NCBI GenBank assembly: GCA_964570935.1
Contig: CAZMZP010000050.1
Span: forward strand, 891-64,890
Direction of reading: 5' to 3'
From: an uncultured bacterium
Lineage (GTDB): Bacteria > Eisenbacteria > RBG-16-71-46 > JAFGJU01
Length of the DNA: 64,000 bases
The notes beneath the pieces are model-generated. The model ran no database searches. It had not been told where the DNA came from and worked only from the letters and a program-made list of their open reading frames with translations. Positions 1-64,000 of the stretch are shown one piece after another. Made by a program: the position numbers and the translations under genes. How positions within the stretch are numbered: the first letter of the stretch is position 1; each line of letters starts with the position of its first letter.

Positions 1-127
1 TCTCCAGCCCCGTTTCATAATCCGTCATCCACTGTATGCTCTCCTGGCCCTGAAGGACGCCAGGCAGCAGGCCCAGAAGGACCAGGCCGAGGACCGAAAA
101 CCATGCGACTCTCAAGTGAACCTCCGT

Positions 128-1057
128 CTATTTGCGCTCCGTCTCCAACCCGTCCAAGTATCTGACCGCGGACACGGCGGCCGTCGCTCCGTCTCCAACT
201 GCCGTGGAGATCTGTCTCAGGCTCTTCTTCCTGACGTCTCCGGCCGCGAATACGCCGGGCACCGACGTCAGCATCTCTTCGTCCGTTATGATGTAGCCCG
301 CGCCGTCCCTGTCCACCTGTCCTGCCAGGAATTCGGAATTCGGCAGAAGCCCGACGTACAGGAACACGCCTGCCACTTCCAACCTGTCCGCAGCGCCAGT
401 CTCGACGCTGCGCACTTCCACCGCTTCGACCGACTCCGTCCCTGCTATCCGCGTCACCACGGAGCCCAGCACCGGCACAATCTTCTTCTCGCCCAGAGCC
501 CGGTCCGCGAGCACCTTCACGCCCCTGAACTCGCGCCTCCTGTGCACCAGGTACACCCGGCTACACAGCCGCGCCAGGAAAACCGCCTCCTCCAGCGCCG
601 AATCCCCCCCGCCTATGACCGCCACGGCCTCGTCCCTGAAGAAGGCACCGTCACAAGTGGCGCAATACGACACTCCCTTTCCCCGCAGCTCTCTCTCTCC
701 GGCCACCCCCAGCTCGCGCGGCCTCGCCCCCGAGGCCACGATGACGGCCCCGGCGTCGAACTGGCCTCCAGCGGTCTTCACCACGACCCGCCCTCCGCCA
801 GGGGTCAGGTTCTCGGCCTCGTCCTGCACAATCTGCGTGCCGAACTGCCTGGCCTGGGCCTCCATCCTCCTCGTAAGCTCGAACCCGGACACGGGCTCCT
901 CGAACCCCGGATAGTTCTCGACTCTGGCGGTCAGTGCGGCCTGTCCGCCCGGAGCAAGACGCTCCAGACAGCCGGCTTGCCATCCCGCTCTGGATGCGTA
1001 CAACCCGGCGGTCAGGCCCGCGGGACCCGCGCCTATGATCAGCACGTCAAATCGCAT
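128..1057 (-). CDS. trxB: thioredoxin-disulfide reductase
   Basis: 309 aa; FAD/NAD(P) dinucleotide-binding motifs (DVLIIGAGPAG, AVIGGGDSA) and redox-active CATC motif; immediately downstream of a thioredoxin gene. Confidence 0.9.
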   Translation of the reverse strand: MRFDVLIIGAGPAGLTAGLYASRAGWQAGCLERLAPGGQAALTARVENYPGFEEPVSGFELTRRMEAQARQFGTQIVQDEAENLTPGGGRVVVKTAGGQFDAGAVIVASGARPRELGVAGERELRGKGVSYCATCDGAFFRDEAVAVIGGGDSALEEAVFLARLCSRVYLVHRRREFRGVKVLADRALGEKKIVPVLGSVVTRIAGTESVEAVEVRSVETGAADRLEVAGVFLYVGLLPNSEFLAGQVDRDGAGYIITDEEMLTSVPGVFAAGDVRKKSLRQISTAVGDGATAAVSAVRYLDGLETERK

Positions 1058-1120
1058 AACACCGAGAACTCTCAGGGGGAGGACATCAAGAGCCCGAAGG
1101 ACGTCGTGTCCGGCGCGCGA

Positions 1121-1464
1121 TCAGGGCTTGAGGACCAGGTCGAGTCTCTTCAGGAGCTCCGACTTCGGCACGGCCCCAATGACCTGATTCACGACGCTTC
1201 CGCCCTTGAAGATAAGCAATGAGGGAATGCTTCTTATTCCATACCTGGAGGCCAGGGACTGGCTTTCGTCAACGTTCAGCTTGCAGACCTTCACCTTGCC
1301 GGCGTAATCACGCGCTATGTCGTCCACGATGGGGGCGATCATTCGACAGGGGCGCACCACTCCGCCCAGAAGTCTACCAGCACCGGAACAGCAGATTTCA
1401 AGACCTCGCTGTCGAAGTTCGCGTCCGTCACTGGCAGTGGTTTTGCCGCTTGCGTATCACCCAT
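1121..1464 (-). pseudogene. trxA: thioredoxin interrupted by an apparent 1-nt deletion inside the CGPC active-site codons
   Basis: ATG at 1464 opens [41 protein letters not shown] (stop 1339-1341); a different frame continues from 1360 as ..[52 protein letters not shown].. to stop at 1121; adding one G in the GGGGCGC run (plus strand ~1348-1354) restores WAEWCGPCRMIAP, a canonical full-length Trx. Confidence 0.7.
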
Positions 1465-1513
1465 GTTCTCCTCCGAGTTCGTCCAACTGCTTGTCCGGCA
1501 AAAGGCAAAGTCA

Positions 1514-2569
1514 CTATTCAGAATACTGACGATACCGCACGGCTCTCCGGCCTGTCAACTCGTTTATTGCCGTGTCCAGCCCCAGCGCCGGTTCCAGCGC
1601 TCCGCTCTTGATTCCCTTCTCGGTGTCGTACAGAACAGAAATCGCCCGGCACAACCCCTCCCTGTCGAACCGCCTCCTGATGGCTTCCACGTCCCTGCTC
1701 TCGGGCCAACGGAGCTCTCCTCTGGGTCTGGAGTCCCCGCCCGTCCCCTGCCCTTCCTCCTCCGAACCCCTCAGCGCGTGTCTGAAGGCCCTGTTCAGGA
1801 ACCACAGCAGGACCGTAGCCTGGCTGCCTGCCTGCAGACACCTGGCCGCAGTCACGTGAGCCGCCGCGCCGTCGCCCGCCGCGACCACGCGCCGCAGTTC
1901 GACAGCCGAACCCAGAGAAGCCGCGCCCCCGACGGCGGCCACGTCCGCGTCGGTTATTTCCTTCCGACCGCCGGTGACGGCGGAGGCCTTCTCGATCACG
2001 TTCCAGACTTCGTACGCCGAATGTCCGTACGTTTCACTCAACTGCCGCAGCAGCCCCTCACTCATGCTCCTGCCCCGGTCCCGGAGCCAGCTCATGGCCC
2101 ACGCCCGGCAATCGCCAATGTTTCCCGACCAGAACACGAACGCTCCGACTTCAGCGCTCGCCGCCGCCATCGACCTGGCCAGCGCCTCCACTCCGCGTCT
2201 CCTGCCTTCGTCCCCCGTGCCCGCGGTCATGGCCACGAGGCAGGTGCTCTTCGACGGACGCCGCGCGTACGCCGCAAGTCCGGCCATGTCGGCCTGGCCC
2301 AGAAGCTCGACGCCTATGAGGGCCACCACTCTTCTGTCCGCGAACAGCGGAGTGCTCAGGCACGCCGCCTCCACGTCCTTCCAGGAGGTGTCCGCGCCCA
2401 GGAACGACTGGCAGTTGAACTGCCTCGCCTCCGCCGGCACGAGCGCCTCCGTGAGTCTCCTCAGGGCCTCCCGCTTCAAAAACTCGTCGTTCCCGGTGAA
2501 CACGTACACGGAGGAGAACCCGCTCCTCATGCCCTGCAAAAGATCACCATATCTGCGGTCACCCTTCAC
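1514..2569 (-). CDS. holA: DNA polymerase III delta subunit
   Basis: 351 aa; N-terminal [23 protein letters not shown] clamp-loader delta signature; conserved lptE-holA neighbourhood. Confidence 0.8.
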
Positions 2570-2579
2570 GGTCGGACCC

Positions 2580-3083
2580 TCACCACCCTTCTACCGTCCG
2601 CGTGAGGACGTCGTTCGCGAGAAAAGCTATCGCGGGCTGCCTGCCCTCCTGCTCCGTCTGCGCCTTCTGGCCGGCCATGTCCAGGGCGAAGTAGCGGGCG
2701 CTGCTCACCAGGGACTCGTCTTTCCAGATTATCCTGCCGTTCGACACGTCCTTGAATTCCACCGCCACCTTGATGGTGATCTCGTATTCCTGCGCCACCT
2801 CACCGGCTGAATACGAGAACACCCTCCGCTGGTACCCCGTCACCGTCCCGACCAGCACTGAGGTCGCGGTACGTTCCCCCACTACCCGCAGCCGGTTGTC
2901 GGCCACGAACTTCTCTATGACCGCGTTGGTGATTTCCTCCTCGATACGGTATTCGAGGGTCTCGTTCTTGAACACGGGTATGGCGATGGACTTGATGTGG
3001 CCTGGCAGTGTGGAGGAAGCCGTGTAACCGCACGAAAGCAGCAACGGAAGGAGAGACAACAGCGGAAGAACAACCAGTAACAC
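2580..3083 (-). CDS. lptE: LPS-assembly lipoprotein LptE-like
   Basis: Lipoprotein signal with lipobox LLSC|G; start taken as GTG at 3083 because the upstream ORF-track extension overlaps the regulator gene; LptE-like body; sits upstream of holA as in the conserved leuS-lptE-holA arrangement. Confidence 0.6.
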   Translation of the reverse strand: MLLVVLPLLSLLPLLLSCGYTASSTLPGHIKSIAIPVFKNETLEYRIEEEITNAVIEKFVADNRLRVVGERTATSVLVGTVTGYQRRVFSYSAGEVAQEYEITIKVAVEFKDVSNGRIIWKDESLVSSARYFALDMAGQKAQTEQEGRQPAIAFLANDVLTRTVEGW

Positions 3084-3106
3084 CCGGACGGCGGCCGCCC
3101 CGCGCT

Positions 3107-4564
3107 CTACGCCACGCGCGCGGGCTCCTCGCTTTCTCCGGGCACGTGCGCCTCGTCCCCGGTCTCCTTGAGACCGTACAGCTTCATCCTGTAGCGCAGC
3201 TTGTCCCGTTTTATCCCCAAAAGCTCGGCGGCCTTCGTTTGGTTCCATCCGCAGATTTCCGAAGCCCTGATGATGAGCGCCTTCTCTATCTCTTCCACGG
3301 CGGACTCCAAAGCGAGGCCCTCTCTCGGAATCTCGCCGCCTGAGAGCACGCTCTGGATGAGGTCGACACACGAAAGGGCGCCGGCGGTCACCCGACCCCC
3401 GGTCAGCTGAACATGTCTGGCCTCGAGCGTCTCGCCGGACTCGAGCAGTATAATTCTCTCGAACAGGTTTTTCAACTGCCTAATGTTCCCGGGCCATTCG
3501 TACTCCGTCAGCGCGCGCTCCGCGTCGGGCGACATCCGCCTGAAGTTCTTGTGGAACACCTTGTTGAAGTGGCCCATGAAATGAACCGCCAGCGGCAGTA
3601 TGTCTTCCCTGCGCTCGCGCAGCGGCGGTACGCAGATGGGCAATACTTTGAGCCGATAGTACAGGTCTTCCCTGAACGCTCCCTCTCTCACGGACTTCTC
3701 GAGGTCTCTGTTGGTGGCGGAAATGATCCTGACGCTCACGGTCAAGTCCTTCGTGCCGCCGACGCGTCTGAACGTCATCCTCTCCAGCACTTTCAGGAGC
3801 TTGACCTGCACCTGCAGGCCCATCTCGCCCACCTCGTCCAGGAAGAGCGTGCCGCCGTTTGCCACTTCGAGCAGTCCCTGCTTCTGGAATCGCGCGTCGG
3901 TGAACGCGCCCTTCTCGTGCCCGAAGAGCTCGCTCTCCAGAAGCTCCGTCGGTATCGCTGCGCAGTTTATGTCCAGAAACGGCTTGTCCCATCTGGAGCT
4001 CATCTCGTGTATGTAGTGCGCCACGAGCTCCTTACCCGTCCCGCTCTCGCCTTCTATCAGCACGCTCGTGGTGTCGCTCTTCGCCACCTGTTCCGATATT
4101 TCGTACACGCGCCTTATGCTCTGGCTTTGCCCCATGACGTATTCACGCGAAAACCTGTCCCGCGCCGTCTTCCGCCTGTGCTGGAGCTCTCTCTCCAGGG
4201 AGTGCCTCTCCATCTCCCTCTTGACGATAAGAGCGATCTGCTTCAGGTTCACCGGCTTCACGACAAAATCGCAGGCGCCCAGTCTCATCGCGTTCACGGC
4301 CGATTCTACGTCGCCGTAGGCGGTCATGATTATGACGCAGGCCGGGTTTCCCTCTTCCCGCATCCGCTCCAGGACCCTGAGTCCGGTCGTGTCGGGCAGC
4401 CTCAGGTCCATCAGCACCATGTCCGGGTTTTCTTCCATGGCCAGCCTGAACCCCTCTTCCCCCGTCTGGCCGCACGTCACGGAGTAGCCCTCTTCGGCAA
4501 GAGCCTTGCTGAGAAAGTGCCTCGTCGTTTCCTGGTCTTCAACTATCAGAACCGTTTCAGCCAC
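3107..4564 (-). CDS. sigma-54-dependent response regulator (NtrC family enhancer-binding protein)
   Basis: 485 aa; receiver domain (LIVEDQ..., MDLRLPD), AAA+ sigma-54 interaction domain (GESGTGKE, ESELFGHEKGAFTDA GAFTGA-type motif), C-terminal Fis-type HTH. Confidence 0.9.
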   Translation of the reverse strand: MAETVLIVEDQETTRHFLSKALAEEGYSVTCGQTGEEGFRLAMEENPDMVLMDLRLPDTTGLRVLERMREEGNPACVIIMTAYGDVESAVNAMRLGACDFVVKPVNLKQIALIVKREMERHSLERELQHRRKTARDRFSREYVMGQSQSIRRVYEISEQVAKSDTTSVLIEGESGTGKELVAHYIHEMSSRWDKPFLDINCAAIPTELLESELFGHEKGAFTDARFQKQGLLEVANGGTLFLDEVGEMGLQVQVKLLKVLERMTFRRVGGTKDLTVSVRIISATNRDLEKSVREGAFREDLYYRLKVLPICVPPLRERREDILPLAVHFMGHFNKVFHKNFRRMSPDAERALTEYEWPGNIRQLKNLFERIILLESGETLEARHVQLTGGRVTAGALSCVDLIQSVLSGGEIPREGLALESAVEEIEKALIIRASEICGWNQTKAAELLGIKRDKLRYRMKLYGLKETGDEAHVPGESEEPARVA

Positions 4565-6518
4565 GTTTCCTGACCCCCTCGTTTCGTCCGGTCGAGCTCG
4601 TGTTCCCTTCTGCGGCAGCCGGCAGCCTCACGGTGAAGGCGGCTCCCTTTCCCGGCTCGCTCGTTACCGACAGTTCGCCTCCGTGAGCCCGCACTATCTC
4701 GTGAGTGATGTACAGACCCAACCCGGTACCGCCCGGCTTCGTCGTGAAGAAGGGCTCGAAGATCCTGTCCAGGTTCTCGGGCTGAATCCCGGGGCCGGAA
4801 TCGCCCACCGTGATTTCCACTCCGCCGCAGGACTCCGGCTCGGCTTCCTCTACGCTCGCCATGTCGATCTTGATCTCGCCGCCCTGCGGCGTCGCTTCCA
4901 CCGCGTTCCTTATCAGATTGATGAACACCTGCTGCATCTGGTCCGCGTCCATCTGCACGGGTTGCGGCTTACCGGTCACCGACATGTCCAGACTCAGTGC
5001 CTTGTCCGACGCCGAGGTCCCCAGCGACCTGAGCGCCCTCTCCACCACGTCTTCAACGCAGGCCTCGGCCAGAACGAGCTCTTGCGGATGAGTGACGCTG
5101 AGAAGGTCCTGTATGATCCGCTCGAGCCGCGCGACCTCCCTCAGCAGGAATTTCACGTTGTCCGCTTCGGGCCCGGTGTCCCCGAACTGCCTGCTCATGT
5201 ACTGAATTCCCGCGGCTATGCCGGAGAGCGGGTTTCTCACCTCGTGCGCCACGCTGGCAGCGAACCTGCCCAGCGCGGCCAGCCGGTCCAGCTGCCGCAC
5301 CTTCTCTTCCAGCTTCCTGGCCGGCCTGAGGTCCGTGAACGTCACGATCACGCCCCGGACGTTGTCCCTTTCGTCCCTGAGGAGGCGTGATGTCATCCTG
5401 ACGGGCACCGTGCCCTTCGACCGCTTGCTGACCACCGTGTCCACCGCGGTCTGTTCCTCCCCGTGGAGCAGTGCTCTCGTCACTGGCGATTGCTCCTCCG
5501 TCTCGGGAGGGATGAGAAAACCGCTCTTGGCGCCGGCCACTTCCTCGGCGCTGAAGCCCGTCACCGCCTCGGCGGCCTCATTGAAGGCCTGCAGCCGGCC
5601 GCAGAGGTCGAAGGCCACGAGACACTCCCCCATCGAGTCCAGTAGTCTCTGCCTGAACTCCTCACCCACCCGGAGAGCTCCGTACAGCCGGTTGCTCTCC
5701 AGCACTCCGGACACGTTGAATCCAACGGACTCGAGCATGGAGAGGTCTCCGGGCGACATCTCGTCCGCGCCCTTCCGCGCCGCCGTCACCATCCCCAGCA
5801 GGGGGAACACGTCGCACTTTACGCAGGATTCCCTTCTCCTGGACGGGTCGAATCCCTTCTCGTGGAAGCACAGCGTCGAGGAAGCCTCCCAGCAGAACCC
5901 CGGCCTTTCCAGGTACGCTCCGCACTCCTGTTTTATGCATTTCTTGGCTTCACGGCACGAGAGCCACTGTCGAGACGACACGAGCGGCACCACGGCCATC
6001 GCGTGGCCGGGGCCGGAAACATCTATCTCGAGCCGACGGCCGACTTCTTCCGACGGCATCACGGAAGTCTGCATGTGCCACAGTGACTCCCCGAGCTTGC
6101 CCTCGAGGTCGGACGGCCGCACCACGACTTCAGAGGTCCGGACCTCGTCCTCCCCGTAGACCGTGTGCCGTCCCTGCATAAGCCCCGTTTCCCTGTTCAT
6201 CAGCCAGAGCCCCACGTCGTCCATTCCGAGAACTCTGTGCATGTAAGAGGAGACGGTCTGAAGGGCCTCTTCCGGCTTCACGTTCGACAGCATGCTCTCT
6301 GCTATCTCGCGGACGACCGAAAGCTTGGTGTCGGTCTCTATCAGCCGGCGATGGGTGGTCTCCAGGGCGTCTATCAAATCCTGGCAGACCCTGCTGAGAG
6401 TTGTCTCGTCGTCCAGGGAGCTGTAGTCGGACGGGTTGAGAGTCGTGAAGGATCGGAGGTCCTCCACTCTCTTGAGGAGAGGACGGTTGTCTCTGCGGAT
6501 TTCCTGACGCTTCGGCAC
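4557..6518 (-). CDS. cytoplasmic sensor histidine kinase (GAF - Cys-rich insert - PAS - HisKA - HATPase)
   Basis: 653 aa; H-box HEVRNPLSGI, G2 box GTGLGLYITHEIV; no transmembrane segment; 8-nt overlap with the downstream NtrC-type regulator gene suggests a cognate pair. Confidence 0.9.
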   Translation of the reverse strand: MPKRQEIRRDNRPLLKRVEDLRSFTTLNPSDYSSLDDETTLSRVCQDLIDALETTHRRLIETDTKLSVVREIAESMLSNVKPEEALQTVSSYMHRVLGMDDVGLWLMNRETGLMQGRHTVYGEDEVRTSEVVVRPSDLEGKLGESLWHMQTSVMPSEEVGRRLEIDVSGPGHAMAVVPLVSSRQWLSCREAKKCIKQECGAYLERPGFCWEASSTLCFHEKGFDPSRRRESCVKCDVFPLLGMVTAARKGADEMSPGDLSMLESVGFNVSGVLESNRLYGALRVGEEFRQRLLDSMGECLVAFDLCGRLQAFNEAAEAVTGFSAEEVAGAKSGFLIPPETEEQSPVTRALLHGEEQTAVDTVVSKRSKGTVPVRMTSRLLRDERDNVRGVIVTFTDLRPARKLEEKVRQLDRLAALGRFAASVAHEVRNPLSGIAAGIQYMSRQFGDTGPEADNVKFLLREVARLERIIQDLLSVTHPQELVLAEACVEDVVERALRSLGTSASDKALSLDMSVTGKPQPVQMDADQMQQVFINLIRNAVEATPQGGEIKIDMASVEEAEPESCGGVEITVGDSGPGIQPENLDRIFEPFFTTKPGGTGLGLYITHEIVRAHGGELSVTSEPGKGAAFTVRLPAAAEGNTSSTGRNEGVRKRG

Positions 6519-6561
6519 CTGAATACCCTGCGTTTTTGGGGTACGGAGAGAGCGACTCGGG

Positions 6562-7326
6562 CTACGCCCCAGTCATTTTCTTCGCGAGCACGACGAGGGT
6601 CTTGAGCAGGATCTTGAGGTCCGAGACTACTCTCAGGTTGCGCAGGTAGCGGAGGTCCAAGTCCAGTTTCCTGTGGATTTCCTCCTCCGTAATGTCGTCC
6701 AGTGCAGATACCTGCGCCAGTCCCGTGATCCCAGGTCGCACCCTGAGCCTCGCAGTGTACTCAGGTAACTTATCGGCAAATTTCTTGACAAAATGAGGTC
6801 TTTCGGGCCGCGGCCCCACCAGACTCATCTCGCCCTTGAACACGTTCCAGAGCTGCGGCAGTTCGTCCACGCGCAGCAATCTCAGGATGCCTCCCACACG
6901 GGTGACTCGCGGGTCGTGCGGCGACGCCCACGTGGGGCCCGTCAGGTCCTCGGCGTTCCGAAGCATGGTCCGGAACTTATGTATCCGGAAGAGTCTGCCG
7001 GGGCTCAGGATGTTTCGCCTCTCGCCCTTCCGCAAGTCGACTCGGACGTCCAACGGCTCACGCCTTCGCGTTCCCCAGCGCCTCTCCTGCCCTATCCTGA
7101 TCTGGGTGTAGAACACCGGCCCGGGCGAATCGATCTTGATTAGCAGCGCGACCAGCAGAAGGAAAGGCAGCAGAAGCGCCAGCCCCACGCCGGAAATGAG
7201 GACGTCCAGCCCGCGTTTCAGGAAAACGGTGTTGACCGGGATCTCGACACGCGGGAACTCCCTCAGCTCCAGGCGGGGTTTGCGAGTCTCGGCCCGCTCC
7301 CCCGTTGTCAGCTCTCTGTGTTCCAC
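6562..7326 (-). CDS. small monotopic phosphoglycosyl (sugar) transferase, PglC/WbaP C-terminal-domain type
   Basis: 254 aa; one N-terminal TM helix; bacterial sugar transferase motifs KFRTM, SLVGPRPE, RPGITGLAQV. Confidence 0.85.
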   Translation of the reverse strand: MEHRELTTGERAETRKPRLELREFPRVEIPVNTVFLKRGLDVLISGVGLALLLPFLLLVALLIKIDSPGPVFYTQIRIGQERRWGTRRREPLDVRVDLRKGERRNILSPGRLFRIHKFRTMLRNAEDLTGPTWASPHDPRVTRVGGILRLLRVDELPQLWNVFKGEMSLVGPRPERPHFVKKFADKLPEYTARLRVRPGITGLAQVSALDDITEEEIHRKLDLDLRYLRNLRVVSDLKILLKTLVVLAKKMTGA

Positions 7327-7475
7327 TCTTCCGCCCTTCGCACGTTGTCAGCCCCAAAAAAGCTCCGCTCGTTCTGCAACCGGGGATGCGCTCGGAGATT
7401 CGCGCCCGGCAGCCGACACGAGCGGCATCGCAGGACATTCTGCTTTATGAAACGGTCAGCACACCCCTGCCGGCC

Positions 7476-8330
7476 CTATCTGACCCTGACGAAAAACAGG
7501 AACACAATCGCGGCCAGGAAGACGGCGAAGACTATCATCGTCAGGTGCCTGCCGTACTGCTGCACGAGCGGCCGCAACGCCGTCGGAATACTGCTAGGCC
7601 GCTCCACTGCCTTGGTACGGATGAACTTCTTCTTGGGTTGCGCCCCCGCAGGGTCCTGCTGCGGACCCTGCGACGCGGGAACAGTCTCCACCACGAGTCC
7701 CGTCATGCTCGAGTCCGGCGCGCTGCTTCTGGCCGACGCCGGGCCGGTAGTACCCTCGCCCAAAACGAGTCCCAGTCCCTGCTGGGCCGTCTCCCTGGCC
7801 TGCTCCACGGTTATACCCAGCAGGCCGGCGATCAGCACCCCGACCGCAATCACTATCACGAGGCCGATCAGGAAGCGAAGCAGACTCCCGCCGACGCTCG
7901 CGCGCGGCGTGACCATCTGCCCCTCTCCGGTCCGCTCCCCCCGGATAAGGAACCCGTATCGTCTGTCCTTGAGCGCGCCCTCCAGTTTGTTCAGGAATAT
8001 GAAGATCCTGTGCCACTGCGCGATTATCTCTTCGATCTCTTCCCTCGAAAACGGCTCCGGCGTGGCCAACGTGGTGAACGAGTTCAACATCTCGGTTATG
8101 TCACGCACGGCGGCAAGCGCCTCCGGGTCTATGCTCCTGCCTCGCTCGATGACAGTAAGCACCGGCAGGAGGTGCGCGATCTTGGCCTTCAACGCCAGGA
8201 ACTGCTCCTCCTGGGCGCTCTGTACACCTTCTTTACCCAGGCTGGTCTTCAGAAACTCCCCGAACACCACCCAGGTCTCGATGAGCTTTCTCAGTCTCCG
8301 CCTGCCGTTCATTCCGTTAGCCACGTCCAC
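7476..8330 (-). CDS. hypothetical membrane protein (N-terminal soluble domain, TM helix, Gly/Pro/Ser/Gln-rich linker, C-terminal TM helix)
   Basis: 284 aa ORF with protein-like composition, unlike the overlapping plus-strand ORFs; co-directional and directly downstream of tadC. Confidence 0.5.
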   Translation of the reverse strand: MDVANGMNGRRRLRKLIETWVVFGEFLKTSLGKEGVQSAQEEQFLALKAKIAHLLPVLTVIERGRSIDPEALAAVRDITEMLNSFTTLATPEPFSREEIEEIIAQWHRIFIFLNKLEGALKDRRYGFLIRGERTGEGQMVTPRASVGGSLLRFLIGLVIVIAVGVLIAGLLGITVEQARETAQQGLGLVLGEGTTGPASARSSAPDSSMTGLVVETVPASQGPQQDPAGAQPKKKFIRTKAVERPSSIPTALRPLVQQYGRHLTMIVFAVFLAAIVFLFFVRVR

Positions 8331-8412
8331 ACGGCCTCCTTCACAGCGATCTTGCCCGGCTCGGCCGGGCTGGATGCTGCCCGGCCAGGTACCAAAACGT
8401 GTATCGGTCGGC

Positions 8413-8769
8413 CTACCAGTATATCTTGACCATCAGGACATTCTTCTTGGGGACCACCACCTGATCCTCCACCTTCTGCCCCGTCCGCTTGGTCCCGTAG
8501 CCCTGCGAAAGGGCTATTTCGTAGTCAGATATCTTCACCAGTCTGCCGCAGTACTTGGGGCCGCTCCATGTGTAGACCTCGATGTACGAGGTGGAGGCGG
8601 CGTTGCTTCCCCACGGTTTCAGGAAAAACACTTCTTTCCAGACGTAGACCTCCGGCTCGACGTCCGCCGCAAGGACGTACGGTCTGTACACTCCGGCGGC
8701 CAGAGCCGGTACCGCGACGCACAGAAGCATGGAGACCATCAGACCCATCATCAGAACGCGTGTCTTCAT
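8413..8769 (-). CDS. hypothetical small secreted protein
   Basis: 118 aa; cleavable signal peptide (MKTRVLMMGLMVSMLLCVAVPALAAG); beta-rich mature part; 40 nt downstream of tadC. Confidence 0.5.
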   Translation of the reverse strand: MKTRVLMMGLMVSMLLCVAVPALAAGVYRPYVLAADVEPEVYVWKEVFFLKPWGSNAASTSYIEVYTWSGPKYCGRLVKISDYEIALSQGYGTKRTGQKVEDQVVVPKKNVLMVKIYW

Positions 8770-8809
8770 CGAAAATCCCTCCTACCGAACTCGAGATGCG
8801 TCCATACGC

Positions 8810-9772
8810 CTAGGCTTTTACGGTAAGGCCGGCCAGGGTCCTCACTATGGTCACTACCGCCGGCCCGAGGATGACAACAAACAACGACGGAAATATGCAC
8901 AGCACCAGTGGGAACACCAGCTTCACCGGCGTTTTCGCCGCCGCCTCCTCCGCCCTCTGTCTTCTTCTCGTCCGCACCGTGTCGGCGTGCGTGCGCAGGG
9001 CCTGTGCCACGCTGGTGCCCAGCTTGTCGGTCTGCACGAGCATCGCCACCAGGGAGCTCAGTTCCTCCGCTCCCGTCCTTGTCGTCAGGTCCCGGAGCGC
9101 CTGCGCCCTGGGCTTACCCGCCTTGACCTCCTGCGTCACCTGCGCGAATTCACTGCTGAGAACGCTGCTCGTCAGCTTCATCTCGCTGGACACCCTGGCA
9201 ACGGCGGCGTCCAACCCCAGGCCCGCCTCCACGCACACGACCATTAGGTCCAGCGCGTCGGGCAGATGCCGGGTGATCTCCGCCTGCCGGCGCGAGGCCG
9301 CGTGCCGCAGCCAGTAGTCCGGCAGCAGGTATCCCCCGACGCCCACCAGGAGGCCCAGCAGCAGGATCAGGCCCGGTGAATGTCCGAGCCACGCGCCCAC
9401 CGGGATGTACAGCGCGAAAAGTATCATCGCCAGGAATATCTTGGCGCCCCGGTAGACCCTCAGGGCGTTGCTCTTGCGGTACCCGGCGTACGTAAGCAGC
9501 CTCTGTATCCTCGGCTCCGCTTTCTGTGCCTTTCCCGGCGCGAACCCTCCGACGAACTCCTTCACGGAGTCCGCGGCCGTGGACGACGCCTTCCTGGCCT
9601 TACCCAGCCACCTGCCGCGACGCCCCCCGGCCACCGGGACGACGTCGGTCAGACGGTCTATTCTCCTCTGCAGAGGGTCGGGTGCCCTGAACGCGAAGTG
9701 CAGCAGCAGGGCCGCGCACAAGCTCAGACTCAAGAAAACTAGCGCCATGATCACGGGCAAAGGTAGAAGCAT
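8810..9772 (-). CDS. tadC: Flp pilus assembly inner-membrane protein TadC (type II secretion system F family)
   Basis: 320 aa polytopic GspF-like protein; follows tadB with a 3-nt gap. Confidence 0.8.
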   Translation of the reverse strand: MLLPLPVIMALVFLSLSLCAALLLHFAFRAPDPLQRRIDRLTDVVPVAGGRRGRWLGKARKASSTAADSVKEFVGGFAPGKAQKAEPRIQRLLTYAGYRKSNALRVYRGAKIFLAMILFALYIPVGAWLGHSPGLILLLGLLVGVGGYLLPDYWLRHAASRRQAEITRHLPDALDLMVVCVEAGLGLDAAVARVSSEMKLTSSVLSSEFAQVTQEVKAGKPRAQALRDLTTRTGAEELSSLVAMLVQTDKLGTSVAQALRTHADTVRTRRRQRAEEAAAKTPVKLVFPLVLCIFPSLFVVILGPAVVTIVRTLAGLTVKA

Positions 9773-9775
9773 GTC

Positions 9776-10747
9776 CTAGACCTCTATGTTCACGATTTTA
9801 CGTATCCAGACGTACCCGATTACCATCAAGGTTCCAGCCACGCCCAGCATCAGCCGTCCGGTCGAGTCCTTGAAAAGGAACATGATGTAGCTCGGGTTGA
9901 TGAGCATGATGATGAGCCCCACTGTCACCGGCAGCAGCGCCAGCACTATCCCGGACAGCCGTGCGTCGGCGGTCAGAGACCGCATCTGGCCCAGGATCTT
10001 GAACCGCTCCCTGATTGTGTAGCTGATCTTCTCGAGGATCTCCGCCACGTTGCCGCCGGTCTCTCTCTGGATCACCATGGCAATGACGAAGAACCTCACG
10101 TCCATGCTGTCTATCCTGTCGGCCAGGTTCATCAGGGCCTCTTTGAAGCTGAGCCCCAGATTCTGTTCGTCGAAAGTCTCTTTGAACTCGGACGACACAG
10201 GGTCGGGCATCTCGTCCGCCACGAGCTGTATCGCGCCGGTGAATGCGTGGCCGGCCCTCAGAGCGCTGGTCATCAGGTCGAGGGCGTCCGGGAACTGGCT
10301 CACGAAAGACCTCACTCTCTTCCTCTTCCTCCGCACGACGTTGAGCGTCGGCAGGCAGCCCAGGGCGCCGCCGCCGACTATTGCGGATATCACGCTCCGG
10401 CCGATGAAGTAGCCGAGCCCGGAACCCGCAGCCACGAAGACCAGCGTGAACAGCAGGAGCTCGCCCACGCGCATGGGCGACTCAGCCTGCCTGAGCAGTC
10501 TGTCCAGCTTGTGCGCCAGCTTGACCTTGGACAATCCCTTGTGCAAAGCCGGGATCTGGCTCATGAGCTCGTCCCGCAGGATGCTGGCGGAGACCAAGGC
10601 CTCCCTGCCGTGTTCCTTGCTCAGGGCGCTCAGCCGTTTCCTCATCCATGCCGCGCGAGTCTCCGGCGAACCCCTCCCCGCGAGCCCCAATGAGAGAAAC
10701 AGGAATGCGACTGCGAGGAGTACCAGTACGGATACTACGATGAGCAA
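9776..10747 (-). CDS. tadB: Flp pilus assembly inner-membrane protein TadB (type II secretion system F family)
   Basis: 323 aa GspF-like platform protein directly downstream of the CpaF ATPase gene. Confidence 0.8.
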   Translation of the reverse strand: MLIVVSVLVLLAVAFLFLSLGLAGRGSPETRAAWMRKRLSALSKEHGREALVSASILRDELMSQIPALHKGLSKVKLAHKLDRLLRQAESPMRVGELLLFTLVFVAAGSGLGYFIGRSVISAIVGGGALGCLPTLNVVRRKRKRVRSFVSQFPDALDLMTSALRAGHAFTGAIQLVADEMPDPVSSEFKETFDEQNLGLSFKEALMNLADRIDSMDVRFFVIAMVIQRETGGNVAEILEKISYTIRERFKILGQMRSLTADARLSGIVLALLPVTVGLIIMLINPSYIMFLFKDSTGRLMLGVAGTLMVIGYVWIRKIVNIEV

Positions 10748-10783
10748 GTGCGTCTCCTCTCCCTGAAGATTACTCCGTGACCC

Positions 10784-12133
10784 CTAGACGTCGTCAAAGA
10801 TGCCCGGAGGAAGGTGAACTCCGGCCACGAAGAGCCTCTCGGCGAACTTGGGCCTTATGCCGGTGGGCTTGAACCTCCCCAGGACCGTGCCGTCCTCGGA
10901 CACTCCCAGACGTTCGAACACGAAGATGTCCTGCATGGTGACGACGTTGCCTTCCATGCCTACAATCTCAGCCACGTTCGTCACTCTTCTTCTTCCGTCA
11001 GTCAAACGGGCTATCTGGACTACCACGTTGAGCGCCGAAGCGATCTGCTCGCGGATGGCCTTCTCCGGGAGCTCCAGCCCGGCCATCAGAACCATGGTCT
11101 CGATACGACTCAGCGAATCGCGAGGCGTGTTCGCATGGACGGTCGTCATCGAACCGTCGTGGCCGGTGTTCATGGCCTGGAGCATGTCCAGTGCCTCGTC
11201 GCCTCTGACCTCTCCCACGATTATCCTGTCAGGCCGCATACGCAGGGCGTTCCTGACGAGGTCTCTCTGGGTGATGCGTCCCCTGCCCTCTATGTTCGGC
11301 GGCCGCGTCTCGAGCCTTACCACGTGCTCCTGCTGGAGCTGGAGCTCAGCCGCGTCCTCTATGGTCACCACTCTCTCCTCTCCGGGCACGAACCCGGACA
11401 ACACGTTCAGCAGAGTCGTCTTGCCCGCGCCGGTTCCGCCGGAGATGAGGATGTTGAGCTTCGCCTTGACGGCGCCCTTCAAGAGCTCCAGCATGGCCGG
11501 AGTCATGCTCTCGAAGGTCAACAGGTCGTTAGCGGTGAGCGGATTCGCCCCGAACCTTCGAATCGACAGCACCGGGCCGTCGATAGACAGCGGCGGGATG
11601 ATGGCATTCACTCGAGACCCGTCCGGGAGTCTCGCGTCCACCATTGGGGAGGACTCGTCCACTCTCCTTCCGACCGCGGCCACTATCCTGTCTATGATCT
11701 GCCTGACGTGGTTGTCGTCCTTGAACTTGACTCCCGTCAGCTCCAGCTTTCCGAACCTCTCGACGTACACCTGGTCGTGGCCGTTGACCAGGATGTCGGA
11801 GAGGGTCGGGTCCGCCAGAAGCGGCTCAATGGGGCCCAGCCCCAGAGTCTCGTGGACGACTTCCTCTGTGAGCTTCTCCCGGTCGGCCCTGCTCAGCGGA
11901 AGGGTCTCGCCCGCTATGATCGCCTCGAGCGCGAGCCGGACCTGCCCGCGGAGCTGGTCCTGCGGGATGGTGTCGATGGTCGCGAGGTCGAGCTTCTCGA
12001 TGAGCTTGTGATGCACTCTCGACTTCAGCTCCTGGTAGGCGTCCCTGGTCTCGGGCTCCGCCCCCCTGTACCCGAAGCGTTCCATCTTCACCTTCGGCGT
12101 CTGCTGACGCCCGAGTCTTTCGAAGAGTGCCAT
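10784..12133 (-). CDS. cpaF: Flp pilus assembly ATPase CpaF/TadA
   Basis: 449 aa; Walker [14 protein letters not shown]; type II/IV secretion NTPase motifs. Confidence 0.9.
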
Positions 12134-12136
12134 TCT

Positions 12137-13324
12137 CTACCTCCTCAGGAGCTTCGCCAGCGAGCGTTTCTTGGGGGCTTCCGCCTCGATCTCTTCCTCG
12201 GGGCCCATCCTGCACATTGCGTACGCCAGCTCGCGCAAATTCACCGTCACTGGCGACTGCGGCGCGGATTCGATCAGAGGCACCCCCGAATTGATGGAGT
12301 TGCTGACGCTCGCGTAGTCGTTCGGTATGCGCCAGAAAACGGGATACTCAAAGCTCTTCTCGAATTTCTCCACGACCACCGACTTGTTCGGTACGAACCG
12401 GTTGAGCAGGAGCTTCACTTTGTCACGGCCGTAGCCCAACCTCTGGAATATCTCTATGCACCTCTTCGAGTTTCTTATCGCCGGCAGCTCCAGGGCCGAC
12501 ACCAGGAAGATCGCGTCGGACAGGTCGAGGGTCTCCACGCATCTTTCGTCGAACGTGTGCGACGTGTCGACGATCACGTACTCGAACATCGAACGCAGCA
12601 ACCGCAGCACCTGGCCTATCTGTTCCGCCGTGATGGCCTCCGCCTCCTCGGCCTGCTGAGGCTCCGCCATGACGTACGCGCCGGACGAATGCTGGACCAT
12701 GTGCCCCCTGAGAAGAGTCTGGTCCAGTTTCTCGTAGCTCCGCGCCACGTCGGCGATGGTGTAGGTGGGCTGCACGTTGAGGAACATGGCCGCGTCGCCG
12801 AACTGGAGGTCAAGGTCCACGACCGCGGCCGACTTGCCGCAGGCCTTGGCCAGCATGACCGCCAGGTTCACCGCGAGCATCGTCGTGCCCAGCCCGCCCT
12901 TGTTGCTGAATATCGTGATTATCTCGCCCGCCACCGTGCCCTGCGTCTGGACCTTTCTCATCACCTTTCGGATGGCGGCGACGACCTCGTCCTGGTCCAG
13001 CGGGCGTTTGAGGAACTCTTGTATGCCGGACCGCATGGCCTTGAGTATCACGTCCGGCTTCGTCTCAGACGAGACGGCGAAGATAGACGCCTGCGGGTAC
13101 ACCTCCACGATCTTGGCCGCGGTCGCCAGGTGGTCCTCCGCGGGAGACGAGATTTCCAGGAACACGATGTGCGGCCTGAACTGCCTGACCAGGTTGACTC
13201 CGACGCGCAGGTCGTCCGACTCCGCGCGCACCTGAGCTCCGGGCAGCTCCCGCAGAATGTTCTTGAGCGAGTAGTGAACGTCCTTGTCGCTGTCGATTAT
13301 GACAATAGAGATTTCGTCCAGCAT
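12137..13324 (-). CDS. cpaE: Flp pilus assembly protein CpaE/TadZ (pseudo-receiver + MinD/ParA-like ATPase)
   Basis: 395 aa; N-terminal receiver-like fold with Glu (FLEIS) at the phospho-acceptor position; deviant Walker A SNKGGLGTT. Confidence 0.8.
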   Translation of the reverse strand: MLDEISIVIIDSDKDVHYSLKNILRELPGAQVRAESDDLRVGVNLVRQFRPHIVFLEISSPAEDHLATAAKIVEVYPQASIFAVSSETKPDVILKAMRSGIQEFLKRPLDQDEVVAAIRKVMRKVQTQGTVAGEIITIFSNKGGLGTTMLAVNLAVMLAKACGKSAAVVDLDLQFGDAAMFLNVQPTYTIADVARSYEKLDQTLLRGHMVQHSSGAYVMAEPQQAEEAEAITAEQIGQVLRLLRSMFEYVIVDTSHTFDERCVETLDLSDAIFLVSALELPAIRNSKRCIEIFQRLGYGRDKVKLLLNRFVPNKSVVVEKFEKSFEYPVFWRIPNDYASVSNSINSGVPLIESAPQSPVTVNLRELAYAMCRMGPEEEIEAEAPKKRSLAKLLRR

Positions 13325-13330
13325 ACTTGT

Positions 13331-14626
13331 CTATTCCACCATCTGGTATGACCACGTGAAGCTCTGGTTGCCGTCGCCGGGCTGGCTTCCCTTGACACAC
13401 GAAATGGGCGCCCGCGTAAGCCTGGCGGTTACGACGCTGTGCCTGTCAACCCCCTCTATGAAGAATGCCACTATCTTTGTCACGACGATAGTGTTCCCCC
13501 TCTCCTCCGTGAGTCTTCCGGACTCCGGCCACATTCTGGGGTCGAAGACAGGGACAAATATTATCCTGGGGCTCTCTCCTATGTTTCCGCCATCAGAGGA
13601 GTGGTCCACGTTGTCTACTTCTTCACTCCAGAACGCGTCGGGATCCTGCTCCAGGATGTCCTTGGTGCCCTGGACCGTGGGTCCGACCATGTTGCCCGGC
13701 TCGCTCTCCAGGGTGAACTCCTCATTTGGATCGATGACCGTCGGGTTGCACTTACTGATGTTTTCTCTATAAGCGGCGGCGCCGCGGCGGGCCTCGCCAT
13801 ATTCCTCAGGCCACGGCAGGACGATGGGATTGAAGAAGCTAGCAGCAGGTCTGGTTTCCTGTGCGCCGAGCTTAAGAAAGACCTGCATTCCCACATTTCC
13901 GTCCGGCGGCAAACTGGGGATGTAACCGGCCTCGTTCGCCTGCGACAACGCTCTGTCGTAGTGCTCGCTGTCGTAGACCCCGTTCCCGTTCCCGTCCGTG
14001 AACGTTTCGCCCGGATCGTAGAGTCTATTGCCGTTGGAGTCGGTGAACTTCTCGCCGTTCCACCTACCGTTGTTCTGCCACGACGATTTTCCGGTCGAGT
14101 ATCCGGGAATAGGGGTCGTGTCGTCCCAAAGATCAGGTATGGTCCAGGGCTTGACGCAGCATGCAGTCGAGCTCGGGGTCACGAGGAGGACCGCCCTGGC
14201 CGACACGTCGGCGAAGGGAATCCGCAAGATCTTGGCGAAGAAGAGCGGCAGGCCGTTGTCTCTTGACCGCAACTTGCGGGCATACACGGTGAGTCTCTTG
14301 TCGGCGATTATGATGTCTTCTGCCGGCACTATGTACACTGACTCGTCGTTGCCGGCCTTGTGCCTCCCAGCCATCTCGATCACTCTGTTGGCGACTTCGC
14401 TCGACTTGGTCGGCTCCTCCAGGATCATGGCGCCCGCCGCGGCCAGGACGCAGGCGTCAGCCGCGTTCTGGAGCTGCTGCTTGGTGACCATGATGTAGCC
14501 TATGTCCACGGCGAAGGCCGCAAGGGCCAGCATGGCTATGATGAGAAAACCTATGAGGGGCAACACGGCCCCCCGCTGCGAAAACAATAGAGTCACACCT
14601 TTACCAGACTGTCTCATTGCGCTCAC
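13331..14626 (-). CDS. TadG-like pilus-associated protein (Tad N-terminal pseudopilin-like domain)
   Basis: 431 aa; N-terminal TM plus VDIGYIMVTKQQLQNAADA motif typical of the TadE/TadG N-terminal domain; large extracytoplasmic C-terminal region. Confidence 0.7.
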   Translation of the reverse strand: MSAMRQSGKGVTLLFSQRGAVLPLIGFLIIAMLALAAFAVDIGYIMVTKQQLQNAADACVLAAAGAMILEEPTKSSEVANRVIEMAGRHKAGNDESVYIVPAEDIIIADKRLTVYARKLRSRDNGLPLFFAKILRIPFADVSARAVLLVTPSSTACCVKPWTIPDLWDDTTPIPGYSTGKSSWQNNGRWNGEKFTDSNGNRLYDPGETFTDGNGNGVYDSEHYDRALSQANEAGYIPSLPPDGNVGMQVFLKLGAQETRPAASFFNPIVLPWPEEYGEARRGAAAYRENISKCNPTVIDPNEEFTLESEPGNMVGPTVQGTKDILEQDPDAFWSEEVDNVDHSSDGGNIGESPRIIFVPVFDPRMWPESGRLTEERGNTIVVTKIVAFFIEGVDRHSVVTARLTRAPISCVKGSQPGDGNQSFTWSYQMVE

Positions 14627-15811
14627 CTACTCCTCTCCAGATGCCCTCCCGGTGCCCGGCCAGGCAGGCACATCTGATGCGCTGTACGAGCCCACGATCT
14701 TCGGCGTCACCAACAGCACCAGCTCGGTCTCGTTCTGCATGAAACTCGTGCTCTTGAACAGCAAACCGAGAATAGGGATGTCGCCGAGGATCGGGAACTT
14801 CGAAACACCCTTTGAATCCTCTCTCGTAATCAAACCGGCCACGACGAGCGTCTGGCCGTCCTTGAGCTCTACCGTGCTCTGGGCTCTTCTCGTACGAAGG
14901 GCCGGTATCGCATACCCGCCCAACACTATTCCGTTGTCCCAGTCGAGAGTGCTCACTTCGGGCTCCACCTTGAGGCTCACCACGCCCGAATCCACGACCG
15001 TGGGCGTAAACTTGAGCTGAACTCCGAATTCCTTCCACTCTATTGTCACGCTGTTTCCGCCGCCGCCGGTCTGGAGTATGGGAACCGGTATCTCGCCGCC
15101 GGCCAGAAACTCCGCCTGATGTCCGCTTATCGCAACGAGGGTGGGCTCGGCCAGCGTGTTGACGACACCCTTCTTCTCCAGTGCCTTCAAAGCCGCTTCG
15201 ACGCCGTATGACGGGTGCGCCAGAGAAAGGTACGTGGTCACGCCCGAACTCAGGGTGAGAGGGATGGTAGGCGGTGTCACCTGGCCGGCGAAGCTTCCCA
15301 CGACGGCCTCCTGGAAGTCCTCACCGAAGATTCTAGGATTGAGGTCCGTGCTCACGAAGTCGACGCCCAACTCCTTCATGGCCGTCCTGTTCACCTCGGC
15401 GAACCGGACTTTGAGCATCACCTGCTGAAACGACGTGTCGGTATGAACGACCAGGTTGTAGAAAGTGGGCCTTTCCTCGCTGTCCCATACGACCAGGCTG
15501 GTCGTGCCCGGAGCCTTTCCGTTCACCAGGAGCTGCTTGGGAGAGGCCACCATGACGTCGGCTATGGCCGGGTCCGTCACCGAAACGCGCGTGATGTTCT
15601 CAGTGAACGTGATGACCTGTGATTTACCTACGATGACCTCCATCTTGAGGAGTGCGCCCGCGGGGACGACCGCGGCCGAAACGTCGCGAGCCAGACACGG
15701 TGTCAAAAGCAGCAGGCTGGACACAACCAGCCAGGCAAGACGTCTTCTGCTAAGCATGATCGCTGTTCTCCTCCATTCCCCGGCTTCCCTGGGAGGAAAG
15801 CTGCGGGTCAA
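14627..15811 (-). CDS. cpaC: Flp pilus secretin CpaC/RcpA
   Basis: 394 aa; signal peptide; secretin domain (TLVAISGHQAEFLAGGEIPVP, ETELVLLVTPKIV). Confidence 0.85.
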   Translation of the reverse strand: MTRSFPPREAGEWRRTAIMLSRRRLAWLVVSSLLLLTPCLARDVSAAVVPAGALLKMEVIVGKSQVITFTENITRVSVTDPAIADVMVASPKQLLVNGKAPGTTSLVVWDSEERPTFYNLVVHTDTSFQQVMLKVRFAEVNRTAMKELGVDFVSTDLNPRIFGEDFQEAVVGSFAGQVTPPTIPLTLSSGVTTYLSLAHPSYGVEAALKALEKKGVVNTLAEPTLVAISGHQAEFLAGGEIPVPILQTGGGGNSVTIEWKEFGVQLKFTPTVVDSGVVSLKVEPEVSTLDWDNGIVLGGYAIPALRTRRAQSTVELKDGQTLVVAGLITREDSKGVSKFPILGDIPILGLLFKSTSFMQNETELVLLVTPKIVGSYSASDVPAWPGTGRASGEE

Positions 15812-15845
15812 AACCGCACAAGATCAGCGCATGAACTGAGTATGT

Positions 15846-16727
15846 CTATCTCGATTGAGACTTGTCTTCAAATTTCTCCTCTGTCCTCTTCGAGCCCCGG
15901 ATCACCTCGACACCGATGGTCTTCTTCTCCGGCTTCGCGGCGGGCTTCACTTCCGCCGTGGTCCTCGCGGACGGCCTCGGCCGCGTGACTCTCACCGGCG
16001 CCGCCACTCTCTGAACCGGCTCGCTCTTAGAAAGCATCTCGGCGATGGTAGTGCCCTTCGTGCCTGCTGAATCCGAGTCCGCGGGGTTCCTCAGGATCAG
16101 GTTGATCTCGCCCTCGTGAGCGCACAGAGCAAGTTTCTCCGCCTCGCTCGGGGTCACCAGGAGCGTCACCGCGGTCGACTTGAGGGGTCTTCCCTCGGTG
16201 TCCTCGATCTTCTGGTCGACGGCCAGCACAGTCAGGTTTTGAAGTACTACCTTTCCCACCTGCTCTCTGCTCAGCTCAGGTCTTATCGTCACTACTAAAT
16301 CGATCTTGGTCTCGGGCAGCACGAAGCCGGCTACCCCGGACCAGACGTTGACGGGCACGGTCATGGCCCTCATTCCCTCGGGTATCAGTATGGCCAGCCC
16401 CCTGTTCATGCCGATGGGAACCAGCTTTGTCTCGAGGAGGGCTTCGCCCGCCACGACCGGCGACTTGACGACTCTGCCGTACAGATCCTGAGGCGACGTG
16501 GAGGCTCCCGCGGGGACTATCTCAACCGGCCAGCCGACGGCCTCGACGTTCGTCTCGTCCAGGACGCTGCCGAAGGGAAGGTCCTTGATGGCCACCACTA
16601 CCGGCTGCTCTGCGATCTTCTTCTCACGGATCATCTTGTCGTACTGGGCAAGGTAGCGATAAATCGCGACCGCTGCCAGGAGCCCGAAAACGACGGCAAG
16701 AATCACAACAACCCTGATTCTGGTCAC
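15846..16727 (-). CDS. cpaB: Flp pilus assembly protein CpaB/RcpC
   Basis: 293 aa; N-terminal TM anchor; SAF/CpaB-type domain; Ala/Pro/Lys-rich C-terminal tail. Confidence 0.8.
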   Translation of the reverse strand: MTRIRVVVILAVVFGLLAAVAIYRYLAQYDKMIREKKIAEQPVVVAIKDLPFGSVLDETNVEAVGWPVEIVPAGASTSPQDLYGRVVKSPVVAGEALLETKLVPIGMNRGLAILIPEGMRAMTVPVNVWSGVAGFVLPETKIDLVVTIRPELSREQVGKVVLQNLTVLAVDQKIEDTEGRPLKSTAVTLLVTPSEAEKLALCAHEGEINLILRNPADSDSAGTKGTTIAEMLSKSEPVQRVAAPVRVTRPRPSARTTAEVKPAAKPEKKTIGVEVIRGSKRTEEKFEDKSQSR

Positions 16728-16749
16728 TTGAAAAACCTCCGTCTCAAGT

Positions 16750-17163
16750 TCAGATTTCCCGACGCATGCTGCAGGAAGCTCTCAGGGGCAGTTCGTCCAA
16801 TCTCGGGAATAGATGCGCAAAAGAGGTGTGGAACGCAACGATGACGTTGACTGTGACGGGCACCCCTATGGACGGAGTGCCTTCAAGAACCACGTTCACC
16901 TGGATGTCGTCGTCAGGGATGTGGGAATCGTAGAGGACCTCCCTGACCTTCGTCTCCACGGTACCCAGGTTGTCTTCCACGTCGGGAACTATTGCTGCGT
17001 AGCGGGCCCCGACTCTCGCGGCGCCGTTGGCGACGCCCAGAAGCATCCACGCTCTGGAGAACTCAGCCATCGCGATGATCACCAGAAAAAGCATCATCGC
17101 GACTAGAGCGAACTCGACTACTGCCGCGCCTTTGTTAGATTGTATTCTTCGCACATGTCTCAT
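16750..17163 (-). CDS. tadE: TadE-like minor pilin/pseudopilin
   Basis: Start taken at MRHVRRIQSNKGAAVVEFALV (TadE N-terminal motif); the ORF-track extension to 17256 has no support. Confidence 0.65.
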   Translation of the reverse strand: MRHVRRIQSNKGAAVVEFALVAMMLFLVIIAMAEFSRAWMLLGVANGAARVGARYAAIVPDVEDNLGTVETKVREVLYDSHIPDDDIQVNVVLEGTPSIGVPVTVNVIVAFHTSFAHLFPRLDELPLRASCSMRREI

Positions 17164-17281
17164 CACATAACCAGCTTTCCTGATGTTGCAGCGCAGACCA
17201 CAGTGTCCCCCGGACGGGTTTCGGTCCTCTCGAACGGCCCGCCCGAGGGAATTCAACTGGGTTCGGACTGTGGTCTCAGCC

Positions 17282-17452
17282 TTACGGCGTTGCGCCGAGT
17301 GCAGTCGCGATGGCCTCGAACACGCGGATAAGCTCGTCTCTGAGCAGGATTATCGCGGCGATGACGGCGATCGCAACCAGGGCTATGAGCAGCGCGTACT
17401 CGGTTATCGCAGCACCCTTGTTACCCTTGAACAGATTCTTCAGGAACCTCAT
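17282..17452 (-). CDS. flp: Flp family type IVb pilin
   Basis: 56-aa ORF absent from the ORF track: MRFLKNLFKGNKGAAITEYALLIALVAIAVIAAIILLRDELIRVFEAIATALGATP; conserved G/xxxxEY processing motif and hydrophobic core; strong SD AAAGGAGGA 8 nt upstream; heads the tad operon. Confidence 0.75.
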   Translation of the reverse strand: MRFLKNLFKGNKGAAITEYALLIALVAIAVIAAIILLRDELIRVFEAIATALGATP

Positions 17453-17552
17453 TTCTCCTGTCCTCCTTTCACACGGCCTCTAACACTTAACTAATCGGCA
17501 GCAAAACCTTCACTCCTTACGTCTTTTTCTGACAACACCTCCTTGTGCGAAC

Positions 17553-17575
17553 CGCAATCACGCCTTGGGATTGCG
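17553..17575 (-). promoter_or_regulatory. perfect inverted repeat CGCAATC-N9-GATTGCG in the flp leader
   Basis: 7-bp perfect palindrome arms seen directly; shares the GCAATC/GATTGC half-site with the palindrome at 62185-62204. Confidence 0.3.
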
Positions 17576-17682
17576 TTCCCGTGGTTGCCGCCCGCACACT
17601 ATTGTAGCGGGCGAACCGCTGTCAAGTTAATTATGCCCTCCTTCGGTTTGCCGTGGCGCGACTGTCTTCGCGGGACCCAAAA

Positions 17683-17698
17683 AGCAAACCCTATGCCA
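17683..17698 (-). promoter_or_regulatory. candidate sigma-54 (-24/-12) promoter upstream of flp
   Basis: Minus strand reads TGGCATAGGGTTTGCT versus consensus TGGCACG-N4-TTGCW; GG and GC elements correctly spaced; about 230 nt upstream of the flp ATG. Confidence 0.35.
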
Positions 17699-17943
17699 CG
17701 GCCGCGCTTTCCAGAGCCGATTTTCTAACTGATTTGAGGGTAATGTGTTGCAGGCAACGGACGGCCGCCATTGATCTCTCAAAAACCCGCCTCAGCCTCT
17801 GTTTAGCGCGGCATTTCTGTCGCACTAGAGGACAATTATGCCCTGGCGGCTCTTGATGTGCTCGCGGAATTCGAGCGGTTTCGGCGGTCGTATCTTCTTC
17901 AAGGTCAGCGAATCACACCACCACGAGCCGCCGGGCGCGGTTC

Positions 17944-18801
17944 CTACGGCAGCAGGCCGGCCTGGCGCAGGAGCTCGCGAAGGGGCGCGAACTTGAACTC
18001 TCTCAGTAGGGTGTCCAGGCGGGCGTGTGTGCGACCCAGAAAGGCGTAGTGGTTCGGCCTCTTCAGCCACGACGTCACACGGGGCTGCCCCGGGTCCAGC
18101 TCCCAGGGGTGAACGCTCACGACCGCGGGCAGGCCGCCGGCGTTCAGACGACGCACCAGGAGCGCGGTCACGGCCACCGGGAGGAGACGTAAGTATGCGC
18201 CTGAGCCGAACGGCAGGTCCAGGCGGGCCACCCGACAGGTCGACATCGGGAACTCCACCAGGGTACCCGTCGCGATCCGCCGTCTGTGCGGGCTCACGCG
18301 CTCGCCCGGGATTCCGTAGACCTTGCGCCGTATGGGGTAGATGCTGGAGTCGTACAGGTGCCCGGTCTCGCCCAGGATGTCTAGGGCCCAGAGCGTGCCG
18401 GACACGACCGAGTAATTGGAGGCCCTGAAACCCACGACCGGGGCGCCGATGATGTCCTCCAGCACTGCCTTGGTTCTTGTGACCTCCGTTCTGAAATCGT
18501 CCTGACTCATGCGGTAAACAGGCCTGTGCGACCAGCCGTGCGAGGCCACCTCGTGCCCGGCCCGGAATATGTCCCTAACGAGCCCGGGGTGTCTATCGGC
18601 GTTCCAGCCTAGGACAAAAAAGGTGCCGCGCGCGCCGCGCGCGGCAAGCAAGTCGAGCAACCTACGAGTGTTGTCTTCCAACCGGGGCTCGTAGGAGCTC
18701 CACGAGGAGTAAGGGATGATGGACTCGAAGGACCTGACCTGGAAGTAGTCCTCGACGTCCACAGAGAATGCGTTGATGACGGATGGCTTGGTGACGGGCA
18801 C
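17944..18801 (-). CDS. polysaccharide deacetylase family protein (resembles the exosortase/PEP-CTERM-locus subfamily)
   Basis: 285 aa; N-terminal FSVDVEDYFQV and NodB-type motifs (HGWSHR); cytoplasmic (no signal peptide). Confidence 0.85.
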   Translation of the reverse strand: MPVTKPSVINAFSVDVEDYFQVRSFESIIPYSSWSSYEPRLEDNTRRLLDLLAARGARGTFFVLGWNADRHPGLVRDIFRAGHEVASHGWSHRPVYRMSQDDFRTEVTRTKAVLEDIIGAPVVGFRASNYSVVSGTLWALDILGETGHLYDSSIYPIRRKVYGIPGERVSPHRRRIATGTLVEFPMSTCRVARLDLPFGSGAYLRLLPVAVTALLVRRLNAGGLPAVVSVHPWELDPGQPRVTSWLKRPNHYAFLGRTHARLDTLLREFKFAPLRELLRQAGLLP

Positions 18802-18815
18802 GGTAGCTCCCTACG

Positions 18816-19778
18816 CTAGCCGGACGCCCTCTGCTGCTTGAACCAGCTGAGGGTTCTCTCGAGCCCCGCTTCGAAGCTGACCTTCACCTTGAAGCCGAGC
18901 TCCGTCTCCGCCTTCTTCGTCGAGCCCTCGGAGTGCTTGACTTCGGCCGGCCGCGCTTCGTGGTAGAGCGGCGGGAGTCCGTCGCCGGTCAGCCTGGACA
19001 GGATTGCGGCAAGCTCGTTGATCGTCCGCCTGCTGCCCCTGGCCACGTTGTACACGCGGCCCTGTAACCCAGGCTTGTGGCAGGCGATCAGGTTCGCCTC
19101 CACCAGGTCCTCCACGAACGTGAAGTCCCTGCTCTGTTCGCCGTCCCCGAAAATCTCCGGCGGCAGTCCCGAAAGAAGGCGAGACATGAAAAGAGGTATT
19201 ACCGCGGCGTACTGCGAGCCTGCGTCCTGCCTCGGACCGAAAACGTTGAAGTACCTCAGGCACACGGTCTCGAGGCCGTACACGGGTGTGAAAAGCCGGC
19301 AGTACTGTTCGCCGGTCAACTTGCTCAGGGCGTACGGTGAGCGCGGGCTGGGCGCCAGGTCCTCGTGGTTGGGAAGGGCCGCGGTCTCCCCGTAGACAGA
19401 CGAGGAGCTGGCGTAGACGACCCTCCTCACACCCGCCTTCCCGGCCTGCACCAGCAGCCTCAGGGTGCCCTCGATGTTCACGCTGTTCGTCGAAAGCGGA
19501 TCCTCCACCGAGCGGAGGACGGAGCAAAGGGCCGCTTCGTGGAAGACGTACTTTATGCCGCGGAGCGCCTCCGCCAGCGCCGCGTCGTCCCTGATGTCAC
19601 CCCGCACGAGCTCCGGCCGAGTCCCGCGGCCGGCCGCAGCCGCGGCCGATTCGAGGTTCGCTTCGCGGCCGGTGGAGAAGTTGTCGATGACTCTGACCGA
19701 CAGGCCTTCCCGCAGCAGCCTCTCCACGATGTTCGAGCCTATGAAGCCGGCTCCGCCCGTGACAAGGTATTCGCTCAT
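18816..19778 (-). CDS. UDP-GlcNAc(A) C4-epimerase, TviC/WbpP family (NAD-dependent epimerase/dehydratase)
   Basis: 320 aa; GGAGFIGS Rossmann motif, IDNFSTG, YxxxK (YALSK), LRYFNVFGPRQ, GDGEQSRDFTFV; strong resemblance to TviC/WbpP. Confidence 0.85.
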   Translation of the reverse strand: MSEYLVTGGAGFIGSNIVERLLREGLSVRVIDNFSTGREANLESAAAAAGRGTRPELVRGDIRDDAALAEALRGIKYVFHEAALCSVLRSVEDPLSTNSVNIEGTLRLLVQAGKAGVRRVVYASSSSVYGETAALPNHEDLAPSPRSPYALSKLTGEQYCRLFTPVYGLETVCLRYFNVFGPRQDAGSQYAAVIPLFMSRLLSGLPPEIFGDGEQSRDFTFVEDLVEANLIACHKPGLQGRVYNVARGSRRTINELAAILSRLTGDGLPPLYHEARPAEVKHSEGSTKKAETELGFKVKVSFEAGLERTLSWFKQQRASG

Positions 19779-19812
19779 GTCCTCACGCCGTGTCCAGGGA
19801 AGCGCATTTCCG

Positions 19813-21198
19813 TCACAGCCTCCATATCTTTCCGGACCTCATGCCCTTGAGGGCGTTTCTGGAGTCAAATATCAGCTTCGCCCGGGAGGCGATCATGCCG
19901 TAGTCGAACGCGGTGTGCGCGGTGGTGATGACTACGCAGTCCGCTTTCTCCAGCAGCGTCGCAGTCAGAGGCTTCGACTTTATGTGGAAGCGCTCCGTCT
20001 TGAGCTCGTCTATGTGAGGGTCCGAATACCACACTTCCGCCCCCAGTGAGGTCAGCATCTGGTAGATGTCCAGGGCGGGAGATTCGCGGGAGTCGTCCAC
20101 GTCCGCCTTGTAGGCCACGCCCAGAAGCAGGATACGAGAGCCGTTGACGCTCTTCTTGACCGAGTTCAGCGCCTCGCTCACCTTTCCCACCACGTGGTAC
20201 GGCATGCTGCCGTTCACCTGGCCGGCTAGTTCGATGAAGCGAGCCTCGAACCCGCTCAGCTTGGCCTTCCACGACAGGTAGAAAGGGTCTATCGGGATGC
20301 AGTGCCCTCCCAGACCCGGTCCCGGATAAAACGGCATGAAACCGAAGGGCTTGCTGGACGCCGCTTGGATCACCTCCCACACGTCGATCTTCATCTTGTC
20401 GCACATGAGGGCCATTTCGTTGACCAGGCCTATGTTCACGCTTCTGAACGTGTTTTCGAGCAGCTTCACCATCTCCGCCACCCTGGTGGACGACACCGGT
20501 ACCACGGTCGAGAGAGTGGCCTTGTAGACTTCGGCCGCTACCCGGGTGCAGCTCTCGGTGACGCCGCCGACGACTTTAGGTATGTTGCTCGTCGTGAAGC
20601 TCCTGTTGCCGGGGTCCACTCTCTCTGGAGAGAAGCCCAGGAAAAAGTCTCTCCCGACCGTCAGTCCCGTCTCCTCCAGCATCGGGAGAATCAGCTCGTC
20701 TGTCGTGCCCGGATACGTCGTGCTCTCCAGCAGCACGAGCTGACCGGGATGCAGGTACTTCGCGATTTCACCGGCCGCGCTGACTATGCTGGAAACGTCC
20801 GGGTCGCGCGTCTTCCTGAGAGGAGTGGGAACACAGATGCTGACGCAGTCGGTATCCTGTAAAACCGAAAAATCCGTCGTCGCCGACAACCGGCCCGACC
20901 CGACCTCCCGCTTGAGCTCCGCCGCCGGAACGTCCTGTATGTAGGACTTGCCGGCGTTGACTCTGCCGACCTTTCCGGCGTCAGTGTCTATGCCTGTCAC
21001 CCTGAAGCCGGCCTTCGCGAACTCGACCGCCAGAGGCAGTCCGACGTATCCGAGGCCTATGACGGCCATGCGGGCCTTCTTCTGCACAACCTTCGTCCTG
21101 AGGCCATCGAACGTGCGTTCCTCCGGCGGAACGGCCTTAGGGTTTCTTGCCACCCTTTTCATCGTCCCTTTCCTTGTACCCGTAGTAATGGTAGTCAT
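19813..21198 (-). CDS. UDP-N-acetyl-D-glucosamine 6-dehydrogenase, TviB/WbpO family
   Basis: IGLGYVGLPLAVEF NAD-binding motif, catalytic GGHC, FFLGFSPERVDPGN; start uncertain (an ATG at 21069 would remove the overlap with the upstream gene). Confidence 0.85.
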   Translation of the reverse strand: MTTITTGTRKGTMKRVARNPKAVPPEERTFDGLRTKVVQKKARMAVIGLGYVGLPLAVEFAKAGFRVTGIDTDAGKVGRVNAGKSYIQDVPAAELKREVGSGRLSATTDFSVLQDTDCVSICVPTPLRKTRDPDVSSIVSAAGEIAKYLHPGQLVLLESTTYPGTTDELILPMLEETGLTVGRDFFLGFSPERVDPGNRSFTTSNIPKVVGGVTESCTRVAAEVYKATLSTVVPVSSTRVAEMVKLLENTFRSVNIGLVNEMALMCDKMKIDVWEVIQAASSKPFGFMPFYPGPGLGGHCIPIDPFYLSWKAKLSGFEARFIELAGQVNGSMPYHVVGKVSEALNSVKKSVNGSRILLLGVAYKADVDDSRESPALDIYQMLTSLGAEVWYSDPHIDELKTERFHIKSKPLTATLLEKADCVVITTAHTAFDYGMIASRAKLIFDSRNALKGMRSGKIWRL

Positions 21199-21907
21199 AG
21201 TAATAAGGAAGCACCTCCTCCACGTTGTTTATGACCGCCCCGAGCAGGTTCGCGCCGCCCTCACTGAGCAGCTCTCCCGCCCTGGCCACCACCTCCACCG
21301 GTGTCTTTCCCGCCATGACCACCAGTAGCACTCCGTCGCAGTTCGCGGATATGAAGAAAGCGTCGGCCACCGGCAGCACCGGGGCCGAATCTATTATCAC
21401 AAGGTCGAAGTTCGCCCTGAGCTCGGCCACGGTTGCCTTGAACGTGGACGACTCGAACAGCGCTGTGGGAACGCCTATCACTCGTCCGCTGGTGATCAAT
21501 TTCAGATTCGGCAGCTCCGTGCTCTTTATGACCGAGCTCAGAGGCACCAGTGTCCCGAGCACGTCGGACATTCCAGTGCGCTGGCTCACGCCGAACACCT
21601 CGTGCAGTCTCGGCCTTCTCAAGTCGCAGTCCACCACAATTACCTTCTTGTCCGAGTGGGCCGCCGCGCTCTGGGCCAGAAAAGCGGACGTAGTCGTCTT
21701 GCCCTCGCCTCTTCTGGCGCTGGTCACCAGCACCACGCTCAGCTTCTTCTGCGCGTTGAGCCGCGTCAGCTTCGAGTAGAGGCGGTGGAACTCCGTGGCC
21801 ACCGGTGAGTCGCCGTCGAGCTCGCTCATCGGAAGCCTGCCCACGCTTCTGACTCCCGGACGCGGGCGGGGTCGATCAGTGTCGTTCAAGATTTCCAGCT
21901 TCCTCAT
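21137..21907 (-). CDS. polysaccharide tyrosine autokinase, cytoplasmic ATPase component of a split BY-kinase (CapB-like)
   Basis: Start MRKLEILN at 21907 (ATGA overlap with upstream stop); Walker A ARRGEGKTT; C-terminal tyrosine cluster YYYDYHYYGY. Confidence 0.8.
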   Translation of the reverse strand: MRKLEILNDTDRPRPRPGVRSVGRLPMSELDGDSPVATEFHRLYSKLTRLNAQKKLSVVLVTSARRGEGKTTTSAFLAQSAAAHSDKKVIVVDCDLRRPRLHEVFGVSQRTGMSDVLGTLVPLSSVIKSTELPNLKLITSGRVIGVPTALFESSTFKATVAELRANFDLVIIDSAPVLPVADAFFISANCDGVLLVVMAGKTPVEVVARAGELLSEGGANLLGAVINNVEEVLPYYYDYHYYGYKERDDEKGGKKP

Positions 21908-23559
21908 TGCGTCGTGGCCGTCCCTTCGCTCCGGCCGGTCACGCCGGCCGCTTCGATACCCTGGTCGGCCCTGCCGGTGGCGCTCATGATGGGCCCGTGA
22001 GCCAGATGCGCAGTGACGGCGATCAGCACCGCCGCCAGCAGGGAGACGTATGGCCACTTTCTCCTTTGTACGGGATGCCAGAACTCGCTGCCCGGCATCC
22101 TGGGTATGGTCCCCAGCACCGGCAGCCCGAGCCCCTTCGACAGGTGGTCCACCGACCTCACGGTGTTGTCCATGTACTCCGCCAGAACCGCGAATGAAAG
22201 CCCCAGAAAAGGCCCCAGTATGAAAGCCAACAGCAGTATCCTCTGCTTTCTCGGACCGGCCGGTCCGAACGGCCTCGCCGGCGGCTCTATGATCTCTATT
22301 CTGACGCCCAGGTTCGTCGACTGCGCCGCCTCGGAAATCTGCGCTGACGTCATCTGCGACCTGAGAGACTGAAGCACGTTCCTGTTCTCGGCGACCTCCT
22401 CCTCCAGCCTCGCCAGTTCCACCTCGTCCTGCGGTCTGCTCACCAGCGAACGCCCGTAGCTGGAGACCTGACCGGACAGTGCGGTCCTTCTCGCCTTCAA
22501 CGAATTCGCGACGTGCTCGTCGTACACTACCTCCGTGACCAGCGACTGGAGTGCGGCGGGCGAACCAGTCAGAGTCGTGGCCGCGACTTCCTCTATTCTG
22601 GCAAGCAAAGCATCACGTGACTGCCCGATTCTGTCCTTCGCCGCCGTCGTGGACCCCGCCTCCACGAGCGCCGGCGCAGCCAACTCCTCTTCCCTGACGA
22701 GCTGAGAATACGCCGACCTTATCGAATTGCTCCTGACCAGAGTCGTGGGGTCGATCTCGTTCGGGTAGTTTCTCCTGATGTTATCCCTGGCCGCGGCGGC
22801 CCTTGATGACAGGGCACCTGCCTCCTGGTCCGCCTCCCTGATAAGGCTCCTGCCCCTCTCGATGCTCCTGTCGTAACCACCCCCGTCGCTCGCGGCCATG
22901 CGGGTCTTCACGCGCTTCAACTGTGACTCGCTGTCCCTCAGTTTCTGCTCGTAGGCCGGGAGCTGGTCCTGGCTGAACGAGCCGGCGGCCCGTATGTCAA
23001 CCAGCTGGCCCTTCGTCACGAACTCGACGAAGGACTTCGTGATGCCGTCCGCGAGCAGATAGACCATGTCGCGGTCCGGATGCGTGAAAGTTATCTTGAA
23101 TAGGTCGGGGTCGGTCTCCTCGACCTTTATGTTCTTTCTCAGCCTCTCGGCTATGATTCGCGCTTTCAGCTCTTCGGCGCTCGCTCCACCGGCGTTCGTC
23201 GCTTCCAGCTTGCGCGCCGCCTTCCCCGTCAAGTCAAGGTCCAGCTTGCGGGCCACCTCCTGCAGGAAAACCCTCCCCTTCAACCTCGCCTCGATCTGTC
23301 CCAGCCTCTCATCGTCCCTCGTCCTGTACTCCGGCTTCTGGACCATCATCTTTTCCATGTCGCCGGCAAACGGCATCTTCTGCTCGTAAAGCACCACGCT
23401 GGTGGCCTCGTACTGGGAAGGCACGAAACTGAGAGCCACGACTGCCGCGCACGGCACGATGACGACCGGCAGCAGGACGAGCTCCGCCCTCCTCTTCACT
23501 GCTCTGAGGTACCGCAGGGCTTCCGCCCCTGGTGATGATGCTTCGTACGAACCGGGCAT
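21904..23559 (-). CDS. polysaccharide chain-length determinant / co-polymerase (Wzz/PCP family), membrane activator half of the split BY-kinase
   Basis: 551 aa; two TM segments flanking a long coiled-coil periplasmic region; translationally coupled to the CapB-like ATPase. Confidence 0.75.
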   Translation of the reverse strand: MPGSYEASSPGAEALRYLRAVKRRAELVLLPVVIVPCAAVVALSFVPSQYEATSVVLYEQKMPFAGDMEKMMVQKPEYRTRDDERLGQIEARLKGRVFLQEVARKLDLDLTGKAARKLEATNAGGASAEELKARIIAERLRKNIKVEETDPDLFKITFTHPDRDMVYLLADGITKSFVEFVTKGQLVDIRAAGSFSQDQLPAYEQKLRDSESQLKRVKTRMAASDGGGYDRSIERGRSLIREADQEAGALSSRAAAARDNIRRNYPNEIDPTTLVRSNSIRSAYSQLVREEELAAPALVEAGSTTAAKDRIGQSRDALLARIEEVAATTLTGSPAALQSLVTEVVYDEHVANSLKARRTALSGQVSSYGRSLVSRPQDEVELARLEEEVAENRNVLQSLRSQMTSAQISEAAQSTNLGVRIEIIEPPARPFGPAGPRKQRILLLAFILGPFLGLSFAVLAEYMDNTVRSVDHLSKGLGLPVLGTIPRMPGSEFWHPVQRRKWPYVSLLAAVLIAVTAHLAHGPIMSATGRADQGIEAAGVTGRSEGTATTQ

Positions 23560-23598
23560 GATGTCCTTTCGCGAGCTGCGCCGGACAGCCGTCCGGGC

Positions 23599-24714
23599 CT
23601 ACTCCAACAGCTCTTCGCACACGTCGTGCGTGCTGCCGCAGGCAGGCCGGGCTGCGCGCGCCTCTTCCGTGGCCCGCCGTCCGGCGCCCACGACCCTGTT
23701 CCTGCCGGCCCTCTTTGCGCTGAACAGCGCGCCGTCCGCCGACTCCAGCAGAGCTCCGATGGTCTTGCCGTCTTCGGGATAGGTCGCGGCGCCTATGCTG
23801 CAGCTTATCTCGCCGCAACGCACCTCGGGGAAAATCTGAGTGACCACCGCAGACCGGATCCTCTCCGCAAGCACGAGGGCCCCTTCCTTCGGCGTCTGCG
23901 GCAGTATTATCAGAAACTCGTCTCCCCCGTACTTGGCCACGGTGTCGATGCTTCTTGCCGTCACCTTGATGACGGCCGCCAGCTGCTTCAACACCGTGCT
24001 GCCCTTGAGATGTCCAAACTTGTCATTATAATCTTTCAGGTGGTCCACGTCCAGCATTAGAACGGAGAAGAACTGGCGGAACCGCGACGCCCTGTCCAGC
24101 TCCTTGTGCAGAGCGTCCTTGAGGAACCGAAAATTGAACACCTGCGTGAGCTCGTCGGTGACGGCCTGTTCCTGCACCTGCGCGTACAGCTTGGCGCTTT
24201 CGATCGCCATTGCGGTCTGATTGGCCAGCACGCTCAGAACGCCCAGTTCGGCTTCGCTGAACGTGGCGGTGCCCAGCTTGTTCACCGCTATCAGGACTCC
24301 CAGCACATTCTCCCGCGCCTTCAGCGGCGCGCAGATGCAGCCGCCGGTGCTGGGTGCTCGCGGCCCCTCGAGCTCCGGCCTCGGCTCGTCCGACACCCGG
24401 GGTATCAGGACGGCCTTACCCTCCATCATCACCCACCACGCAATGCCCCTCTCCCCGGTGCGCTCGTAGCGCTCCATCGGCGCTTCCGCCCCGTCCGCCC
24501 TTCTCCGCTTCGCGTACTTCACGACGACCCCGTTTTCCAAGGTGATCAGGAAGACCGCTTCGGCCCCCAGCACCTCCAGGGCGCAGGAAAGCACCTTGGA
24601 AAAGGTCATTCTCCTGTCCAAGCCGGCAGTAATCAGACCCGTGATTTCCACCAGGGTGTTAAGGAATTTTTCTTCACGAAGCACAGAACTCATCCTTCGT
24701 GCCCCTAACCGCAT
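23599..24714 (-). CDS. GAF domain diguanylate cyclase (GGDEF)
   Basis: 371 aa; N-terminal GAF; intact GGDEF (KYGGDEFLIIL) with RxxD I-site (RSID) 5 residues upstream. Confidence 0.85.
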   Translation of the reverse strand: MRLGARRMSSVLREEKFLNTLVEITGLITAGLDRRMTFSKVLSCALEVLGAEAVFLITLENGVVVKYAKRRRADGAEAPMERYERTGERGIAWWVMMEGKAVLIPRVSDEPRPELEGPRAPSTGGCICAPLKARENVLGVLIAVNKLGTATFSEAELGVLSVLANQTAMAIESAKLYAQVQEQAVTDELTQVFNFRFLKDALHKELDRASRFRQFFSVLMLDVDHLKDYNDKFGHLKGSTVLKQLAAVIKVTARSIDTVAKYGGDEFLIILPQTPKEGALVLAERIRSAVVTQIFPEVRCGEISCSIGAATYPEDGKTIGALLESADGALFSAKRAGRNRVVGAGRRATEEARAARPACGSTHDVCEELLE

Positions 24715-24769
24715 GAAAATGCACCGTTCCGCACTGAACCGACGTTGAGAAAAGCAAGTTCTATGCCAG

Positions 24770-25099
24770 TTACTCTGGAGAGGACTTCGTGAGGATTTCC
24801 CGTAAGAGGGGTCGCACCACCCTGAGCAGAACGACCAGGATTACGGCGACCATGGCGGCCGGCACAAACCACAGGTCGCCGAGGTCAATGTGTCCGACGC
24901 GTAGCATCCCGAAGAACTTGAACAGGGCGTATACCAGCGCCACCACCAGCACAACCGCAAGACCCAGCGAGACGCTCTTGCTGGCTGTCTGAGCCCTGCG
25001 GCGGCGGGACTCCGCCAACCCGGGCCACGCGGCTGCACCCCCCGTCCCGCGGCGAGCCGACGGCCTGGGAAAGTTGCGGCGCCTGTCCTCCAGTCTCAT
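24770..25099 (-). CDS. hypothetical small membrane protein (two TM helices)
   Basis: ORF only; start uncertain (an internal Met would give about 45 aa); co-directional between the M28 peptidase and the cyclase. Confidence 0.3.
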   Translation of the reverse strand: MRLEDRRRNFPRPSARRGTGGAAAWPGLAESRRRRAQTASKSVSLGLAVVLVVALVYALFKFFGMLRVGHIDLGDLWFVPAAMVAVILVVLLRVVRPLLREILTKSSPE

Positions 25100-25114
25100 G
25101 TCACACTCCGCGCG

Positions 25115-27307
25115 TCAGCGCACAACGGCGAACCTGCCCAGACTCACTTTTTCGCTTCCGCCGTCGTACACCCGGAGCCGGTACGCGTAAACTCCGGCAG
25201 CCAGCCCCGCGTCCGACGTGATCGCGACCAGGTCTATCTCGTTGTCGCCGCCCGTTTCCAGCGCCACGACCCCGCACGACCCGTCCCTGCAACCCCCTAC
25301 TCGTCTCCCGGCCAAATCGTACAGGTCCAGCCGTATGCCGCCGGCTTCCTTCGTCAGGAAGAACCTCAGTTTCCCTCCGGCGCCGCCGGGTCTCATCGGG
25401 TTCGGAAACACAAACGAGTACCGCACGGACAGAGACGTCGAGGCCACGACCAGCCTCGTCCATGCCTTGTTGTTCGACAGGTTGGTCTCTCCGGCTCCCG
25501 CGTCCACCACGATGTAGATGGCGTGCTCGCCCACGTCACTTTCCCCCAGCAGCCAGTAAAACGGCTCCACCACCGGGCTCGCCCCCGACGGGACCTCCCC
25601 CTCCATCAACCGCTCTCCCACCAGTGCGCCGCCGGCGGCCGGGTCGCCGTCATACACCCGGACGTAGACTGAAAGGGACTCCGCGGCAGAGCCGCCCACG
25701 TTATGGAAGCTGGGCACTATCGTCAGCACTTGTCCGCTTACCGCCCTCTTGACCGGCAGGGCCGAGCCCTCGACTCTGAATTCGAGGTCGCCGGACTGCA
25801 CTTCCAGATCCCACGGGTCGCTCGTCGCGGCGAAATAAGCCAGGCTGGCCGCGCCCACCGAAGCGACCTTCGTGCACAGGTCGAAGTCCAACTTGTCTTC
25901 CGTGTCGTATATCGTGTGATAGTACGGGTACAGAGGCGGCAGAGAGGAGTGTTCAAAGAAGTGGACGGCGTCGTATCCTTTCACCCAGAACGACGAGTGG
26001 TCGCTCGCGTCGTGCACGCCGTCTATCGTCACCAATCCGACGCGCAACCCGATGCTGTCGTACAGAGCCTCCGACACCGCTGCCACGTGGTCCGACAGCC
26101 ATGCCGACGAGTTGTTCGTGCGGAGGAAAGTGCTGTCGGCCGAGCCACGGAACCCGTGCATGTCGAAGTTCAGCACGCCTATGATGTTGGACCCAAGAGT
26201 GTCGTTCTGCCCGGCGTAGGCCTTACTCCCGTACAGGCCCTGTTCTTCCGCGCAGAACAGCACGTACTCTATGTCGAAATCGAACTCGAGGCCGCTGAGC
26301 GCCCTGGCGCATTCCAGCACGCTGGCTATCCCGGTGCCGTTGTCGTCCGCGCCCGGCGCCGGGTCAATGTCTCCGCGCCAGTACTGGCCCGGCTCCGAGT
26401 AGGTCGTCCTGTTGCCGGTGTCATCGTAGTGCGCGCATACGACGAACTTCCCGCTGCCCGGCATCTTCCCTGGAACAAGTCCCACCACGTTGTACAGTAG
26501 GGTGTCCACACCGAAGATCCGGACGGGGAACCCGTGAAGGGAATCTTTTCCCCCTCCTCCCATCGCAGTCTTCAGCCTCTCGCGGAGCATGTGCGGAATC
26601 CATGCCGCTTCGCGCCGGAACGTGTAGCGGCTTCTGAGCTCGCTCGTGGAGTCGTCCACGCTTACCCAGTGCACGATCGCCCTCACGGAGTCGGCGCTCA
26701 CTGTGCCCGCCGCCTGCCTCATTAACTCCAGCTTCTCGGACGAGATCGCGGACCGGCCGGCCGCTCGCGCCGCCAGGGTCGCGGGTATTCTCTGCAACAG
26801 AAGCGCACGCGATTCCACTCTCTCAGGCAGCGGCACCATCGAGAACACGAACCGCGCCAGGCGCTCCTCCTGACCCTCGCGCATCCCCAGCAGGTACACC
26901 CCCTCCTGCCGCAGCCGCGTGAGCCTGCCGCACCCGGCGATCGAATCCAGTGCCGCCCCCGCGCTCGGCACCACCAGCCACTGTCCTACGCCCGGCTCCA
27001 GAGTGTCCACCACGTCGAGACCCGGAAAGCGCGCCCGCAGCTGCGGCAAGACCGATTCCGGCACCTGAACTATGGCCGAGCCGCCGTGGGAGTACCTGAC
27101 CGCGCCGCCAAAGGCGGCCACGCTCTCAAGGCCGGCCTCGTCCCGCCACTCGACCATCACCAGCAGCCCCGGCCGTCCGCCGTCCGCTCCCGCCGCCGCT
27201 GCGACCCAGGCCGCCGCGAGCACGGCCGCGACGCAGAACGAACGCCACAGCGCGCTGCGCCCCGGCGCTCGCATCGAGGGACTGACGCTCATCGTGGACC
27301 CATCCAT
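25115..27307 (-). CDS. secreted M28 family metallopeptidase with C-terminal sorting-type beta-sandwich domain
   Basis: 730 aa; signal peptide; M28 motifs (HYDDTG..., LFCAEEQGLYGSKAY); C-terminal about 90 aa (..AGVYAYRLRVYDGGSEKVSLGRFAVVR) resembles a FlgD-Ig/T9SS-type C-terminal sorting domain. Confidence 0.8.
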   Translation of the reverse strand: MDGSTMSVSPSMRAPGRSALWRSFCVAAVLAAAWVAAAAGADGGRPGLLVMVEWRDEAGLESVAAFGGAVRYSHGGSAIVQVPESVLPQLRARFPGLDVVDTLEPGVGQWLVVPSAGAALDSIAGCGRLTRLRQEGVYLLGMREGQEERLARFVFSMVPLPERVESRALLLQRIPATLAARAAGRSAISSEKLELMRQAAGTVSADSVRAIVHWVSVDDSTSELRSRYTFRREAAWIPHMLRERLKTAMGGGGKDSLHGFPVRIFGVDTLLYNVVGLVPGKMPGSGKFVVCAHYDDTGNRTTYSEPGQYWRGDIDPAPGADDNGTGIASVLECARALSGLEFDFDIEYVLFCAEEQGLYGSKAYAGQNDTLGSNIIGVLNFDMHGFRGSADSTFLRTNNSSAWLSDHVAAVSEALYDSIGLRVGLVTIDGVHDASDHSSFWVKGYDAVHFFEHSSLPPLYPYYHTIYDTEDKLDFDLCTKVASVGAASLAYFAATSDPWDLEVQSGDLEFRVEGSALPVKRAVSGQVLTIVPSFHNVGGSAAESLSVYVRVYDGDPAAGGALVGERLMEGEVPSGASPVVEPFYWLLGESDVGEHAIYIVVDAGAGETNLSNNKAWTRLVVASTSLSVRYSFVFPNPMRPGGAGGKLRFFLTKEAGGIRLDLYDLAGRRVGGCRDGSCGVVALETGGDNEIDLVAITSDAGLAAGVYAYRLRVYDGGSEKVSLGRFAVVR

Positions 27308-27312
27308 TCATA

Positions 27313-27389
27313 TGGCGCGCCCGAAAGGACTCGAACCTTCGGCCTGCAGATCCGGAGTCTGCCGCTCTATCCAACTGAGCTACGGGCGC
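27313..27389 (-). tRNA. tRNA-Arg (anticodon CCG)
   Basis: Reverse complement GCGCCCGTAGCTCAGTTGGATAGAGCGGCAGACTCCGGATCTGCAGGCCGAAGGTTCGAGTCCTTTCGGGCGCGCCA; cloverleaf with CCG anticodon loop and encoded CCA; near-identical to E. coli tRNA-Arg(CCG) acceptor and D arms. Confidence 0.9.
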
Positions 27390-27411
27390 GCCTATTGTCT
27401 TGAGATCCGCC

Positions 27412-29169
27412 TCAGGCCCTGTCTCCGGCCTGGGCCGAGGCGTATTCCAACATCTCCCTGGCCTGCCTGAGCGTCACCTGAGAGGCATTGTCTCCTGCCA
27501 GCATGCGGGCAAGCTCCTCCACTCTGTCCTTCTTGCCCAGAGCCCTGGCAGTGCCGAACGTCCTTCCCGCGTCCACTTCCTTGGACACGAAGAAATGAAC
27601 GTCACCCAGTGACGCTATCATGGGTATGTGTGTAATGCATATTATCTGTTTTGCGGCTGAGAGCGCCTTCAATTTTTCGCCCACCACCCTGGCCACTTTT
27701 CCGCCGATGCCGGCGTCCACTTCGTCGAACACCATCAGCTCCACGTCGTCAGCCTTGACCAGCACCGTTTTCAAGGCCAGCATTATCCGGGACACCTCTC
27801 CGCCGGAGGCGATTCGCACCAGCGGCCGCAGTTCCTCTCCCACGTTGGGCGAAATCAGGAACTCCACGTCGCCGGCGCCCCTCGAGGTCACTTTGACGTT
27901 CTTCCCCTCGATTTGGACGTCGCCGGTGTCGTCCCGTTCCAGTTCAATCCGGACCACAAACTGCGTGCCTTTCATGCCCAACCCGGCCAGCTCCTTCCGG
28001 ACGTCCCTTTCCAACCTGGCGGCGGACGTCCTCCTTTTCTCCAGCAGGCTCACCGAAAGCCTCTCCAGCTCACGGGCGTCGCGCGCTATGTCCGCCTCCA
28101 GCGCCTCCGTGGTCTCGGATCCCGAGTCCAGTGCGGAAAGCCGGGCGCGCAAGCTCTCTCCCTCCCTGAGCACGTCGGCCACACCGCCGTTGTGTTTCTT
28201 CCTGAGCCTCCCTATCAACGAGAGTCTCGTCTCCACCTCGTCCAGCCTGCCGGGCGAGAACTCCAGCGAGCGCAGGTACTGAGCCAAAGCCCGCCCCGCC
28301 TCGGCAACGACGATCTCCGCGTCTGCCAGCTCCGATACCAGCTCCGACAGCTTCGGGTCTATCTCGGAGGCGGCCCTTATCGCCCTCGTCGCTCTGGAAA
28401 GCCTGCCGGCGCACGAGAGCTCGTCTTCGCACAGGAGGTCGCCGGCCTCCTTCACGTTCGAGGAGAGTTTCTCGAAGTTCTGCAGCACCTTCCTCTCCTC
28501 CTCCAGCTTCTCCTCCTCACCCTCCGTCAGTCTTGCGGCGTCTATCTCCGCCAGCTGGAACCTCATGTAGTCCGCCTGCGACTCGGCCTCCCGCGTCTGC
28601 GCCAGGAAAGACTCCAGTCGTGACTTCGCCTCCCGGAGACGCACGCAACCCTCCCACACCTTCTGCCTCAGCTCTCTGTGCCCGCCGTAGGAGTCCAGGA
28701 ACTCAACGTGCGTGCTCCTGTCCAGAAGCGACTGGTGTTCGTGCTGGCCGTGGAAGTCGACCAGGAAATCCCCGACTCTCTTGAGAACGCTCACAGGAAC
28801 CGGCTCGCCGTTGATGTGCGCGCGAGTGCGTCCGTCCGCCGACACCTCGCGCTTCACCACGACCTCGCCGCCGGCGTCCCGCACGCCCGCGGCCTCCAGC
28901 ATGCGCGCGACCCCGCTCTTTCGGCCGGTCTCGAACACGCCGGTCACCGCGGCCGACTTTTCGCCGCTCCTCACCATCTCGCCGCCGGCCTTCTCGCCCA
29001 CGAGCATGCCTATGGCTCCGACGATGATCGACTTCCCAGCGCCAGTCTCGCCCGTGAGCACGTTCAGCCCCGGGCCGAACTCGAGCGACAGCTCCTTCAC
29101 GACTGCCAGTCCGCTTATAGTGAGCTCCCTCAGCACCGCTGGCGTTCCCCTAGCGCTTGGCCAGACCAC
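27412..29169 (-). CDS. recN: DNA repair protein RecN
   Basis: SMC-like; Walker A GETGAGKS near the N-terminus, long coiled coil, C-terminal ABC signature region; true start possibly GTG at about 29136. Confidence 0.9.
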   Translation of the reverse strand: MVWPSARGTPAVLRELTISGLAVVKELSLEFGPGLNVLTGETGAGKSIIVGAIGMLVGEKAGGEMVRSGEKSAAVTGVFETGRKSGVARMLEAAGVRDAGGEVVVKREVSADGRTRAHINGEPVPVSVLKRVGDFLVDFHGQHEHQSLLDRSTHVEFLDSYGGHRELRQKVWEGCVRLREAKSRLESFLAQTREAESQADYMRFQLAEIDAARLTEGEEEKLEEERKVLQNFEKLSSNVKEAGDLLCEDELSCAGRLSRATRAIRAASEIDPKLSELVSELADAEIVVAEAGRALAQYLRSLEFSPGRLDEVETRLSLIGRLRKKHNGGVADVLREGESLRARLSALDSGSETTEALEADIARDARELERLSVSLLEKRRTSAARLERDVRKELAGLGMKGTQFVVRIELERDDTGDVQIEGKNVKVTSRGAGDVEFLISPNVGEELRPLVRIASGGEVSRIMLALKTVLVKADDVELMVFDEVDAGIGGKVARVVGEKLKALSAAKQIICITHIPMIASLGDVHFFVSKEVDAGRTFGTARALGKKDRVEELARMLAGDNASQVTLRQAREMLEYASAQAGDRA

Positions 29170-30013
29170 CCCAGCCCAGCTTTGTCCTCAGTACCTCGTA
29201 GAAAGACTTCTTCCCCGAACAGACGAGCAGCGTCGTCTCCGGGGCCCGCCTGAACACTATTCTCTCGTCGTGGCTCAGCTCCCGGCCTTCCTGACCGTCT
29301 ATGGTCAGCGCCACGTCGGTCTTTCCTGACAGCACCTCCACGGTCAGCTCCTCGTCCTTCGAGAATATGAGCGGCCTCACCGCCAGCGTGTGCGGGCAGA
29401 TGGGAGTGGCGATGAGAGCCTGTATCGTGGGCTTTACGATAGGCCCTCCGGCCGACAGCGAGTACGCAGTCGAGCCCGTCGGCGTGGACACTATCAGGCC
29501 GTCGGCCAGGAAAGTCCCGACATACTGGCCGGAGATGCACAGGTCGAGCTGCATCGCTCTCGAAAATGCCGACTTGTTTATGACGGCGTCGTTCAGGCAC
29601 ACGTAGCGGGAGTTGACGGAGCCCGAGCTTCCCTCGACCACCGCCTCTATCATCATCCTCTCCTCCACCTGGCAGTCGCCTCTCTGCATCCGCTCCAGCG
29701 CCGGTATGACTTCGGCAGCGGACAACTCAGTCAGGAACCCGAGACCACCCAGGTTCACTCCCAGGACCGGAATCCGCAGCCGGCACGCGTGCCTCGCCAC
29801 CGAGAGAAGCGTTCCGTCCCCTCCCAGCGCCACGAGCAAGTCGCAGTCCGGCGGCAGGTCCGCCAGCCCGAAGCCCGTCCTGCCTTCCAGCGCGGCTATC
29901 TCCTTCTCGAACGACACCGCCACGCCCCGCTTCTCCAGCCACGCCGCTATCTCTCCGGCCACGAGGCCCGAATTCTCCTTGCGCACGTTCGCGACCAGAC
30001 CTACGTGTTTCAT
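29150..30013 (-). CDS. nadK: NAD kinase
   Basis: Start MKHVGLVAN at 30013 (ATGA overlap with the dxs stop); GGDGTLL and NLGGLGFLT motifs. Confidence 0.85.
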   Translation of the reverse strand: MKHVGLVANVRKENSGLVAGEIAAWLEKRGVAVSFEKEIAALEGRTGFGLADLPPDCDLLVALGGDGTLLSVARHACRLRIPVLGVNLGGLGFLTELSAAEVIPALERMQRGDCQVEERMMIEAVVEGSSGSVNSRYVCLNDAVINKSAFSRAMQLDLCISGQYVGTFLADGLIVSTPTGSTAYSLSAGGPIVKPTIQALIATPICPHTLAVRPLIFSKDEELTVEVLSGKTDVALTIDGQEGRELSHDERIVFRRAPETTLLVCSGKKSFYEVLRTKLGWGGLAKR

Positions 30014-31932
30014 GTGTCTCTTTCGGCCTCCAACCAGGTTGACACCGCGCCGGCTATGCCCTCGCCGGTCAGCCCGAGGCGCGCCAGCAGCGCCGGCCTG
30101 CCCGCGTGCTCGACGAAGGCGTCGGGTATCCCCAGCCGTTTCGCCTTTACGCAGGTGCGCTCCCGCTCCAGGCATTCAAGCACGCCCGAACCGAAACCGC
30201 CGGCCAGCGACCCCTCTTCAACAGTCACGATTCTACCGCATTCCTCCGCCGCGCGGCTGATGGCCGCCGCGTCCAGCGGCTTTGCGAATCTCGCGTTGAT
30301 GACGGTCGCCTCAACACCCCTCTCGGAAAGGAGACGCGCCGCCTCCATGCACGGGTTCACCATGGAACCGATCGCGCAGAGCGCCACGTCCTTGCCCCGC
30401 CGCAACACCTCCGCCCGGCCGACCGGAATCTCCGCTACGGCCGCCCGCGTGTCGCTGCCCGCCCCCTCCGACCGGGGGAACCGGATGGCCACCGGCCCGA
30501 CGCAGGACCTGACAGCTGTGTACAGCATGTCCCGCAGCTCCCGTTCGTCCTTGGGCGCCATGACCGTCAGACCCGGAATGGCCCTCAGGTAGACCAGGTC
30601 GAGGCAGCCGTGGTGCGTCGGCCCGTCCGGTCCGACGACGCCCGCACGGTCCACCACAAACAGAACTTTCAAGTTCTGCAGAGCCACGTCGTGCACCAGA
30701 TGGTCGAAACCCCTCTGGAGGAAAGTCGAATAGATGGCCACTACCGGCACAAGGCCTCTGGTCGCAAGGCCGGCCGCGAACGTGACCGCGTGCCCTTCCG
30801 CCATGCCCACGTCGAAGAACCGGCCGGGGAACTTCTCGGCGAACTGCGCCAAGCCCGTGTTGTCCTTCATCGCGGCCGTGACGGCGACCACGTTGTCGAA
30901 CCGGGTGCCGATTTCCACCATCGAGCTGCCGAACACGTCCGTGTATGTCGGGAACGCGGACTTCCTCTCCTCCGTCCCCGTGACCTTGTCGAAGGCGCCT
31001 ATTCCGTGGAACTGGCAGGCGTTCTGTTCGGCGAACCGGTAGCCCTTGCCCTTCGTCGTGAGCGTGTGGAGTATTACAGGCACTCGCACTTCCTTCAGCT
31101 GCCTCAGGACCGAGACCAGGTCCGGCAGCGCGTGGCCGTCTATCGGACCGTAGTACTTGAACCCCAGTTCCTCGAAAATGGTGCCCGGAACGATGAGACC
31201 CTTTACACTCTCGGTCACTCTGCCTGCCAGGTACCTCGCGTGGCGGCCCAAGTAAGGAATACGACCCAGAAACTCCCAGAGATTGGCCTCGAACTTCCGG
31301 TAAGTCGGCGCGGTTATCAGTCGGGTCATGTACTTTGCCAGCGCTCCCACGTTGTGGGAGATGGACATCTTGTTATCGTTGATTATGACTATCAGGCGCT
31401 TGCCCAGACCGCCGGCCTGGTTGAGCCCCTCGAACGACAGCCCGCCGGTGAGAGCCCCGTCCCCTATCACGGCCACCACGTGGAAGTCCTGGCCCATGGC
31501 GTCCCTGGCGCAGCTCATGCCCAGCGCGGCGGAGATGGACGTGCTGCCGTGGCCGGTGCCGAAGGCGTCGTGCTCGCTCTCCGAGGGCCTAGGGAACCCG
31601 CTCAACCCGCCGTCCTGCCGGAGCGTCTGGAACCTGTCCCGCCTCCCGGTCAGGAGCTTGTGGGCGTAGGCCTGATGTCCAACGTCCCACACTATCCGGT
31701 CTCTCGGAGAGTCAAACACGTAGTGTATGGCAACGGCCAGCTCGACGGCCCCGAGGCTCGGGGCGAGGTGGCCGCCGGTGCACGAAACAACGGAGATGAT
31801 CTTCTCCCGTATCTCGGACGCGAGCTCGGTCAGCTCCGGAATTGTGAGACGCTTCAAGTCGTCCGGTCCGCCGACCCGGTCCAGAATCTTGCTCAACTGC
31901 CGTCCCTCCCCGTCACGCGCCCCGCGCCGCAC
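30010..31932 (-). CDS. dxs: 1-deoxy-D-xylulose-5-phosphate synthase
   Basis: 640 aa; TPP-binding and transketolase-like domains (GHQAYAHKLLTGRR, GDGALTGG). Confidence 0.9.
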   Translation of the reverse strand: MRRGARDGEGRQLSKILDRVGGPDDLKRLTIPELTELASEIREKIISVVSCTGGHLAPSLGAVELAVAIHYVFDSPRDRIVWDVGHQAYAHKLLTGRRDRFQTLRQDGGLSGFPRPSESEHDAFGTGHGSTSISAALGMSCARDAMGQDFHVVAVIGDGALTGGLSFEGLNQAGGLGKRLIVIINDNKMSISHNVGALAKYMTRLITAPTYRKFEANLWEFLGRIPYLGRHARYLAGRVTESVKGLIVPGTIFEELGFKYYGPIDGHALPDLVSVLRQLKEVRVPVILHTLTTKGKGYRFAEQNACQFHGIGAFDKVTGTEERKSAFPTYTDVFGSSMVEIGTRFDNVVAVTAAMKDNTGLAQFAEKFPGRFFDVGMAEGHAVTFAAGLATRGLVPVVAIYSTFLQRGFDHLVHDVALQNLKVLFVVDRAGVVGPDGPTHHGCLDLVYLRAIPGLTVMAPKDERELRDMLYTAVRSCVGPVAIRFPRSEGAGSDTRAAVAEIPVGRAEVLRRGKDVALCAIGSMVNPCMEAARLLSERGVEATVINARFAKPLDAAAISRAAEECGRIVTVEEGSLAGGFGSGVLECLERERTCVKAKRLGIPDAFVEHAGRPALLARLGLTGEGIAGAVSTWLEAERDT

Positions 31933-31941
31933 CCAGCCGCA

Positions 31942-32376
31942 TCAAAACCACGCAAGCGCGTACAGTATGCCTATGGCGGCGCCCACGAACACCTCGAACG
32001 GAGTGTGGCCCAGAAGCTCCAGCAGCTTCTCCTCCCTGGCCTTCTTCAGATGTTCGTGAACGAGCCGGTTCAGGATGGTGGCCTGCCTGCCCGCCGCGCG
32101 CCTCAGACCTGCCGCGTCGAACATCACGATGAAGCTGAAAAAGGCGGTCACCTGAAAAATCAGCGAACCGTAACCCTGCACGTTGCCAACGGCCGTCGAA
32201 AGCGCGCACACCGCCGCCGAGTGGGAGCTCGGCATCCCGCCGGTCTGGACGAATCTCTTGAAATTGAGATCCTTCTCCTTGAGCCAGAAGGCCACGCCCT
32301 TGACGACCTGCACGAGAAGCCCGCAGCTGCACGCCACCAGGACCGGGCTGTCTTGCATCATCTCGCTCACATTCAT
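31942..32376 (-). CDS. divergent PAP2 family protein (DUF212)
   Basis: 144 aa membrane protein with GGMPSSHSA phosphatase-like motif. Confidence 0.75.
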   Translation of the reverse strand: MNVSEMMQDSPVLVACSCGLLVQVVKGVAFWLKEKDLNFKRFVQTGGMPSSHSAAVCALSTAVGNVQGYGSLIFQVTAFFSFIVMFDAAGLRRAAGRQATILNRLVHEHLKKAREEKLLELLGHTPFEVFVGAAIGILYALAWF

Positions 32377-33290
32377 CTGGTAACTCTCTCCTGCAGCACC
32401 GCCCGCCCCACCACGTAGTCGGCGAGCTCACAAAAATACACTCCGTGTCCGCCGAAATGGGCCGCTTCCAGTTTGGCCTCCTCTGCCAGGCCGCGCGCCT
32501 TTCTCAGAGACTCGGCCGGTCCCGCCACCAGGGGGTAGGTGGCCTTCGACCTCTCCGCGTCCCGGGCTCTCGTCTTTCCCAGCTCCCGCGCGCTGGCGCT
32601 CAAGTCCCTGATGTCGTCCACGATCTGGAACGCGAGACCCAGACGCTCGCCGTAGGCAGTCAGCGCCTTCATCCTGCGCGGTCCCGCCCCCGCCAGAAGC
32701 CCCCCCACCCTCAGAGAGCAGACTATCAGCGCTCCCGTCTTCCGCGTGTGGATGTAACGCACCGTGCTCAGCGGGACGCGCCTTCCTTCCGACTCGATGT
32801 CCACCACCTGGCCCCCGACCACGCCCCTGGTTCCGGCGGCTCGCGCGATCTCGTGGATCACAGCGGTAACCGCGGCCGGCGGCACCCTGCGCGAAACGCC
32901 CAGGGACGACACCAGCTCGAACGCCAGAGAAAGGAGAGCGTCTCCTGCCAGAAGCGCCACGGCCTCACCGAACTTCACGTGCACGGTCGGACGCCCCCTT
33001 CTCAGCTCGTCGTCGTCCATGCACGGCAGGTCGTCGTGGATCAGAGTGAAGTTGTGGATCAATTCTATCGCGGCGCCGGCGGGGTACACGTCTGCCCCGC
33101 GCCCGCCGCACGCCCTGTGCGCCAGGACACACAGCACCGGCCTTATCCTCTTGCCGTCCGACAGTACCGCATAACGCATGGCGCTGTGCACCGACGAGGG
33201 TCTCGTCCTCGCCGCGGGAAGCACGTCGCGCAGGACGGATTCGACCCGTCCCCTCTCGCGCCGCAAGAAACCATCGAGAAGAGAAGTCAC
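32373..33290 (-). CDS. ispA: polyprenyl (farnesyl/geranylgeranyl) diphosphate synthase
   Basis: GTG start at 33290 behind AGGAGA; FARM DDLPCMDDDELRRG and SARM FQIVDDIRD motifs; xseB-ispA-dxs synteny as in E. coli. Confidence 0.85.
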   Translation of the reverse strand: MTSLLDGFLRRERGRVESVLRDVLPAARTRPSSVHSAMRYAVLSDGKRIRPVLCVLAHRACGGRGADVYPAGAAIELIHNFTLIHDDLPCMDDDELRRGRPTVHVKFGEAVALLAGDALLSLAFELVSSLGVSRRVPPAAVTAVIHEIARAAGTRGVVGGQVVDIESEGRRVPLSTVRYIHTRKTGALIVCSLRVGGLLAGAGPRRMKALTAYGERLGLAFQIVDDIRDLSASARELGKTRARDAERSKATYPLVAGPAESLRKARGLAEEAKLEAAHFGGHGVYFCELADYVVGRAVLQERVTR

Positions 33291-33298
33291 TCTTTCTC

Positions 33299-33562
33299 CT
33301 ACCTCGCGGACGCGTCTTCGTCCGAGAAGGTGAGGGGTTCCAGCTTGAATCCCTCGCCGCCGGGCATCAGCTTCTGCAGTTTCGCCTCGGCCGCCTCCAG
33401 CAGTGACGTGCACTCCTGGATCAGCTTCGTGCCCTCCTCAAAATACGCGATCGAGTCCTCCAGCGAGAGGTTACCCCTCTCCAGGCCGTTGACCAGCTCT
33501 TCCAGCCGGGCAAGGGCCTGCTCGAAGGTCTTTCCGCCGGGCTTGTCACGCGAGTCTTTCAT
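33299..33562 (-). CDS. xseB: exodeoxyribonuclease VII small subunit
   Basis: 87 aa coiled-coil protein; adjacent to xseA. Confidence 0.8.
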   Translation of the reverse strand: MKDSRDKPGGKTFEQALARLEELVNGLERGNLSLEDSIAYFEEGTKLIQECTSLLEAAEAKLQKLMPGGEGFKLEPLTFSDEDASAR

Positions 33563-34781
33563 TCTCGGACACCCCCTCCACGCTGCAACGCAGCGAGCCG
33601 CGATAAAGCTCCACGCTGACCCTCTGCCGGACGAGAGTCGCGGAAGCCTCTCTCAACACGGCACCCGTGGCCTCGTGCCTGCAGACCGCGTAGCCCCTGC
33701 GAAGCACTTCGGCCGGGTCAAGCGCGCGAAGCCTCCCGGAGTACGATTCCACGAGCTGCTTCCTTTCGCTCAGTATCCTGGAGCTCGACGTATGGAGTCT
33801 CCTGGATACTTCGTCAATCCTCTGCGCCCGCTGTCTCACAATGTCCGGAGCCCGGGCGAACGCGTAACGGCTCCTGGTCCTCTCTATCTCCCGCCTGAAA
33901 CCCGATATCCTGTTCCTGACCGCGGCCGCCAGCCCCCTGGCCAGGGCCTGGACCTCTCTGGACACCTCTTGTCTGTCCCTGACCACCATCTGGGCCGCTC
34001 CGGACGGAGTCGGAGCCCTGACGTCGGCCACGAGGTCGGAAATCGTGAAGTCGATTTCGTGCCCGACCGCGGACACGACGGGGATGCGGGACCGGTGTAT
34101 GGCGCGCGCCACGGCCTCTTCGTTGAACGCCCACAGGTCCTCCAGTGAACCGCCTCCTCTGCCTACTATGAGCACGTCCACTTCCCCGAACTTGTTGAAC
34201 TCGTCTATGGCCTGGGCGACCTCCTGCGCCGCCCCTTCTCCCTGCACTTTCACCGGCCGCAGTATGATCTCCACGCACGGCTGTCTCTTGCGTATGATGC
34301 GCACTATGTCCCTGATGGCGGCGCCGGTGGGCGACGTCACGACGCCGACCCTCCCCGGAAACTGCGGGAGCGGCCTCTTCCGCGACTCATCGAACAGGCC
34401 CTCCCTGGACAGCTTTCTCTTCAGCTCCTCCAGCGCGAGCTGGAGCGAACCCAGCCCGGCCGGAAGCATCTCGAAGACGCACAACTGGTACTGCCCGCTT
34501 CTCTCGTAGACCGTTATCTCCCCGCGCGCCTCGACGGAAATTCCGTTTTCCACGGTGAACGAGAGCTTGCTGTTGGCCTGCCGGAACATCACGCACCTGA
34601 GCTGCGAGGCCTCGTCCTTCAGCGAGAAATACATGTGGCCCGACGTGTGCAGCGTAAAGTTCGAGACCTCGCCCTTGACCCACACCACCGGGATGCCGCC
34701 CTCGAGCACCTCTCTGACGAGACGCGTTATCTCTGAAACGGAGTACGGACCCGCGGGGAGTGGTTTACGCGAAGCTTCCAC
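33546..34781 (-). CDS. xseA: exodeoxyribonuclease VII large subunit
   Basis: 411 aa; OB-fold N-terminus and ExoVII catalytic region. Confidence 0.85.
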   Translation of the reverse strand: MEASRKPLPAGPYSVSEITRLVREVLEGGIPVVWVKGEVSNFTLHTSGHMYFSLKDEASQLRCVMFRQANSKLSFTVENGISVEARGEITVYERSGQYQLCVFEMLPAGLGSLQLALEELKRKLSREGLFDESRKRPLPQFPGRVGVVTSPTGAAIRDIVRIIRKRQPCVEIILRPVKVQGEGAAQEVAQAIDEFNKFGEVDVLIVGRGGGSLEDLWAFNEEAVARAIHRSRIPVVSAVGHEIDFTISDLVADVRAPTPSGAAQMVVRDRQEVSREVQALARGLAAAVRNRISGFRREIERTRSRYAFARAPDIVRQRAQRIDEVSRRLHTSSSRILSERKQLVESYSGRLRALDPAEVLRRGYAVCRHEATGAVLREASATLVRQRVSVELYRGSLRCSVEGVSENERLA

Positions 34782-35667
34782 GCTGACCTCCTGTCAAGGC
34801 CCTGCAGGCCTGAAGGGTGTTCTTGAGGAGCATCGCCACTGTCATGGGTCCCACACCGCCCGGGACTGGTGTGATGGCTGACGCCACTTCCCTCACCTCG
34901 TCGAACAGGACGTCACCCACCAGCCTCGTTCCGCTGGGAGAGGACTGATCCGGCACGCGGTTCGTGCCGACGTCGACCACCACGGCGCCCGGGGAGACCA
35001 TGGAACCCCTAACGAATCCGGCGCTCCCGATCGCGGCAACCAGTATGTCGGCCGACCTGGTTATGTCCGAGAGGTTGCGGGAAAACGAGTGGCAGAGGGT
35101 TACGGTCGCGTTCAGGCCCTTCCTCTTGAGGCTCAGGTAGTTGGCCAGCGGCTTCCCCACGATGTTGCTCCTGCCCAGCACGACAACGTGCGCGCCCTCC
35201 ACGTCCACCGCGTTCCTGGCCAACAGCTCGCAGATGCCGGCCGGCGTGGCCGGAAGGAAAACCGGCTCGCCCATCACCAGCCTGCCCACGTTCAACGGAT
35301 GAAACCCGTCCACGTCCTTGCGTGGGTCCATGAGTTCCAGGATCCGGAGCGGGTCCAGGCGGACGGGCAGAGGCAGCTGAACGATAACGCCATGTACATT
35401 AATGTCTTGAGCAATCTCTCTGAGGAGTGCCTTTAAGCTCTCTTCGCCCGTCTCTTGAGGCAGGGCGACGATGCTGGAGTGCATTCCGACCTCGTCCGAG
35501 GCCTTGGCCTTCGCCCTCATGTACACGACAGACCCCGGGTCCTCGCCGACCCGTATCATCGTGAGCGCCGGCCGCACCCCGCGTTCAGCCAGGCCCCGCA
35601 CCTGTTCCTTTATGTCATTCCTGATCTGTGCTGCTACTGGCTTGCCTTCCAGCAGTCTCGCGGTCAT
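34765..35667 (-). CDS. folD: bifunctional methylenetetrahydrofolate dehydrogenase / methenyl-THF cyclohydrolase
   Basis: 300 aa; FolD motifs (YMRAKAKASDEVG, GRSNIVGKP, PVPGGVGPMT). Confidence 0.9.
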   Translation of the reverse strand: MTARLLEGKPVAAQIRNDIKEQVRGLAERGVRPALTMIRVGEDPGSVVYMRAKAKASDEVGMHSSIVALPQETGEESLKALLREIAQDINVHGVIVQLPLPVRLDPLRILELMDPRKDVDGFHPLNVGRLVMGEPVFLPATPAGICELLARNAVDVEGAHVVVLGRSNIVGKPLANYLSLKRKGLNATVTLCHSFSRNLSDITRSADILVAAIGSAGFVRGSMVSPGAVVVDVGTNRVPDQSSPSGTRLVGDVLFDEVREVASAITPVPGGVGPMTVAMLLKNTLQACRALTGGQRGSFA

Positions 35668-35714
35668 TGTAGTGTCTCCAGTCCGAACCGCACCGCGGCC
35701 AGCCCGGCTTCCGG

Positions 35715-36536
35715 CTAGGAGGCGTTCCCGTCGGCCTCGTCCTCGGACCCGCGTCGGGCGTCCACCGGGACTGAGAGCCGCGTGATGGACTTGCAGACCC
35801 CGGTCGAAGGCTCGACGTCCAGAACGACTCCGTTCAGTCTCACGTCGTTCCTGGCCGGCGTGAACCTGACGGTCACCTGCGTCAGGAAGCGCTTTATCGC
35901 CGCCTCCTTCTCTATGCCAATCACCGAGTCGAAGCCGCCAGTCATCCCCGCGTCGGTGATGTAGCCGGTGCCGCCGGGCAGAACCCTTTCGTCCGCGGTC
36001 TGCACGTGAGTGTGAGTGCCCACAACGGCGCTAACACGCCCGTCCAGGTACCATCCCATCGCCACCTTCTCGCTGGTGGCCTCCGCGTGCATGTCCACTA
36101 GTATGATCTTGGTGCTGGCGCGCAGCTCTCCCACGGCCAGGTCCGCCCGTCTGAACGGACAGTCCACCTCTCGTATGAAAACCCGCCCTAACAGGTTCAG
36201 GACTCCGACGGCGTGTCCGTCGGCCGACAGAAAGACGCCCTGGCCCGAGCCAGGCACTGGAGGCGGGTAGTTGGCGGGCCTGAGGATCCTGGGTTCGTGC
36301 ACCACCAGGTCCATGGCCTCCTTCCTGTCCCAGAGGTGGTTTCCCGAGGTGATAACGTCCACACCCGCGGCGAAGATCTCCTCAGCGGTCCCGGGGGTGA
36401 GCCCGAACCCGGCCGCGGCGTTCTCACCGTTGGCCACGCAGAAGCTGTAACCCCATTCTTTCTTAAGGCTCGGCAGGATCCTGAGAGCGCCCCTTCCGGG
36501 CGAACCCACGATGTCGGAAATGAACAGAATTCTCAT
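35715..36536 (-). CDS. YmdB-like metallophosphoesterase (TIGR00282 family; 2',3'-cyclic nucleotide phosphodiesterase)
   Basis: 273 aa; MRILFIGDIVG, GNH, GTHTHV motifs; conserved position next to rny. Confidence 0.8.
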   Translation of the reverse strand: MRILFISDIVGSPGRGALRILPSLKKEWGYSFCVANGENAAAGFGLTPGTAEEIFAAGVDVITSGNHLWDRKEAMDLVVHEPRILRPANYPPPVPGSGQGVFLSADGHAVGVLNLLGRVFIREVDCPFRRADLAVGELRASTKIILVDMHAEATSEKVAMGWYLDGRVSAVVGTHTHVQTADERVLPGGTGYITDAGMTGGFDSVIGIEKEAAIKRFLTQVTVRFTPARNDVRLNGVVLDVEPSTGVCKSITRLSVPVDARRGSEDEADGNAS

Positions 36537-36573
36537 CGGAGCCTTCTACGGCGCCTCGACGCGGACTCGATCC

Positions 36574-38142
36574 CTACTTCGCGTAGTCAACCGCCCTCGT
36601 CTCACGGATGACGATTATCTTTATCTGTCCAGGGTATTCGAGCTCGCGCTCGATCTTTCTGGCTATGTCCGAGGCCAGCATCGACGCCTTCGCGTCGTCG
36701 ACCTCCTTGTGCTCCACCATGATCCGGATCTCGCGCCCGGCCTGGATGGCGTAGGATTTCACGACTCCCGGGAAGGAGTCGGCTATGTGTTCGAGTTTCT
36801 CCAGACGCTTGACGTAGGTCTCCAGCGTCTCCCTTCTCGCCCCCGGCCTGGCTCCGGACACGGCGTCGGCCGCCTGCACCAGCACCCCCATCAACGAATC
36901 CGGATTCGGGTCGTCGTGATGGCCGCCGACGGCCTCCACCACGATCGGCGCCTCGCCGTACTTGATGACTATCTCCCGGCCTATCTGAGCGTGAGTGCCT
37001 TCCACCTCGTGGTCAGCTGCCTTGCCTATGTCGTGCAGCAGGCCCGCCCTCTTGGCCACCGTGGCGTCCAGGCCCAGCTCGGACGCCATCACTGCGGCCA
37101 GGAATGCCACTTCCTTGCTGTGCTCCAGCACGTTCTGGCCGTAACTCGTGCGGTACCTCAGGCGCCCCAGGAGCCTGACCAGCTCCCCGTGGAGCCCGTG
37201 GATGCCGACTTCGAGACAGGTACGCTCGCCTGTCTCTCGTATCTGCTCGTCCATCTCCTTCTGGATCTTCGTCACCACTTCTTCGATCCTTCCAGGATGG
37301 ATGCGCCCGTCGTTGATGAGCTTCTCGAGCGAGAGTCTCGCGACCTCTCGCCGGATGGGGTCGAAGCCCGACAGGATCACCGCCTCCGGAGTGTCGTCGA
37401 TTATGACGTCGATGCCCGTGACGGTCTCGAAGGCCCTGATGTTCCGTCCTTCCCTGCCGATTATCCGCCCCTTCATCTCGTCGTTCGGCAGCGACACCAC
37501 GGACACAGTGGACTCGACCACGTGCTCCGCGGCGCACCTCTGGATGGCCAGCGTCAGGATCTTTCTCACTTCCTTGTCCGCTTCCTTGACCGCGTTCTCC
37601 TTTATCTCGCTCAGCAGGCGCGCTGCCTCGTGCCTGGCCTCGCCTTCAAGGTTGGACATCAGAAGCTGCTTCGCCTCTTCGGAGCTCAAGCCCGCGATCT
37701 TCTCCAGCCGCGAATTCTGCTCCCTGATCAGCTCGGCCAGCTCCCTGTTCCGCTCCTCTATGGCCTTTTCCTTGGCCAGGGTGTCCCGTTCCAGGCGCCT
37801 TACGTCTCGTTCCTTCCTCTCCAGCACGTCAGCGCGCCGGTTGAGACTGCCTTCCTTTTCGCCCAGGCGCCTCTCCAGCGCCTGGAGCTGCTGGCGCTGC
37901 GACTGGCTCTCTTTTTCAAAACTTGCCTTGGCCTTGTACCATTCGTCCTTGGCCTCCAGCACGGCGCTCTTCTTCCTGGTCTCCGCTTCCTTCTGCGCCT
38001 CGCGAACTATCTTCTCGGCCAGCTTCTCTGCGTTAAGGACCTTGGTCTCCGATACCTTCTTGTACGTGTACCAGCCGATGAAAAACGTGCCGATGGCGAC
38101 GAGCACGCCTAACACAATGAAGAACATCACGGCGAAGTTCAT
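36574..38142 (-). CDS. rny: ribonuclease Y
   Basis: 522 aa; N-terminal TM anchor, coiled coil, KH domain, HD domain (LLHDIGKA). Confidence 0.9.
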
Positions 38143-38466
38143 CTATGACCACCACCTCTAAAGCAGACCTGAAATGAAAATCCCCACCGGTCTGCCGTGT
38201 GACAGAGACTTTTGAACCTGGACATGCCCAGGTGGGCGCCAGACTCCTGGTCGTCGCGCCCCCGCCGGTGCGGGTCCCGCTGTTACCCGAAGAACAGGCT
38301 CCCTCAGAACAACTGTTGGCTCAAAAACGCCCACATCAACACGTGCACGGTAGGGATTTTCAGTTTACGGCTTTAGCCCTACTTCTGTTCGATTCCGGCA
38401 GATCTACTTGCTCTTGCGATTCCTCCTTCCCTGAAGCTCTGCCTAGAATTGGCGGAAGCTGGTCTG

Positions 38467-38763
38467 TCATTCATCTGCCAGGACTATCTCCAGCTTGGAG
38501 ACGATCCCGGCCGCTCGCTCACGGACTTGCGAGAGCGCGAGTTCCCTCTCTCTTCTCTCCTTGAACAACTCGTCTGCAAGGTTCAGCGAGGCCAGAATGG
38601 CCACCTTTCCGAGCGTCGCCACGGACAGCTTCTCGTTGATCTCCCTCATCTTGCTGTCCACGTAGCGCGCGACCTCGGCTATGTAGTCAGGATCGGCCTG
38701 CCCCCGGATCTTGTACTCTCCCCCGAATATCTGAACCTTGATGACGTTCTGGTCTTCGTTCAT
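38467..38763 (-). CDS. zapA: cell division protein ZapA
   Basis: 98 aa; ZapA-like (IFGGEYKIRG...; C-terminal coiled coil). Confidence 0.75.
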   Translation of the reverse strand: MNEDQNVIKVQIFGGEYKIRGQADPDYIAEVARYVDSKMREINEKLSVATLGKVAILASLNLADELFKERRERELALSQVRERAAGIVSKLEIVLADE

Positions 38764-38844
38764 GGCTTCTCTCTGTCAATCCATGGGCTCTGAATTATGC
38801 CAGCTTCTCTTCCCTACCGCGTGAGCTCTCACCGTTCCGGCCGG

Positions 38845-39129
38845 TCACCCGTCCAGCCACTCGAACTGCGTCAGTATGGCCTCGAGCCGGGTCTCCACAC
38901 GCTTTCTGAGCTCGACGAGCGAATCGCGCTCGTTCTCGAGCTGCGCTATGCGAGACTTCAGCTCCTTGTGTGTCCCGTCACTGCCGGACTCGGCCGCCTT
39001 CAGCTCCCGAAGGCGCTGGTTGAGTTCCTGATTGCTTGACCTAAGCTTAGAGTTCTCCTCCTTAAGTCTCTTGATTGCCGAAGCAACACGTTCAACTTTT
39101 CTTTCCAGCTCTGTGAAGATGTTTTCCAT
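38845..39129 (-). CDS. zapB: cell division protein ZapB-like coiled-coil protein
   Basis: 94 aa, entirely coiled coil, directly upstream of zapA. Confidence 0.55.
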   Translation of the reverse strand: MENIFTELERKVERVASAIKRLKEENSKLRSSNQELNQRLRELKAAESGSDGTHKELKSRIAQLENERDSLVELRKRVETRLEAILTQFEWLDG

Positions 39130-39169
39130 ACGATTGACTCTGACCGTTGCCCGGCGCCCGAGGCTCGTG

Positions 39170-41572
39170 CTACTCGGCCTCAGGGGATTTGCCCCTTATC
39201 ATTGCTCCGTTCGCGATCAATCCCTTGATGATCCGGCCCATCGCTTCGTCGACCTCGGAGTCGGACAACGTCCTCTCGTCCGACTGAAAGCTGAGCGAGT
39301 AGGCCAGGCTCTTTCTTCCCCCTTCGATGGCTTCTCCCCTGTAAAGATCGAAGAGATGGAGCCGCCTCAGGTAGGAGCCACCCAGCTCCCTGATGAGCCC
39401 GGCTACCTGCGCCTGGGGAAGCGCCTCGTCTACGACCGCTGCCAGGTCTCTCTTGACAGGCGGGAACCTTGAAGGGTCGACAAACGCCTGCCGGCCGGAG
39501 GAAACAGCGCGCAAGGCCTCTGCGTCAAGCTCGAAAACGTACACATCACGCTCTATTTCAAACGCGCGCAGAAGCCGTCTGTCGGCCTTTCCGAAAAAGC
39601 CTAACGACTTGCCGTTACAGCAGATAGAGCCCGACGCTTCCGTGTCTGCCACGGGGCCATCATAACAAAGCACTTCGTAGTTGTCAACTTTCAATTTGGC
39701 CAGGAAGCCCTCCGCAACGCCCCTGGCGTCGAAGAGGTCGCACCCAGCCGGCGCCGGTTCCTGCCAGCTGGCAGGCCTCTTGAACCCCACGAGCGCTCCG
39801 GCGGCGCAGACCTTCTCAACCGGCCCGCCGTCCGCTCCCACGCCGAAAGACTTCCCTACCTCGAACAAGCGCAGGTTCTCGGCGCCTCGTCTCAGATTCT
39901 GGCTCACGGCGCCCAGCAGGCTCGCCAGCAGCGAAGGCCTGAGCACGGATTCTTCCTGTGAGGCCGGGTTCGAAAGTGTGACCAGCTCCGACGCTTCCTT
40001 CCCGAACAACGCGGCCTTCTTCGGGTCCACCAGTGTTCTCGTCAACGCTTCGGTCAGACCCAGGCTGACCAGAAACTCCCTGCACCAGTCCAGAAACAAC
40101 TCGGCGTCTTCGTCCACGCCCGGGACCCAGCTCAGGTTGGCGGACCGCTCCGCGAACCTTTCGTAGCCGAAGCTCCTGGCCACTTCCTCAGTCACGTCGA
40201 CTTCCTCGGACACGTCGTGTCTGTACGACGGCACTCCCACTTCCACGCACCCGGCGCCGGCGTGCCAACCGAAGCCCAGGCGTCTCAGGCTCAGCCTCAT
40301 GAAATCCTCGGAGACCGCGCCGCCCAGAAGAGCCGACACCCTCGGCGGCTCTATCCTCACCCGCTTCTCCGGCAGTCTTCCGGGATAATGGTCAACCACG
40401 CTGCCCGGCTTTCCTTCCGCCAGCGAGGTCATCAAGGACGCCACGTACTCCACGCACCAGCGCGCCATGCCGGGGTCCGCTCCGCGGGAGAACCTGAGCG
40501 AGGCCTCCGTCTCCAGGCCCAGTCGCTTCGACCCGCTCTTGACCACCGCGGGCGTGAAGTAGGCGCTCTCCAGGAACACGCGGCTCGAAGAATCGGTGAC
40601 CTCGGTGGCCTGCCCGCCCATCAATCCGGCCAGGGCCACGGGCTCTTCCGAATCCGTGATTAAGAGCACGTCCGGTCCCATCAGTCTCTTGACGCCGTCC
40701 AGAGTCACGAGGGTCTCGCCGGGTCTGCCCCTCCTCACAAGAATAGACCTCCGCTTCAGCCGGTCCAGGTCGAACGCGTGCACGGGCTGTCCGAACGCCG
40801 CCAGACAGTAGTTCGTGGCGTCTACCACGCTGCCCAGCGAACGGAACCCGGCAATCTCCAGCCGGCTCCTGAGCCACGCGGGCGAGGCCTTCGCCGTGAG
40901 CCCGGTCACGACCGCGCCGCAGTACCTCGGACAATCGGACGCGTCCTCCACGGCCACCGTGACGGTTTCGTCCTGCCTTATCTGACCCGCCGGAAGGCCC
41001 GGCGCAGGCAGCGTCAGTCCGGCCCCGGTCAAGGCCGCCACCTCCCTGGCTATTCCCAGCACCGAGAGGCAGTCCGGCCTGTTGTGGCCCACTTCTATCT
41101 CTATGACGGTCTCGGAGCCGCCCAGTTCCTCGTCCAGCCTTCTTCCGGGGACGCTCTCCTCGGCCAGAGCCAGTATGCCGGACGCGTCGTCGCTCAGGCC
41201 GAGCTCGGTCCCCGAGCACAGCATTCCCTCCGAGGCCTCCCCCCTAATCACGGCACTCTCTATCTTTGTTCCGTTCGGCAGACGGGCGCCTACGCAGGCG
41301 ACCGGGACCTTCATCCCGGCCTTCACGTTCGTGGCGCCGCATACGACCGACAGTACGCTGTCTCCGATGGACACTCTACAAAGCACGAGCCTGTCCGCCT
41401 TCGGGTGCTTGCGCACCTCCAGGACATGTGCCACCAGAACCCCGGGAAACCGGGGTCCCTGTTCCTCCACTCCTCTGACGGGGAAGCCGAGCATCGAAAG
41501 CCGCTCCGCCAGACAGGCGGGCTCCATGTCTACGGCCACGAACTCGCGCAGCCAGTTGTAACCGAACTTCAT
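39170..41572 (-). CDS. pheT: phenylalanine--tRNA ligase beta subunit
   Basis: Start MKFGYNWLREFV at 41572 (ATGA overlap with the pheS stop); the ORF-track N-terminal extension is rejected. Confidence 0.9.
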   Translation of the reverse strand: MKFGYNWLREFVAVDMEPACLAERLSMLGFPVRGVEEQGPRFPGVLVAHVLEVRKHPKADRLVLCRVSIGDSVLSVVCGATNVKAGMKVPVACVGARLPNGTKIESAVIRGEASEGMLCSGTELGLSDDASGILALAEESVPGRRLDEELGGSETVIEIEVGHNRPDCLSVLGIAREVAALTGAGLTLPAPGLPAGQIRQDETVTVAVEDASDCPRYCGAVVTGLTAKASPAWLRSRLEIAGFRSLGSVVDATNYCLAAFGQPVHAFDLDRLKRRSILVRRGRPGETLVTLDGVKRLMGPDVLLITDSEEPVALAGLMGGQATEVTDSSSRVFLESAYFTPAVVKSGSKRLGLETEASLRFSRGADPGMARWCVEYVASLMTSLAEGKPGSVVDHYPGRLPEKRVRIEPPRVSALLGGAVSEDFMRLSLRRLGFGWHAGAGCVEVGVPSYRHDVSEEVDVTEEVARSFGYERFAERSANLSWVPGVDEDAELFLDWCREFLVSLGLTEALTRTLVDPKKAALFGKEASELVTLSNPASQEESVLRPSLLASLLGAVSQNLRRGAENLRLFEVGKSFGVGADGGPVEKVCAAGALVGFKRPASWQEPAPAGCDLFDARGVAEGFLAKLKVDNYEVLCYDGPVADTEASGSICCNGKSLGFFGKADRRLLRAFEIERDVYVFELDAEALRAVSSGRQAFVDPSRFPPVKRDLAAVVDEALPQAQVAGLIRELGGSYLRRLHLFDLYRGEAIEGGRKSLAYSLSFQSDERTLSDSEVDEAMGRIIKGLIANGAMIRGKSPEAE

Positions 41573-42609
41573 CCGAACTGCTCCAGAAACCTCAGGTCGC
41601 TCTCCAGGAAGTAGCGAATGTCGCGAATCCCGTACTTGAGCATCGCGAGTCTGTCTATTCCCACGCCGAACGCGAAACCGGTCAGCGCGCCCGCGTCGTA
41701 TCCGACGCTTCGAAACACCGCTGGGTGAACCATGCCCGCGCCCAGTATCTCCAGCCAGCCGGTCCCCCCGCACACTCTGCAGCTGCCGGACTCAGGCGGA
41801 CACTGCCCTCCGCCGCAGCCGATGCACGTGATGTCAACTTCGGCGCTGGGCTCCGTGAACGGGAAGTAGCCCGGCCTGAACCGAACGCCTGTGCCCTGTC
41901 CGAAGAAGCGGCGCATGAAGTACGCCAGCGTGCCCTTCAGGTCCGGGAACGTGACGCCCCTGTCCACGTACAGACACTCGAGCTGGTGAAACTCGGGGGA
42001 GTGCACCGCGTCCCAGGCGTCCTTCCTGTAGACTCTTCCCGGGAATATCATCCTGATGGGAGGAGGCGTGCGCTCCATCACCCTGATCTGAACCGGCGAA
42101 GTGTGAGTTCGCAGCACGAGCCCGCCGGTCACGAAGAACGTGTCGCCCTGCTCCCTGGAAGGATGCCCCTCGGGTATGTTGAGAGCGCCAAAGTTGTGAT
42201 ACACGTCCTCCACGTCGGGCCCGGTGGCCACAGAGAATCCCATGCCGATGAAGATGCTCTTGAGTTCCTCGGTGACGAGCGAAATGAGGTGCTTCCTGCC
42301 GGTCCATTGACCGACACCCGGGAGGGACACGTCCAGTGCGCCGGCCTTCTTCCGGGGCGAGGCCTCCTCCAGTGTCTGCGCTCTCTCCGTGATCAACCCG
42401 GCCAGGGCTGTCTTGGCCTCGTTGGCGGACTTTCCGACACTGCCGCGCTCAGCAGCGTCCAGGGACGAGATGCTCCTGAGAACGCCCGTCAGTACGCCTT
42501 TCCGGCCCAGGTACTTCACCCTGACGGCGTCCAGCGCCTGAAGAGTTCCGGCCTCCGCGACCTCCCTGGCGGCCGCGTCCCTGATTCCCTTTACGGACTT
42601 CTCGTCCAT
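41569..42609 (-). CDS. pheS: phenylalanine--tRNA ligase alpha subunit
   Basis: 346 aa; class II aaRS motifs (FRPGYFPFTEPS, GAGMVHP). Confidence 0.9.
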   Translation of the reverse strand: MDEKSVKGIRDAAAREVAEAGTLQALDAVRVKYLGRKGVLTGVLRSISSLDAAERGSVGKSANEAKTALAGLITERAQTLEEASPRKKAGALDVSLPGVGQWTGRKHLISLVTEELKSIFIGMGFSVATGPDVEDVYHNFGALNIPEGHPSREQGDTFFVTGGLVLRTHTSPVQIRVMERTPPPIRMIFPGRVYRKDAWDAVHSPEFHQLECLYVDRGVTFPDLKGTLAYFMRRFFGQGTGVRFRPGYFPFTEPSAEVDITCIGCGGGQCPPESGSCRVCGGTGWLEILGAGMVHPAVFRSVGYDAGALTGFAFGVGIDRLAMLKYGIRDIRYFLESDLRFLEQFG

Positions 42610-42653
42610 CGTTCATTCACCTTGCGTGCATGCTGCCGGCAACGATCGGCCGA

Positions 42654-43013
42654 CTAGACGGCCATGACCTTCTTCGCCAGCTCCGCCAGTTTGGCGAAGC
42701 CCTCTCTGTCGTTGAGGGCTATGTCGGCGAGCACCTTCCTGTTTATCTGCACGTCGGCCTTCTTCAGGCCCGAGATGAACGTGCTGTACGACAGCCCGTT
42801 CAGTCTGGCAGCCGCGTTGATGCGCGATATCCAGAGTCCTCTGAAGTCCCTCTTCTTGGCCCTCCGGTCCCGGTACGCGTACTGCAGGCTCCTGGCCAAC
42901 GTTTCCGTGGCCGTCCTGTGGAGTCTGTGCCTGCCGCCGCGAAACCCCTTTGTGGCCGTCCTCACTTTCTTGCGCCTGGCCAGGCCAGGCACCACTGACT
43001 TAGCTCTCGGCAT
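42654..43013 (-). CDS. rplT: 50S ribosomal protein L20
   Basis: MPRAKSVV...YAYRDRRAKKRDFRGLWISRINAAAR; canonical infC-rpmI-rplT cluster. Confidence 0.9.
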   Translation of the reverse strand: MPRAKSVVPGLARRKKVRTATKGFRGGRHRLHRTATETLARSLQYAYRDRRAKKRDFRGLWISRINAAARLNGLSYSTFISGLKKADVQINRKVLADIALNDREGFAKLAELAKKVMAV

Positions 43014-43077
43014 TGACCTCACCTCTCATGTTGTGACACCCGCGCCCGGAACGCCCGCCGGCGCGGGGAAACCGCCG

Positions 43078-43269
43078 TCAAGGAAGCAGACGTCGAATCC
43101 TCCGCACGTCCTCTTCTCCCACCACCGCGGGCCTGGTTATCCTGCGCTTTCTCTTCCGCGCCTTGGAGGTCAAGATGTGGGCGGCGAACGCTTGCCTCCT
43201 CATTATCTTGCCGGTACCGGTCTTCTTGAATCTTTTCTTGGCGCCCCTGTTCGTCTTTAGCTTAGGCAT
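43078..43269 (-). CDS. rpmI: 50S ribosomal protein L35
   Basis: 63 aa [27 protein letters not shown]. Confidence 0.9.
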
Positions 43270-43338
43270 TCTTTACTTACCTCCATGCACTTCGCGGCCG
43301 GCGGACCTTCACCCGCCCGAGTCAGACACCGGCAGAGC

Positions 43339-43890
43339 TCACGCCTCTCCGGCCGGCCGTGGCTTCTGCGCCCTCGACACCATCAGCATTACCAGATTCT
43401 TTCCCTCGGAGCGCGTCGATCCCTCCACCTGCCCCACCGTTTCCATGTCGGCGACCACTCTCCGGAGCAGCTTGTGACCGAGGTCGGCGTGGGTCATCTC
43501 CCTGCCACGAAAAGTCACGGTGAACTTCACCTTGTCGTGCGCCTCCAGGAACTTTCTGGCGTGGTCCATCTTGAACTGGTAGTCGTGCTCTTCGATCTTC
43601 GGCCGGAGCTTGACCTCTTTAAGATGGATGATGTGCTGTTTCTTTCTGGCCTTTCTGGCGCGCTTGCTCTGCTCGTACTTGAACTTCCCGAAGTCCATCA
43701 CCCGGCAGACGGGCGGCCTGGAATTCGGAGACACTTCCACGAGGTCCAGGTTGTGTCCCTGGGCGATGGCCAGAGCTTCCTTCGGCGTCATAACGCCGAG
43801 CTGGGTCCCGTCGGGGCCGATCACCCTGACCGAAGGGACACGGATCCTCTCATTCACTCGCACTCTCTTCTCAATCACGGTCGTTACCAC
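43339..43890 (-). CDS. infC: translation initiation factor IF-3
   Basis: 183 aa; IF-3 N- and C-domains (VRVIGPDGTQLGV, KVKFTVTFRGREM); start codon may be non-ATG. Confidence 0.85.
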   Translation of the reverse strand: MVTTVIEKRVRVNERIRVPSVRVIGPDGTQLGVMTPKEALAIAQGHNLDLVEVSPNSRPPVCRVMDFGKFKYEQSKRARKARKKQHIIHLKEVKLRPKIEEHDYQFKMDHARKFLEAHDKVKFTVTFRGREMTHADLGHKLLRRVVADMETVGQVEGSTRSEGKNLVMLMVSRAQKPRPAGEA

Positions 43891-44052
43891 CCCCTGTTAG
43901 GATCGAGAAGCAAAAAGGCGGAACGGTCACAAGGACCTCCGCCAGCTGCAGCAGCAGGACTCGAATCGCGCAGTGCCTTTGACATTTACCCTGGTAACCT
44001 CCGTTCCAAGGTGAGAAGCCGGCGGCTTCTGCTTCAACCATTTCCATCAATG

Positions 44053-45963
44053 CTACAGTTTCCTCGCTATCTCATCAAGTAAATTCTTAGCGAGCTCTTC
44101 CACTTCCATGACGCCCAACTGGCCTTTCTTCTTGCTCCGCACGGACACCTTTCTGTCGACCACCTCGCGCTTCCCGACGACCAGCATGTACGGCACTTTC
44201 TGGAGCTCGGCGTCGCGTATCTTGCTGCCTATGGTCTCGTCCCGGAAATCGGCCTCCGCCCTCAGTCCCGCGTCCCTCAGCGCCTGCACGACTTCTCCCG
44301 CCCACCCCACGTTGTCCGCGCTGACGGTGGCCACGAGCGCCTGGACAGGAGCCAGCCACAGAGGGAACTCTCCCGCGTAGTGCTCTATCAGAGTTGCCGT
44401 GAAGCGCTCGAGCGCCCCCAGCAGCGTCCTGTGGATCATGACCACGGGGTGCTCCTTCCCGTCCGGCCCAATGTACGTCACTCCGAACCTGCCGGGAAGG
44501 TTGAAATCGAACTGTATGGTGGTGCCCTGCCAGCCCCTTCCCAGTGAGTCCAGGAGCTGCATGTCGATCTTCGGCCCGTAGAAAACGGCCTCGCCCTCGG
44601 CCCGCGTGTATGCCAGTTTGTGCCGCTCCAACGCCTGCCTCAGCGCGTCCTCGGCCTCCTGCCACTGGGCGTCCTCACCCGCGTAATTGTCCTTGTGCCC
44701 GGGGTCCCGCACGCTGAGCTGAATCTTGAACTCTTTGAACCCGAACGCGGCCAGCATGCGCAGCGCGAAGTCCAGCACCCGGTCCATCTCCTCCGGCAGC
44801 TGCTCTCTCGCGCAGAAGATGTGAGCGTCGTCCTGCGTGAAGCCCCTCACGCGGAACATGCCGTGGAGCACGCCCGAACGCTCGTGTCTGTACACGGTGC
44901 CCAGCTCGGCGAACCTCATCGGAAGCTCCCTGTAGCTTCTGCGCTTCGACTGGTAGATGAGTATGTGACCCGGACAGTTCATGGGCTTGAGCACGTAGGG
45001 CTGTTCGTCCACTTCGAGGAGGTACATTTCCTTCTTGTAGTAGTCCAGATGCCCCGAACGCTGCCACAGCTCCGCCCGCCCTATGTGCGGGGTGTATATC
45101 AGCTGATAACCGGCCCGCTGGTGCTCTCTTCTCCAGAACTCCTCGATGACGTTACGGATTATGGCGCCCTTGGGATGCCACAGCACGAGCCCGGAGCCCA
45201 GCGTGTCGTCTATGCTGAAAAGGTCCAAGGCCGCGCCCAGCTTGCGGTGGTCGCGCCTCTCGGCTTCCTTCACCCTGGCCAGGTAGCTGTCCAGCTCCGC
45301 CTGCGTGGGATAGGAGACTCCGTATATCCTCTGGAGCATCGGGTTCGTGTCCAGACCCTTCCAGTAAGCGCCGGCAACCGAAAGCAGCTTGACGGCGCCC
45401 AGTCGCCCGGTGGACGGAACGTGCGGCCCGCGGCACAGGTCCGCGAACTCGCCAGTCCTATACACGGATATGTGTTCGTCCTCCAGCGCCGACGCCAGCT
45501 CCACCTTGTAGGGCTCCCGGGAGTGTTCGAACAGACTCACCGCGTCCTGCCGCGACAGATCTTCTCTCTTGAACTCCAAGTCGGCCTCTATGATTTCCCT
45601 CATCGCGGCCTCGATCCTGGCCAGGTCGTCTTCGGTGAACGAGGTCGGTCTGTGGAAGTCGTAGTAGAACCCCTCTGCAATGGCGGGTCCTATTCCGAGC
45701 GCGCTCTCCGGGAAGAGCTTCTTGACGGCGGCGGCCATGACGTGGGACGTGCTGTGCCAGTAGACTTCCCTGCCGCCCTCGCTGTCGAACCCCACGAGCC
45801 TGACGGCCGAGGGCTTTTCGATCCGGTAGTCCAGGTCCACAAGCCGGCCCTCGACCTCGACCGCGAAATACTGCTTTCCTTTCGCAGCCAGCTCGAGCAG
45901 ATTCCTCGCAGTCACGCCCTGTTCCACTTCCAGCGCACCTATCCCGTCAATCGACAGCTGCAC
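44053..45963 (-). CDS. thrS: threonine--tRNA ligase
   Basis: TGS, editing and class II catalytic domains; start set to GTG at 45963 behind AAGGAGGAAGAA rather than the ORF-track 46050. Confidence 0.9.
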   Translation of the reverse strand: MQLSIDGIGALEVEQGVTARNLLELAAKGKQYFAVEVEGRLVDLDYRIEKPSAVRLVGFDSEGGREVYWHSTSHVMAAAVKKLFPESALGIGPAIAEGFYYDFHRPTSFTEDDLARIEAAMREIIEADLEFKREDLSRQDAVSLFEHSREPYKVELASALEDEHISVYRTGEFADLCRGPHVPSTGRLGAVKLLSVAGAYWKGLDTNPMLQRIYGVSYPTQAELDSYLARVKEAERRDHRKLGAALDLFSIDDTLGSGLVLWHPKGAIIRNVIEEFWRREHQRAGYQLIYTPHIGRAELWQRSGHLDYYKKEMYLLEVDEQPYVLKPMNCPGHILIYQSKRRSYRELPMRFAELGTVYRHERSGVLHGMFRVRGFTQDDAHIFCAREQLPEEMDRVLDFALRMLAAFGFKEFKIQLSVRDPGHKDNYAGEDAQWQEAEDALRQALERHKLAYTRAEGEAVFYGPKIDMQLLDSLGRGWQGTTIQFDFNLPGRFGVTYIGPDGKEHPVVMIHRTLLGALERFTATLIEHYAGEFPLWLAPVQALVATVSADNVGWAGEVVQALRDAGLRAEADFRDETIGSKIRDAELQKVPYMLVVGKREVVDRKVSVRSKKKGQLGVMEVEELAKNLLDEIARKL

Positions 45964-46062
45964 TTCTTCCTCCTTGAGATGCCGCTTCGCCGGCCGGGCC
46001 CGCCCCCGGTCCCATCCGGCCGGCCTCCGTGCGACCCTTTGCGTCCGCACGGCCTAAATCAA

Positions 46063-46139
46063 TGGTGGGCGATACTGGACTTGAACCAGTGACCCCCTGC
46101 ATGTCAAGCAGGTACTCTAACCACCTGAGCTAATCGCCC
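46063..46139 (-). tRNA. tRNA-Val (anticodon GAC)
   Basis: Reverse complement GGGCGATTAGCTCAGGTGGTTAGAGTACCTGCTTGACATGCAGGGGGTCACTGGTTCAAGTCCAGTATCGCCCACCA; cloverleaf with GAC anticodon loop and encoded CCA. Confidence 0.9.
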
Positions 46140-46305
46140 ACCGTAACATTATCTTTTTCTAATGACCCCGGACCTCGCGCCCGCCCCACGGAGGCCGCCC
46201 GAGTCCGCGCCGGGCCGCGTCCGCCCCGCTTCCACACCACACTAGACCAGGGACGTCGACTTGTCAATAAAGGCGGCCAAAACGCGATAGCGGAAAGGAA
46301 GTATG

Positions 46306-46379
46306 TGCCCCCGGGGCGACTCGAACACCCGGCAAACGGTTTAGGAAACCGCTGCTCTATCCACCTGAGCTACGGGGGC
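46306..46379 (-). tRNA. tRNA-Arg (anticodon CCT)
   Basis: Reverse complement GCCCCCGTAGCTCAGGTGGATAGAGCAGCGGTTTCCTAAACCGTTTGCCGGGTGTTCGAGTCGCCCCGGGGGCA; CCA not encoded. Confidence 0.85.
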
Positions 46380-46457
46380 ATTCATCGACGTATCGTAACG
46401 CCTCGCCGACAGCGAGGCAACCTAAATACGGCGCGGAGCTCGCGCTCCCCGCCGGGC

Positions 46458-46985
46458 TCATTCGCTCTCGTACTTTATGAGCGACACGACGTCGTAGTCC
46501 TTGAGGCGCTCCCTGCCCTTCAGGAACTCCAGCTCGATGAGGAACAGAAGTCCCACCACCTTGCCGTCCAGCTTCTCGACTAACTTGGCGGCCGCGAGGG
46601 CCGTGCCTCCCGTGGCCAAGAGGTCGTCCAGTATGACCACCCTCTGCCCGGGCTGAATGCTGTCCAGATGGACCTCGATGGCGTCTTTTCCGTACTCCAG
46701 CTCGTACTCTTCCTTCACGGTCTTAGCCGGCAGCTTGCCCGGCTTCCTGGCCGGCACAAGCGGCAGACCGAGGCGGTAAGACACGGCGCCGCCCAGCACG
46801 AAACCCCTGGACTCCACGGCCAGGATGACGTCCGGCCGCCTCTTCTCGCACTCCCTGGACAGGGCGTTGATCACCTTTATGAATCCCGGACCCGCCTTGA
46901 GGAGTGTCGTTATGTCTCTGAAGACGATCCCCTTCTTCGGGAAATCGGGAATACACCTTATCAGGTCCTTGAGGTCATCCGCCAT
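46458..46985 (-). CDS. apt: adenine phosphoribosyltransferase
   Basis: Start MADDLKDLIR at 46985; PRPP-binding motif VILDDLLATGGT; the upstream 190 codons of the track ORF overlap the sigma-factor gene and are rejected. Confidence 0.9.
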   Translation of the reverse strand: MADDLKDLIRCIPDFPKKGIVFRDITTLLKAGPGFIKVINALSRECEKRRPDVILAVESRGFVLGGAVSYRLGLPLVPARKPGKLPAKTVKEEYELEYGKDAIEVHLDSIQPGQRVVILDDLLATGGTALAAAKLVEKLDGKVVGLLFLIELEFLKGRERLKDYDVVSLIKYESE

Positions 46986-46999
46986 TCCGCGCCTCCGTC

Positions 47000-48091
47000 T
47001 CAGTGCCGGGTTTCCCCGCCCGATTCCGTCCGCCGTTCGCCGGCCTCCATCATCTTCCTCAGCCTGGCCAGCGCGCGCTTCTCCACCTGGCGCACTCGTT
47101 CCCTGCTGACACCCAGAAGAGCGCCAACTTCGGCCAGCGTGTGCATTCTTCCGTCCTGGAAGCCGTACCTTATCCTGAGTATCTTGTCTTCCCGGCCGGG
47201 GAGCTGGCTCATCAGCTTCAGCAGTCTCTCGCGCTCCAGCTGCAGCTCGACCATCTCCTCCGGGCTCGCGACCGCCAGCAGAGGCTCGAACTGCGACATC
47301 TCTCCGTAAGACTCCACGGCCGAATCGTAGTCCTTCGATTCTCTCCCGCCCACCCAGGTTCGGATGCGCTCGATCCTCTTCTCCGGCACGCCCATGTGAA
47401 GCGCTATCTCTTCGACCAGCGGCTGGCGACCCAGCTTCCTGCTCAGCACCGACTCGATGGAAAGGAACTTGGTGATGAGCTGAAGGACGTGGATCGGCAC
47501 GCGTACCGTGCGGGAGTAGTTGGCCACGCCCCTGACGACCGACTGGCGTATCCACCAGGATGCGTACGTGCTGAAACGTCTCTTGCGGTCGGGGTCAAAC
47601 CTGTCCACGGCCGCGATCAGGCCCAGGTTGCCCTCTTCTATCAGGTCCAATAGCTCAACGCCCCTGTCCTTGTAGGCCTTCGCAATCTTCACCACCAGTC
47701 TCAGGTTGGACAGTATCATGCTCCTGCGCGCGCTTTCGTCGCCCGCCCTGACGGCGCGAGCCAGCCGCGCCTCCTTCACCGGCGTCAGGAGCGGATACCT
47801 GCCGATCTCCTTCAGGTACATGCTCACCGGCTCCAGCCCGCCGCCGTTGCGCGCGGCCCTGGACCTCTTCCGCGCCGCAGCGGCCTCGGCCTCTTCGTAG
47901 TCCGGCAGACCCACCCGGACTCCTTCGGCTTCTGCTCTGTCCAGGAACCAGTCGAAGGCCTCCATGTCGAAATCCGGCCTGTGCATCACGCGCTCGATCT
48001 GCTCGTCCGGAACGATCCCCGCAGGCCTGCATTCCTGCAGGAGGTGCTCCAGTTTCAGCGCGAACTTGCTCTTGGCCACCCGCTTTCCCAT
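47000..48091 (-). CDS. RNA polymerase sigma factor, sigma-70 family (RpoD-like)
   Basis: 363 aa; regions 1.2 (YLKEIGRYPLL), 2 (LDLIEEGNLGLIAAVDRFDP, FSTYASWWIRQ), 3 and 4.2 (TLAEVGALLGVSRERVRQVEKRAL). Confidence 0.85.
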   Translation of the reverse strand: MGKRVAKSKFALKLEHLLQECRPAGIVPDEQIERVMHRPDFDMEAFDWFLDRAEAEGVRVGLPDYEEAEAAAARKRSRAARNGGGLEPVSMYLKEIGRYPLLTPVKEARLARAVRAGDESARRSMILSNLRLVVKIAKAYKDRGVELLDLIEEGNLGLIAAVDRFDPDRKRRFSTYASWWIRQSVVRGVANYSRTVRVPIHVLQLITKFLSIESVLSRKLGRQPLVEEIALHMGVPEKRIERIRTWVGGRESKDYDSAVESYGEMSQFEPLLAVASPEEMVELQLERERLLKLMSQLPGREDKILRIRYGFQDGRMHTLAEVGALLGVSRERVRQVEKRALARLRKMMEAGERRTESGGETRH

Positions 48092-48093
48092 GT

Positions 48094-48372
48094 CTAGAAC
48101 CTGACCTCAAACCCGTCGAACTCGCCAGAGAAGGCCTCCCACTGCACGTCCACGCCGGTCACTCTCGCGGCGCGGGGCCCCTGCTTGAGCAGCGCGACCA
48201 GGCCCTCGATGCCTGGACGGTCTCCCTCCACTTCCAGCTCCACGGCGCCGTCCAAGGCGTTTCGGACGTAGCCACCCAGGCGCAGGGTCCTGCCCTGCGC
48301 CAGGGCGAACGAGCGATAGCCCACGCCCTGCACTTCACCCGAGACTATTATCCTGGCTCGTGCCTTATCCAA
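48094..48372 (-). CDS. acyP: acylphosphatase
   Basis: TTG start at 48372 behind GGGGGAGA; [11 protein letters not shown] and GYVRN motifs; the track extension overlapping the tRNA is rejected. Confidence 0.75.
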
Positions 48373-48487
48373 CTCCGGGTCTCCCCCGCGGGCGGTCGCG
48401 CTCTCGGCCGTCCGGCTCGGGACCAGAACTGAACCGGTGCAGGGCAACAGCTCCGGCCCTGCACCGTCCAGCTCAAAAATAAGAAGA

Positions 48488-48564
<77 letters not shown>

Positions 48565-48639
48565 AACCATGTCCCGTAGTAACCTTCCTACTATCCTATC
48601 ACAGTTAGGCCGAAAATTCTTCGAGTTCCGTCACTGCCC

Positions 48640-49389
48640 TCAAGGCGCCAGGTCCCAGCTCTCCATCTCCACGATCTTCTTGTAGTCCGTGAAGTCCAGG
48701 TGCAGCGGTGTTACCGATATCATTTCAGAGCTGACTGCGTTGAAATCCGTGTTCTCGGGCGAAGTCGCGTAAGTGGGCTCGTTCCCGCCTATCCAGTAGT
48801 AGCTCTTTCCGCGCGGGTCCGTCTTCTTCACTATCATGTCCCTGTACACGCGCCTGCCCAGCCCCGTGACCTTCACTCCCTTGATCCTGGCCGCCGGCAC
48901 GTTCGGCACGTTGACGTTCAGCAGCGCCGGCGACGCCGTCCCCCTGTCCACGAGAGTCCTGACCAGCTTGAGGGTAAAGGAGCAGGCCGTCTCGAAGTCG
49001 TACGGCGCCTTTCCGACGAGCGATACCGCTATCGACGGAGCGCCCTGCAGCGTGCCTTCTATCGCGGCCGCCACGGTCCCCGAGTAGCTAACGTCCTCGC
49101 CGAGGTTGGGGCCGTGGTTCACGCCGGCCACCACCATCTGCGGTCTCTCCTGGAGGAGACCGTTGAACGCCAGCAGCACGCAGTCGGTGGGAGTGCCGTC
49201 CACGCTCATGAAAGAGTCTCCCATTTCCCTGACTCTCAGCGGGTGCTCCAGAGTCAGGGAGTGACTGGTGGCGCTCTGCTCCCTGTCCGGCGCGATCGCC
49301 ACGACCCGCCCGACGGAGCTGAGCGCCTCCCTCAACGCCTGGAACCCGGCGGCATGCACGCCGTCATCGTTGGTCACGAGTATCAGCAA
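48640..49389 (-). CDS. surE: 5'/3'-nucleotidase SurE
   Basis: 249 aa; [12 protein letters not shown]-terminal signature. Confidence 0.9.
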
Positions 49390-50065
49390 CTCTTCTCCCC
49401 TCCCTCCTCAAGGACAGAACGAGTCTCCAGAAACACACGGCGTCCTTGAGCGGCTTGATCGAGCTCTTCTCCTCTCCGTAGACGGTCGGGATCGGAATGC
49501 TGTCTATGGCGAAGCCCATGCGCGCGGCCTTCACGAGTATCTCCGATTCCAGGTCGTATCGCGAGCACTCCAGCCGAACGGCCTCGAGCACGCGAGAGCT
49601 GATGTACCTGAATCCGGACTGGCTGTCCTCTATTCGCTGGCCTGCCGCCCGCGAAACCACCCACGAGGTGAACCGGTTGACGCAGACTCTGATCACCGGC
49701 ATCGTACTGACGTCGCGCATCCTGGACCCCACCACGATGTCCGCACCGGTCTCCTCCGCTTTCAGCAAGAACGAGGGGACGAGCCCCGGGTCGTGCTGGC
49801 CGTCACCGTCCAGCGTCACCACGCCAGAGTACCCGTGCGCCAGGGCCCACGCGAACCCCGTTTTCAGGGCCTCTCCCTTTCCCATGTTCGTGTCGTGCCT
49901 CAGGACGTTGTAGCCCAGCCGCGCGGCCTCCGTGGGGTACGCGTCGGGCGATCCGTCGTCGACGACGAGCACGTTTTCCTTTCCGACCGCGCCGGCCGCC
50001 CCTTCAAGCACCTCGAGCAGCCTCGGCCCGGTCATGTACGCGGGCACGATCACTACCACTTTCAT
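49364..50065 (-). CDS. family 2 glycosyltransferase (polyprenol-phosphate sugar transferase-like)
   Basis: Start MKVVVIVPAY at 50065; DxD-containing GT-A fold (VVDDGSPD, DGDGQHD). Confidence 0.8.
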   Translation of the reverse strand: MKVVVIVPAYMTGPRLLEVLEGAAGAVGKENVLVVDDGSPDAYPTEAARLGYNVLRHDTNMGKGEALKTGFAWALAHGYSGVVTLDGDGQHDPGLVPSFLLKAEETGADIVVGSRMRDVSTMPVIRVCVNRFTSWVVSRAAGQRIEDSQSGFRYISSRVLEAVRLECSRYDLESEILVKAARMGFAIDSIPIPTVYGEEKSSIKPLKDAVCFWRLVLSLRREGRRVADTRDQR

Positions 50066-50967
50066 GCGCGGCCGTCCTGCCAAATCGGCTCGAATACGAA
50101 CCACTGGTCCGGGTACTGCCTCACGTATTTCTCCATAACTCGCAGGCTGCGCGACAGCACGTCCTCGAAGGCCCCGGCTCCGCTCCCGGGCCGGATGGGG
50201 TCCTCAACGCACAGCCTGAACCGCGACCCTTTTTCTCTTATCACGAACGTGGGCACCACGGCCGCGCCCGTTCTGAGCGCGAGCGCCACGTGGCCGTACG
50301 GCACCACGGCCGTAGAACCGAAGAACTCTCTCCGGATCCCCCGCCCCAGCACGTTTCTATCCCCCAGTATCGCGATGCATTCGTTTCTTCTCAACGCGGC
50401 CAGGAGTCCGGCGGTCGCGTGGCCGATGGACACCACGTTGATGCCCTTTCGCCGCCGTCTCTTCACGAAGAACCGGTCTATAAGCGCGTTCCTGTGAGGA
50501 AGGGCCGCGACCGACAGACGAAGCCCGCTCCGCGCCAGCATGGCGCCGCCCACCTCCCAGTTCCCGACGTGCGCGCCCAGCAGTATAACGCCATTTCCCG
50601 ACTTGAGCTCTCCCCGTATCACCGCCAGCGCGTTTCCGTCGGCCATTCCGGTCAGGGACTTCCGCGACAGGATGGGGAATCTCAGAAAATCAGTGATGGA
50701 GAGGGCGAAGTTCCTGAAAGTGCGCTTGGCCACTCTCGTCATCTCGGCCTCGCTCACGGACGTCCCCAGTACGTGCCTCAGGTTGGCCATCACCGCCCTG
50801 CGGGACCTGGTGTTCAGCGCGAAGTTGAGGTCGGCAAGACCGGAGGCCAGCATGTAGCTGACAGACACGTGAGCGACGAGGGCGAGCGCGCCGCCGACTT
50901 CGTACAGAAAATACCCGAACACGCCCAGAACGCGGTCAAAGATCCACTGACGCGGGCTGCCTGTCAA
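50062..50967 (-). CDS. lysophospholipid/lipid A biosynthesis acyltransferase (LpxL/HtrB family)
   Basis: TTG start at 50967 behind GGAGGAA; HX4D-type acyltransferase region (AHVGNWEVGG); the track N-terminal extension runs through a tRNA and is rejected. Confidence 0.7.
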   Translation of the reverse strand: MTGSPRQWIFDRVLGVFGYFLYEVGGALALVAHVSVSYMLASGLADLNFALNTRSRRAVMANLRHVLGTSVSEAEMTRVAKRTFRNFALSITDFLRFPILSRKSLTGMADGNALAVIRGELKSGNGVILLGAHVGNWEVGGAMLARSGLRLSVAALPHRNALIDRFFVKRRRRKGINVVSIGHATAGLLAALRRNECIAILGDRNVLGRGIRREFFGSTAVVPYGHVALALRTGAAVVPTFVIREKGSRFRLCVEDPIRPGSGAGAFEDVLSRSLRVMEKYVRQYPDQWFVFEPIWQDGRA

Positions 50968-50998
50968 CGTCGTGGGTTCCTCCAGCGTAGATAAATAG

Positions 50999-51075
50999 TG
51001 GTCGGGGCGACTGGATTCGAACCAGCGACCACTAGCCCCCCATGCTAGTGCGCTACCTGGCTGCGCCACGCCCCG
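50999..51075 (-). tRNA. tRNA-Pro (anticodon GGG)
   Basis: Reverse complement CGGGGCGTGGCGCAGCCAGGTAGCGCACTAGCATGGGGGGCTAGTGGTCGCTGGTTCGAATCCAGTCGCCCCGACCA. Confidence 0.85.
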
Positions 51076-51182
51076 ACCATCTGGATTCTCACAGGGTCAC
51101 CTTGCTGCGTGCATCATAACCGATTCCGAAAAGGCCCGCAAGGCCTGCGGCGCCGACGGACCCGGCTTCCCGGCCGCCGCGC

Positions 51183-51554
51183 TCACCTCTTCGCGCGGAC
51201 CATGGAGAGCACTTCTTCGAGCTCCTTCCTCACCTGCTTCAACAGCTGAGTCGCTCCCTCCTTCTCGCCTCCGGCCGCGGAAGGGCCGGGAGACGTCCTC
51301 CTGTCGTCGAGCAGTTTCTTCCTGGCCCCAGAGATGGTGTAGCCCTGCTCGTACAGCATTTTTCGGATGGTCATTATGAGCGCGATGTCCTTCGGCCTGT
51401 ACATCCTGTTTCCGGCGCGGTTCTTTTTCGGTCTCAGCATCTTGAACTGCGTTTCCCAGTACCGCAGAACGTGCGGCTCCACGCCGGCCATCGCGCTGAC
51501 CTCGCTTATGGAATGATACGCGCGCCCTTTGTCTTCTTCCGCCAAGCGGAGCAC
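51183..51554 (-). CDS. MerR family transcriptional regulator
   Basis: GTG start at 51554 behind GGAAAGGGG, 9 nt after the gpsA stop; MerR HTH ([22 protein letters not shown]); the track N-terminal extension overlaps gpsA and is rejected. Confidence 0.7.
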
Positions 51555-51562
51555 CCCCTTTC

Positions 51563-52564
51563 CTACTGTGCTTCTGCCTTGAGTTCTCTCGTCATGAGCT
51601 CGTCTATCGCCAGGTGAGGGTCCTTGCCCTCGAACAGCACGGCGTAGACCTGCTCCGTTATGGGCATATCGACTTCGTGGCGCCTGGCCAGGTGGAGCGC
51701 ACTCTTCGTCGTTCTGACCCCTTCCGCCACCATCACCATGCCCGACAGGACCGCTTCCAGAGTCTTGCCACTTCCGACTTGCTCGCCGACGTACCGATTG
51801 CGACTGTGCCGGCTGAGGCACGTAACGACGAGGTCCCCCACGCCGGCAAGGCCGAAGAACGTCTCGCGTCTCGCGCCCAGGGCCAGCCCGAGTCTTGTGA
51901 TCTCGGCGAGTCCCCTGGTGATAAGCGCGGCCTTGGTGTTGTCCCCGTACCCTATCCCGTCGCAGATGCCGGCCGCGATCGCGACCACGTTCTTGACGGA
52001 GACGCCCAGCTCCACACCCACCATGTCTTCGTTCGTGTACACGCGGAAGGTGCCCGTCGAGAAGAGCTGCTGGACCTGCTTGGCCGACGCCGCGCTCGCG
52101 GACGCCGACACGACTGCGGTGGGGTGGCCCCGGCTCACTTCCTCGGCGTGACTGGGCCCGGCGAGCACGGCTATCCTGTCCGCGGCCGAGGCGGAAAGCT
52201 CGTCCACCAGGACTTCCGACATGCGCATCAGCGAGCCGTCTTCGATGCCCTTGGTTGCGCTGACGATGAGCGCTCCGGACGTGTCCAGTCCGGCCAGTTT
52301 CCTCGCCACTCCCCGGAGAGTGTGGGAGGGGACGGCAAACACAAGCATGTCCGCGCCGTTGACCGCGTCGGCCATCTCAGGCGTGAACCGCACCGTAGCC
52401 GGGAGGGCGGCCCCGGGCAGGAATTTCTCGTTCACTCCCTCGCTCTTCACGCGCTCGCACTGCTCTACGTCGTACTCCCAGACGACCACGTCGCCGCCCC
52501 TGGAGCTCAACACCATCGAGAGCGCGGTTCCCCAGCCCCCGCCTCCCAGAATCCCGAATTTCAT
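51563..52564 (-). CDS. gpsA: NAD(P)H-dependent glycerol-3-phosphate dehydrogenase
   Basis: Start MKFGILGGGGWGTAL at 52564 behind GGAGG; GpsA N- and C-domains. Confidence 0.9.
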   Translation of the reverse strand: MKFGILGGGGWGTALSMVLSSRGGDVVVWEYDVEQCERVKSEGVNEKFLPGAALPATVRFTPEMADAVNGADMLVFAVPSHTLRGVARKLAGLDTSGALIVSATKGIEDGSLMRMSEVLVDELSASAADRIAVLAGPSHAEEVSRGHPTAVVSASASAASAKQVQQLFSTGTFRVYTNEDMVGVELGVSVKNVVAIAAGICDGIGYGDNTKAALITRGLAEITRLGLALGARRETFFGLAGVGDLVVTCLSRHSRNRYVGEQVGSGKTLEAVLSGMVMVAEGVRTTKSALHLARRHEVDMPITEQVYAVLFEGKDPHLAIDELMTRELKAEAQ

Positions 52565-52571
52565 GGTTGAA

Positions 52572-53213
52572 TCAACCTCCGCGTAACTTGAACTTGCGTT
52601 CCTCGCCACGTAGTATTCGCGATATATTGCCCCTGTGCCGCGCCACCACAACGGCGGCCACCAGCGTCGAGACCCAGAACACTTTCGGCCAGTCCCCGGG
52701 ACCACCCGGGGCGGTAACGTACACGGCCGCCGGCAGCGAGACCGCGGCCAGAATCGAACCAAGCGATATGAACCTGAACAGCGACACCACAACCACCCAG
52801 ACAGCGACACAGATCCCGAACGCCGCCGGTGCGACCGCCGCGAACACCCCGGCCGCCGTGGCCACGCCCTTGCCTCCCCTGAACGAAGCGAACACGGTCC
52901 AGATGTGTCCGGCCACGGCCGCCAGTCCCGCGAGCAGCATCAGGTCCGTCCTTCCCACGCCCCCGGACTCGCGCCACAGCAGACCCGCCGCGCCGACGCC
53001 GGCGGCGCCCTTGCCGGCGTCCAGGAACAGGACCGCAAGCCCCGGGCCGGGGCCCAGAGTCCTGAACGTGTTCGCCGCGCCCAGGTTGCCGCTCCCGTGC
53101 TTCCTCAAGTCTATTCCCCTTGTCAGTCTCCCGGCCAGGAGGCTGAATGGAATCGCGCCCAGCAGATACGCCAGCGCCACACTCAGAATCACCCGCTCCA
53201 AGCCTTGCCTCAC
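52572..53213 (-). CDS. plsY: glycerol-3-phosphate acyltransferase PlsY
   Basis: 213 aa polytopic; GSGNLGAAN and HIWTVF motifs; plsY-gpsA pairing. Confidence 0.85.
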   Translation of the reverse strand: MRQGLERVILSVALAYLLGAIPFSLLAGRLTRGIDLRKHGSGNLGAANTFRTLGPGPGLAVLFLDAGKGAAGVGAAGLLWRESGGVGRTDLMLLAGLAAVAGHIWTVFASFRGGKGVATAAGVFAAVAPAAFGICVAVWVVVVSLFRFISLGSILAAVSLPAAVYVTAPGGPGDWPKVFWVSTLVAAVVVARHRGNISRILRGEERKFKLRGG

Positions 53214-54532
53214 TTGCGGAGGGCGGTCCGCACCTTGATGCTGACCGGCGTGCCCCGAAACCCGAACTGCTCCCTGAGACTATTCATCAAGTAGTGGACG
53301 TAGGACTTCCTGAACGCGCTCCTGTCGTTCACGAAAAGTGCGAAGGTCGGCGGCACCACGGACACCTGACTTGCCCTTTTCAGCGCGGGCGCATGACCCG
53401 ACTGTCCCACGGGCGGCCTTCTTCTCGTCATCGCGTCCCTGAGCGCCTCCGTGAGCTCCTGCTCGCTGAGGGTCCGCCTGCTCTGCTCGGCCGCCTCCAG
53501 GGCCAGCCTTGGCAGCCGCGACACCCTCAGGCCAGTGAGGGCCGACGCGAACACCACCTGCGCGTAGGACAGGAACGGAAGTCGGCGCCTGAATTCCTTC
53601 TCGATGTCGATTGCGGTGTACTGGTCCTTGTCGACAAGGTCCCACTTGTTGAACACCACGATCGAAGGCTTCCCGGAATGATGCGCTATCGCGGCTATCC
53701 TGGTGTCCTGCGAGCTCAACCCCGCGGAGGCGTCCAGCACGAGGAGCACGACGCCGGCTCTCTCGATGCTCTTGAGCGCCCTCACCACGCTGTACACCTC
53801 CAGCGCGTCCGAGATGCTCCTCTTTCTCCTCAGTCCGGCCGTGTCGATCAGTATGAACTCGCGGCCGTTGAACTTGAAAAACGAATCCACCGAGTCCCTG
53901 GTCGTGCCCGGCGCCGCGTGGACAATCATCCGCTCCTCGTCGAGAAGCCTGTTGATGATGGAGGACTTCCCCACGTTGGGTTTGCCCACGACCGCCACGC
54001 TTATGGCGTCGATCGGTTCCTCCGCCGGCTCAGCCTCGCCCAGCGACTCGACGACCCTGTCCAGCAGCGCGTCCGCGCCCCTGCCGTGCACGGCGGAAAC
54101 GGGTATCGGGTCCCCGATGCCAAGTCCGTGAAACTCGTGTATCAGGGCCTCGCGGCTCTCGTTGTCTATCTTGTTCACGACGAGGAGCGACGTCTTGCCC
54201 CTCTGTCTGAGTATCTGCGCTATCTCGGCGTCCAAGGGGTTCACACCGTCCTCCCCGTCCACCACGAACACCACGAGAGAAGCCTCCTCCACGGCCAGAG
54301 ATGCCTGTTCCCTGACGAGCACCTCCATGTCTCCGCGCGCCTCGGGCAGGTACCCGCCGGTGTCCACGACCCAGAACGACCTGCGCTCCCAGGTGACTGC
54401 GGCTATCTTCCTGTCGCGCGTGACCCCGGGCTCGCCGTGCACAACGGCCAGCTTCCGTCCGACCAGCCTATTGAAAAGTGTGGATTTCCCCACGTTCGGA
54501 CGGCCTATTATCGCCACGATCGGGCTTCCCAT
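53210..54532 (-). CDS. der: ribosome biogenesis GTPase Der (EngA)
   Basis: Two tandem GTPase domains (GRPNVGKSTLFNRL, GKPNVGKSSIINRL) and KH-like C-terminus; ATG 54532 behind GAGGGA. Confidence 0.9.
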   Translation of the reverse strand: MGSPIVAIIGRPNVGKSTLFNRLVGRKLAVVHGEPGVTRDRKIAAVTWERRSFWVVDTGGYLPEARGDMEVLVREQASLAVEEASLVVFVVDGEDGVNPLDAEIAQILRQRGKTSLLVVNKIDNESREALIHEFHGLGIGDPIPVSAVHGRGADALLDRVVESLGEAEPAEEPIDAISVAVVGKPNVGKSSIINRLLDEERMIVHAAPGTTRDSVDSFFKFNGREFILIDTAGLRRKRSISDALEVYSVVRALKSIERAGVVLLVLDASAGLSSQDTRIAAIAHHSGKPSIVVFNKWDLVDKDQYTAIDIEKEFRRRLPFLSYAQVVFASALTGLRVSRLPRLALEAAEQSRRTLSEQELTEALRDAMTRRRPPVGQSGHAPALKRASQVSVVPPTFALFVNDRSAFRKSYVHYLMNSLREQFGFRGTPVSIKVRTALRK

Positions 54533-55763
54533 ACCGCAGTCCCTCAATAATAATCTTGTGACCGGAAGCCTCTTCCAGCTCCCGGGGCGTCATGTCGTCC
54601 AGGAAAAGTCCATCCGGGTTGAGGCATTCCTCGGACACGACCGCAACCTCTTCCGGACCGAGCCGTCTCATCGCCCGCAGCACGTCCCTGCCGCCCAGAA
54701 GTCCCACAACTGTGACAGAGCGGCCCAGCAGCCAGTTCTGCACTCCGAGCACCCTGACCCCCTCGCCCGCCAGCGCCGCCCTCAGCACGGGCTCCGCCAG
54801 CTTCCCCGTCAGGACGGCCGCCGGCCTTCCTCGCGCCCGGCGCCTGATGCGCCCCCGCAGCCGGGCCGCCTCCTCCAAGAGCACCCTCACCAGCCCCACT
54901 CCGTTCTCAATCTGACAGAATCCCTCGTACTCGACCGCGTCGGGCACGTCCCGTCCCGCCAGCAGGTACATCTCGTCCGCCGCGAACACGAACCTGGTGC
55001 CCAGCTGTCGCAAAGCTCGAACCTGCCACGCGGCCAGCCAGTCGAGCAGCCGGGCGGCGTCCCGGCCGGTGACCGGCCTGAGCGACGGAAGTCCACGCCT
55101 GTGCCCGGTGAGGCCGACCGGCACCACGGCCACGCTTTTCACGCTCGGGAAGAAACCGGCCAGGTCGTCCACGGTCCTGCTCAGGTGCGGTCCGTCGTTG
55201 ATTCCGGGGCACAACACAACCTGCGCGTGCACTTCTATTCCGCCCTGTTTGAGCGCTTCCAGCTTGGGAAGAATCTCTGCCGGACCGGAAAGACCCAGCA
55301 TTCGCGCCCTCACACCCGGGTCGGTGGAGTGCACCGACACGTAGAGCGGGCTCAAGCGTTGTTCGATTATCCGCTCCAGCTCGGGTCGTCTCAGGTTCGT
55401 CATCGTTATGTAGTTGCCGTGGAGGAACGAGAATCTGTAGTCCTCGTCCTTCACGTGGAGAGACGGTCGAAGCCCGCCCGGCAGCTGGTCCACGAAGCAG
55501 AAGACGCACTTGTTCGGACAGGTCCTGGGCGCGAGCTCCTCAAACCTGATCCCGAACACCCCCTGCCCGTTTCTGCGTACTCTCACGGAAAACTGGCCGG
55601 AGTTCCTCTTAGCGCCCAGTTTGATGGAGTCGGCCACGGAGTGGAACATGAAGTCGATAACGTCCCTCACACTGTCCGGGCCGACCGACAGGATGACGTC
55701 CCCGCTCTTCAGGCCTGCCCTGTCAGCGGGACTGTTTTTCTTCACCGCCTGGATTTTCAGCAT
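54468..55763 (-). CDS. PDZ domain / DUF512 protein (conserved partner of der)
   Basis: Start MLKIQAV at 55763 (the track start overlaps tRNA-Gly); PDZ (NSPADRAGLKSGDVIL) then DUF512 with a CxxC-containing region (CPNKCVFCF). Confidence 0.7.
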   Translation of the reverse strand: MLKIQAVKKNSPADRAGLKSGDVILSVGPDSVRDVIDFMFHSVADSIKLGAKRNSGQFSVRVRRNGQGVFGIRFEELAPRTCPNKCVFCFVDQLPGGLRPSLHVKDEDYRFSFLHGNYITMTNLRRPELERIIEQRLSPLYVSVHSTDPGVRARMLGLSGPAEILPKLEALKQGGIEVHAQVVLCPGINDGPHLSRTVDDLAGFFPSVKSVAVVPVGLTGHRRGLPSLRPVTGRDAARLLDWLAAWQVRALRQLGTRFVFAADEMYLLAGRDVPDAVEYEGFCQIENGVGLVRVLLEEAARLRGRIRRRARGRPAAVLTGKLAEPVLRAALAGEGVRVLGVQNWLLGRSVTVVGLLGGRDVLRAMRRLGPEEVAVVSEECLNPDGLFLDDMTPRELEEASGHKIIIEGLRYGKPDRGDNRPSERGEIHTFQ

Positions 55764-55802
55764 GGCTTTGAGGGATGACACCCGGGGTGCAGAGAAAACG
55801 AG

Positions 55803-55877
55803 TGGAGCGGGCAACGGGATTTGAACCCGCGACTCTCAGCTTGGGAAGCTGATACTCTACCACTGAGCTATGCCCGC
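55803..55877 (-). tRNA. tRNA-Gly (anticodon CCC)
   Basis: Reverse complement GCGGGCATAGCTCAGTGGTAGAGTATCAGCTTCCCAAGCTGAGAGTCGCGGGTTCAAATCCCGTTGCCCGCTCCA. Confidence 0.9.
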
Positions 55878-56031
55878 CCACAGGTTATCTGACTCGTAAC
55901 CGGAAAGAACTTAAAGAATTGCAGGGTCTATGTCAAGTAGAATTTGAGGTTGAGTCGCGGCCACCTTGATGCTTCGCATGAAGTTCGCTGCCTGCCGCCA
56001 TGCCGCGCCGCCTTCCGCCAACGGGCCCTCG

Positions 56032-57000
56032 TCACGACAGCCCGGCCGCCGCGAGCCCGGTCTCAATCCGTCGCGAAATCTCCTCCGGCTCCTCCCCGTC
56101 CTTTATGTCCAACCAGACGTCTACAGGAGTCTTCCCGAACCACGTGAGCTGTCTTTTCGCGAACTGCCTCGTCGCGATCCTGGCCTTCTCGCGGGCCGCC
56201 GCCAAGGTCAGCTGCCCCCTCACGTACCCGACCATTTCCCGGTACCCCACTGTCCTGAATGAGGGCCATGCTTCGCTGAAACCGTCCGCTACAAGCCCGG
56301 CAACCTCGTCAGCGAGGCCGCCCGTCACCATCGCGTCGAATCGCTTCTCGATGAGGCGGTACAGGCACTCGCGGTCGCGCCTGAGTCCGACAGTCACCAG
56401 CCTGAGAGGGCTCTTCATCGCGGAGCTCTTCTGAAGCTCCGAGATCCGCGCGCCCGTGGCCTCGAACACCTCCAGGGCCCGGATGACTCTCTCGATGTTC
56501 CTCGGGTGGATCCTGGACGCGGCCTCGGGGTCCACCGCGCTCAGTCTCTGATGCAGGTGCTCTCTGCCGCGCGCGTCTGCCAGCTGCCTCAGCCTGGCCC
56601 GGATTCCTTCGTCACGCTCCGGCCCCTCGAAAAGGCCCTTCTCCAGGGCCCTGAGGTAAAGCCCGGAACCGCCCACAACGAGGGGAGCTCGTCCCCCGGC
56701 CGCGATGTGCCGCATCGCCGCCAGAGCTTCCCTCCTGAAGCGGCCGCAACTATACACTTCCCACGGCTCCACCACGTCTATGAGGTGATGGCGAACGCGG
56801 GCGGTCTCGGCCGGCCCGGGTTTGGCCGTGCCTATGTTGAGGCGCTTGTACACCTGGCGGGAATCGGCGGATACTATCTCCCAGCCCCGCGCCTCGGCCA
56901 GCAGGACCGACGCGGCTGTCTTGCCTACTGCCGTAGGACCGACGACCGCCGCCACCCGGAGTCCTGCGTCGGCACCCGTTTCTTTCTCCCCGCCGCGCAT
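56032..57000 (-). CDS. miaA: tRNA dimethylallyltransferase
   Basis: Start MRGGEKE at 57000 overlapping the mutL stop; P-loop GPTAVGKT; IPP-transferase fold. Confidence 0.85.
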   Translation of the reverse strand: MRGGEKETGADAGLRVAAVVGPTAVGKTAASVLLAEARGWEIVSADSRQVYKRLNIGTAKPGPAETARVRHHLIDVVEPWEVYSCGRFRREALAAMRHIAAGGRAPLVVGGSGLYLRALEKGLFEGPERDEGIRARLRQLADARGREHLHQRLSAVDPEAASRIHPRNIERVIRALEVFEATGARISELQKSSAMKSPLRLVTVGLRRDRECLYRLIEKRFDAMVTGGLADEVAGLVADGFSEAWPSFRTVGYREMVGYVRGQLTLAAAREKARIATRQFAKRQLTWFGKTPVDVWLDIKDGEEPEEISRRIETGLAAAGLS

Positions 57001-57001
57001 C

Positions 57002-58732
57002 CTAGGCCCGGCCCAGCCTGCGCTCGAGCTCTTCCAGCGAGACTCTGACGAAAGTGAGCCTGCCGTGCGGGTCTCCCTGAGGCATGCTCGTGCTGAACAG
57101 CCCGTCAACCAGGTGGTTCATCTCCTCGAGAGTGAGCGCGTCTCCCGCCTTGACGGCGGCGTGGCAGGCAAAAGACCTGGCCAGCCGCTCTTCAGCGGTC
57201 GCGGCTCCGCCCGATTCCTTGGTCATGCCGTCCAGTATGTCGTGCAGCAGCTGTCCCTCTCTCCACGCGCGGAGTCCGGCCGGAACGCCCCTCACCACTA
57301 TCCTGTCCTTTCCTGACGCCTTGATGTCGAAGCCCAGCTTTCGCATCTGCGCTTCGGTGTCCAGCAGCACTTCGAACTCGTCCGCGGTCAGGTCCACTAC
57401 CATCGGAAACAGCAGCTGCTGGCTCGGGCCGTTTCCGCCCGCCAGCATTCGCCGCGCCTCGTCGTAAAGCACCCGCTCGTGCGCCGCGTGCTGGTCCACT
57501 ATCACCAGCCCGCCCTTGATCTGCGCCAGGATGTAAGTCCTGTGGAGCTGCCACAGGGGCACCATACCCGCCAACCCTGCTGCCCCGGCCGGAGCCGTCC
57601 CCCGCACGTCTGAATCACCCAGCAGCGAGAGCTGCGTTGAATCCGCCTCATATTCTGTTGCAACATCGGCAACTACACCACTCAACTCAGGTTCAACCTC
57701 AGCCCGCGTCCAAAGCGCGCCTCCCGCCCCTGCGAACGTATCTCTGGATGCCCGGGCAAGCGTGTCCTTCACGACGCCGGTGAGGAAACTCCTCACGAAA
57801 CCTTCCTCCGCGAACTTGACCTCACGCTTCGTGGGATGCACGTTCACGTCCACGGCGTCCAGCGGCACCTCCAGCATGACGAGACACATCGGGTATCTGT
57901 CGCGCGGCAGGATCTCGGAGTACGCCTCTCGTACGGCGAACGTGAGCGTGGGCGACCCGACCCAACGCCGGTTGACCCAGAAGAGCTGGTGCTCGCCGTT
58001 CGCGCGCGACAGCTCCGCCCCGCCCGCGTACCCGCCCACGCGCACTCCTTTGCTCTCCGCGTCCAGGCTCAGGAGCTGCTCCGCCGTCTGCAGCCCGTAC
58101 AGAGCCGCGACCCTGTCGAACAGCGCCGGCGCCGGCGGCAGGTTGAGGAGCTCCCTGTCGTTCTGTCTCAGGATGAAATGGATCTTCTCGAAGGCGAGGG
58201 CGTAGGACGTAATTACTCTTATCACCTGCCGGAGCTCGGTCGTCCTCGACCTCAGGAACTTGCGTCTGACCGGCGTGTTGAAGAACAAGTCTCGGACGCT
58301 GACCGTCGTGCCGGGAGCCCTCCCCGACTCGCTGACCTCCTCCATTTCTCCCCCCACGCACGTGACCAGCGACCCGGCCAGGCTCTCACTCGACCTCGTC
58401 AGCAGTGTCAGCCGCGAGACCTGGGCGATGCTGGGCAGGGCCTCGCCCCTGAAGCCCAGTGTCCGTATGGCCATTAGGTCCGGCTCGTTCGACAGCTTGC
58501 TCGTGGAGTATCTCTCCAGCGAGAGCAGGGCGTCCTCCATGCTCATCCCTACGCCGTCGTCAGACACGGCTATCTCGCTGTATATGGGCTCCCCCAGCTG
58601 AACCGTGATCCGGCCGGCGCCCGCATCAATGGAGTTCTCGACGAGTTCCTTGACCACACTCGAAGGGCGCTCCACAACTTCGCCGGCGGCGATCTTCCTG
58701 ACCAGGTCCTCAGGGAGTTTCTTGATCTTCAC
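57002..58732 (-). CDS. mutL: DNA mismatch repair protein MutL
   Basis: 576 aa; GHKL ATPase N-terminus (AAGEVVERPSSVVKELVENSIDAGA), C-terminal dimerisation domain; mutL-miaA synteny. Confidence 0.9.
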   Translation of the reverse strand: MKIKKLPEDLVRKIAAGEVVERPSSVVKELVENSIDAGAGRITVQLGEPIYSEIAVSDDGVGMSMEDALLSLERYSTSKLSNEPDLMAIRTLGFRGEALPSIAQVSRLTLLTRSSESLAGSLVTCVGGEMEEVSESGRAPGTTVSVRDLFFNTPVRRKFLRSRTTELRQVIRVITSYALAFEKIHFILRQNDRELLNLPPAPALFDRVAALYGLQTAEQLLSLDAESKGVRVGGYAGGAELSRANGEHQLFWVNRRWVGSPTLTFAVREAYSEILPRDRYPMCLVMLEVPLDAVDVNVHPTKREVKFAEEGFVRSFLTGVVKDTLARASRDTFAGAGGALWTRAEVEPELSGVVADVATEYEADSTQLSLLGDSDVRGTAPAGAAGLAGMVPLWQLHRTYILAQIKGGLVIVDQHAAHERVLYDEARRMLAGGNGPSQQLLFPMVVDLTADEFEVLLDTEAQMRKLGFDIKASGKDRIVVRGVPAGLRAWREGQLLHDILDGMTKESGGAATAEERLARSFACHAAVKAGDALTLEEMNHLVDGLFSTSMPQGDPHGRLTFVRVSLEELERRLGRA

Positions 58733-58800
58733 TCGGATCCCCCGGCTCGCAGGGCGCGAGCCCTCGCGTCCAACACCCGCACGCCCGCCTTCCTGCGCGC

Positions 58801-59562
58801 TCAGCGTATGGTCACTGTCGCGGTCTGGTCAAACGGGTTCGTTCTGATGGCAAGCGAGAAGAGATACGCATAGTTCGCCTTGAGATACTTCATGTAAGAG
58901 AGCCATTCCAGGGCCAGCCGAGTGTAAAGTCTCTTAACGTCCCCGTCCAAGTGGCTGCAGTCACCCTCGGTCAGGCACGACACGTCTTCCCTCTGCGCCA
59001 GCTCTTCCGTCAGATGGAACACGGCTCGCAGAAGCTCGGTGAAGCTCTCGTGTTCGAGCACACTCGGATTCTGCAGAAGCCCAAGCAGGAACTCACGCTT
59101 CTCGAGCAGAAAGCCCCTCAGATGGCTCAGGTCAACGCGCGCCACGTCGACGTTGTAGTCGTAGCTCCTCAGACGCCCCGCGACCTCGGTGAACTCCCTG
59201 TCCGACCACGAGCCCGACACGATCAGGTGTCCTCTTATCACGTTCAGGTTCGGGTCGAAGTCAGACAGATAGGTCAGCAACCCGGTTCCCACTTCGCTGA
59301 AGAACGCCCCTATGACCATGCTGAGCTTCTCAAGCCTCTGGCTCTTCTCGCGCTGCCTGAGCAGGGCGTGGATTATCAGGGTCACCAGCAGCACTTCCAC
59401 GAACACAAACGCGAAGTCCTGGAAGATGTAGTAGAAGATGCTCCGCGCGTCCCTGAAGATGAGATACTGTATCCCATACACCAGCGCGGAGAGCGCCACC
59501 AGCACGACGCCGAGATAACCCTGCCAGCTCAAACGTTTCATCGCGGTCCGCATCCGCATCAC
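58801..59562 (-). CDS. hypothetical membrane protein (two N-terminal TM helices + cytoplasmic domain)
   Basis: 253 aa ORF with protein-like composition; downstream of the GAF/degenerate-GGDEF gene. Confidence 0.4.
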   Translation of the reverse strand: MMRMRTAMKRLSWQGYLGVVLVALSALVYGIQYLIFRDARSIFYYIFQDFAFVFVEVLLVTLIIHALLRQREKSQRLEKLSMVIGAFFSEVGTGLLTYLSDFDPNLNVIRGHLIVSGSWSDREFTEVAGRLRSYDYNVDVARVDLSHLRGFLLEKREFLLGLLQNPSVLEHESFTELLRAVFHLTEELAQREDVSCLTEGDCSHLDGDVKRLYTRLALEWLSYMKYLKANYAYLFSLAIRTNPFDQTATVTIR

Positions 59563-59703
59563 GATACCCCCGAACCGGTGTCACATACCTGGACTCCGGG
59601 CCCGGTAATCGTATTACGCCTGTGCAGCGCAGGTCAAGTGAATTGAGGCGGCGGAATGATGACGACGAACGTGATGATGTGAACGCGGGTCGAGAAGGCG
59701 GGC

Positions 59704-61995
59704 CTACGATGCGGTCTGTCCGTCCACGCTTCCGGTGATGAGGAGAGAGGCTTTTCTCAGGTCGCAGATGTCCTTGGGCCAGTATACCTGGACTGCCTTG
59801 AACTGGAGCTCCGGCGCCGGAGAGACGTATCTCACCGCGCCCAGCCGCCGCAGAAGGTCGTCTACTCTCCGGAGTATGGCGCCCCCCTCTCTGGGGGTCT
59901 GGGGGGAAATCACTACGAAGGTCGCCTCGCCGGTTCTGCCGACGATGTCCACCTCCCGGATGGTCTTCCTGAGTCCGCCGGAGAACTCCTCCAGGAACGC
60001 GGCTCTCCACTGGTCTCCGAGCCTCTGGAAGGCCCCGGTGAGTCCTTCGACTTCAAACACAGTGATGCAGAACCCTATCCCGTACCGGTCGTACCGCTTG
60101 GATTCCTCGTTTATTCTGGTGAGCAGCGTCTGCGCGCCGAGCAGGCCCGTTTCCCGGTCGGTCTCTCCGTACTGCTGGGCCTGCATGGACACGAACGCCC
60201 GTTCCAGGCCGTGAGCCGAGTATCCGCAGAAAGACCTGAAGAGCTCGCTCTCGGTCTCGTTGAACGACGGCGCGCCGCCCTCCTTCAGCCGGAGCAGGAC
60301 GCAGGCGCCCAGGCACCTCGTGCCGGCTCTCAACGGCCCCGCCAAGAACGACGTGACTCCCAGTCTTTCAAGTTCGAGGTTCAGGGTCTCGTCGGCCGCC
60401 TCACCCGAGATGCAGTTCATGTCCTTGACGCATTCGGCCATGAGAAGCTCCTTGGCTTTGGTCAGCCTCTCCGTCTCCTCCATGCCCTCGGTGCCGCCCA
60501 GTTTGTCCACCGACCAGCTTCTGCCGTCCTCGCACGCCACCAGACACGCGTCCGCCTTGAGGATCCTGACTCCCTCACTGGCTATGATCCTGACCACTTC
60601 CTCGACCTTCTGCGCGGACATCAGAGACGAGGCCACCCGGTTCAGCTCCGACAGCGCTTCCGCCTGTTCCCGCAGGCCGAGCATCGAGACTTCCCTGCCC
60701 AGCTCCTTTCCTATGAACCGCGCCACTCTGTCGAAGGCGCCCAGATAAGCTTCCAACTCGACGTTGCTGACGCGCACTGAGTCGAACACCAGCAGACCGT
60801 GCCAGCGGTCGGCCTTCATCGGGACGCATATGATGCCGAGCTCTTCGCCCTCCATCGAGGGCGCGACAATCCCGCCGGGAAGCAGCACCTGCGCCTTCCC
60901 GGACGTCAGGGCTCGGCCCAGGAATCCCTTTCCGCCGAATATGACTCCGGGAAGCGCCGGGTCGGCCACCTTGACCGACGTCGCGTACAGGACCAACCGT
61001 CCGTCCCTCCACTTGTCCGGCAGGTAGACGTAGCAGTCCCCTTCCACCCTCTCGGCCAGTGACGCGGCCAGGAACTGCACCTTCTCCGGGAACGAAACCT
61101 CCCTGATGAGCGCGTCCTCGGCGGCCTCTCTCAGAGTGAATTCGAGCGTCTTGTTCGTCACCGCGCTGTACTGCAGCGCCCTTTGCAGCGTCTCCGTCAC
61201 TCGCTCGGCCAGCTTCTCCAGCAGATGGAGGTCCTTGGCGTGGAATCTCTGCGGGTCTCTGATGCTGCTCACGTTGAGCACGCCGATGGTGCGGCCGCCC
61301 GCGACCAGAGGAACACACATCGCCGCTTTGACTTCACTCCTATCCCTTCCGGGCTTGAGAAGCTCGTTACCGGGTTCACCGGAAATGAGCATTGGTTTTC
61401 CGTCCCTGGCCACCCTGCCCGCAATCCCCTCTCCCATACTCTGCCGGGTGGAGACCACGGTCTCTCTACTCAGCCCCTGCGCGACCGCAATGCGCAGGTC
61501 CTTGCCCTTCTCGTCCAGCAGCATTATGGACCCGCACTGAGCTCCCGTGCATTCGATGGCAAGCTCCAGGATCCATCTCAGCAGCTTCTGCCTGTCTAGG
61601 GCAAGACTCAGGCTGTCGGCCAGTTTGCCCAGTACGTTGGATTCCTCCTCCCCCAGCGCCGGCTCGCAAACGGCCTGCGGCTCGGCCGCCGGTTTGGCCC
61701 CCAGGGCTTCTGCGGGTGTCAGAACCATGACGCCCGGGCCCAGCACTTCAACCAGAAGGGGTCTCGAATCGGGGTCGCCCAGGACCACTGCGTCCAGTTC
61801 CACCGAACCCAGCGCGGGCACGCTTGTCGTGGTAGGAAGCCTCATTATCTCACCGACCTTCAAAGCCACGGACGCCGCGTCCTGATCAGCAATCAGAACC
61901 AGCTCCCAGCGGCCGTCCTTGACGAGTGCCGGGATGAGGTCGAGGTCGGCCTCTTTGAGGCCGACTATGGCGAGTCTCTTTTTGTTATTGTCCAT
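59704..61995 (-). CDS. multi-GAF protein with degenerate GGDEF domain retaining the RxxD I-site (candidate c-di-GMP receptor)
   Basis: Start MDNNKKRLAIVG at 61995; the track start at 62049 would bury a sigma-54 promoter in the CDS; three GAF domains; C-terminal GGDEF-like domain with REVDIVGRTGEATF (compare PleD RESDVVARYGGEEF). Confidence 0.75.
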   Translation of the reverse strand: MDNNKKRLAIVGLKEADLDLIPALVKDGRWELVLIADQDAASVALKVGEIMRLPTTTSVPALGSVELDAVVLGDPDSRPLLVEVLGPGVMVLTPAEALGAKPAAEPQAVCEPALGEEESNVLGKLADSLSLALDRQKLLRWILELAIECTGAQCGSIMLLDEKGKDLRIAVAQGLSRETVVSTRQSMGEGIAGRVARDGKPMLISGEPGNELLKPGRDRSEVKAAMCVPLVAGGRTIGVLNVSSIRDPQRFHAKDLHLLEKLAERVTETLQRALQYSAVTNKTLEFTLREAAEDALIREVSFPEKVQFLAASLAERVEGDCYVYLPDKWRDGRLVLYATSVKVADPALPGVIFGGKGFLGRALTSGKAQVLLPGGIVAPSMEGEELGIICVPMKADRWHGLLVFDSVRVSNVELEAYLGAFDRVARFIGKELGREVSMLGLREQAEALSELNRVASSLMSAQKVEEVVRIIASEGVRILKADACLVACEDGRSWSVDKLGGTEGMEETERLTKAKELLMAECVKDMNCISGEAADETLNLELERLGVTSFLAGPLRAGTRCLGACVLLRLKEGGAPSFNETESELFRSFCGYSAHGLERAFVSMQAQQYGETDRETGLLGAQTLLTRINEESKRYDRYGIGFCITVFEVEGLTGAFQRLGDQWRAAFLEEFSGGLRKTIREVDIVGRTGEATFVVISPQTPREGGAILRRVDDLLRRLGAVRYVSPAPELQFKAVQVYWPKDICDLRKASLLITGSVDGQTAS

Positions 61996-62037
61996 TACCA
62001 AGCGCCCAAGAGGGACTTTGACACAAGCTCCCCACTG

Positions 62038-62053
62038 AGCAACACCCATGCCA
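62038..62053 (-). promoter_or_regulatory. candidate sigma-54 (-24/-12) promoter
   Basis: Minus strand reads TGGCATGGGTGTTGCT versus consensus TGGCACGG-N4-TTGCW: one mismatch, exact spacing; 44 nt upstream of the ATG at 61995. Confidence 0.45.
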
Positions 62054-62184
62054 AATCCCGGACAGACGTGCCGCGGATTGCCCCCGACTCGTACACCATA
62101 ACTCGCTCGCTTCCAGCTTGATACGGGAGTAGGCGGGAACTCGGCCGGCCTCCGGCAGTCCGGCTGTCGAGAGCAGGTTTGCAG

Positions 62185-62204
62185 AATGCAATCCCGATTG
62201 CATT
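62185..62204 (-). promoter_or_regulatory. perfect palindrome AATGCAATC-CC-GATTGCATT, candidate enhancer/UAS
   Basis: 9-bp perfect inverted repeat; about 135-150 bp upstream of the -24 element, the typical distance for an enhancer-binding-protein site. Confidence 0.35.
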
Positions 62205-62307
62205 TTGACTATCCCGGCGGAAGCCGGGAGTGCCCGGGTGCGGCGGCCTCTCGTCCAGTCCGCTCGAGGCCCGCCGCGGCCGCCGGGTGGACTCCGCCGG
62301 GGCCGCC

Positions 62308-64000
62308 TCAGCGCCGGATCAGCAGGCTCCCTGTCCCGACGTTACCCGCGCCGTCTATCGCACGCAGTCCGACCGTGTGTTCGCCGGTCGTCAGAGTGTC
62401 CAGCATTATCGAGAAGTCTTCGGTGCGCGAATCCAGCAATCCGTCCGCCGCCTGCGCCAGTGTCCAGCCGCCGCTGTCCAACGAGTAGTGCAGTTCCGTG
62501 ACTGCGCTCAACGCGTCGGACAGAGTGCCGGTGACCGTCGTACCCTGCGCCGTGTCTTCGCTCTTCAGGCGCGACACGACTGGAGCGGTGTTGTCCACGT
62601 CGAACGGAACGCCGACTGCTTCCGAAGTGAGCGCCTCCGAAGGCAGGTTTTTCGGCAGGTCGGTTACCTCCACACGAAGCAGGTATGAGCCGTCAGGCCA
62701 GTCAGACGTGTTCCACACGAACACCGTCTCCTCGATTGCGAGGTCGATGAGTTTCCACTTCTCTTCCTCGGGGCGCCTGTAGCTGACCGTAAACTCCAGC
62801 TTGTCGCCGTTCGGGTCCGAGGCTTCCCACGTCGCCGTTCTGAGCGTTCTCGCCCACGCCGCTTCCTCGACGGCCCTTTCCACATCGTCCTTGACCACTG
62901 AATACTCGACCCTGAGGCCTCCGGGAAGCGTCTGCGACACCCTTTCCGGCATTCTGTCGATGCCGCCGTCCGCGAACTGGACGCCCTGCGGGTAGACCCT
63001 GACGCCGGTCACCACGGGCGCCAAGTTCTTCTTCGCGAACGCCAGGCTTATCTTCCTCAGGCCGGGCGTCGACGCCCCCGCGCCCGACGTCAACCTGGCC
63101 TTCCACTGCACGAACCTCCCCGGCGGGATGTCCGCGACGGCGCCGCTCCTGGCCACGTCTTCGCTCCAGTCGCTCCAGGTCCGATTCGGCGTTTCCGAAT
63201 TGCCGCTCCTCAACTGCAGTTGCAGCGAGGCGCCGCGAGGCACGTCCGCGTTCCACGACAGCGCTCCCCAGCGCGAGACACCGCCCGTGTCGAACGCCTT
63301 CGAAACGAGCGTGCCGGATCGCGAAGCCTTCGGTCCGGCGGAGAACACGCGGGCGTTGTTGCCGGTGCTGAAGACCAGTCGGCCTTCGCTGTTCATCATG
63401 TCCAGCACCTGCGAGTCGGCCACCCTGTCCACGAGCTCGGTTTGACTTTGGCTCAGGCAAAGGATGCGTCCCTCGTCGCCCGTGCCCATCAGCAGGCTGT
63501 CGCCGGCGGCGGCCCAGAGACAGTAGACCGTCGAGCGCCCGGAGGTCCAAACCTTGGACGCGGTGCCGTCGTCCGTAATACGGTAGACGCTCGAACCCTG
63601 CTTTCGTTCATCCTGGTCTTCGCCGGACTGAGAAGGCGCGTCATCCAGGGCAGGTCCGGCCACGGTCCTGGTGCGCGCAATGGCCGCGGCATACGTGACT
63701 CCGCCGTCCACGCAGGCAACGTCCCTCACCTCCTGCTCGTCGCAGTCGAACAGCACTCGACCCTTACCGTTCGCGTCGATGGCGAGCACGAGCCCGGTGC
63801 CCTCCGTGCCGACGACCAGCCGGCCCTTCGCGTACTGGGCGCACATCACGTGTCTCTCGCCCGTCTCGTAGAACACCTCGCCCTTCCCGTTCGGACGGAT
63901 CTTGTAGACCTTCCCTCCGTCGCCGGTCCCGGCGTAAAGGTTCCCGCTATCGTCGAACGCGAGGCACCAGACGTAACTTTCACCGGTTTCGAAGAACACA
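62308..64000 (-). CDS. secreted beta-propeller / fibronectin-III-like repeat protein (5'-partial, continues beyond window)
   Basis: ORF open to the window edge; repeated blade-like segments (VFYETGE.HV.C...GTGDGG); C-terminal Ig/FN3-like segments. Confidence 0.6.
   Translation of the reverse strand, partial: VFFETGESYVWCLAFDDSGNLYAGTGDGGKVYKIRPNGKGEVFYETGERHVMCAQYAKGRLVVGTEGTGLVLAIDANGKGRVLFDCDEQEVRDVACVDGGVTYAAAIARTRTVAGPALDDAPSQSGEDQDERKQGSSVYRITDDGTASKVWTSGRSTVYCLWAAAGDSLLMGTGDEGRILCLSQSQTELVDRVADSQVLDMMNSEGRLVFSTGNNARVFSAGPKASRSGTLVSKAFDTGGVSRWGALSWNADVPRGASLQLQLRSGNSETPNRTWSDWSEDVARSGAVADIPPGRFVQWKARLTSGAGASTPGLRKISLAFAKKNLAPVVTGVRVYPQGVQFADGGIDRMPERVSQTLPGGLRVEYSVVKDDVERAVEEAAWARTLRTATWEASDPNGDKLEFTVSYRRPEEEKWKLIDLAIEETVFVWNTSDWPDGSYLLRVEVTDLPKNLPSEALTSEAVGVPFDVDNTAPVVSRLKSEDTAQGTTVTGTLSDALSAVTELHYSLDSGGWTLAQAADGLLDSRTEDFSIMLDTLTTGEHTVGLRAIDGAGNVGTGSLLIRR

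Follow-up and report, generated by a model that had tools for sequence, protein, structure and literature searches.

The locus raises the question of whether a protein that ends in a GGDEF-like domain makes c-di-GMP or senses it. Within the window, the 64,000-nucleotide stretch of DNA analysed here, the open reading frame concerned lies on the minus strand and covers positions 59704-62049 at its longest extent. Because the ATG at 62049 is part of a conserved sigma-54 -24 box (described below) and all orthologues begin further downstream with MDxxKK, we rejected that start and placed it at 61995 (MDNNKK...), the codon already chosen in the first-pass annotation. The resulting protein of 763 aa has five modules: its N-terminal domain is Rossmann-like, three GAF domains come next, and the last domain is derived from GGDEF. 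They are arranged as follows:

59704..61995, minus strand: coding sequence of the 763-aa protein (open reading frame list, with the start taken from the orthologue alignment and the upstream sigma-54 box)
61702..61995, minus strand: Rossmann-like alpha/beta domain, residues 1-98 (assigned by fold)
61108..61641, minus strand: GAF1, residues 119-296, including a long C-terminal helix (Pfam GAF_2, 102.8 bits; GAF matches in the PDB)
60616..61107, minus strand: middle, divergent GAF-like domain, residues 297-460 (hhalign against GAF1 and AF2 fold)
60172..60615, minus strand: GAF3, residues 461-608, ending in a helix that leads into the GGDEF-like domain (Pfam, hhalign)
59731..60171, minus strand: degenerate GGDEF domain, residues 609-755 (Pfam, SiaD 7e6g and 15 canonical domains)

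The protein displays no transmembrane-like or hydrophobic segment (maximum KD window 1.56) and is predicted to be soluble and cytoplasmic. In a Foldseek search, its best match was IsPadC (6et7/5llw; E 1e-18 over about 710 aligned columns), followed by the tandem-GAF phosphodiesterases PDE2/5/6 and by CyaB2. An Rfam search at E<=1 yielded no known RNA or riboswitch in the long 5' spacer of the gene, its sole match being a spurious sRNA inside the coding sequence, and a spacer element of this kind was rejected.

The C-terminal domain had been described from its sequence as derived from GGDEF, and this ancestry is borne out by several lines of evidence. Domain profiles recovered both the GAF (102.8 bits) and the GGDEF family, the latter (PF00990) scoring 26.0 bits when the full-length protein was searched and 29.8 bits with the domain alone, both above the gathering score of 23.8, in a match that spans only profile positions 3-111 of 161. 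Solved cyclases were matched by phmmer (SiaD 7e6g at E 6e-9, 3ign and 6d9m), the top Foldseek match, IsPadC, likewise points to this ancestry, and in the AF2 model residues 610-755 show the order of secondary structure expected of a GGDEF fold, following a helical stalk. The positions within this domain on which the question turns are:

59917..59931, minus strand: GEATF (G689-E-A-T-F693), at the former GG(D/E)EF position (alignments to cyclases)
59947..59958, minus strand: RxxD I-site motif R680-E-V-D683 (translation and family conservation)
59866..59868, minus strand: R710, at the first arginine of the canonical "AERIR" helix, the position of PelD R402 (alignment to canonical domains)

The catalytic half of the domain is gone. 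The first-pass annotation had correctly noted the loss of GG(D/E)EF, giving its replacement as TGEAT; this pentapeptide is one residue out of register, as alignment to SiaD 7e6g, 3ign and 6d9m and to the 15 canonical domains places GEATF at that position. Compared position by position with the same 15 domains, the protein has lost DxLTGLxNRR, DxDxFK..ND, GH..GD, GG[DE]EF, SxG and the C-terminal AD.ALY.AK..G helix: GAQ replaces NRR, FEVEGLT replaces DxDxFK, ND..GH..GD is absent, and the chain stops before the AK..G.N helix. As it lacks the residues that bind GTP, metal and base as well as the GG(D/E)EF loop, the domain cannot make c-di-GMP, and its earlier description as catalytically dead stands. 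Its Pfam match and the JGI annotation of cluster members could be taken to indicate a still-active diguanylate cyclase with an unusual active-site motif. We give this reading almost no credence, as the losses extend to every catalytic and substrate-binding signature beyond GG(D/E)EF, the phosphate-binding C-terminal helix is truncated, and the former GGDEF position is hypervariable, with 35 different pentapeptides among 42 diverse representatives of the family (50%-cluster representatives).

The RxxD motif has a different history. It sits at the canonical spacing of five residues (REVD-IVGRT-GEATF), exactly as had been claimed once the offset is counted to GEATF, and it is no chance tetrapeptide, since both the arginine and the aspartate are retained in 41 of the 42 representatives. 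R680 and D683 are invariant in 19 aligned sequences, including relatives at 26% identity, and 95% conserved over 42 full-length family sequences; the motif persists even in members whose pentapeptide is unrecognisable (P0023, P0026 and P0032). Two family members, L026 and L031, have lost it (KNLV), so the I-site is dispensable in some lineages. R710, which we take to be the equivalent of PleD R390, is present in all Eisenbacteria orthologues. Family-wide, a third I-site arginine aligns exactly in 25 of the 42 representatives, and the Thermodesulfobacteriota branch carries a conserved arginine about four residues before the R710 position.

This pattern of conservation has to be weighed against a purely structural role. 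GGDEF-derived domains that bind no nucleotide do exist, LapD being an example, and the domain could serve as a structural or dimerisation module in a GAF-based sensor of some other ligand, with R680 and D683 kept for folding or for a salt bridge. The loss of RxxD in two members would fit such a role, as would the fact that GAF1 is the family's most conserved module, with 52 columns at least 90% conserved across phyla against only 9 in the GGDEF-like domain, R680 and D683 among them. E631, R634 and R637 are, moreover, as conserved as RxxD, and since they are conserved in active cyclases too, part of the domain's conservation must be structural. However, the GGDEF fold does not require RxxD, which many active cyclases lack, and a structural role leaves unexplained why the motif is kept in 41 of 42 representatives while the surroundings of the active site drift freely, and why the Eisenbacteria clade keeps the third I-site arginine as well. 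We therefore regard this explanation as unlikely, though not negligible.

The retained site might alternatively bind a nucleotide other than c-di-GMP, such as pGpG, cGAMP, c-di-AMP, (p)ppGpp or GTP. Precedents exist: among degenerate GGDEF domains, those of the Caulobacter PdeA type bind GTP and those of the GdpP/YybT type bind ATP. Such domains, however, bind GTP and ATP with their active-site half, which here has lost the Asn/Asp that bind guanine, the Asp that binds metal and the Lys/Arg that bind phosphate. What remains, RxxD together with the additional arginine, is the triad that specifically makes up the c-di-GMP I-site of PleD, WspR and PelD, as is established (see also PMC8461298), which makes another ligand improbable. 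In PelD, the corresponding R367, D370 and R402 are needed for c-di-GMP binding, R402 being "absolutely required" (PMC8461298).

Since a dead GGDEF-derived domain keeps its I-site, the protein is a candidate c-di-GMP receptor, as the first-pass annotation had proposed. A soluble signalling protein that senses c-di-GMP through this domain is, in our judgement, the probable reading of the sequence, and the retention of RxxD in 41 of 42 representatives against 35 pentapeptides at the former GGDEF position lends strong comparative support to a receptor of the PelD, PopA and SgmT kind.

The remaining modules would then provide the context in which the nucleotide is read. The earlier count of three GAF domains is correct. 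GAF1 and GAF3 both pass Pfam, GAF3 with 29.1 bits for GAF_3 and 28.3 bits for GAF, and hhalign relates GAF3 to GAF1 at 97.4%. The middle unit (residues 297-460) has no match in Pfam; hhalign aligns it to the GAF1 profile (probability 94.5%, E 7.5e-8, against 0.1-0.2% for negative controls), and it folds as a GAF-like alpha/beta domain in the AF2 model (pLDDT 78). Cyclic-nucleotide-binding GAF domains of the PDE2/5/6 and CyaB type carry an NKFDE signature. GAF1 does not display this signature, reading N241 followed by V, and F251-x3-D255 followed by L.

Residues 1-98 form a separate domain that had previously been overlooked, joined by a disordered linker to GAF1. Its fold is that of the NAD(P)-binding Rossmann domains of Gfo/Idh/MocA proteins, and this identity comes from the fold alone: Pfam has no match for the query's own domain, a profile run on PDB sequences matched nothing but Cas9, by chance, and a sub-threshold Pfam match to Gfo/Idh/MocA (E 0.025) is found for the sister-branch version only. 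The GxGxxG loop is degenerate (VGLKEAD, or GANKEG in the sister branch), and the conserved residues of the domain are G12, D27, D37 and E49.

Proteins of this kind make up an uncharacterised family that spans Eisenbacteria, Thermodesulfobacteriota and Myxococcota. An exhaustive profile search returned 3,372 matches at E<=1e-30, a number that does not represent the size of the family, as it is dominated by giant multi-GAF proteins of 2,000-3,800 aa; among the top 150 matches, only about 40 are relatives at the level of the architecture. Family members are labelled in databases as "GAF domain-containing protein" or, in the JGI annotation of cluster members, as "diguanylate cyclase (GGDEF)-like protein". 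Genes that neighbour the one studied here encode an S55-like peptidase and a beta-propeller protein, or are mutL and miaA.

The most consistent neighbour is a gene for a PATAN-domain protein, located immediately upstream of the family member in 29 of 29 Thermodesulfobacteriota loci; in a third clade, a REC-PATAN gene occupies the same position. PATAN is a documented output domain that binds PilB1/PilC of the motor that drives type IV pili (bioRxiv 10.1101/2021.06.11.447907; PMC12448109), and ComFB, another family of c-di-NMP receptors, occurs fused to it (PMC12448109). In these sister clades, the PATAN-domain protein encoded directly upstream is almost certainly the partner. No PATAN gene turned up at the Eisenbacteria loci scanned: a profile built from the 29 neighbours and run in six frames had no match across the window, nor across the five further loci that the scan covered (L001, L002, L003/L006, L007 and L008).

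A different partner had been suggested for the protein studied here, namely the membrane protein encoded beside it:

58801-59562: membrane-protein open reading frame of 253 aa with two hydrophobic segments

The open reading frame and its two hydrophobic segments are real, and the length needs revision, as translation probably starts at Met8 to give 246 aa. The product is 64% identical to the copy at L001 and carries MJ1433_N/C in precomputed Pfam annotation. As a conserved partner we rejected it, because just 4 of the 10 Eisenbacteria loci have it as a neighbour, and it is missing beside an orthologue that is 86% identical to the query. The gene of about 300 aa that overlaps the target's stop codon in another subclade is unrelated to the membrane protein (E 0.1).

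The upstream region of the gene contains two conserved elements, and further sites resembling the first lie elsewhere in the window:

62038..62054, minus strand: sigma-54-type promoter TTGGCATGGGTGTTGCT (GG-N10-GC), 59 nt upstream of the start codon
62187..62202, strand given as ".": perfect 16-bp palindrome TGCAAT-N4-ATTGCA, then TTCTGCAA on the coding strand, about 207 nt upstream of the start
24753-24769 and 17683-17698: other sigma-54-like sites of the window

The promoter element TTGGCATGGGTGTTGCT is an exact match to TGGCAYG-N4-TTGCW, unique in the 64 kb, with GG at -24, GC at -12 and the TGGCAC-N5-TTGC spacing. It recurs at -58 to -61 in all nine Eisenbacteria loci examined, where it stands out as a conserved block within a spacer that is otherwise about 60% identical. 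From this, we infer that transcription of the gene depends on sigma-54 (RpoN). Under a relaxed pattern, the window has two matches only, before the gene studied here and before a GAF-GGDEF cyclase gene; similar sigma-54-like sites precede the cyclase/EPS genes and a Tad/Flp pilus operon. The palindrome is conserved at the window locus, L008 and L060 and more weakly at L001 and L059. It is unique in the window, although by count a single match is not above chance, and it may represent a candidate site for an enhancer-binding protein. As it is found upstream of the 763-aa gene only, we rejected it as an enhancer site common to the three sigma-54-like promoters.

The GAF-GGDEF cyclase gene itself bears on the question of where the nucleotide would come from:

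23599-24714, minus strand: active-type GAF-GGDEF cyclase with RSID-TVAKY-GGDEF (Pfam, motifs)

This is a bona fide cyclase with its own RxxD, followed by EPS genes, just as had been annotated, and the presence of an intact cyclase gene in the same window indicates that the organism makes c-di-GMP. The further proposal that the two proteins form a signalling pair fared less well: the genes lie 35 kb apart, showing no genomic linkage, and the sole hint in its favour is the sigma-54-type match before each of them. A closer variant of this idea holds that the dead GGDEF domain pairs with an active one and inhibits or scaffolds its synthesis, the two possibly being cross-linked at their I-sites by c-di-GMP. 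GGDEF catalysis does require two domains to come together, the GAF-helix-GGDEF geometry is common to the 763-aa protein and the window's cyclase, and the window's two matches to the relaxed sigma-54 pattern precede just these two genes. However, none of the clades examined has a cyclase that consistently neighbours the family member, the conserved neighbour in other clades being PATAN, and the conservation of RxxD is left unexplained unless c-di-GMP binding is assumed as well. We consider a pseudo-enzyme partner of this type to have a poor chance of being correct.

Returning to the receptor reading, a mechanism can be outlined. c-di-GMP, probably as an intercalated dimer of the kind seen in PelD, PleD and WspR, would bind at the R680/D683/R710 site of a protein that, by analogy with tandem-GAF proteins and IsPadC, may form a parallel dimer along the long helices linking its modules. 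Nucleotide binding at the C-terminus could then rearrange the helical spine and the N-terminal modules. Since neither an enzymatic nor a DNA-binding output domain is present, the output would be a protein-protein interaction. GAF1, whose conservation is very high, probably serves as the input for a second small molecule, which would make the protein an integrator of c-di-GMP and another signal; as conservation peaks in GAF1 rather than in the GGDEF-like domain, c-di-GMP may even be the secondary input.

A more specific and rather speculative proposal, which we think has a slim but real prospect, is that the family acts as a c-di-GMP-gated adaptor for pilus machinery and that, in this Eisenbacteria genome, the protein belongs to an RpoN surface-attachment regulon. 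On the input side, the dead GGDEF domain would sense c-di-GMP while GAF1, and perhaps the Rossmann-like domain, could sense a metabolite. The decision could be passed to a PATAN-type partner, PATAN being known to dock on the motor ATPases of type IV pili. The RpoN regulon would also include the operons for the Tad/Flp pilus and for the cyclase and EPS, which carry the window's only other sigma-54-like sites.

In many bacteria, cyclases far outnumber the known c-di-GMP receptors, so each credible receptor family narrows the gap. The present one covers at least three phyla with almost no cultured or genetically studied members. Its "diguanylate cyclase-like" database label is misleading, and the combination of a kept I-site with a decayed active site offers a rule for re-annotation. 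The strict adjacency to PATAN genes in sister clades, together with the conserved sigma-54-type promoter, also provides entry points to the output side, which is usually the missing part for receptors with degenerate GGDEF domains.

The receptor type proposed here is already known, while the protein family itself is uncharacterised. The closest functional parallel is PelD of Pseudomonas aeruginosa, in which a GAF domain likewise directly precedes a catalytically dead GGDEF domain, and RxxD is likewise combined with a third arginine on the next helix; R367, D370 and R402 of PelD correspond to R680, D683 and R710. A helical linker in PelD is predicted to mediate dimerisation, with output via conformational change within a protein complex (PMC8461298). 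PelD, however, has four N-terminal transmembrane helices, one GAF domain and a place in the pel operon, whereas the 763-aa protein is soluble, carries a Rossmann-like domain and three GAF domains, and is encoded outside any polysaccharide operon. With no N-terminal transmembrane helices and no pelA-G genes at the locus, it does not belong to the PelD family proper, and at the sequence level it does not resemble PelD significantly (E 0.19, confined to the GAF region).

PopA of Caulobacter is an I-site receptor with a degenerate GGDEF domain, and SgmT (Myxococcus), CdgA (Bdellovibrio), PssE (Listeria) and YdaK (Bacillus) reportedly also reuse such a domain as a c-di-GMP sensor via RxxD. These five differ from the protein described here in their partner domains (REC-REC, histidine kinase or transmembrane), none combining a Rossmann-like domain with three GAF domains, and apart from the generic GGDEF or GAF domains no sequence relationship to any of them was detected.

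In overall architecture, the nearest match is IsPadC (5llw, 6et7), which also strings three PAS/GAF-type modules on long helices ending in a GGDEF domain. This likeness points to a parallel dimer in which a helical spine carries the signal. IsPadC, however, is linked to a bacteriophytochrome, carries a bilin chromophore and is active as a light-regulated cyclase, whereas the GGDEF domain is dead in the 763-aa protein, for which the flow of signal is proposed to include a C-terminal input. At the other end, the Rossmann-like domain differs from Gfo/Idh/MocA oxidoreductases in that the protein has neither GxGxxG nor their C-terminal catalytic alpha/beta domain. On the output side, finally, the family resembles ComFB-PATAN proteins and PatA-type (PATAN-REC) regulators in its link to a PATAN module, and the former also in coupling that module to a cyclic-dinucleotide receptor; ComFB-PATAN is a fusion, whereas here the association takes the form of gene adjacency, in Thermodesulfobacteriota and one other clade.

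Five modules can be distinguished in an AlphaFold2 model of the target (mean pLDDT 78) that was built from the ortholog alignment:

Residues 1-98: alpha/beta domain.
Residues 116-296: first alpha/beta unit with a long terminal helix.
Residues 302-460: second alpha/beta unit with a long terminal helix.
Residues 464-608: third alpha/beta unit with a long terminal helix.
Residues 610-755: C-terminal domain.

Pfam recognizes both GAF (102.8 bits) and GGDEF (26 bits in the whole protein and 29.8 bits in the isolated domain; gathering score, 23.8), the GGDEF match being confined to positions 3-111 of the 161 in the profile. Pfam detects GAF1 and GAF3 but gave no match for the middle unit, whose family profile nevertheless aligns with that of GAF1 over 116 columns with 94.5% probability (hhalign, E 7.5e-8; negative controls, 0.1-0.2%). 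Hence, the 3xGAF architecture proposed in the first-pass annotation is correct. No TM-like segment was found across the target. The top-ranking Foldseek match in the PDB is IsPadC (6et7/5llw; E 1e-18, ~710 aligned columns), a phytochrome-linked cyclase that shares with the target three PAS/GAF-type modules, a helical spine, and a GGDEF fold, followed by the tandem-GAF proteins PDE2/5/6 and CyaB2.

The C-terminal domain does derive from GGDEF, as first suggested: the solved cyclases SiaD (7e6g; E 6e-9), 3ign, and 6d9m align GG(D/E)EF with G689-E-A-T-F693 of the target, which moves the replacement motif by one residue from the TGEAT originally read. REVD (680-683), the proposed RxxD, sits exactly five residues before GEATF, at the canonical offset. 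In a comparison of 43 family C-terminal domains with 15 canonical ones, among them that of the window's own cyclase, the catalytic and substrate signatures DxLTGLxNRR, DxDxFKxxND, GH..GD, GG[DE]EF, and SxG are all missing, as is the terminal helix, AD.ALY.AK..G; RxxD and the structural helix E..R..R are kept. With all of these signatures lost, the domain is catalytically dead, as had been claimed, and it is very unlikely that the target keeps residual cyclase activity. Many family members (cluster members P0232-P0242, P0109, and P0245-P0251) carry the JGI label "diguanylate cyclase (GGDEF)-like protein," which is misleading because the catalytic motifs are completely lost. R710, the third I-site arginine, falls opposite the leading Arg of the canonical "AERIR" helix, which corresponds to R390 of PleD. 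In PelD, the equivalent residue, R402, is described, along with R367 and D370, as "absolutely required" for binding (PMC8461298).

A scan of species-representative genomes located the target's architecture in ~30 Thermodesulfobacteriota/"Deltaproteobacteria" MAGs (765-815 aa, matching target residues 1-693/720 at ~27% identity), and when 1.84 billion cluster representatives were searched exhaustively with a profile, ~40 more architecture-level relatives emerged among the best 150 matches. Those with a named source include Myxococcota and a second clade of Eisenbacteria. The cluster representatives also include many giant proteins (2,000-3,800 aa; P0083, P0090, P0095, P0125, and others) that contain 10-18 GAF-like repeats and outrank true family members in the full-length profile search.

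When 42 diverse representatives were aligned to the family model, the Arg and Asp of RxxD were both kept in 41, and the former GGDEF position held 35 different pentapeptides, the sole GGEEF coming from an ordinary cyclase that lacks the N-terminal module. Only nine columns of the GGDEF-like domain are at least 90% conserved, R680 and D683 being two of them. The GGDEF fold does not need RxxD. Because the motif is kept though unnecessary for the fold, this pattern is best accounted for by selection acting on ligand binding at the I-site; a purely structural domain is less likely. Three observations qualify this reading: RxxD is lost in two family members (loci L026 and L031); an exact alignment of the third Arg is limited to 25 of the 42 representatives, the residue lying about four positions earlier in the Thermodesulfobacteriota branch; and GAF1, with 52 columns at least 90% conserved, is by far the most conserved module. 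That the I-site binds a different nucleotide ligand is also a less likely reading. The best-supported one makes the target a soluble I-site receptor for c-di-GMP, of the kind built on a degenerate GGDEF domain, that would also integrate a ligand sensed by GAF1.

The enzyme at 23599-24714 is, as first described, a canonical GAF-GGDEF cyclase (RSID-TVAKY-GGDEF) followed by EPS-type genes (tyrosine-kinase-type ATPase, UDP-glucose dehydrogenase, epimerase, and polysaccharide deacetylase), and it lies 35 kb from the target whose companion it was suggested to be. The target could also be a pseudo-enzyme partner of active cyclases such as this one, which we consider less likely than a receptor.

The 253-aa ORF following the target (58801-59562, -) is a real two-TM protein, 64% identical to the copy at Eisenbacteria locus L001; judging by this ortholog, it probably starts at Met8 (59541), giving 246 aa. 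Precomputed Pfam annotation assigns it to MJ1433_N/MJ1433_C, families missing from the Pfam copy searched. It is not a conserved neighbor: of 10 Eisenbacteria loci, only 4 have it next to the target ortholog, and it is absent from that position at L008, whose ortholog is 86% identical. In another Eisenbacteria subclade, an unannotated ~300-aa gene, unrelated to the two-TM protein (E 0.1), begins at or overlaps the target stop codon, which suggests translational coupling; in a further clade, an M24 peptidase gene takes the downstream position. Upstream, an S55-like (SpoIVB-type) peptidase gene and then a ~720-aa beta-propeller/Ig-like protein gene are present wherever an Eisenbacteria locus extends far enough upstream, in both clades, divided from the target by 200-310 nt that hold a promoter.

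L003 8424-9341; L058 8283-9182; L061 8319-9209: ~300-aa gene at the target stop.
Window 62308-63999 (-), running off the window; L001 1833-5779; L058, L059, L061, and L063: peptidase/beta-propeller pair.

This spacer, in which no Rfam element was found, contains the one site in the window that fits the sigma-54 -24/-12 consensus exactly, and a matching element lies 58-61 nt before the start codon in all nine Eisenbacteria loci examined. A relaxed pattern gives only two matches in the 64 kb, and a third site has one mismatch:

62038-62054 (-): sigma-54-type promoter TTGGCATGGGTGTTGCT, 59 nt upstream of the target start.
24753-24769 (-): second relaxed match CTGGCATAGAACTTGCT, ~40 nt upstream of the cyclase ATG.
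17683-17698 (-): third sigma-54-like site, one mismatch, heading the Tad/Flp pilus operon.

Three matches are not very unusual by count (5 of 100 shuffles reach three), and the sites are credible because of their positions and orientation. The target would be transcribed in a sigma-54-dependent manner, and CTGGCATAGAACTTGCT before the EPS-heading cyclase suggests possible co-regulation with the candidate receptor. A perfect palindrome, TGCAAT-N4-ATTGCA, ~150 nt further upstream of the target promoter (62187-62202) and kept in closer orthologs, is a candidate enhancer-binding-protein site. The Tad/Flp (type IVc) pilus operon (~8800-17700, -) is complete, comprising a textbook Flp pilin with a G/AAITEY motif (17282-17452, -), TadE-like, RcpC/CpaB, secretin, TadG-like, REC-ParA-type TadZ/CpaE, TadA/CpaF ATPase, and TadB. 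Just downstream lie an NtrC-type sigma-54 activator (REC-AAA+-HTH_8; 3107-4564, -) and an adjoining PAS histidine kinase (4557-6518, -), candidate activators of one of the sigma-54-like promoters.

The promoter element also bears on the gene start. At its longest, the target ORF is 59704-62049 (-); the longer start was rejected because the ATG at 62049 lies inside the element and because the equivalent of the Met at 61995 begins all 17 full-length orthologs (58-90% identity; every named one labelled Candidatus Eisenbacteria/Eiseniibacteriota). The start originally chosen, 61995 (MDNNKKRL, 763 aa), is therefore right. The window is chromosomal (~63% GC), with the housekeeping genes pheT, thrS, dxs, RNase Y, recN, mutL, and miaA, a 6S RNA gene (38177-38359, -; 64.3 bits against a gathering score of 46.4), and six tRNA genes (-) at 27316, 46066, 46306, 48491, 51002, and 55806.

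In the Thermodesulfobacteriota branch, all 29 assessable loci carry a stand-alone DUF4388/PATAN gene of ~135 aa (E 4e-24) immediately upstream of the family member and in the same orientation, with gaps of mostly -28 to +20 nt, and in a third clade a REC-PATAN response regulator lies upstream across a 15-nt gap:

L009-L039 and L004: upstream PATAN gene.
L062 4141-4986: REC-PATAN response regulator.

No PATAN ORF was found in the window or in five Eisenbacteria loci (L001, L002, L003/L006, L007, and L008). Elsewhere, PATAN occurs as a fusion with ComFB, a c-di-NMP receptor (PMC12448109). In the proposed mechanism, c-di-GMP would bind at the I-site of the degenerate GGDEF domain and be integrated with a further ligand sensed by GAF1; the signal may then pass along a dimeric spine to an output through protein-protein contacts, with PATAN as the putative partner in the sister clades.

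The receptor prediction is directly testable, and the finding, though sound, will be unsurprising to a specialist; of greater interest as leads are the linkage to PATAN and the sigma-54/Tad/EPS context. Degenerate-GGDEF I-site receptors are well established (SgmT, CdgA, PssE, YdaK, and PopA), and the target is orthologous to none of these, nor to PelD. The latter, an established receptor of the same kind (PMC8461298), has TM helices and a pel operon, whereas the target has neither and resembles PelD only at E 0.19. Because it is no ortholog of the known receptors and lacks these PelD features, the target, as judged from sequence, represents with its relatives a new multi-phylum family within an established receptor kind.

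Follow-up and report, generated by a model that had tools for sequence, protein, structure and literature searches.

The gene for a GAF / degenerate-GGDEF protein that is specific to Eisenbacteria is most likely driven by a sigma-54 (RpoN)-dependent promoter together with an upstream enhancer, as judged from the DNA sequence and its conservation. The gene lies in the window, a 64-kb stretch of DNA from a member of Candidatus Eisenbacteria that also holds a tad/flp pilus locus and that carries nearly all of its genes on the minus strand. A sigma-54 promoter with an upstream activator site, both of them conserved in every related genome found, is very probably real. The features of the region are as follows.

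59704..61995, minus strand: target gene, 763 aa, defined by Pfam and by orthologue alignment, with its ATG at 61995..61993
62015..62027, minus strand: predicted transcription start near 62027 (12 nt past the C of GC, following the usual -12 convention) and conserved block CTTGTGTCAAAG
62038..62053, minus strand: putative sigma-54 -24/-12 element TGGCATGGGTGTTGCT, from the pattern match and its presence in 13 of 13 loci
62096..62108, minus strand: weakly conserved block GAGCGAGTTATGG, at about -75
62179..62191, no strand assigned: conserved dyad TTGCA-TTC-TGCAA (site 2), putative core of an upstream activator site (UAS)
62185..62204, no strand assigned: perfect palindrome AATGCAATC-GG-GATTGCATT, made up of the right half of site 1 and the left half of site 2
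62198..62210, minus strand: degenerate second dyad AGTCA-AAA-TGCAA (site 1)

A putative -24/-12 element upstream of the target gene

The initial annotation had placed a sequence one mismatch away from the sigma-54 consensus on the minus strand at 62053-62038. Direct reading of these positions gave the same result: the strand carries TGGCATGGGTGTTGCT, which differs at a single position from TGGCACG-N4-TTGCW, with GG at 62052/62051 (-25/-24), GC at 62040/62039 (-13/-12) and a spacing of exactly 10 bp. The distance to the ATG at 61995 had been given as 44 nt; we counted 42 nt from the end of the motif, or 43 nt from the C of GC. When up to one mismatch is allowed, 0.47 matches to the sigma-54 pattern are expected per 64-kb window, and at least one appeared in 36 of 100 shuffles. 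A lone motif in 64 kb is statistically unremarkable, a point that counts against the sigma-54 reading, and it is the comparison with relatives that decides. The more specific pattern TGGCAT-N5-TTGCT is present in three exact copies (62053..62038, 24768..24753 and 17698..17683), all on the minus strand, which is the coding strand, and each just upstream of a gene; none of 100 shuffles reached three copies even with one mismatch allowed.

We found no sigma-70-like promoter between 61800 and 62500, and terminator prediction over the same interval gave no call. Transcription from the predicted start near 62027 would produce a leader of ~32 nt. The block at this start, CTTGTGTCAAAG, shows a column identity of 0.734 in the upstream alignment described below, while the block at about -75 reaches 0.663 with the family consensus RGTTRCRG. 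An Rfam search returned no match near the upstream region or leader of the target, and so no riboswitch or known RNA, Qrr included. The upstream gene stops at 62308; since it is co-directional and ends before the intergenic signals, these can only serve the downstream gene.

The target gene and its start codon

The 763-aa product consists of a short N-terminal domain, a GAF domain (residues 133-270) and a degenerate GGDEF domain (residues 612-718; the Pfam match to GGDEF is weak). In all orthologues the GGDEF motif is degenerate (GRTGEATF) and an RxxD site (REVD) is kept five residues upstream of it. PelD-like proteins provide an analogy for a degenerate GGDEF domain with RxxD. Since the GGDEF motif is degenerate but RxxD is kept, this analogy suggests that the product is a c-di-GMP receptor rather than a cyclase.

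Two ATG codons in the same frame could open this gene, one at 61995 and one at 62049, the latter inside the sigma-54 motif. An in-frame stop was present 6-18 nt before the ATG aligned with 61995 in nine of the 13 loci, the two closest relatives having an in-frame TGA or TAG at -6, and all 16 full-length orthologous proteins start within ~2 residues of the Met at 61995. The start at 62049 in the ORF track is therefore an artefact, as the initial annotation had argued, and translation starts at 61995. The window lineage has lost the upstream stop, which gives an 18-codon extension opening inside the -24 element.

Conservation and fixed spacing in 13 orthologous loci

Twelve orthologous Eisenbacteria loci were fetched and, with the window locus, gave a set of 13 with protein identities of 58-90%, for which the 345 nt preceding the start codon were aligned. 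All 13 carry TGG[CT]A[CT]-N5-TTGC at the homologous place, 54-60 nt before the start codon, and all keep the GG/GC spacing. When both strands were searched, TGGYAY-N5-TTGCW occurred exactly once per locus in 11 of the 12 fetched loci, always at the promoter position; the twelfth has TTGCG in place of TTGCW. The best-conserved 13-mer of the alignment is TTGCATTCTGCAA, the dyad at 62191..62179 (column identity 0.905), and the second-best is TGGCATGGGTGTT, from the -24/-12 element (0.888). Both stand above the gene's first codons, and the median column identity is 0.54.

The distance from the centre of the dyad to the -24 G (the first G of GG) is 133-134 bp in 12 of the 13 loci and 130 bp in one, yet the ~120 bp between dyad and promoter are unconserved and contain indels. 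On the other side, the upstream gene stops anywhere from ~23 to 117 nt before the dyad in the gene tables. A fixed dyad-promoter spacing over freely mutating DNA is what looping with a face-of-the-helix constraint predicts. Since the conserved blocks are short and split by unconserved DNA with indels, the region is not coding, and we rejected a coding origin of the upstream conservation on these grounds. The architecture of a sigma-54 promoter served by an enhancer-binding protein, first proposed from the window sequence, thus gains support from the relatives, in which the -24/-12 element and the dyad are the top two conserved blocks at a spacing of 133-134 bp, and from the lack of a sigma-70-like promoter or terminator in the interval searched.

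Two adjacent dyads and a lineage-specific palindrome

The conserved dyad, site 2, is centred on 62185, about -158 from the predicted transcription start. TTGCA-N3-TGCAA is exact at this place in 11 of the 13 loci and has one mismatch in the other two. The copy at 62179..62191 is the sole match in the window, and no match was seen outside the orthologous position in 127 kb of related loci. Site 1, at about -177, has its centre 19 bp further upstream and is more degenerate: its family consensus is tnTCA-AAA-nGCrA, and in all 13 loci it matches TTGCA/TGCAA at 6-8 of 10 half-site positions, with the CAAAA and GC positions invariant or nearly so. As candidate enhancers we counted dyad-symmetric sites roughly 80-200 bp upstream of a -24/-12 element, a range that includes the dyads at -158 and -177. 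In the loop region between dyads and promoter, the loci compared showed no conserved match to an IHF site, which counts against the sigma-54 reading.

The initial annotation had singled out a perfect 9-bp palindrome with a CC spacer as the UAS. The palindrome is there, at 62204..62185 on the minus strand as AATGCAATC-GG-GATTGCATT, with CC as the plus-strand spacer and with its right arm overlapped by site 2. Its placement about 135-150 bp further upstream holds as a position, the exact span being 132-151 bp from the 5' edge of the motif. What survives of its role is a conserved upstream dyad and not the 9-bp palindrome as the conserved unit: pairing is 9/9 in the window and 8/9 in three loci (L012, L001 and L009), and falls to 3-6/9 in the nine others. 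The perfect palindrome is specific to the lineage and consists of the inner halves of two adjacent dyads, which were extended to 9 bp here. A search for the same palindrome elsewhere, which the initial annotation had suggested as a check, found no second copy of the 20-mer in the 64-kb window even with 3 mismatches. Perfect 9-bp palindromes with a spacer of at most 6 are not rare in the window, which has eight where Markov simulations give 2.9; only those rich in A/T are, at 0.07 expected in these simulations. Another of the eight, GTCGGCCTC-N3-GAGGCCGAC at 61945-61965, falls within the target gene (codons 11-17) and is absent from L001.

Could the palindrome instead form a hairpin in RNA, as a terminator or other 3' structure belonging to the upstream gene or as part of a small ORF, next to a sigma-54-like motif that is a chance match? 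The upstream gene has its stop 104 nt before the perfect inverted repeat, a 72-codon ORF starts at 62203, and about one window in three would contain such a motif by chance. The repeat, however, has no T tract and received no terminator call; a G+C-rich hairpin followed by a T run, the mark of an intrinsic terminator, was not found at the palindrome. The minimum-free-energy fold omits the hairpin (z = -1.15). Its arms decay among the relatives without covariation while the overlapping dyad sequence stays fixed, the intervening DNA is too poorly conserved and too rich in indels to be coding, and the sigma-54 motif is kept in every locus. That the sequence is kept, and not the pairing through compensating changes, points to a protein-binding site rather than an RNA structure. 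We rejected the terminator or RNA hairpin on the missing terminator call, the unused hairpin and the decay of the arms, and give this explanation a negligible probability.

A second alternative takes the dyad as the operator of an ordinary regulator, which could repress transcription or activate a sigma-70-type promoter, with no enhancer involved and with the -24/-12-like block functional or not. Many families of regulators typically bind short, A/T-rich dyads, and -158 is a long way out for an enhancer. Against this, the site lies 130 bp away, at a strict spacing, from the one conserved block that resembles a promoter, which fits looping better than repression; there is no sigma-70-like promoter nearby; the upstream gene is co-directional and ends before the dyad, so that no divergent gene would be served; and the dyad equals the known operator of an enhancer-binding protein. 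An ordinary operator is accordingly very unlikely, and the sigma-54 promoter with an upstream enhancer remains our preferred reading.

Candidate promoters of the same type at flp and at a cyclase gene

The other two copies of TGGCAT-N5-TTGCT give two further candidate promoters.

17683..17698, minus strand: second promoter TGGCATAGGGTTTGCT, exact TGGCAT-N5-TTGCT, 232 nt before the flp ATG at 17451
24753..24768, minus strand: third promoter TGGCATAGAACTTGCT, exact TGGCAT-N5-TTGCT, 38 nt before the ATG at 24714 of a GAF-GGDEF cyclase

The near identity of the target's -24/-12 element to the one upstream of flp, remarked on in the initial annotation, was seen again in our reading, since TGGCATAGGGTTTGCT at 17698..17683 shares TGGCAT-N5-TTGCT with it. 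All six relatives that have sufficient upstream sequence keep the flp element, the most distant of them at 66% CpaB identity. About 60 nt downstream of it, on the same strand, is a sigma-70-like sequence, TTGACA (17625..17620)-N18-TAGTGT (17601..17596), and five relatives keep both elements; from these sequences, two tandem promoters seem to precede flp (17596-17698, minus strand). About 125 bp upstream of the sigma-54 element, a conserved block at 17805-17843 (minus strand) reads GGGCATAATTGTCC...GACAGAAATGCCGCG. Its family consensus, G.GCAaAA...GAAAAaGCC, differs from TTGCA-N3-TGCAA, and its sequence and position make it a likely enhancer. The long flp leader also contains an inverted repeat, ACGCAATC-N9-GATTGCGG at 17552-17576 (minus strand), which is kept in the two closest relatives and not in the 66-67% clade.

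The cyclase behind the third promoter has an intact motif, YGGDEF, and an RSID inhibitory site, and is predicted to be active. Its sigma-54 motif begins one base past the stop of a small membrane-protein ORF (24770-25114, minus strand). The cyclase region (23599-25114, minus strand) heads polysaccharide genes of XrtA/PEP-CTERM type, among which a deacetylase, TIGR03006, scores above its cut-off. Elsewhere in the window we noted a 6S RNA gene at 38177-38359 (minus strand; Rfam RF00013, 64.3 bits), upstream of the RNase Y gene, and six tRNA genes.

The sites upstream of the three sigma-54 promoters differ. TTGCA-N3-TGCAA is absent at the flp and cyclase promoters and in the flp loci of relatives; since the dyad is missing at the other two sigma-54 sites, no regulon backs it, which weighs against the sigma-54 reading of the target promoter.

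Candidate activators

One regulator of the appropriate class and an adjoining kinase are encoded in the window.

3107..4564, minus strand: NtrC-family response regulator (REC, sigma-54 interaction domain, Fis-type HTH; GAFTDA loop), with no other enhancer-binding protein in the window
4557-6518: PAS histidine kinase, adjoining the response regulator

LuxO is among the best NCBIfam and PDB matches of this regulator, which nevertheless falls below every NCBIfam equivalog cut-off (AtoC, NtrC, LuxO and PEP-CTERM PrsR), scoring 386 bits vs a cut-off of 800 for LuxO; we therefore did not assign it to any of these named families. Its GAFTDA replaces the canonical GAFTGA loop that contacts sigma-54. 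The variant is found in 119 of its 120 best homologues, a count that a word-based search may have favoured. The regulator/kinase pair is syntenic with tad genes in a distant relative, L022.

If this regulator and its PAS kinase were the activator of the target promoter, flp, the cyclase gene and the target would form one regulon. The window encodes no other protein of this class, the three promoters have TGGCAT-N5-TTGCT in common, and LuxO ranks among its best matches. However, neither the rest of the window nor the flp loci contain TTGCA-N3-TGCAA, the conserved block upstream of flp has a different sequence, synteny with tad genes suggests a local role, and the protein is under all equivalog cut-offs, including that for LuxO. 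We consider this regulator an unlikely activator of the target gene; it more likely serves flp. No activator gene was found next to the target in the gene tables of any of the 13 loci. Given this, the synteny with tad genes, the different flp block and a dyad without other copies, we favour an activator encoded outside the window, which is probably where it lies.

Several of these points also count against a sigma-54 promoter as such: there is no activator gene beside the target in the 13 loci, the window's only enhancer-binding protein has GAFTDA instead of the canonical GAFTGA, and rpoN was not found within the 64-kb window. On the other side, the window's NtrC-family regulator shows that sigma-54 activators are in use in the lineage, and full-length proteins of this kind (enhancer-binding proteins) are numerous in Eisenbacteria. 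We found no literature on sigma-54 in Eisenbacteria.

Proposed mechanism and significance

We propose that sigma-54 RNA polymerase would sit as a closed complex on the GG (62052/62051) and GC (62040/62039) of the promoter. An NtrC-family enhancer-binding protein, with a DNA specificity that may be LuxO-like, would bind the two adjacent dyads, the strong one near -158 (TTGCA-TTC-TGCAA) and the degenerate one near -177 (AGTCA-AAA-TGCAA). Once activated, this protein would oligomerise, contact the polymerase by looping ~130 bp of DNA and open the promoter using ATP. Transcription would then proceed from near 62027 through the leader of ~32 nt, with translation from the ATG at 61995.

The locus is a well-behaved case of a textbook mechanism in a little-studied phylum, and no new mechanism is involved. 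With it, the uncultured phylum Eisenbacteria has its first well-supported sigma-54 promoters and a candidate motif for an enhancer, and sigma-54 is tied there to genes for pili, polysaccharide and c-di-GMP signalling. The locus also corrects a gene-caller start in the window lineage, where the chosen ATG sits within the promoter, so that it is useful for annotation as well as being an entry point to the regulator. The invariant dyad and its spacing of 133-134 bp make a clean testable case for the identity of the activator and for helical phasing. A broader proposal, which we offer tentatively and think unlikely, is a switch across the whole phylum in which a response regulator of LuxO-like specificity and sigma-54 turn on a multi-GAF, degenerate-GGDEF/RxxD c-di-GMP receptor, as part of a sigma-54 'surface' programme that includes Flp pili and the cyclase-headed polysaccharide locus. 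If it were true, the operator would match that of Vibrio LuxO because a single subfamily of NtrC-type regulators has conserved an ancient recognition code.

Comparison with known systems

Sigma-54 is linked to cell-surface functions in other bacteria, for example in PilR-pilA and FleQ. The window resembles such control of pili, polysaccharide and c-di-GMP in that its promoters precede genes for the Flp pilin, a GGDEF cyclase and a degenerate-GGDEF protein. It differs in that its three promoters have unlike upstream sites and that flp adds a conserved sigma-70-like promoter.

In the NtrC/glnAp2 class, a closed complex forms at GG-N10-GC and is activated by looping and ATP hydrolysis. The Eisenbacteria locus shares GG-N10-GC and dyads built around TGCA that lie over 100 bp upstream, whereas the half-sites are TGCACC-N5-GGTGCA for NtrC vs TTGCA-N3-TGCAA in Eisenbacteria, and the locus has neither a nitrogen-metabolism context nor a conserved IHF site.

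The closest likeness in operator sequence is to the qrr genes of Vibrio, which are sigma-54-dependent and activated by LuxO, a member of the NtrC family, through the operator TTGCA-W3-TGCAA (PMC11443567), with one or two copies at -89 to -120 (PMC11443567). As in that system, a -24/-12 promoter has a 13-bp dyad TTGCA-N3-TGCAA upstream of it, with exact half-sites, and the Eisenbacteria locus likewise pairs a strong site with a degenerate neighbour. The LuxO ChIP-seq sites of V. cholerae qrr2/qrr4 are ttgcaatttgcaa, and the site of the Eisenbacteria locus L004, TTGCAATTTGCAA, agrees with them letter for letter (PMC10328515). The differences are that the target is protein-coding (763 aa) and not a small RNA, that the dyads at -158/-177 are ~40-60 bp further upstream than the Vibrio sites, a distance that counts against the sigma-54 reading, that the central triplet is not always A/T (TTC in the window, ATT in L004), and that the phylum is another one, with a window regulator at 386 bits vs the LuxO cut-off of 800. 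For a comparison of recognition helices with the window regulator we looked for the DNA-binding domain of LuxO among solved structures and found none. Given a protein-coding target, no Rfam match to Qrr and a regulator far below the LuxO cut-off, the Eisenbacteria locus is not a member of the LuxO-qrr system; what it has is a LuxO-like operator, and by analogy the upstream dyad would work like a LuxO-type enhancer.
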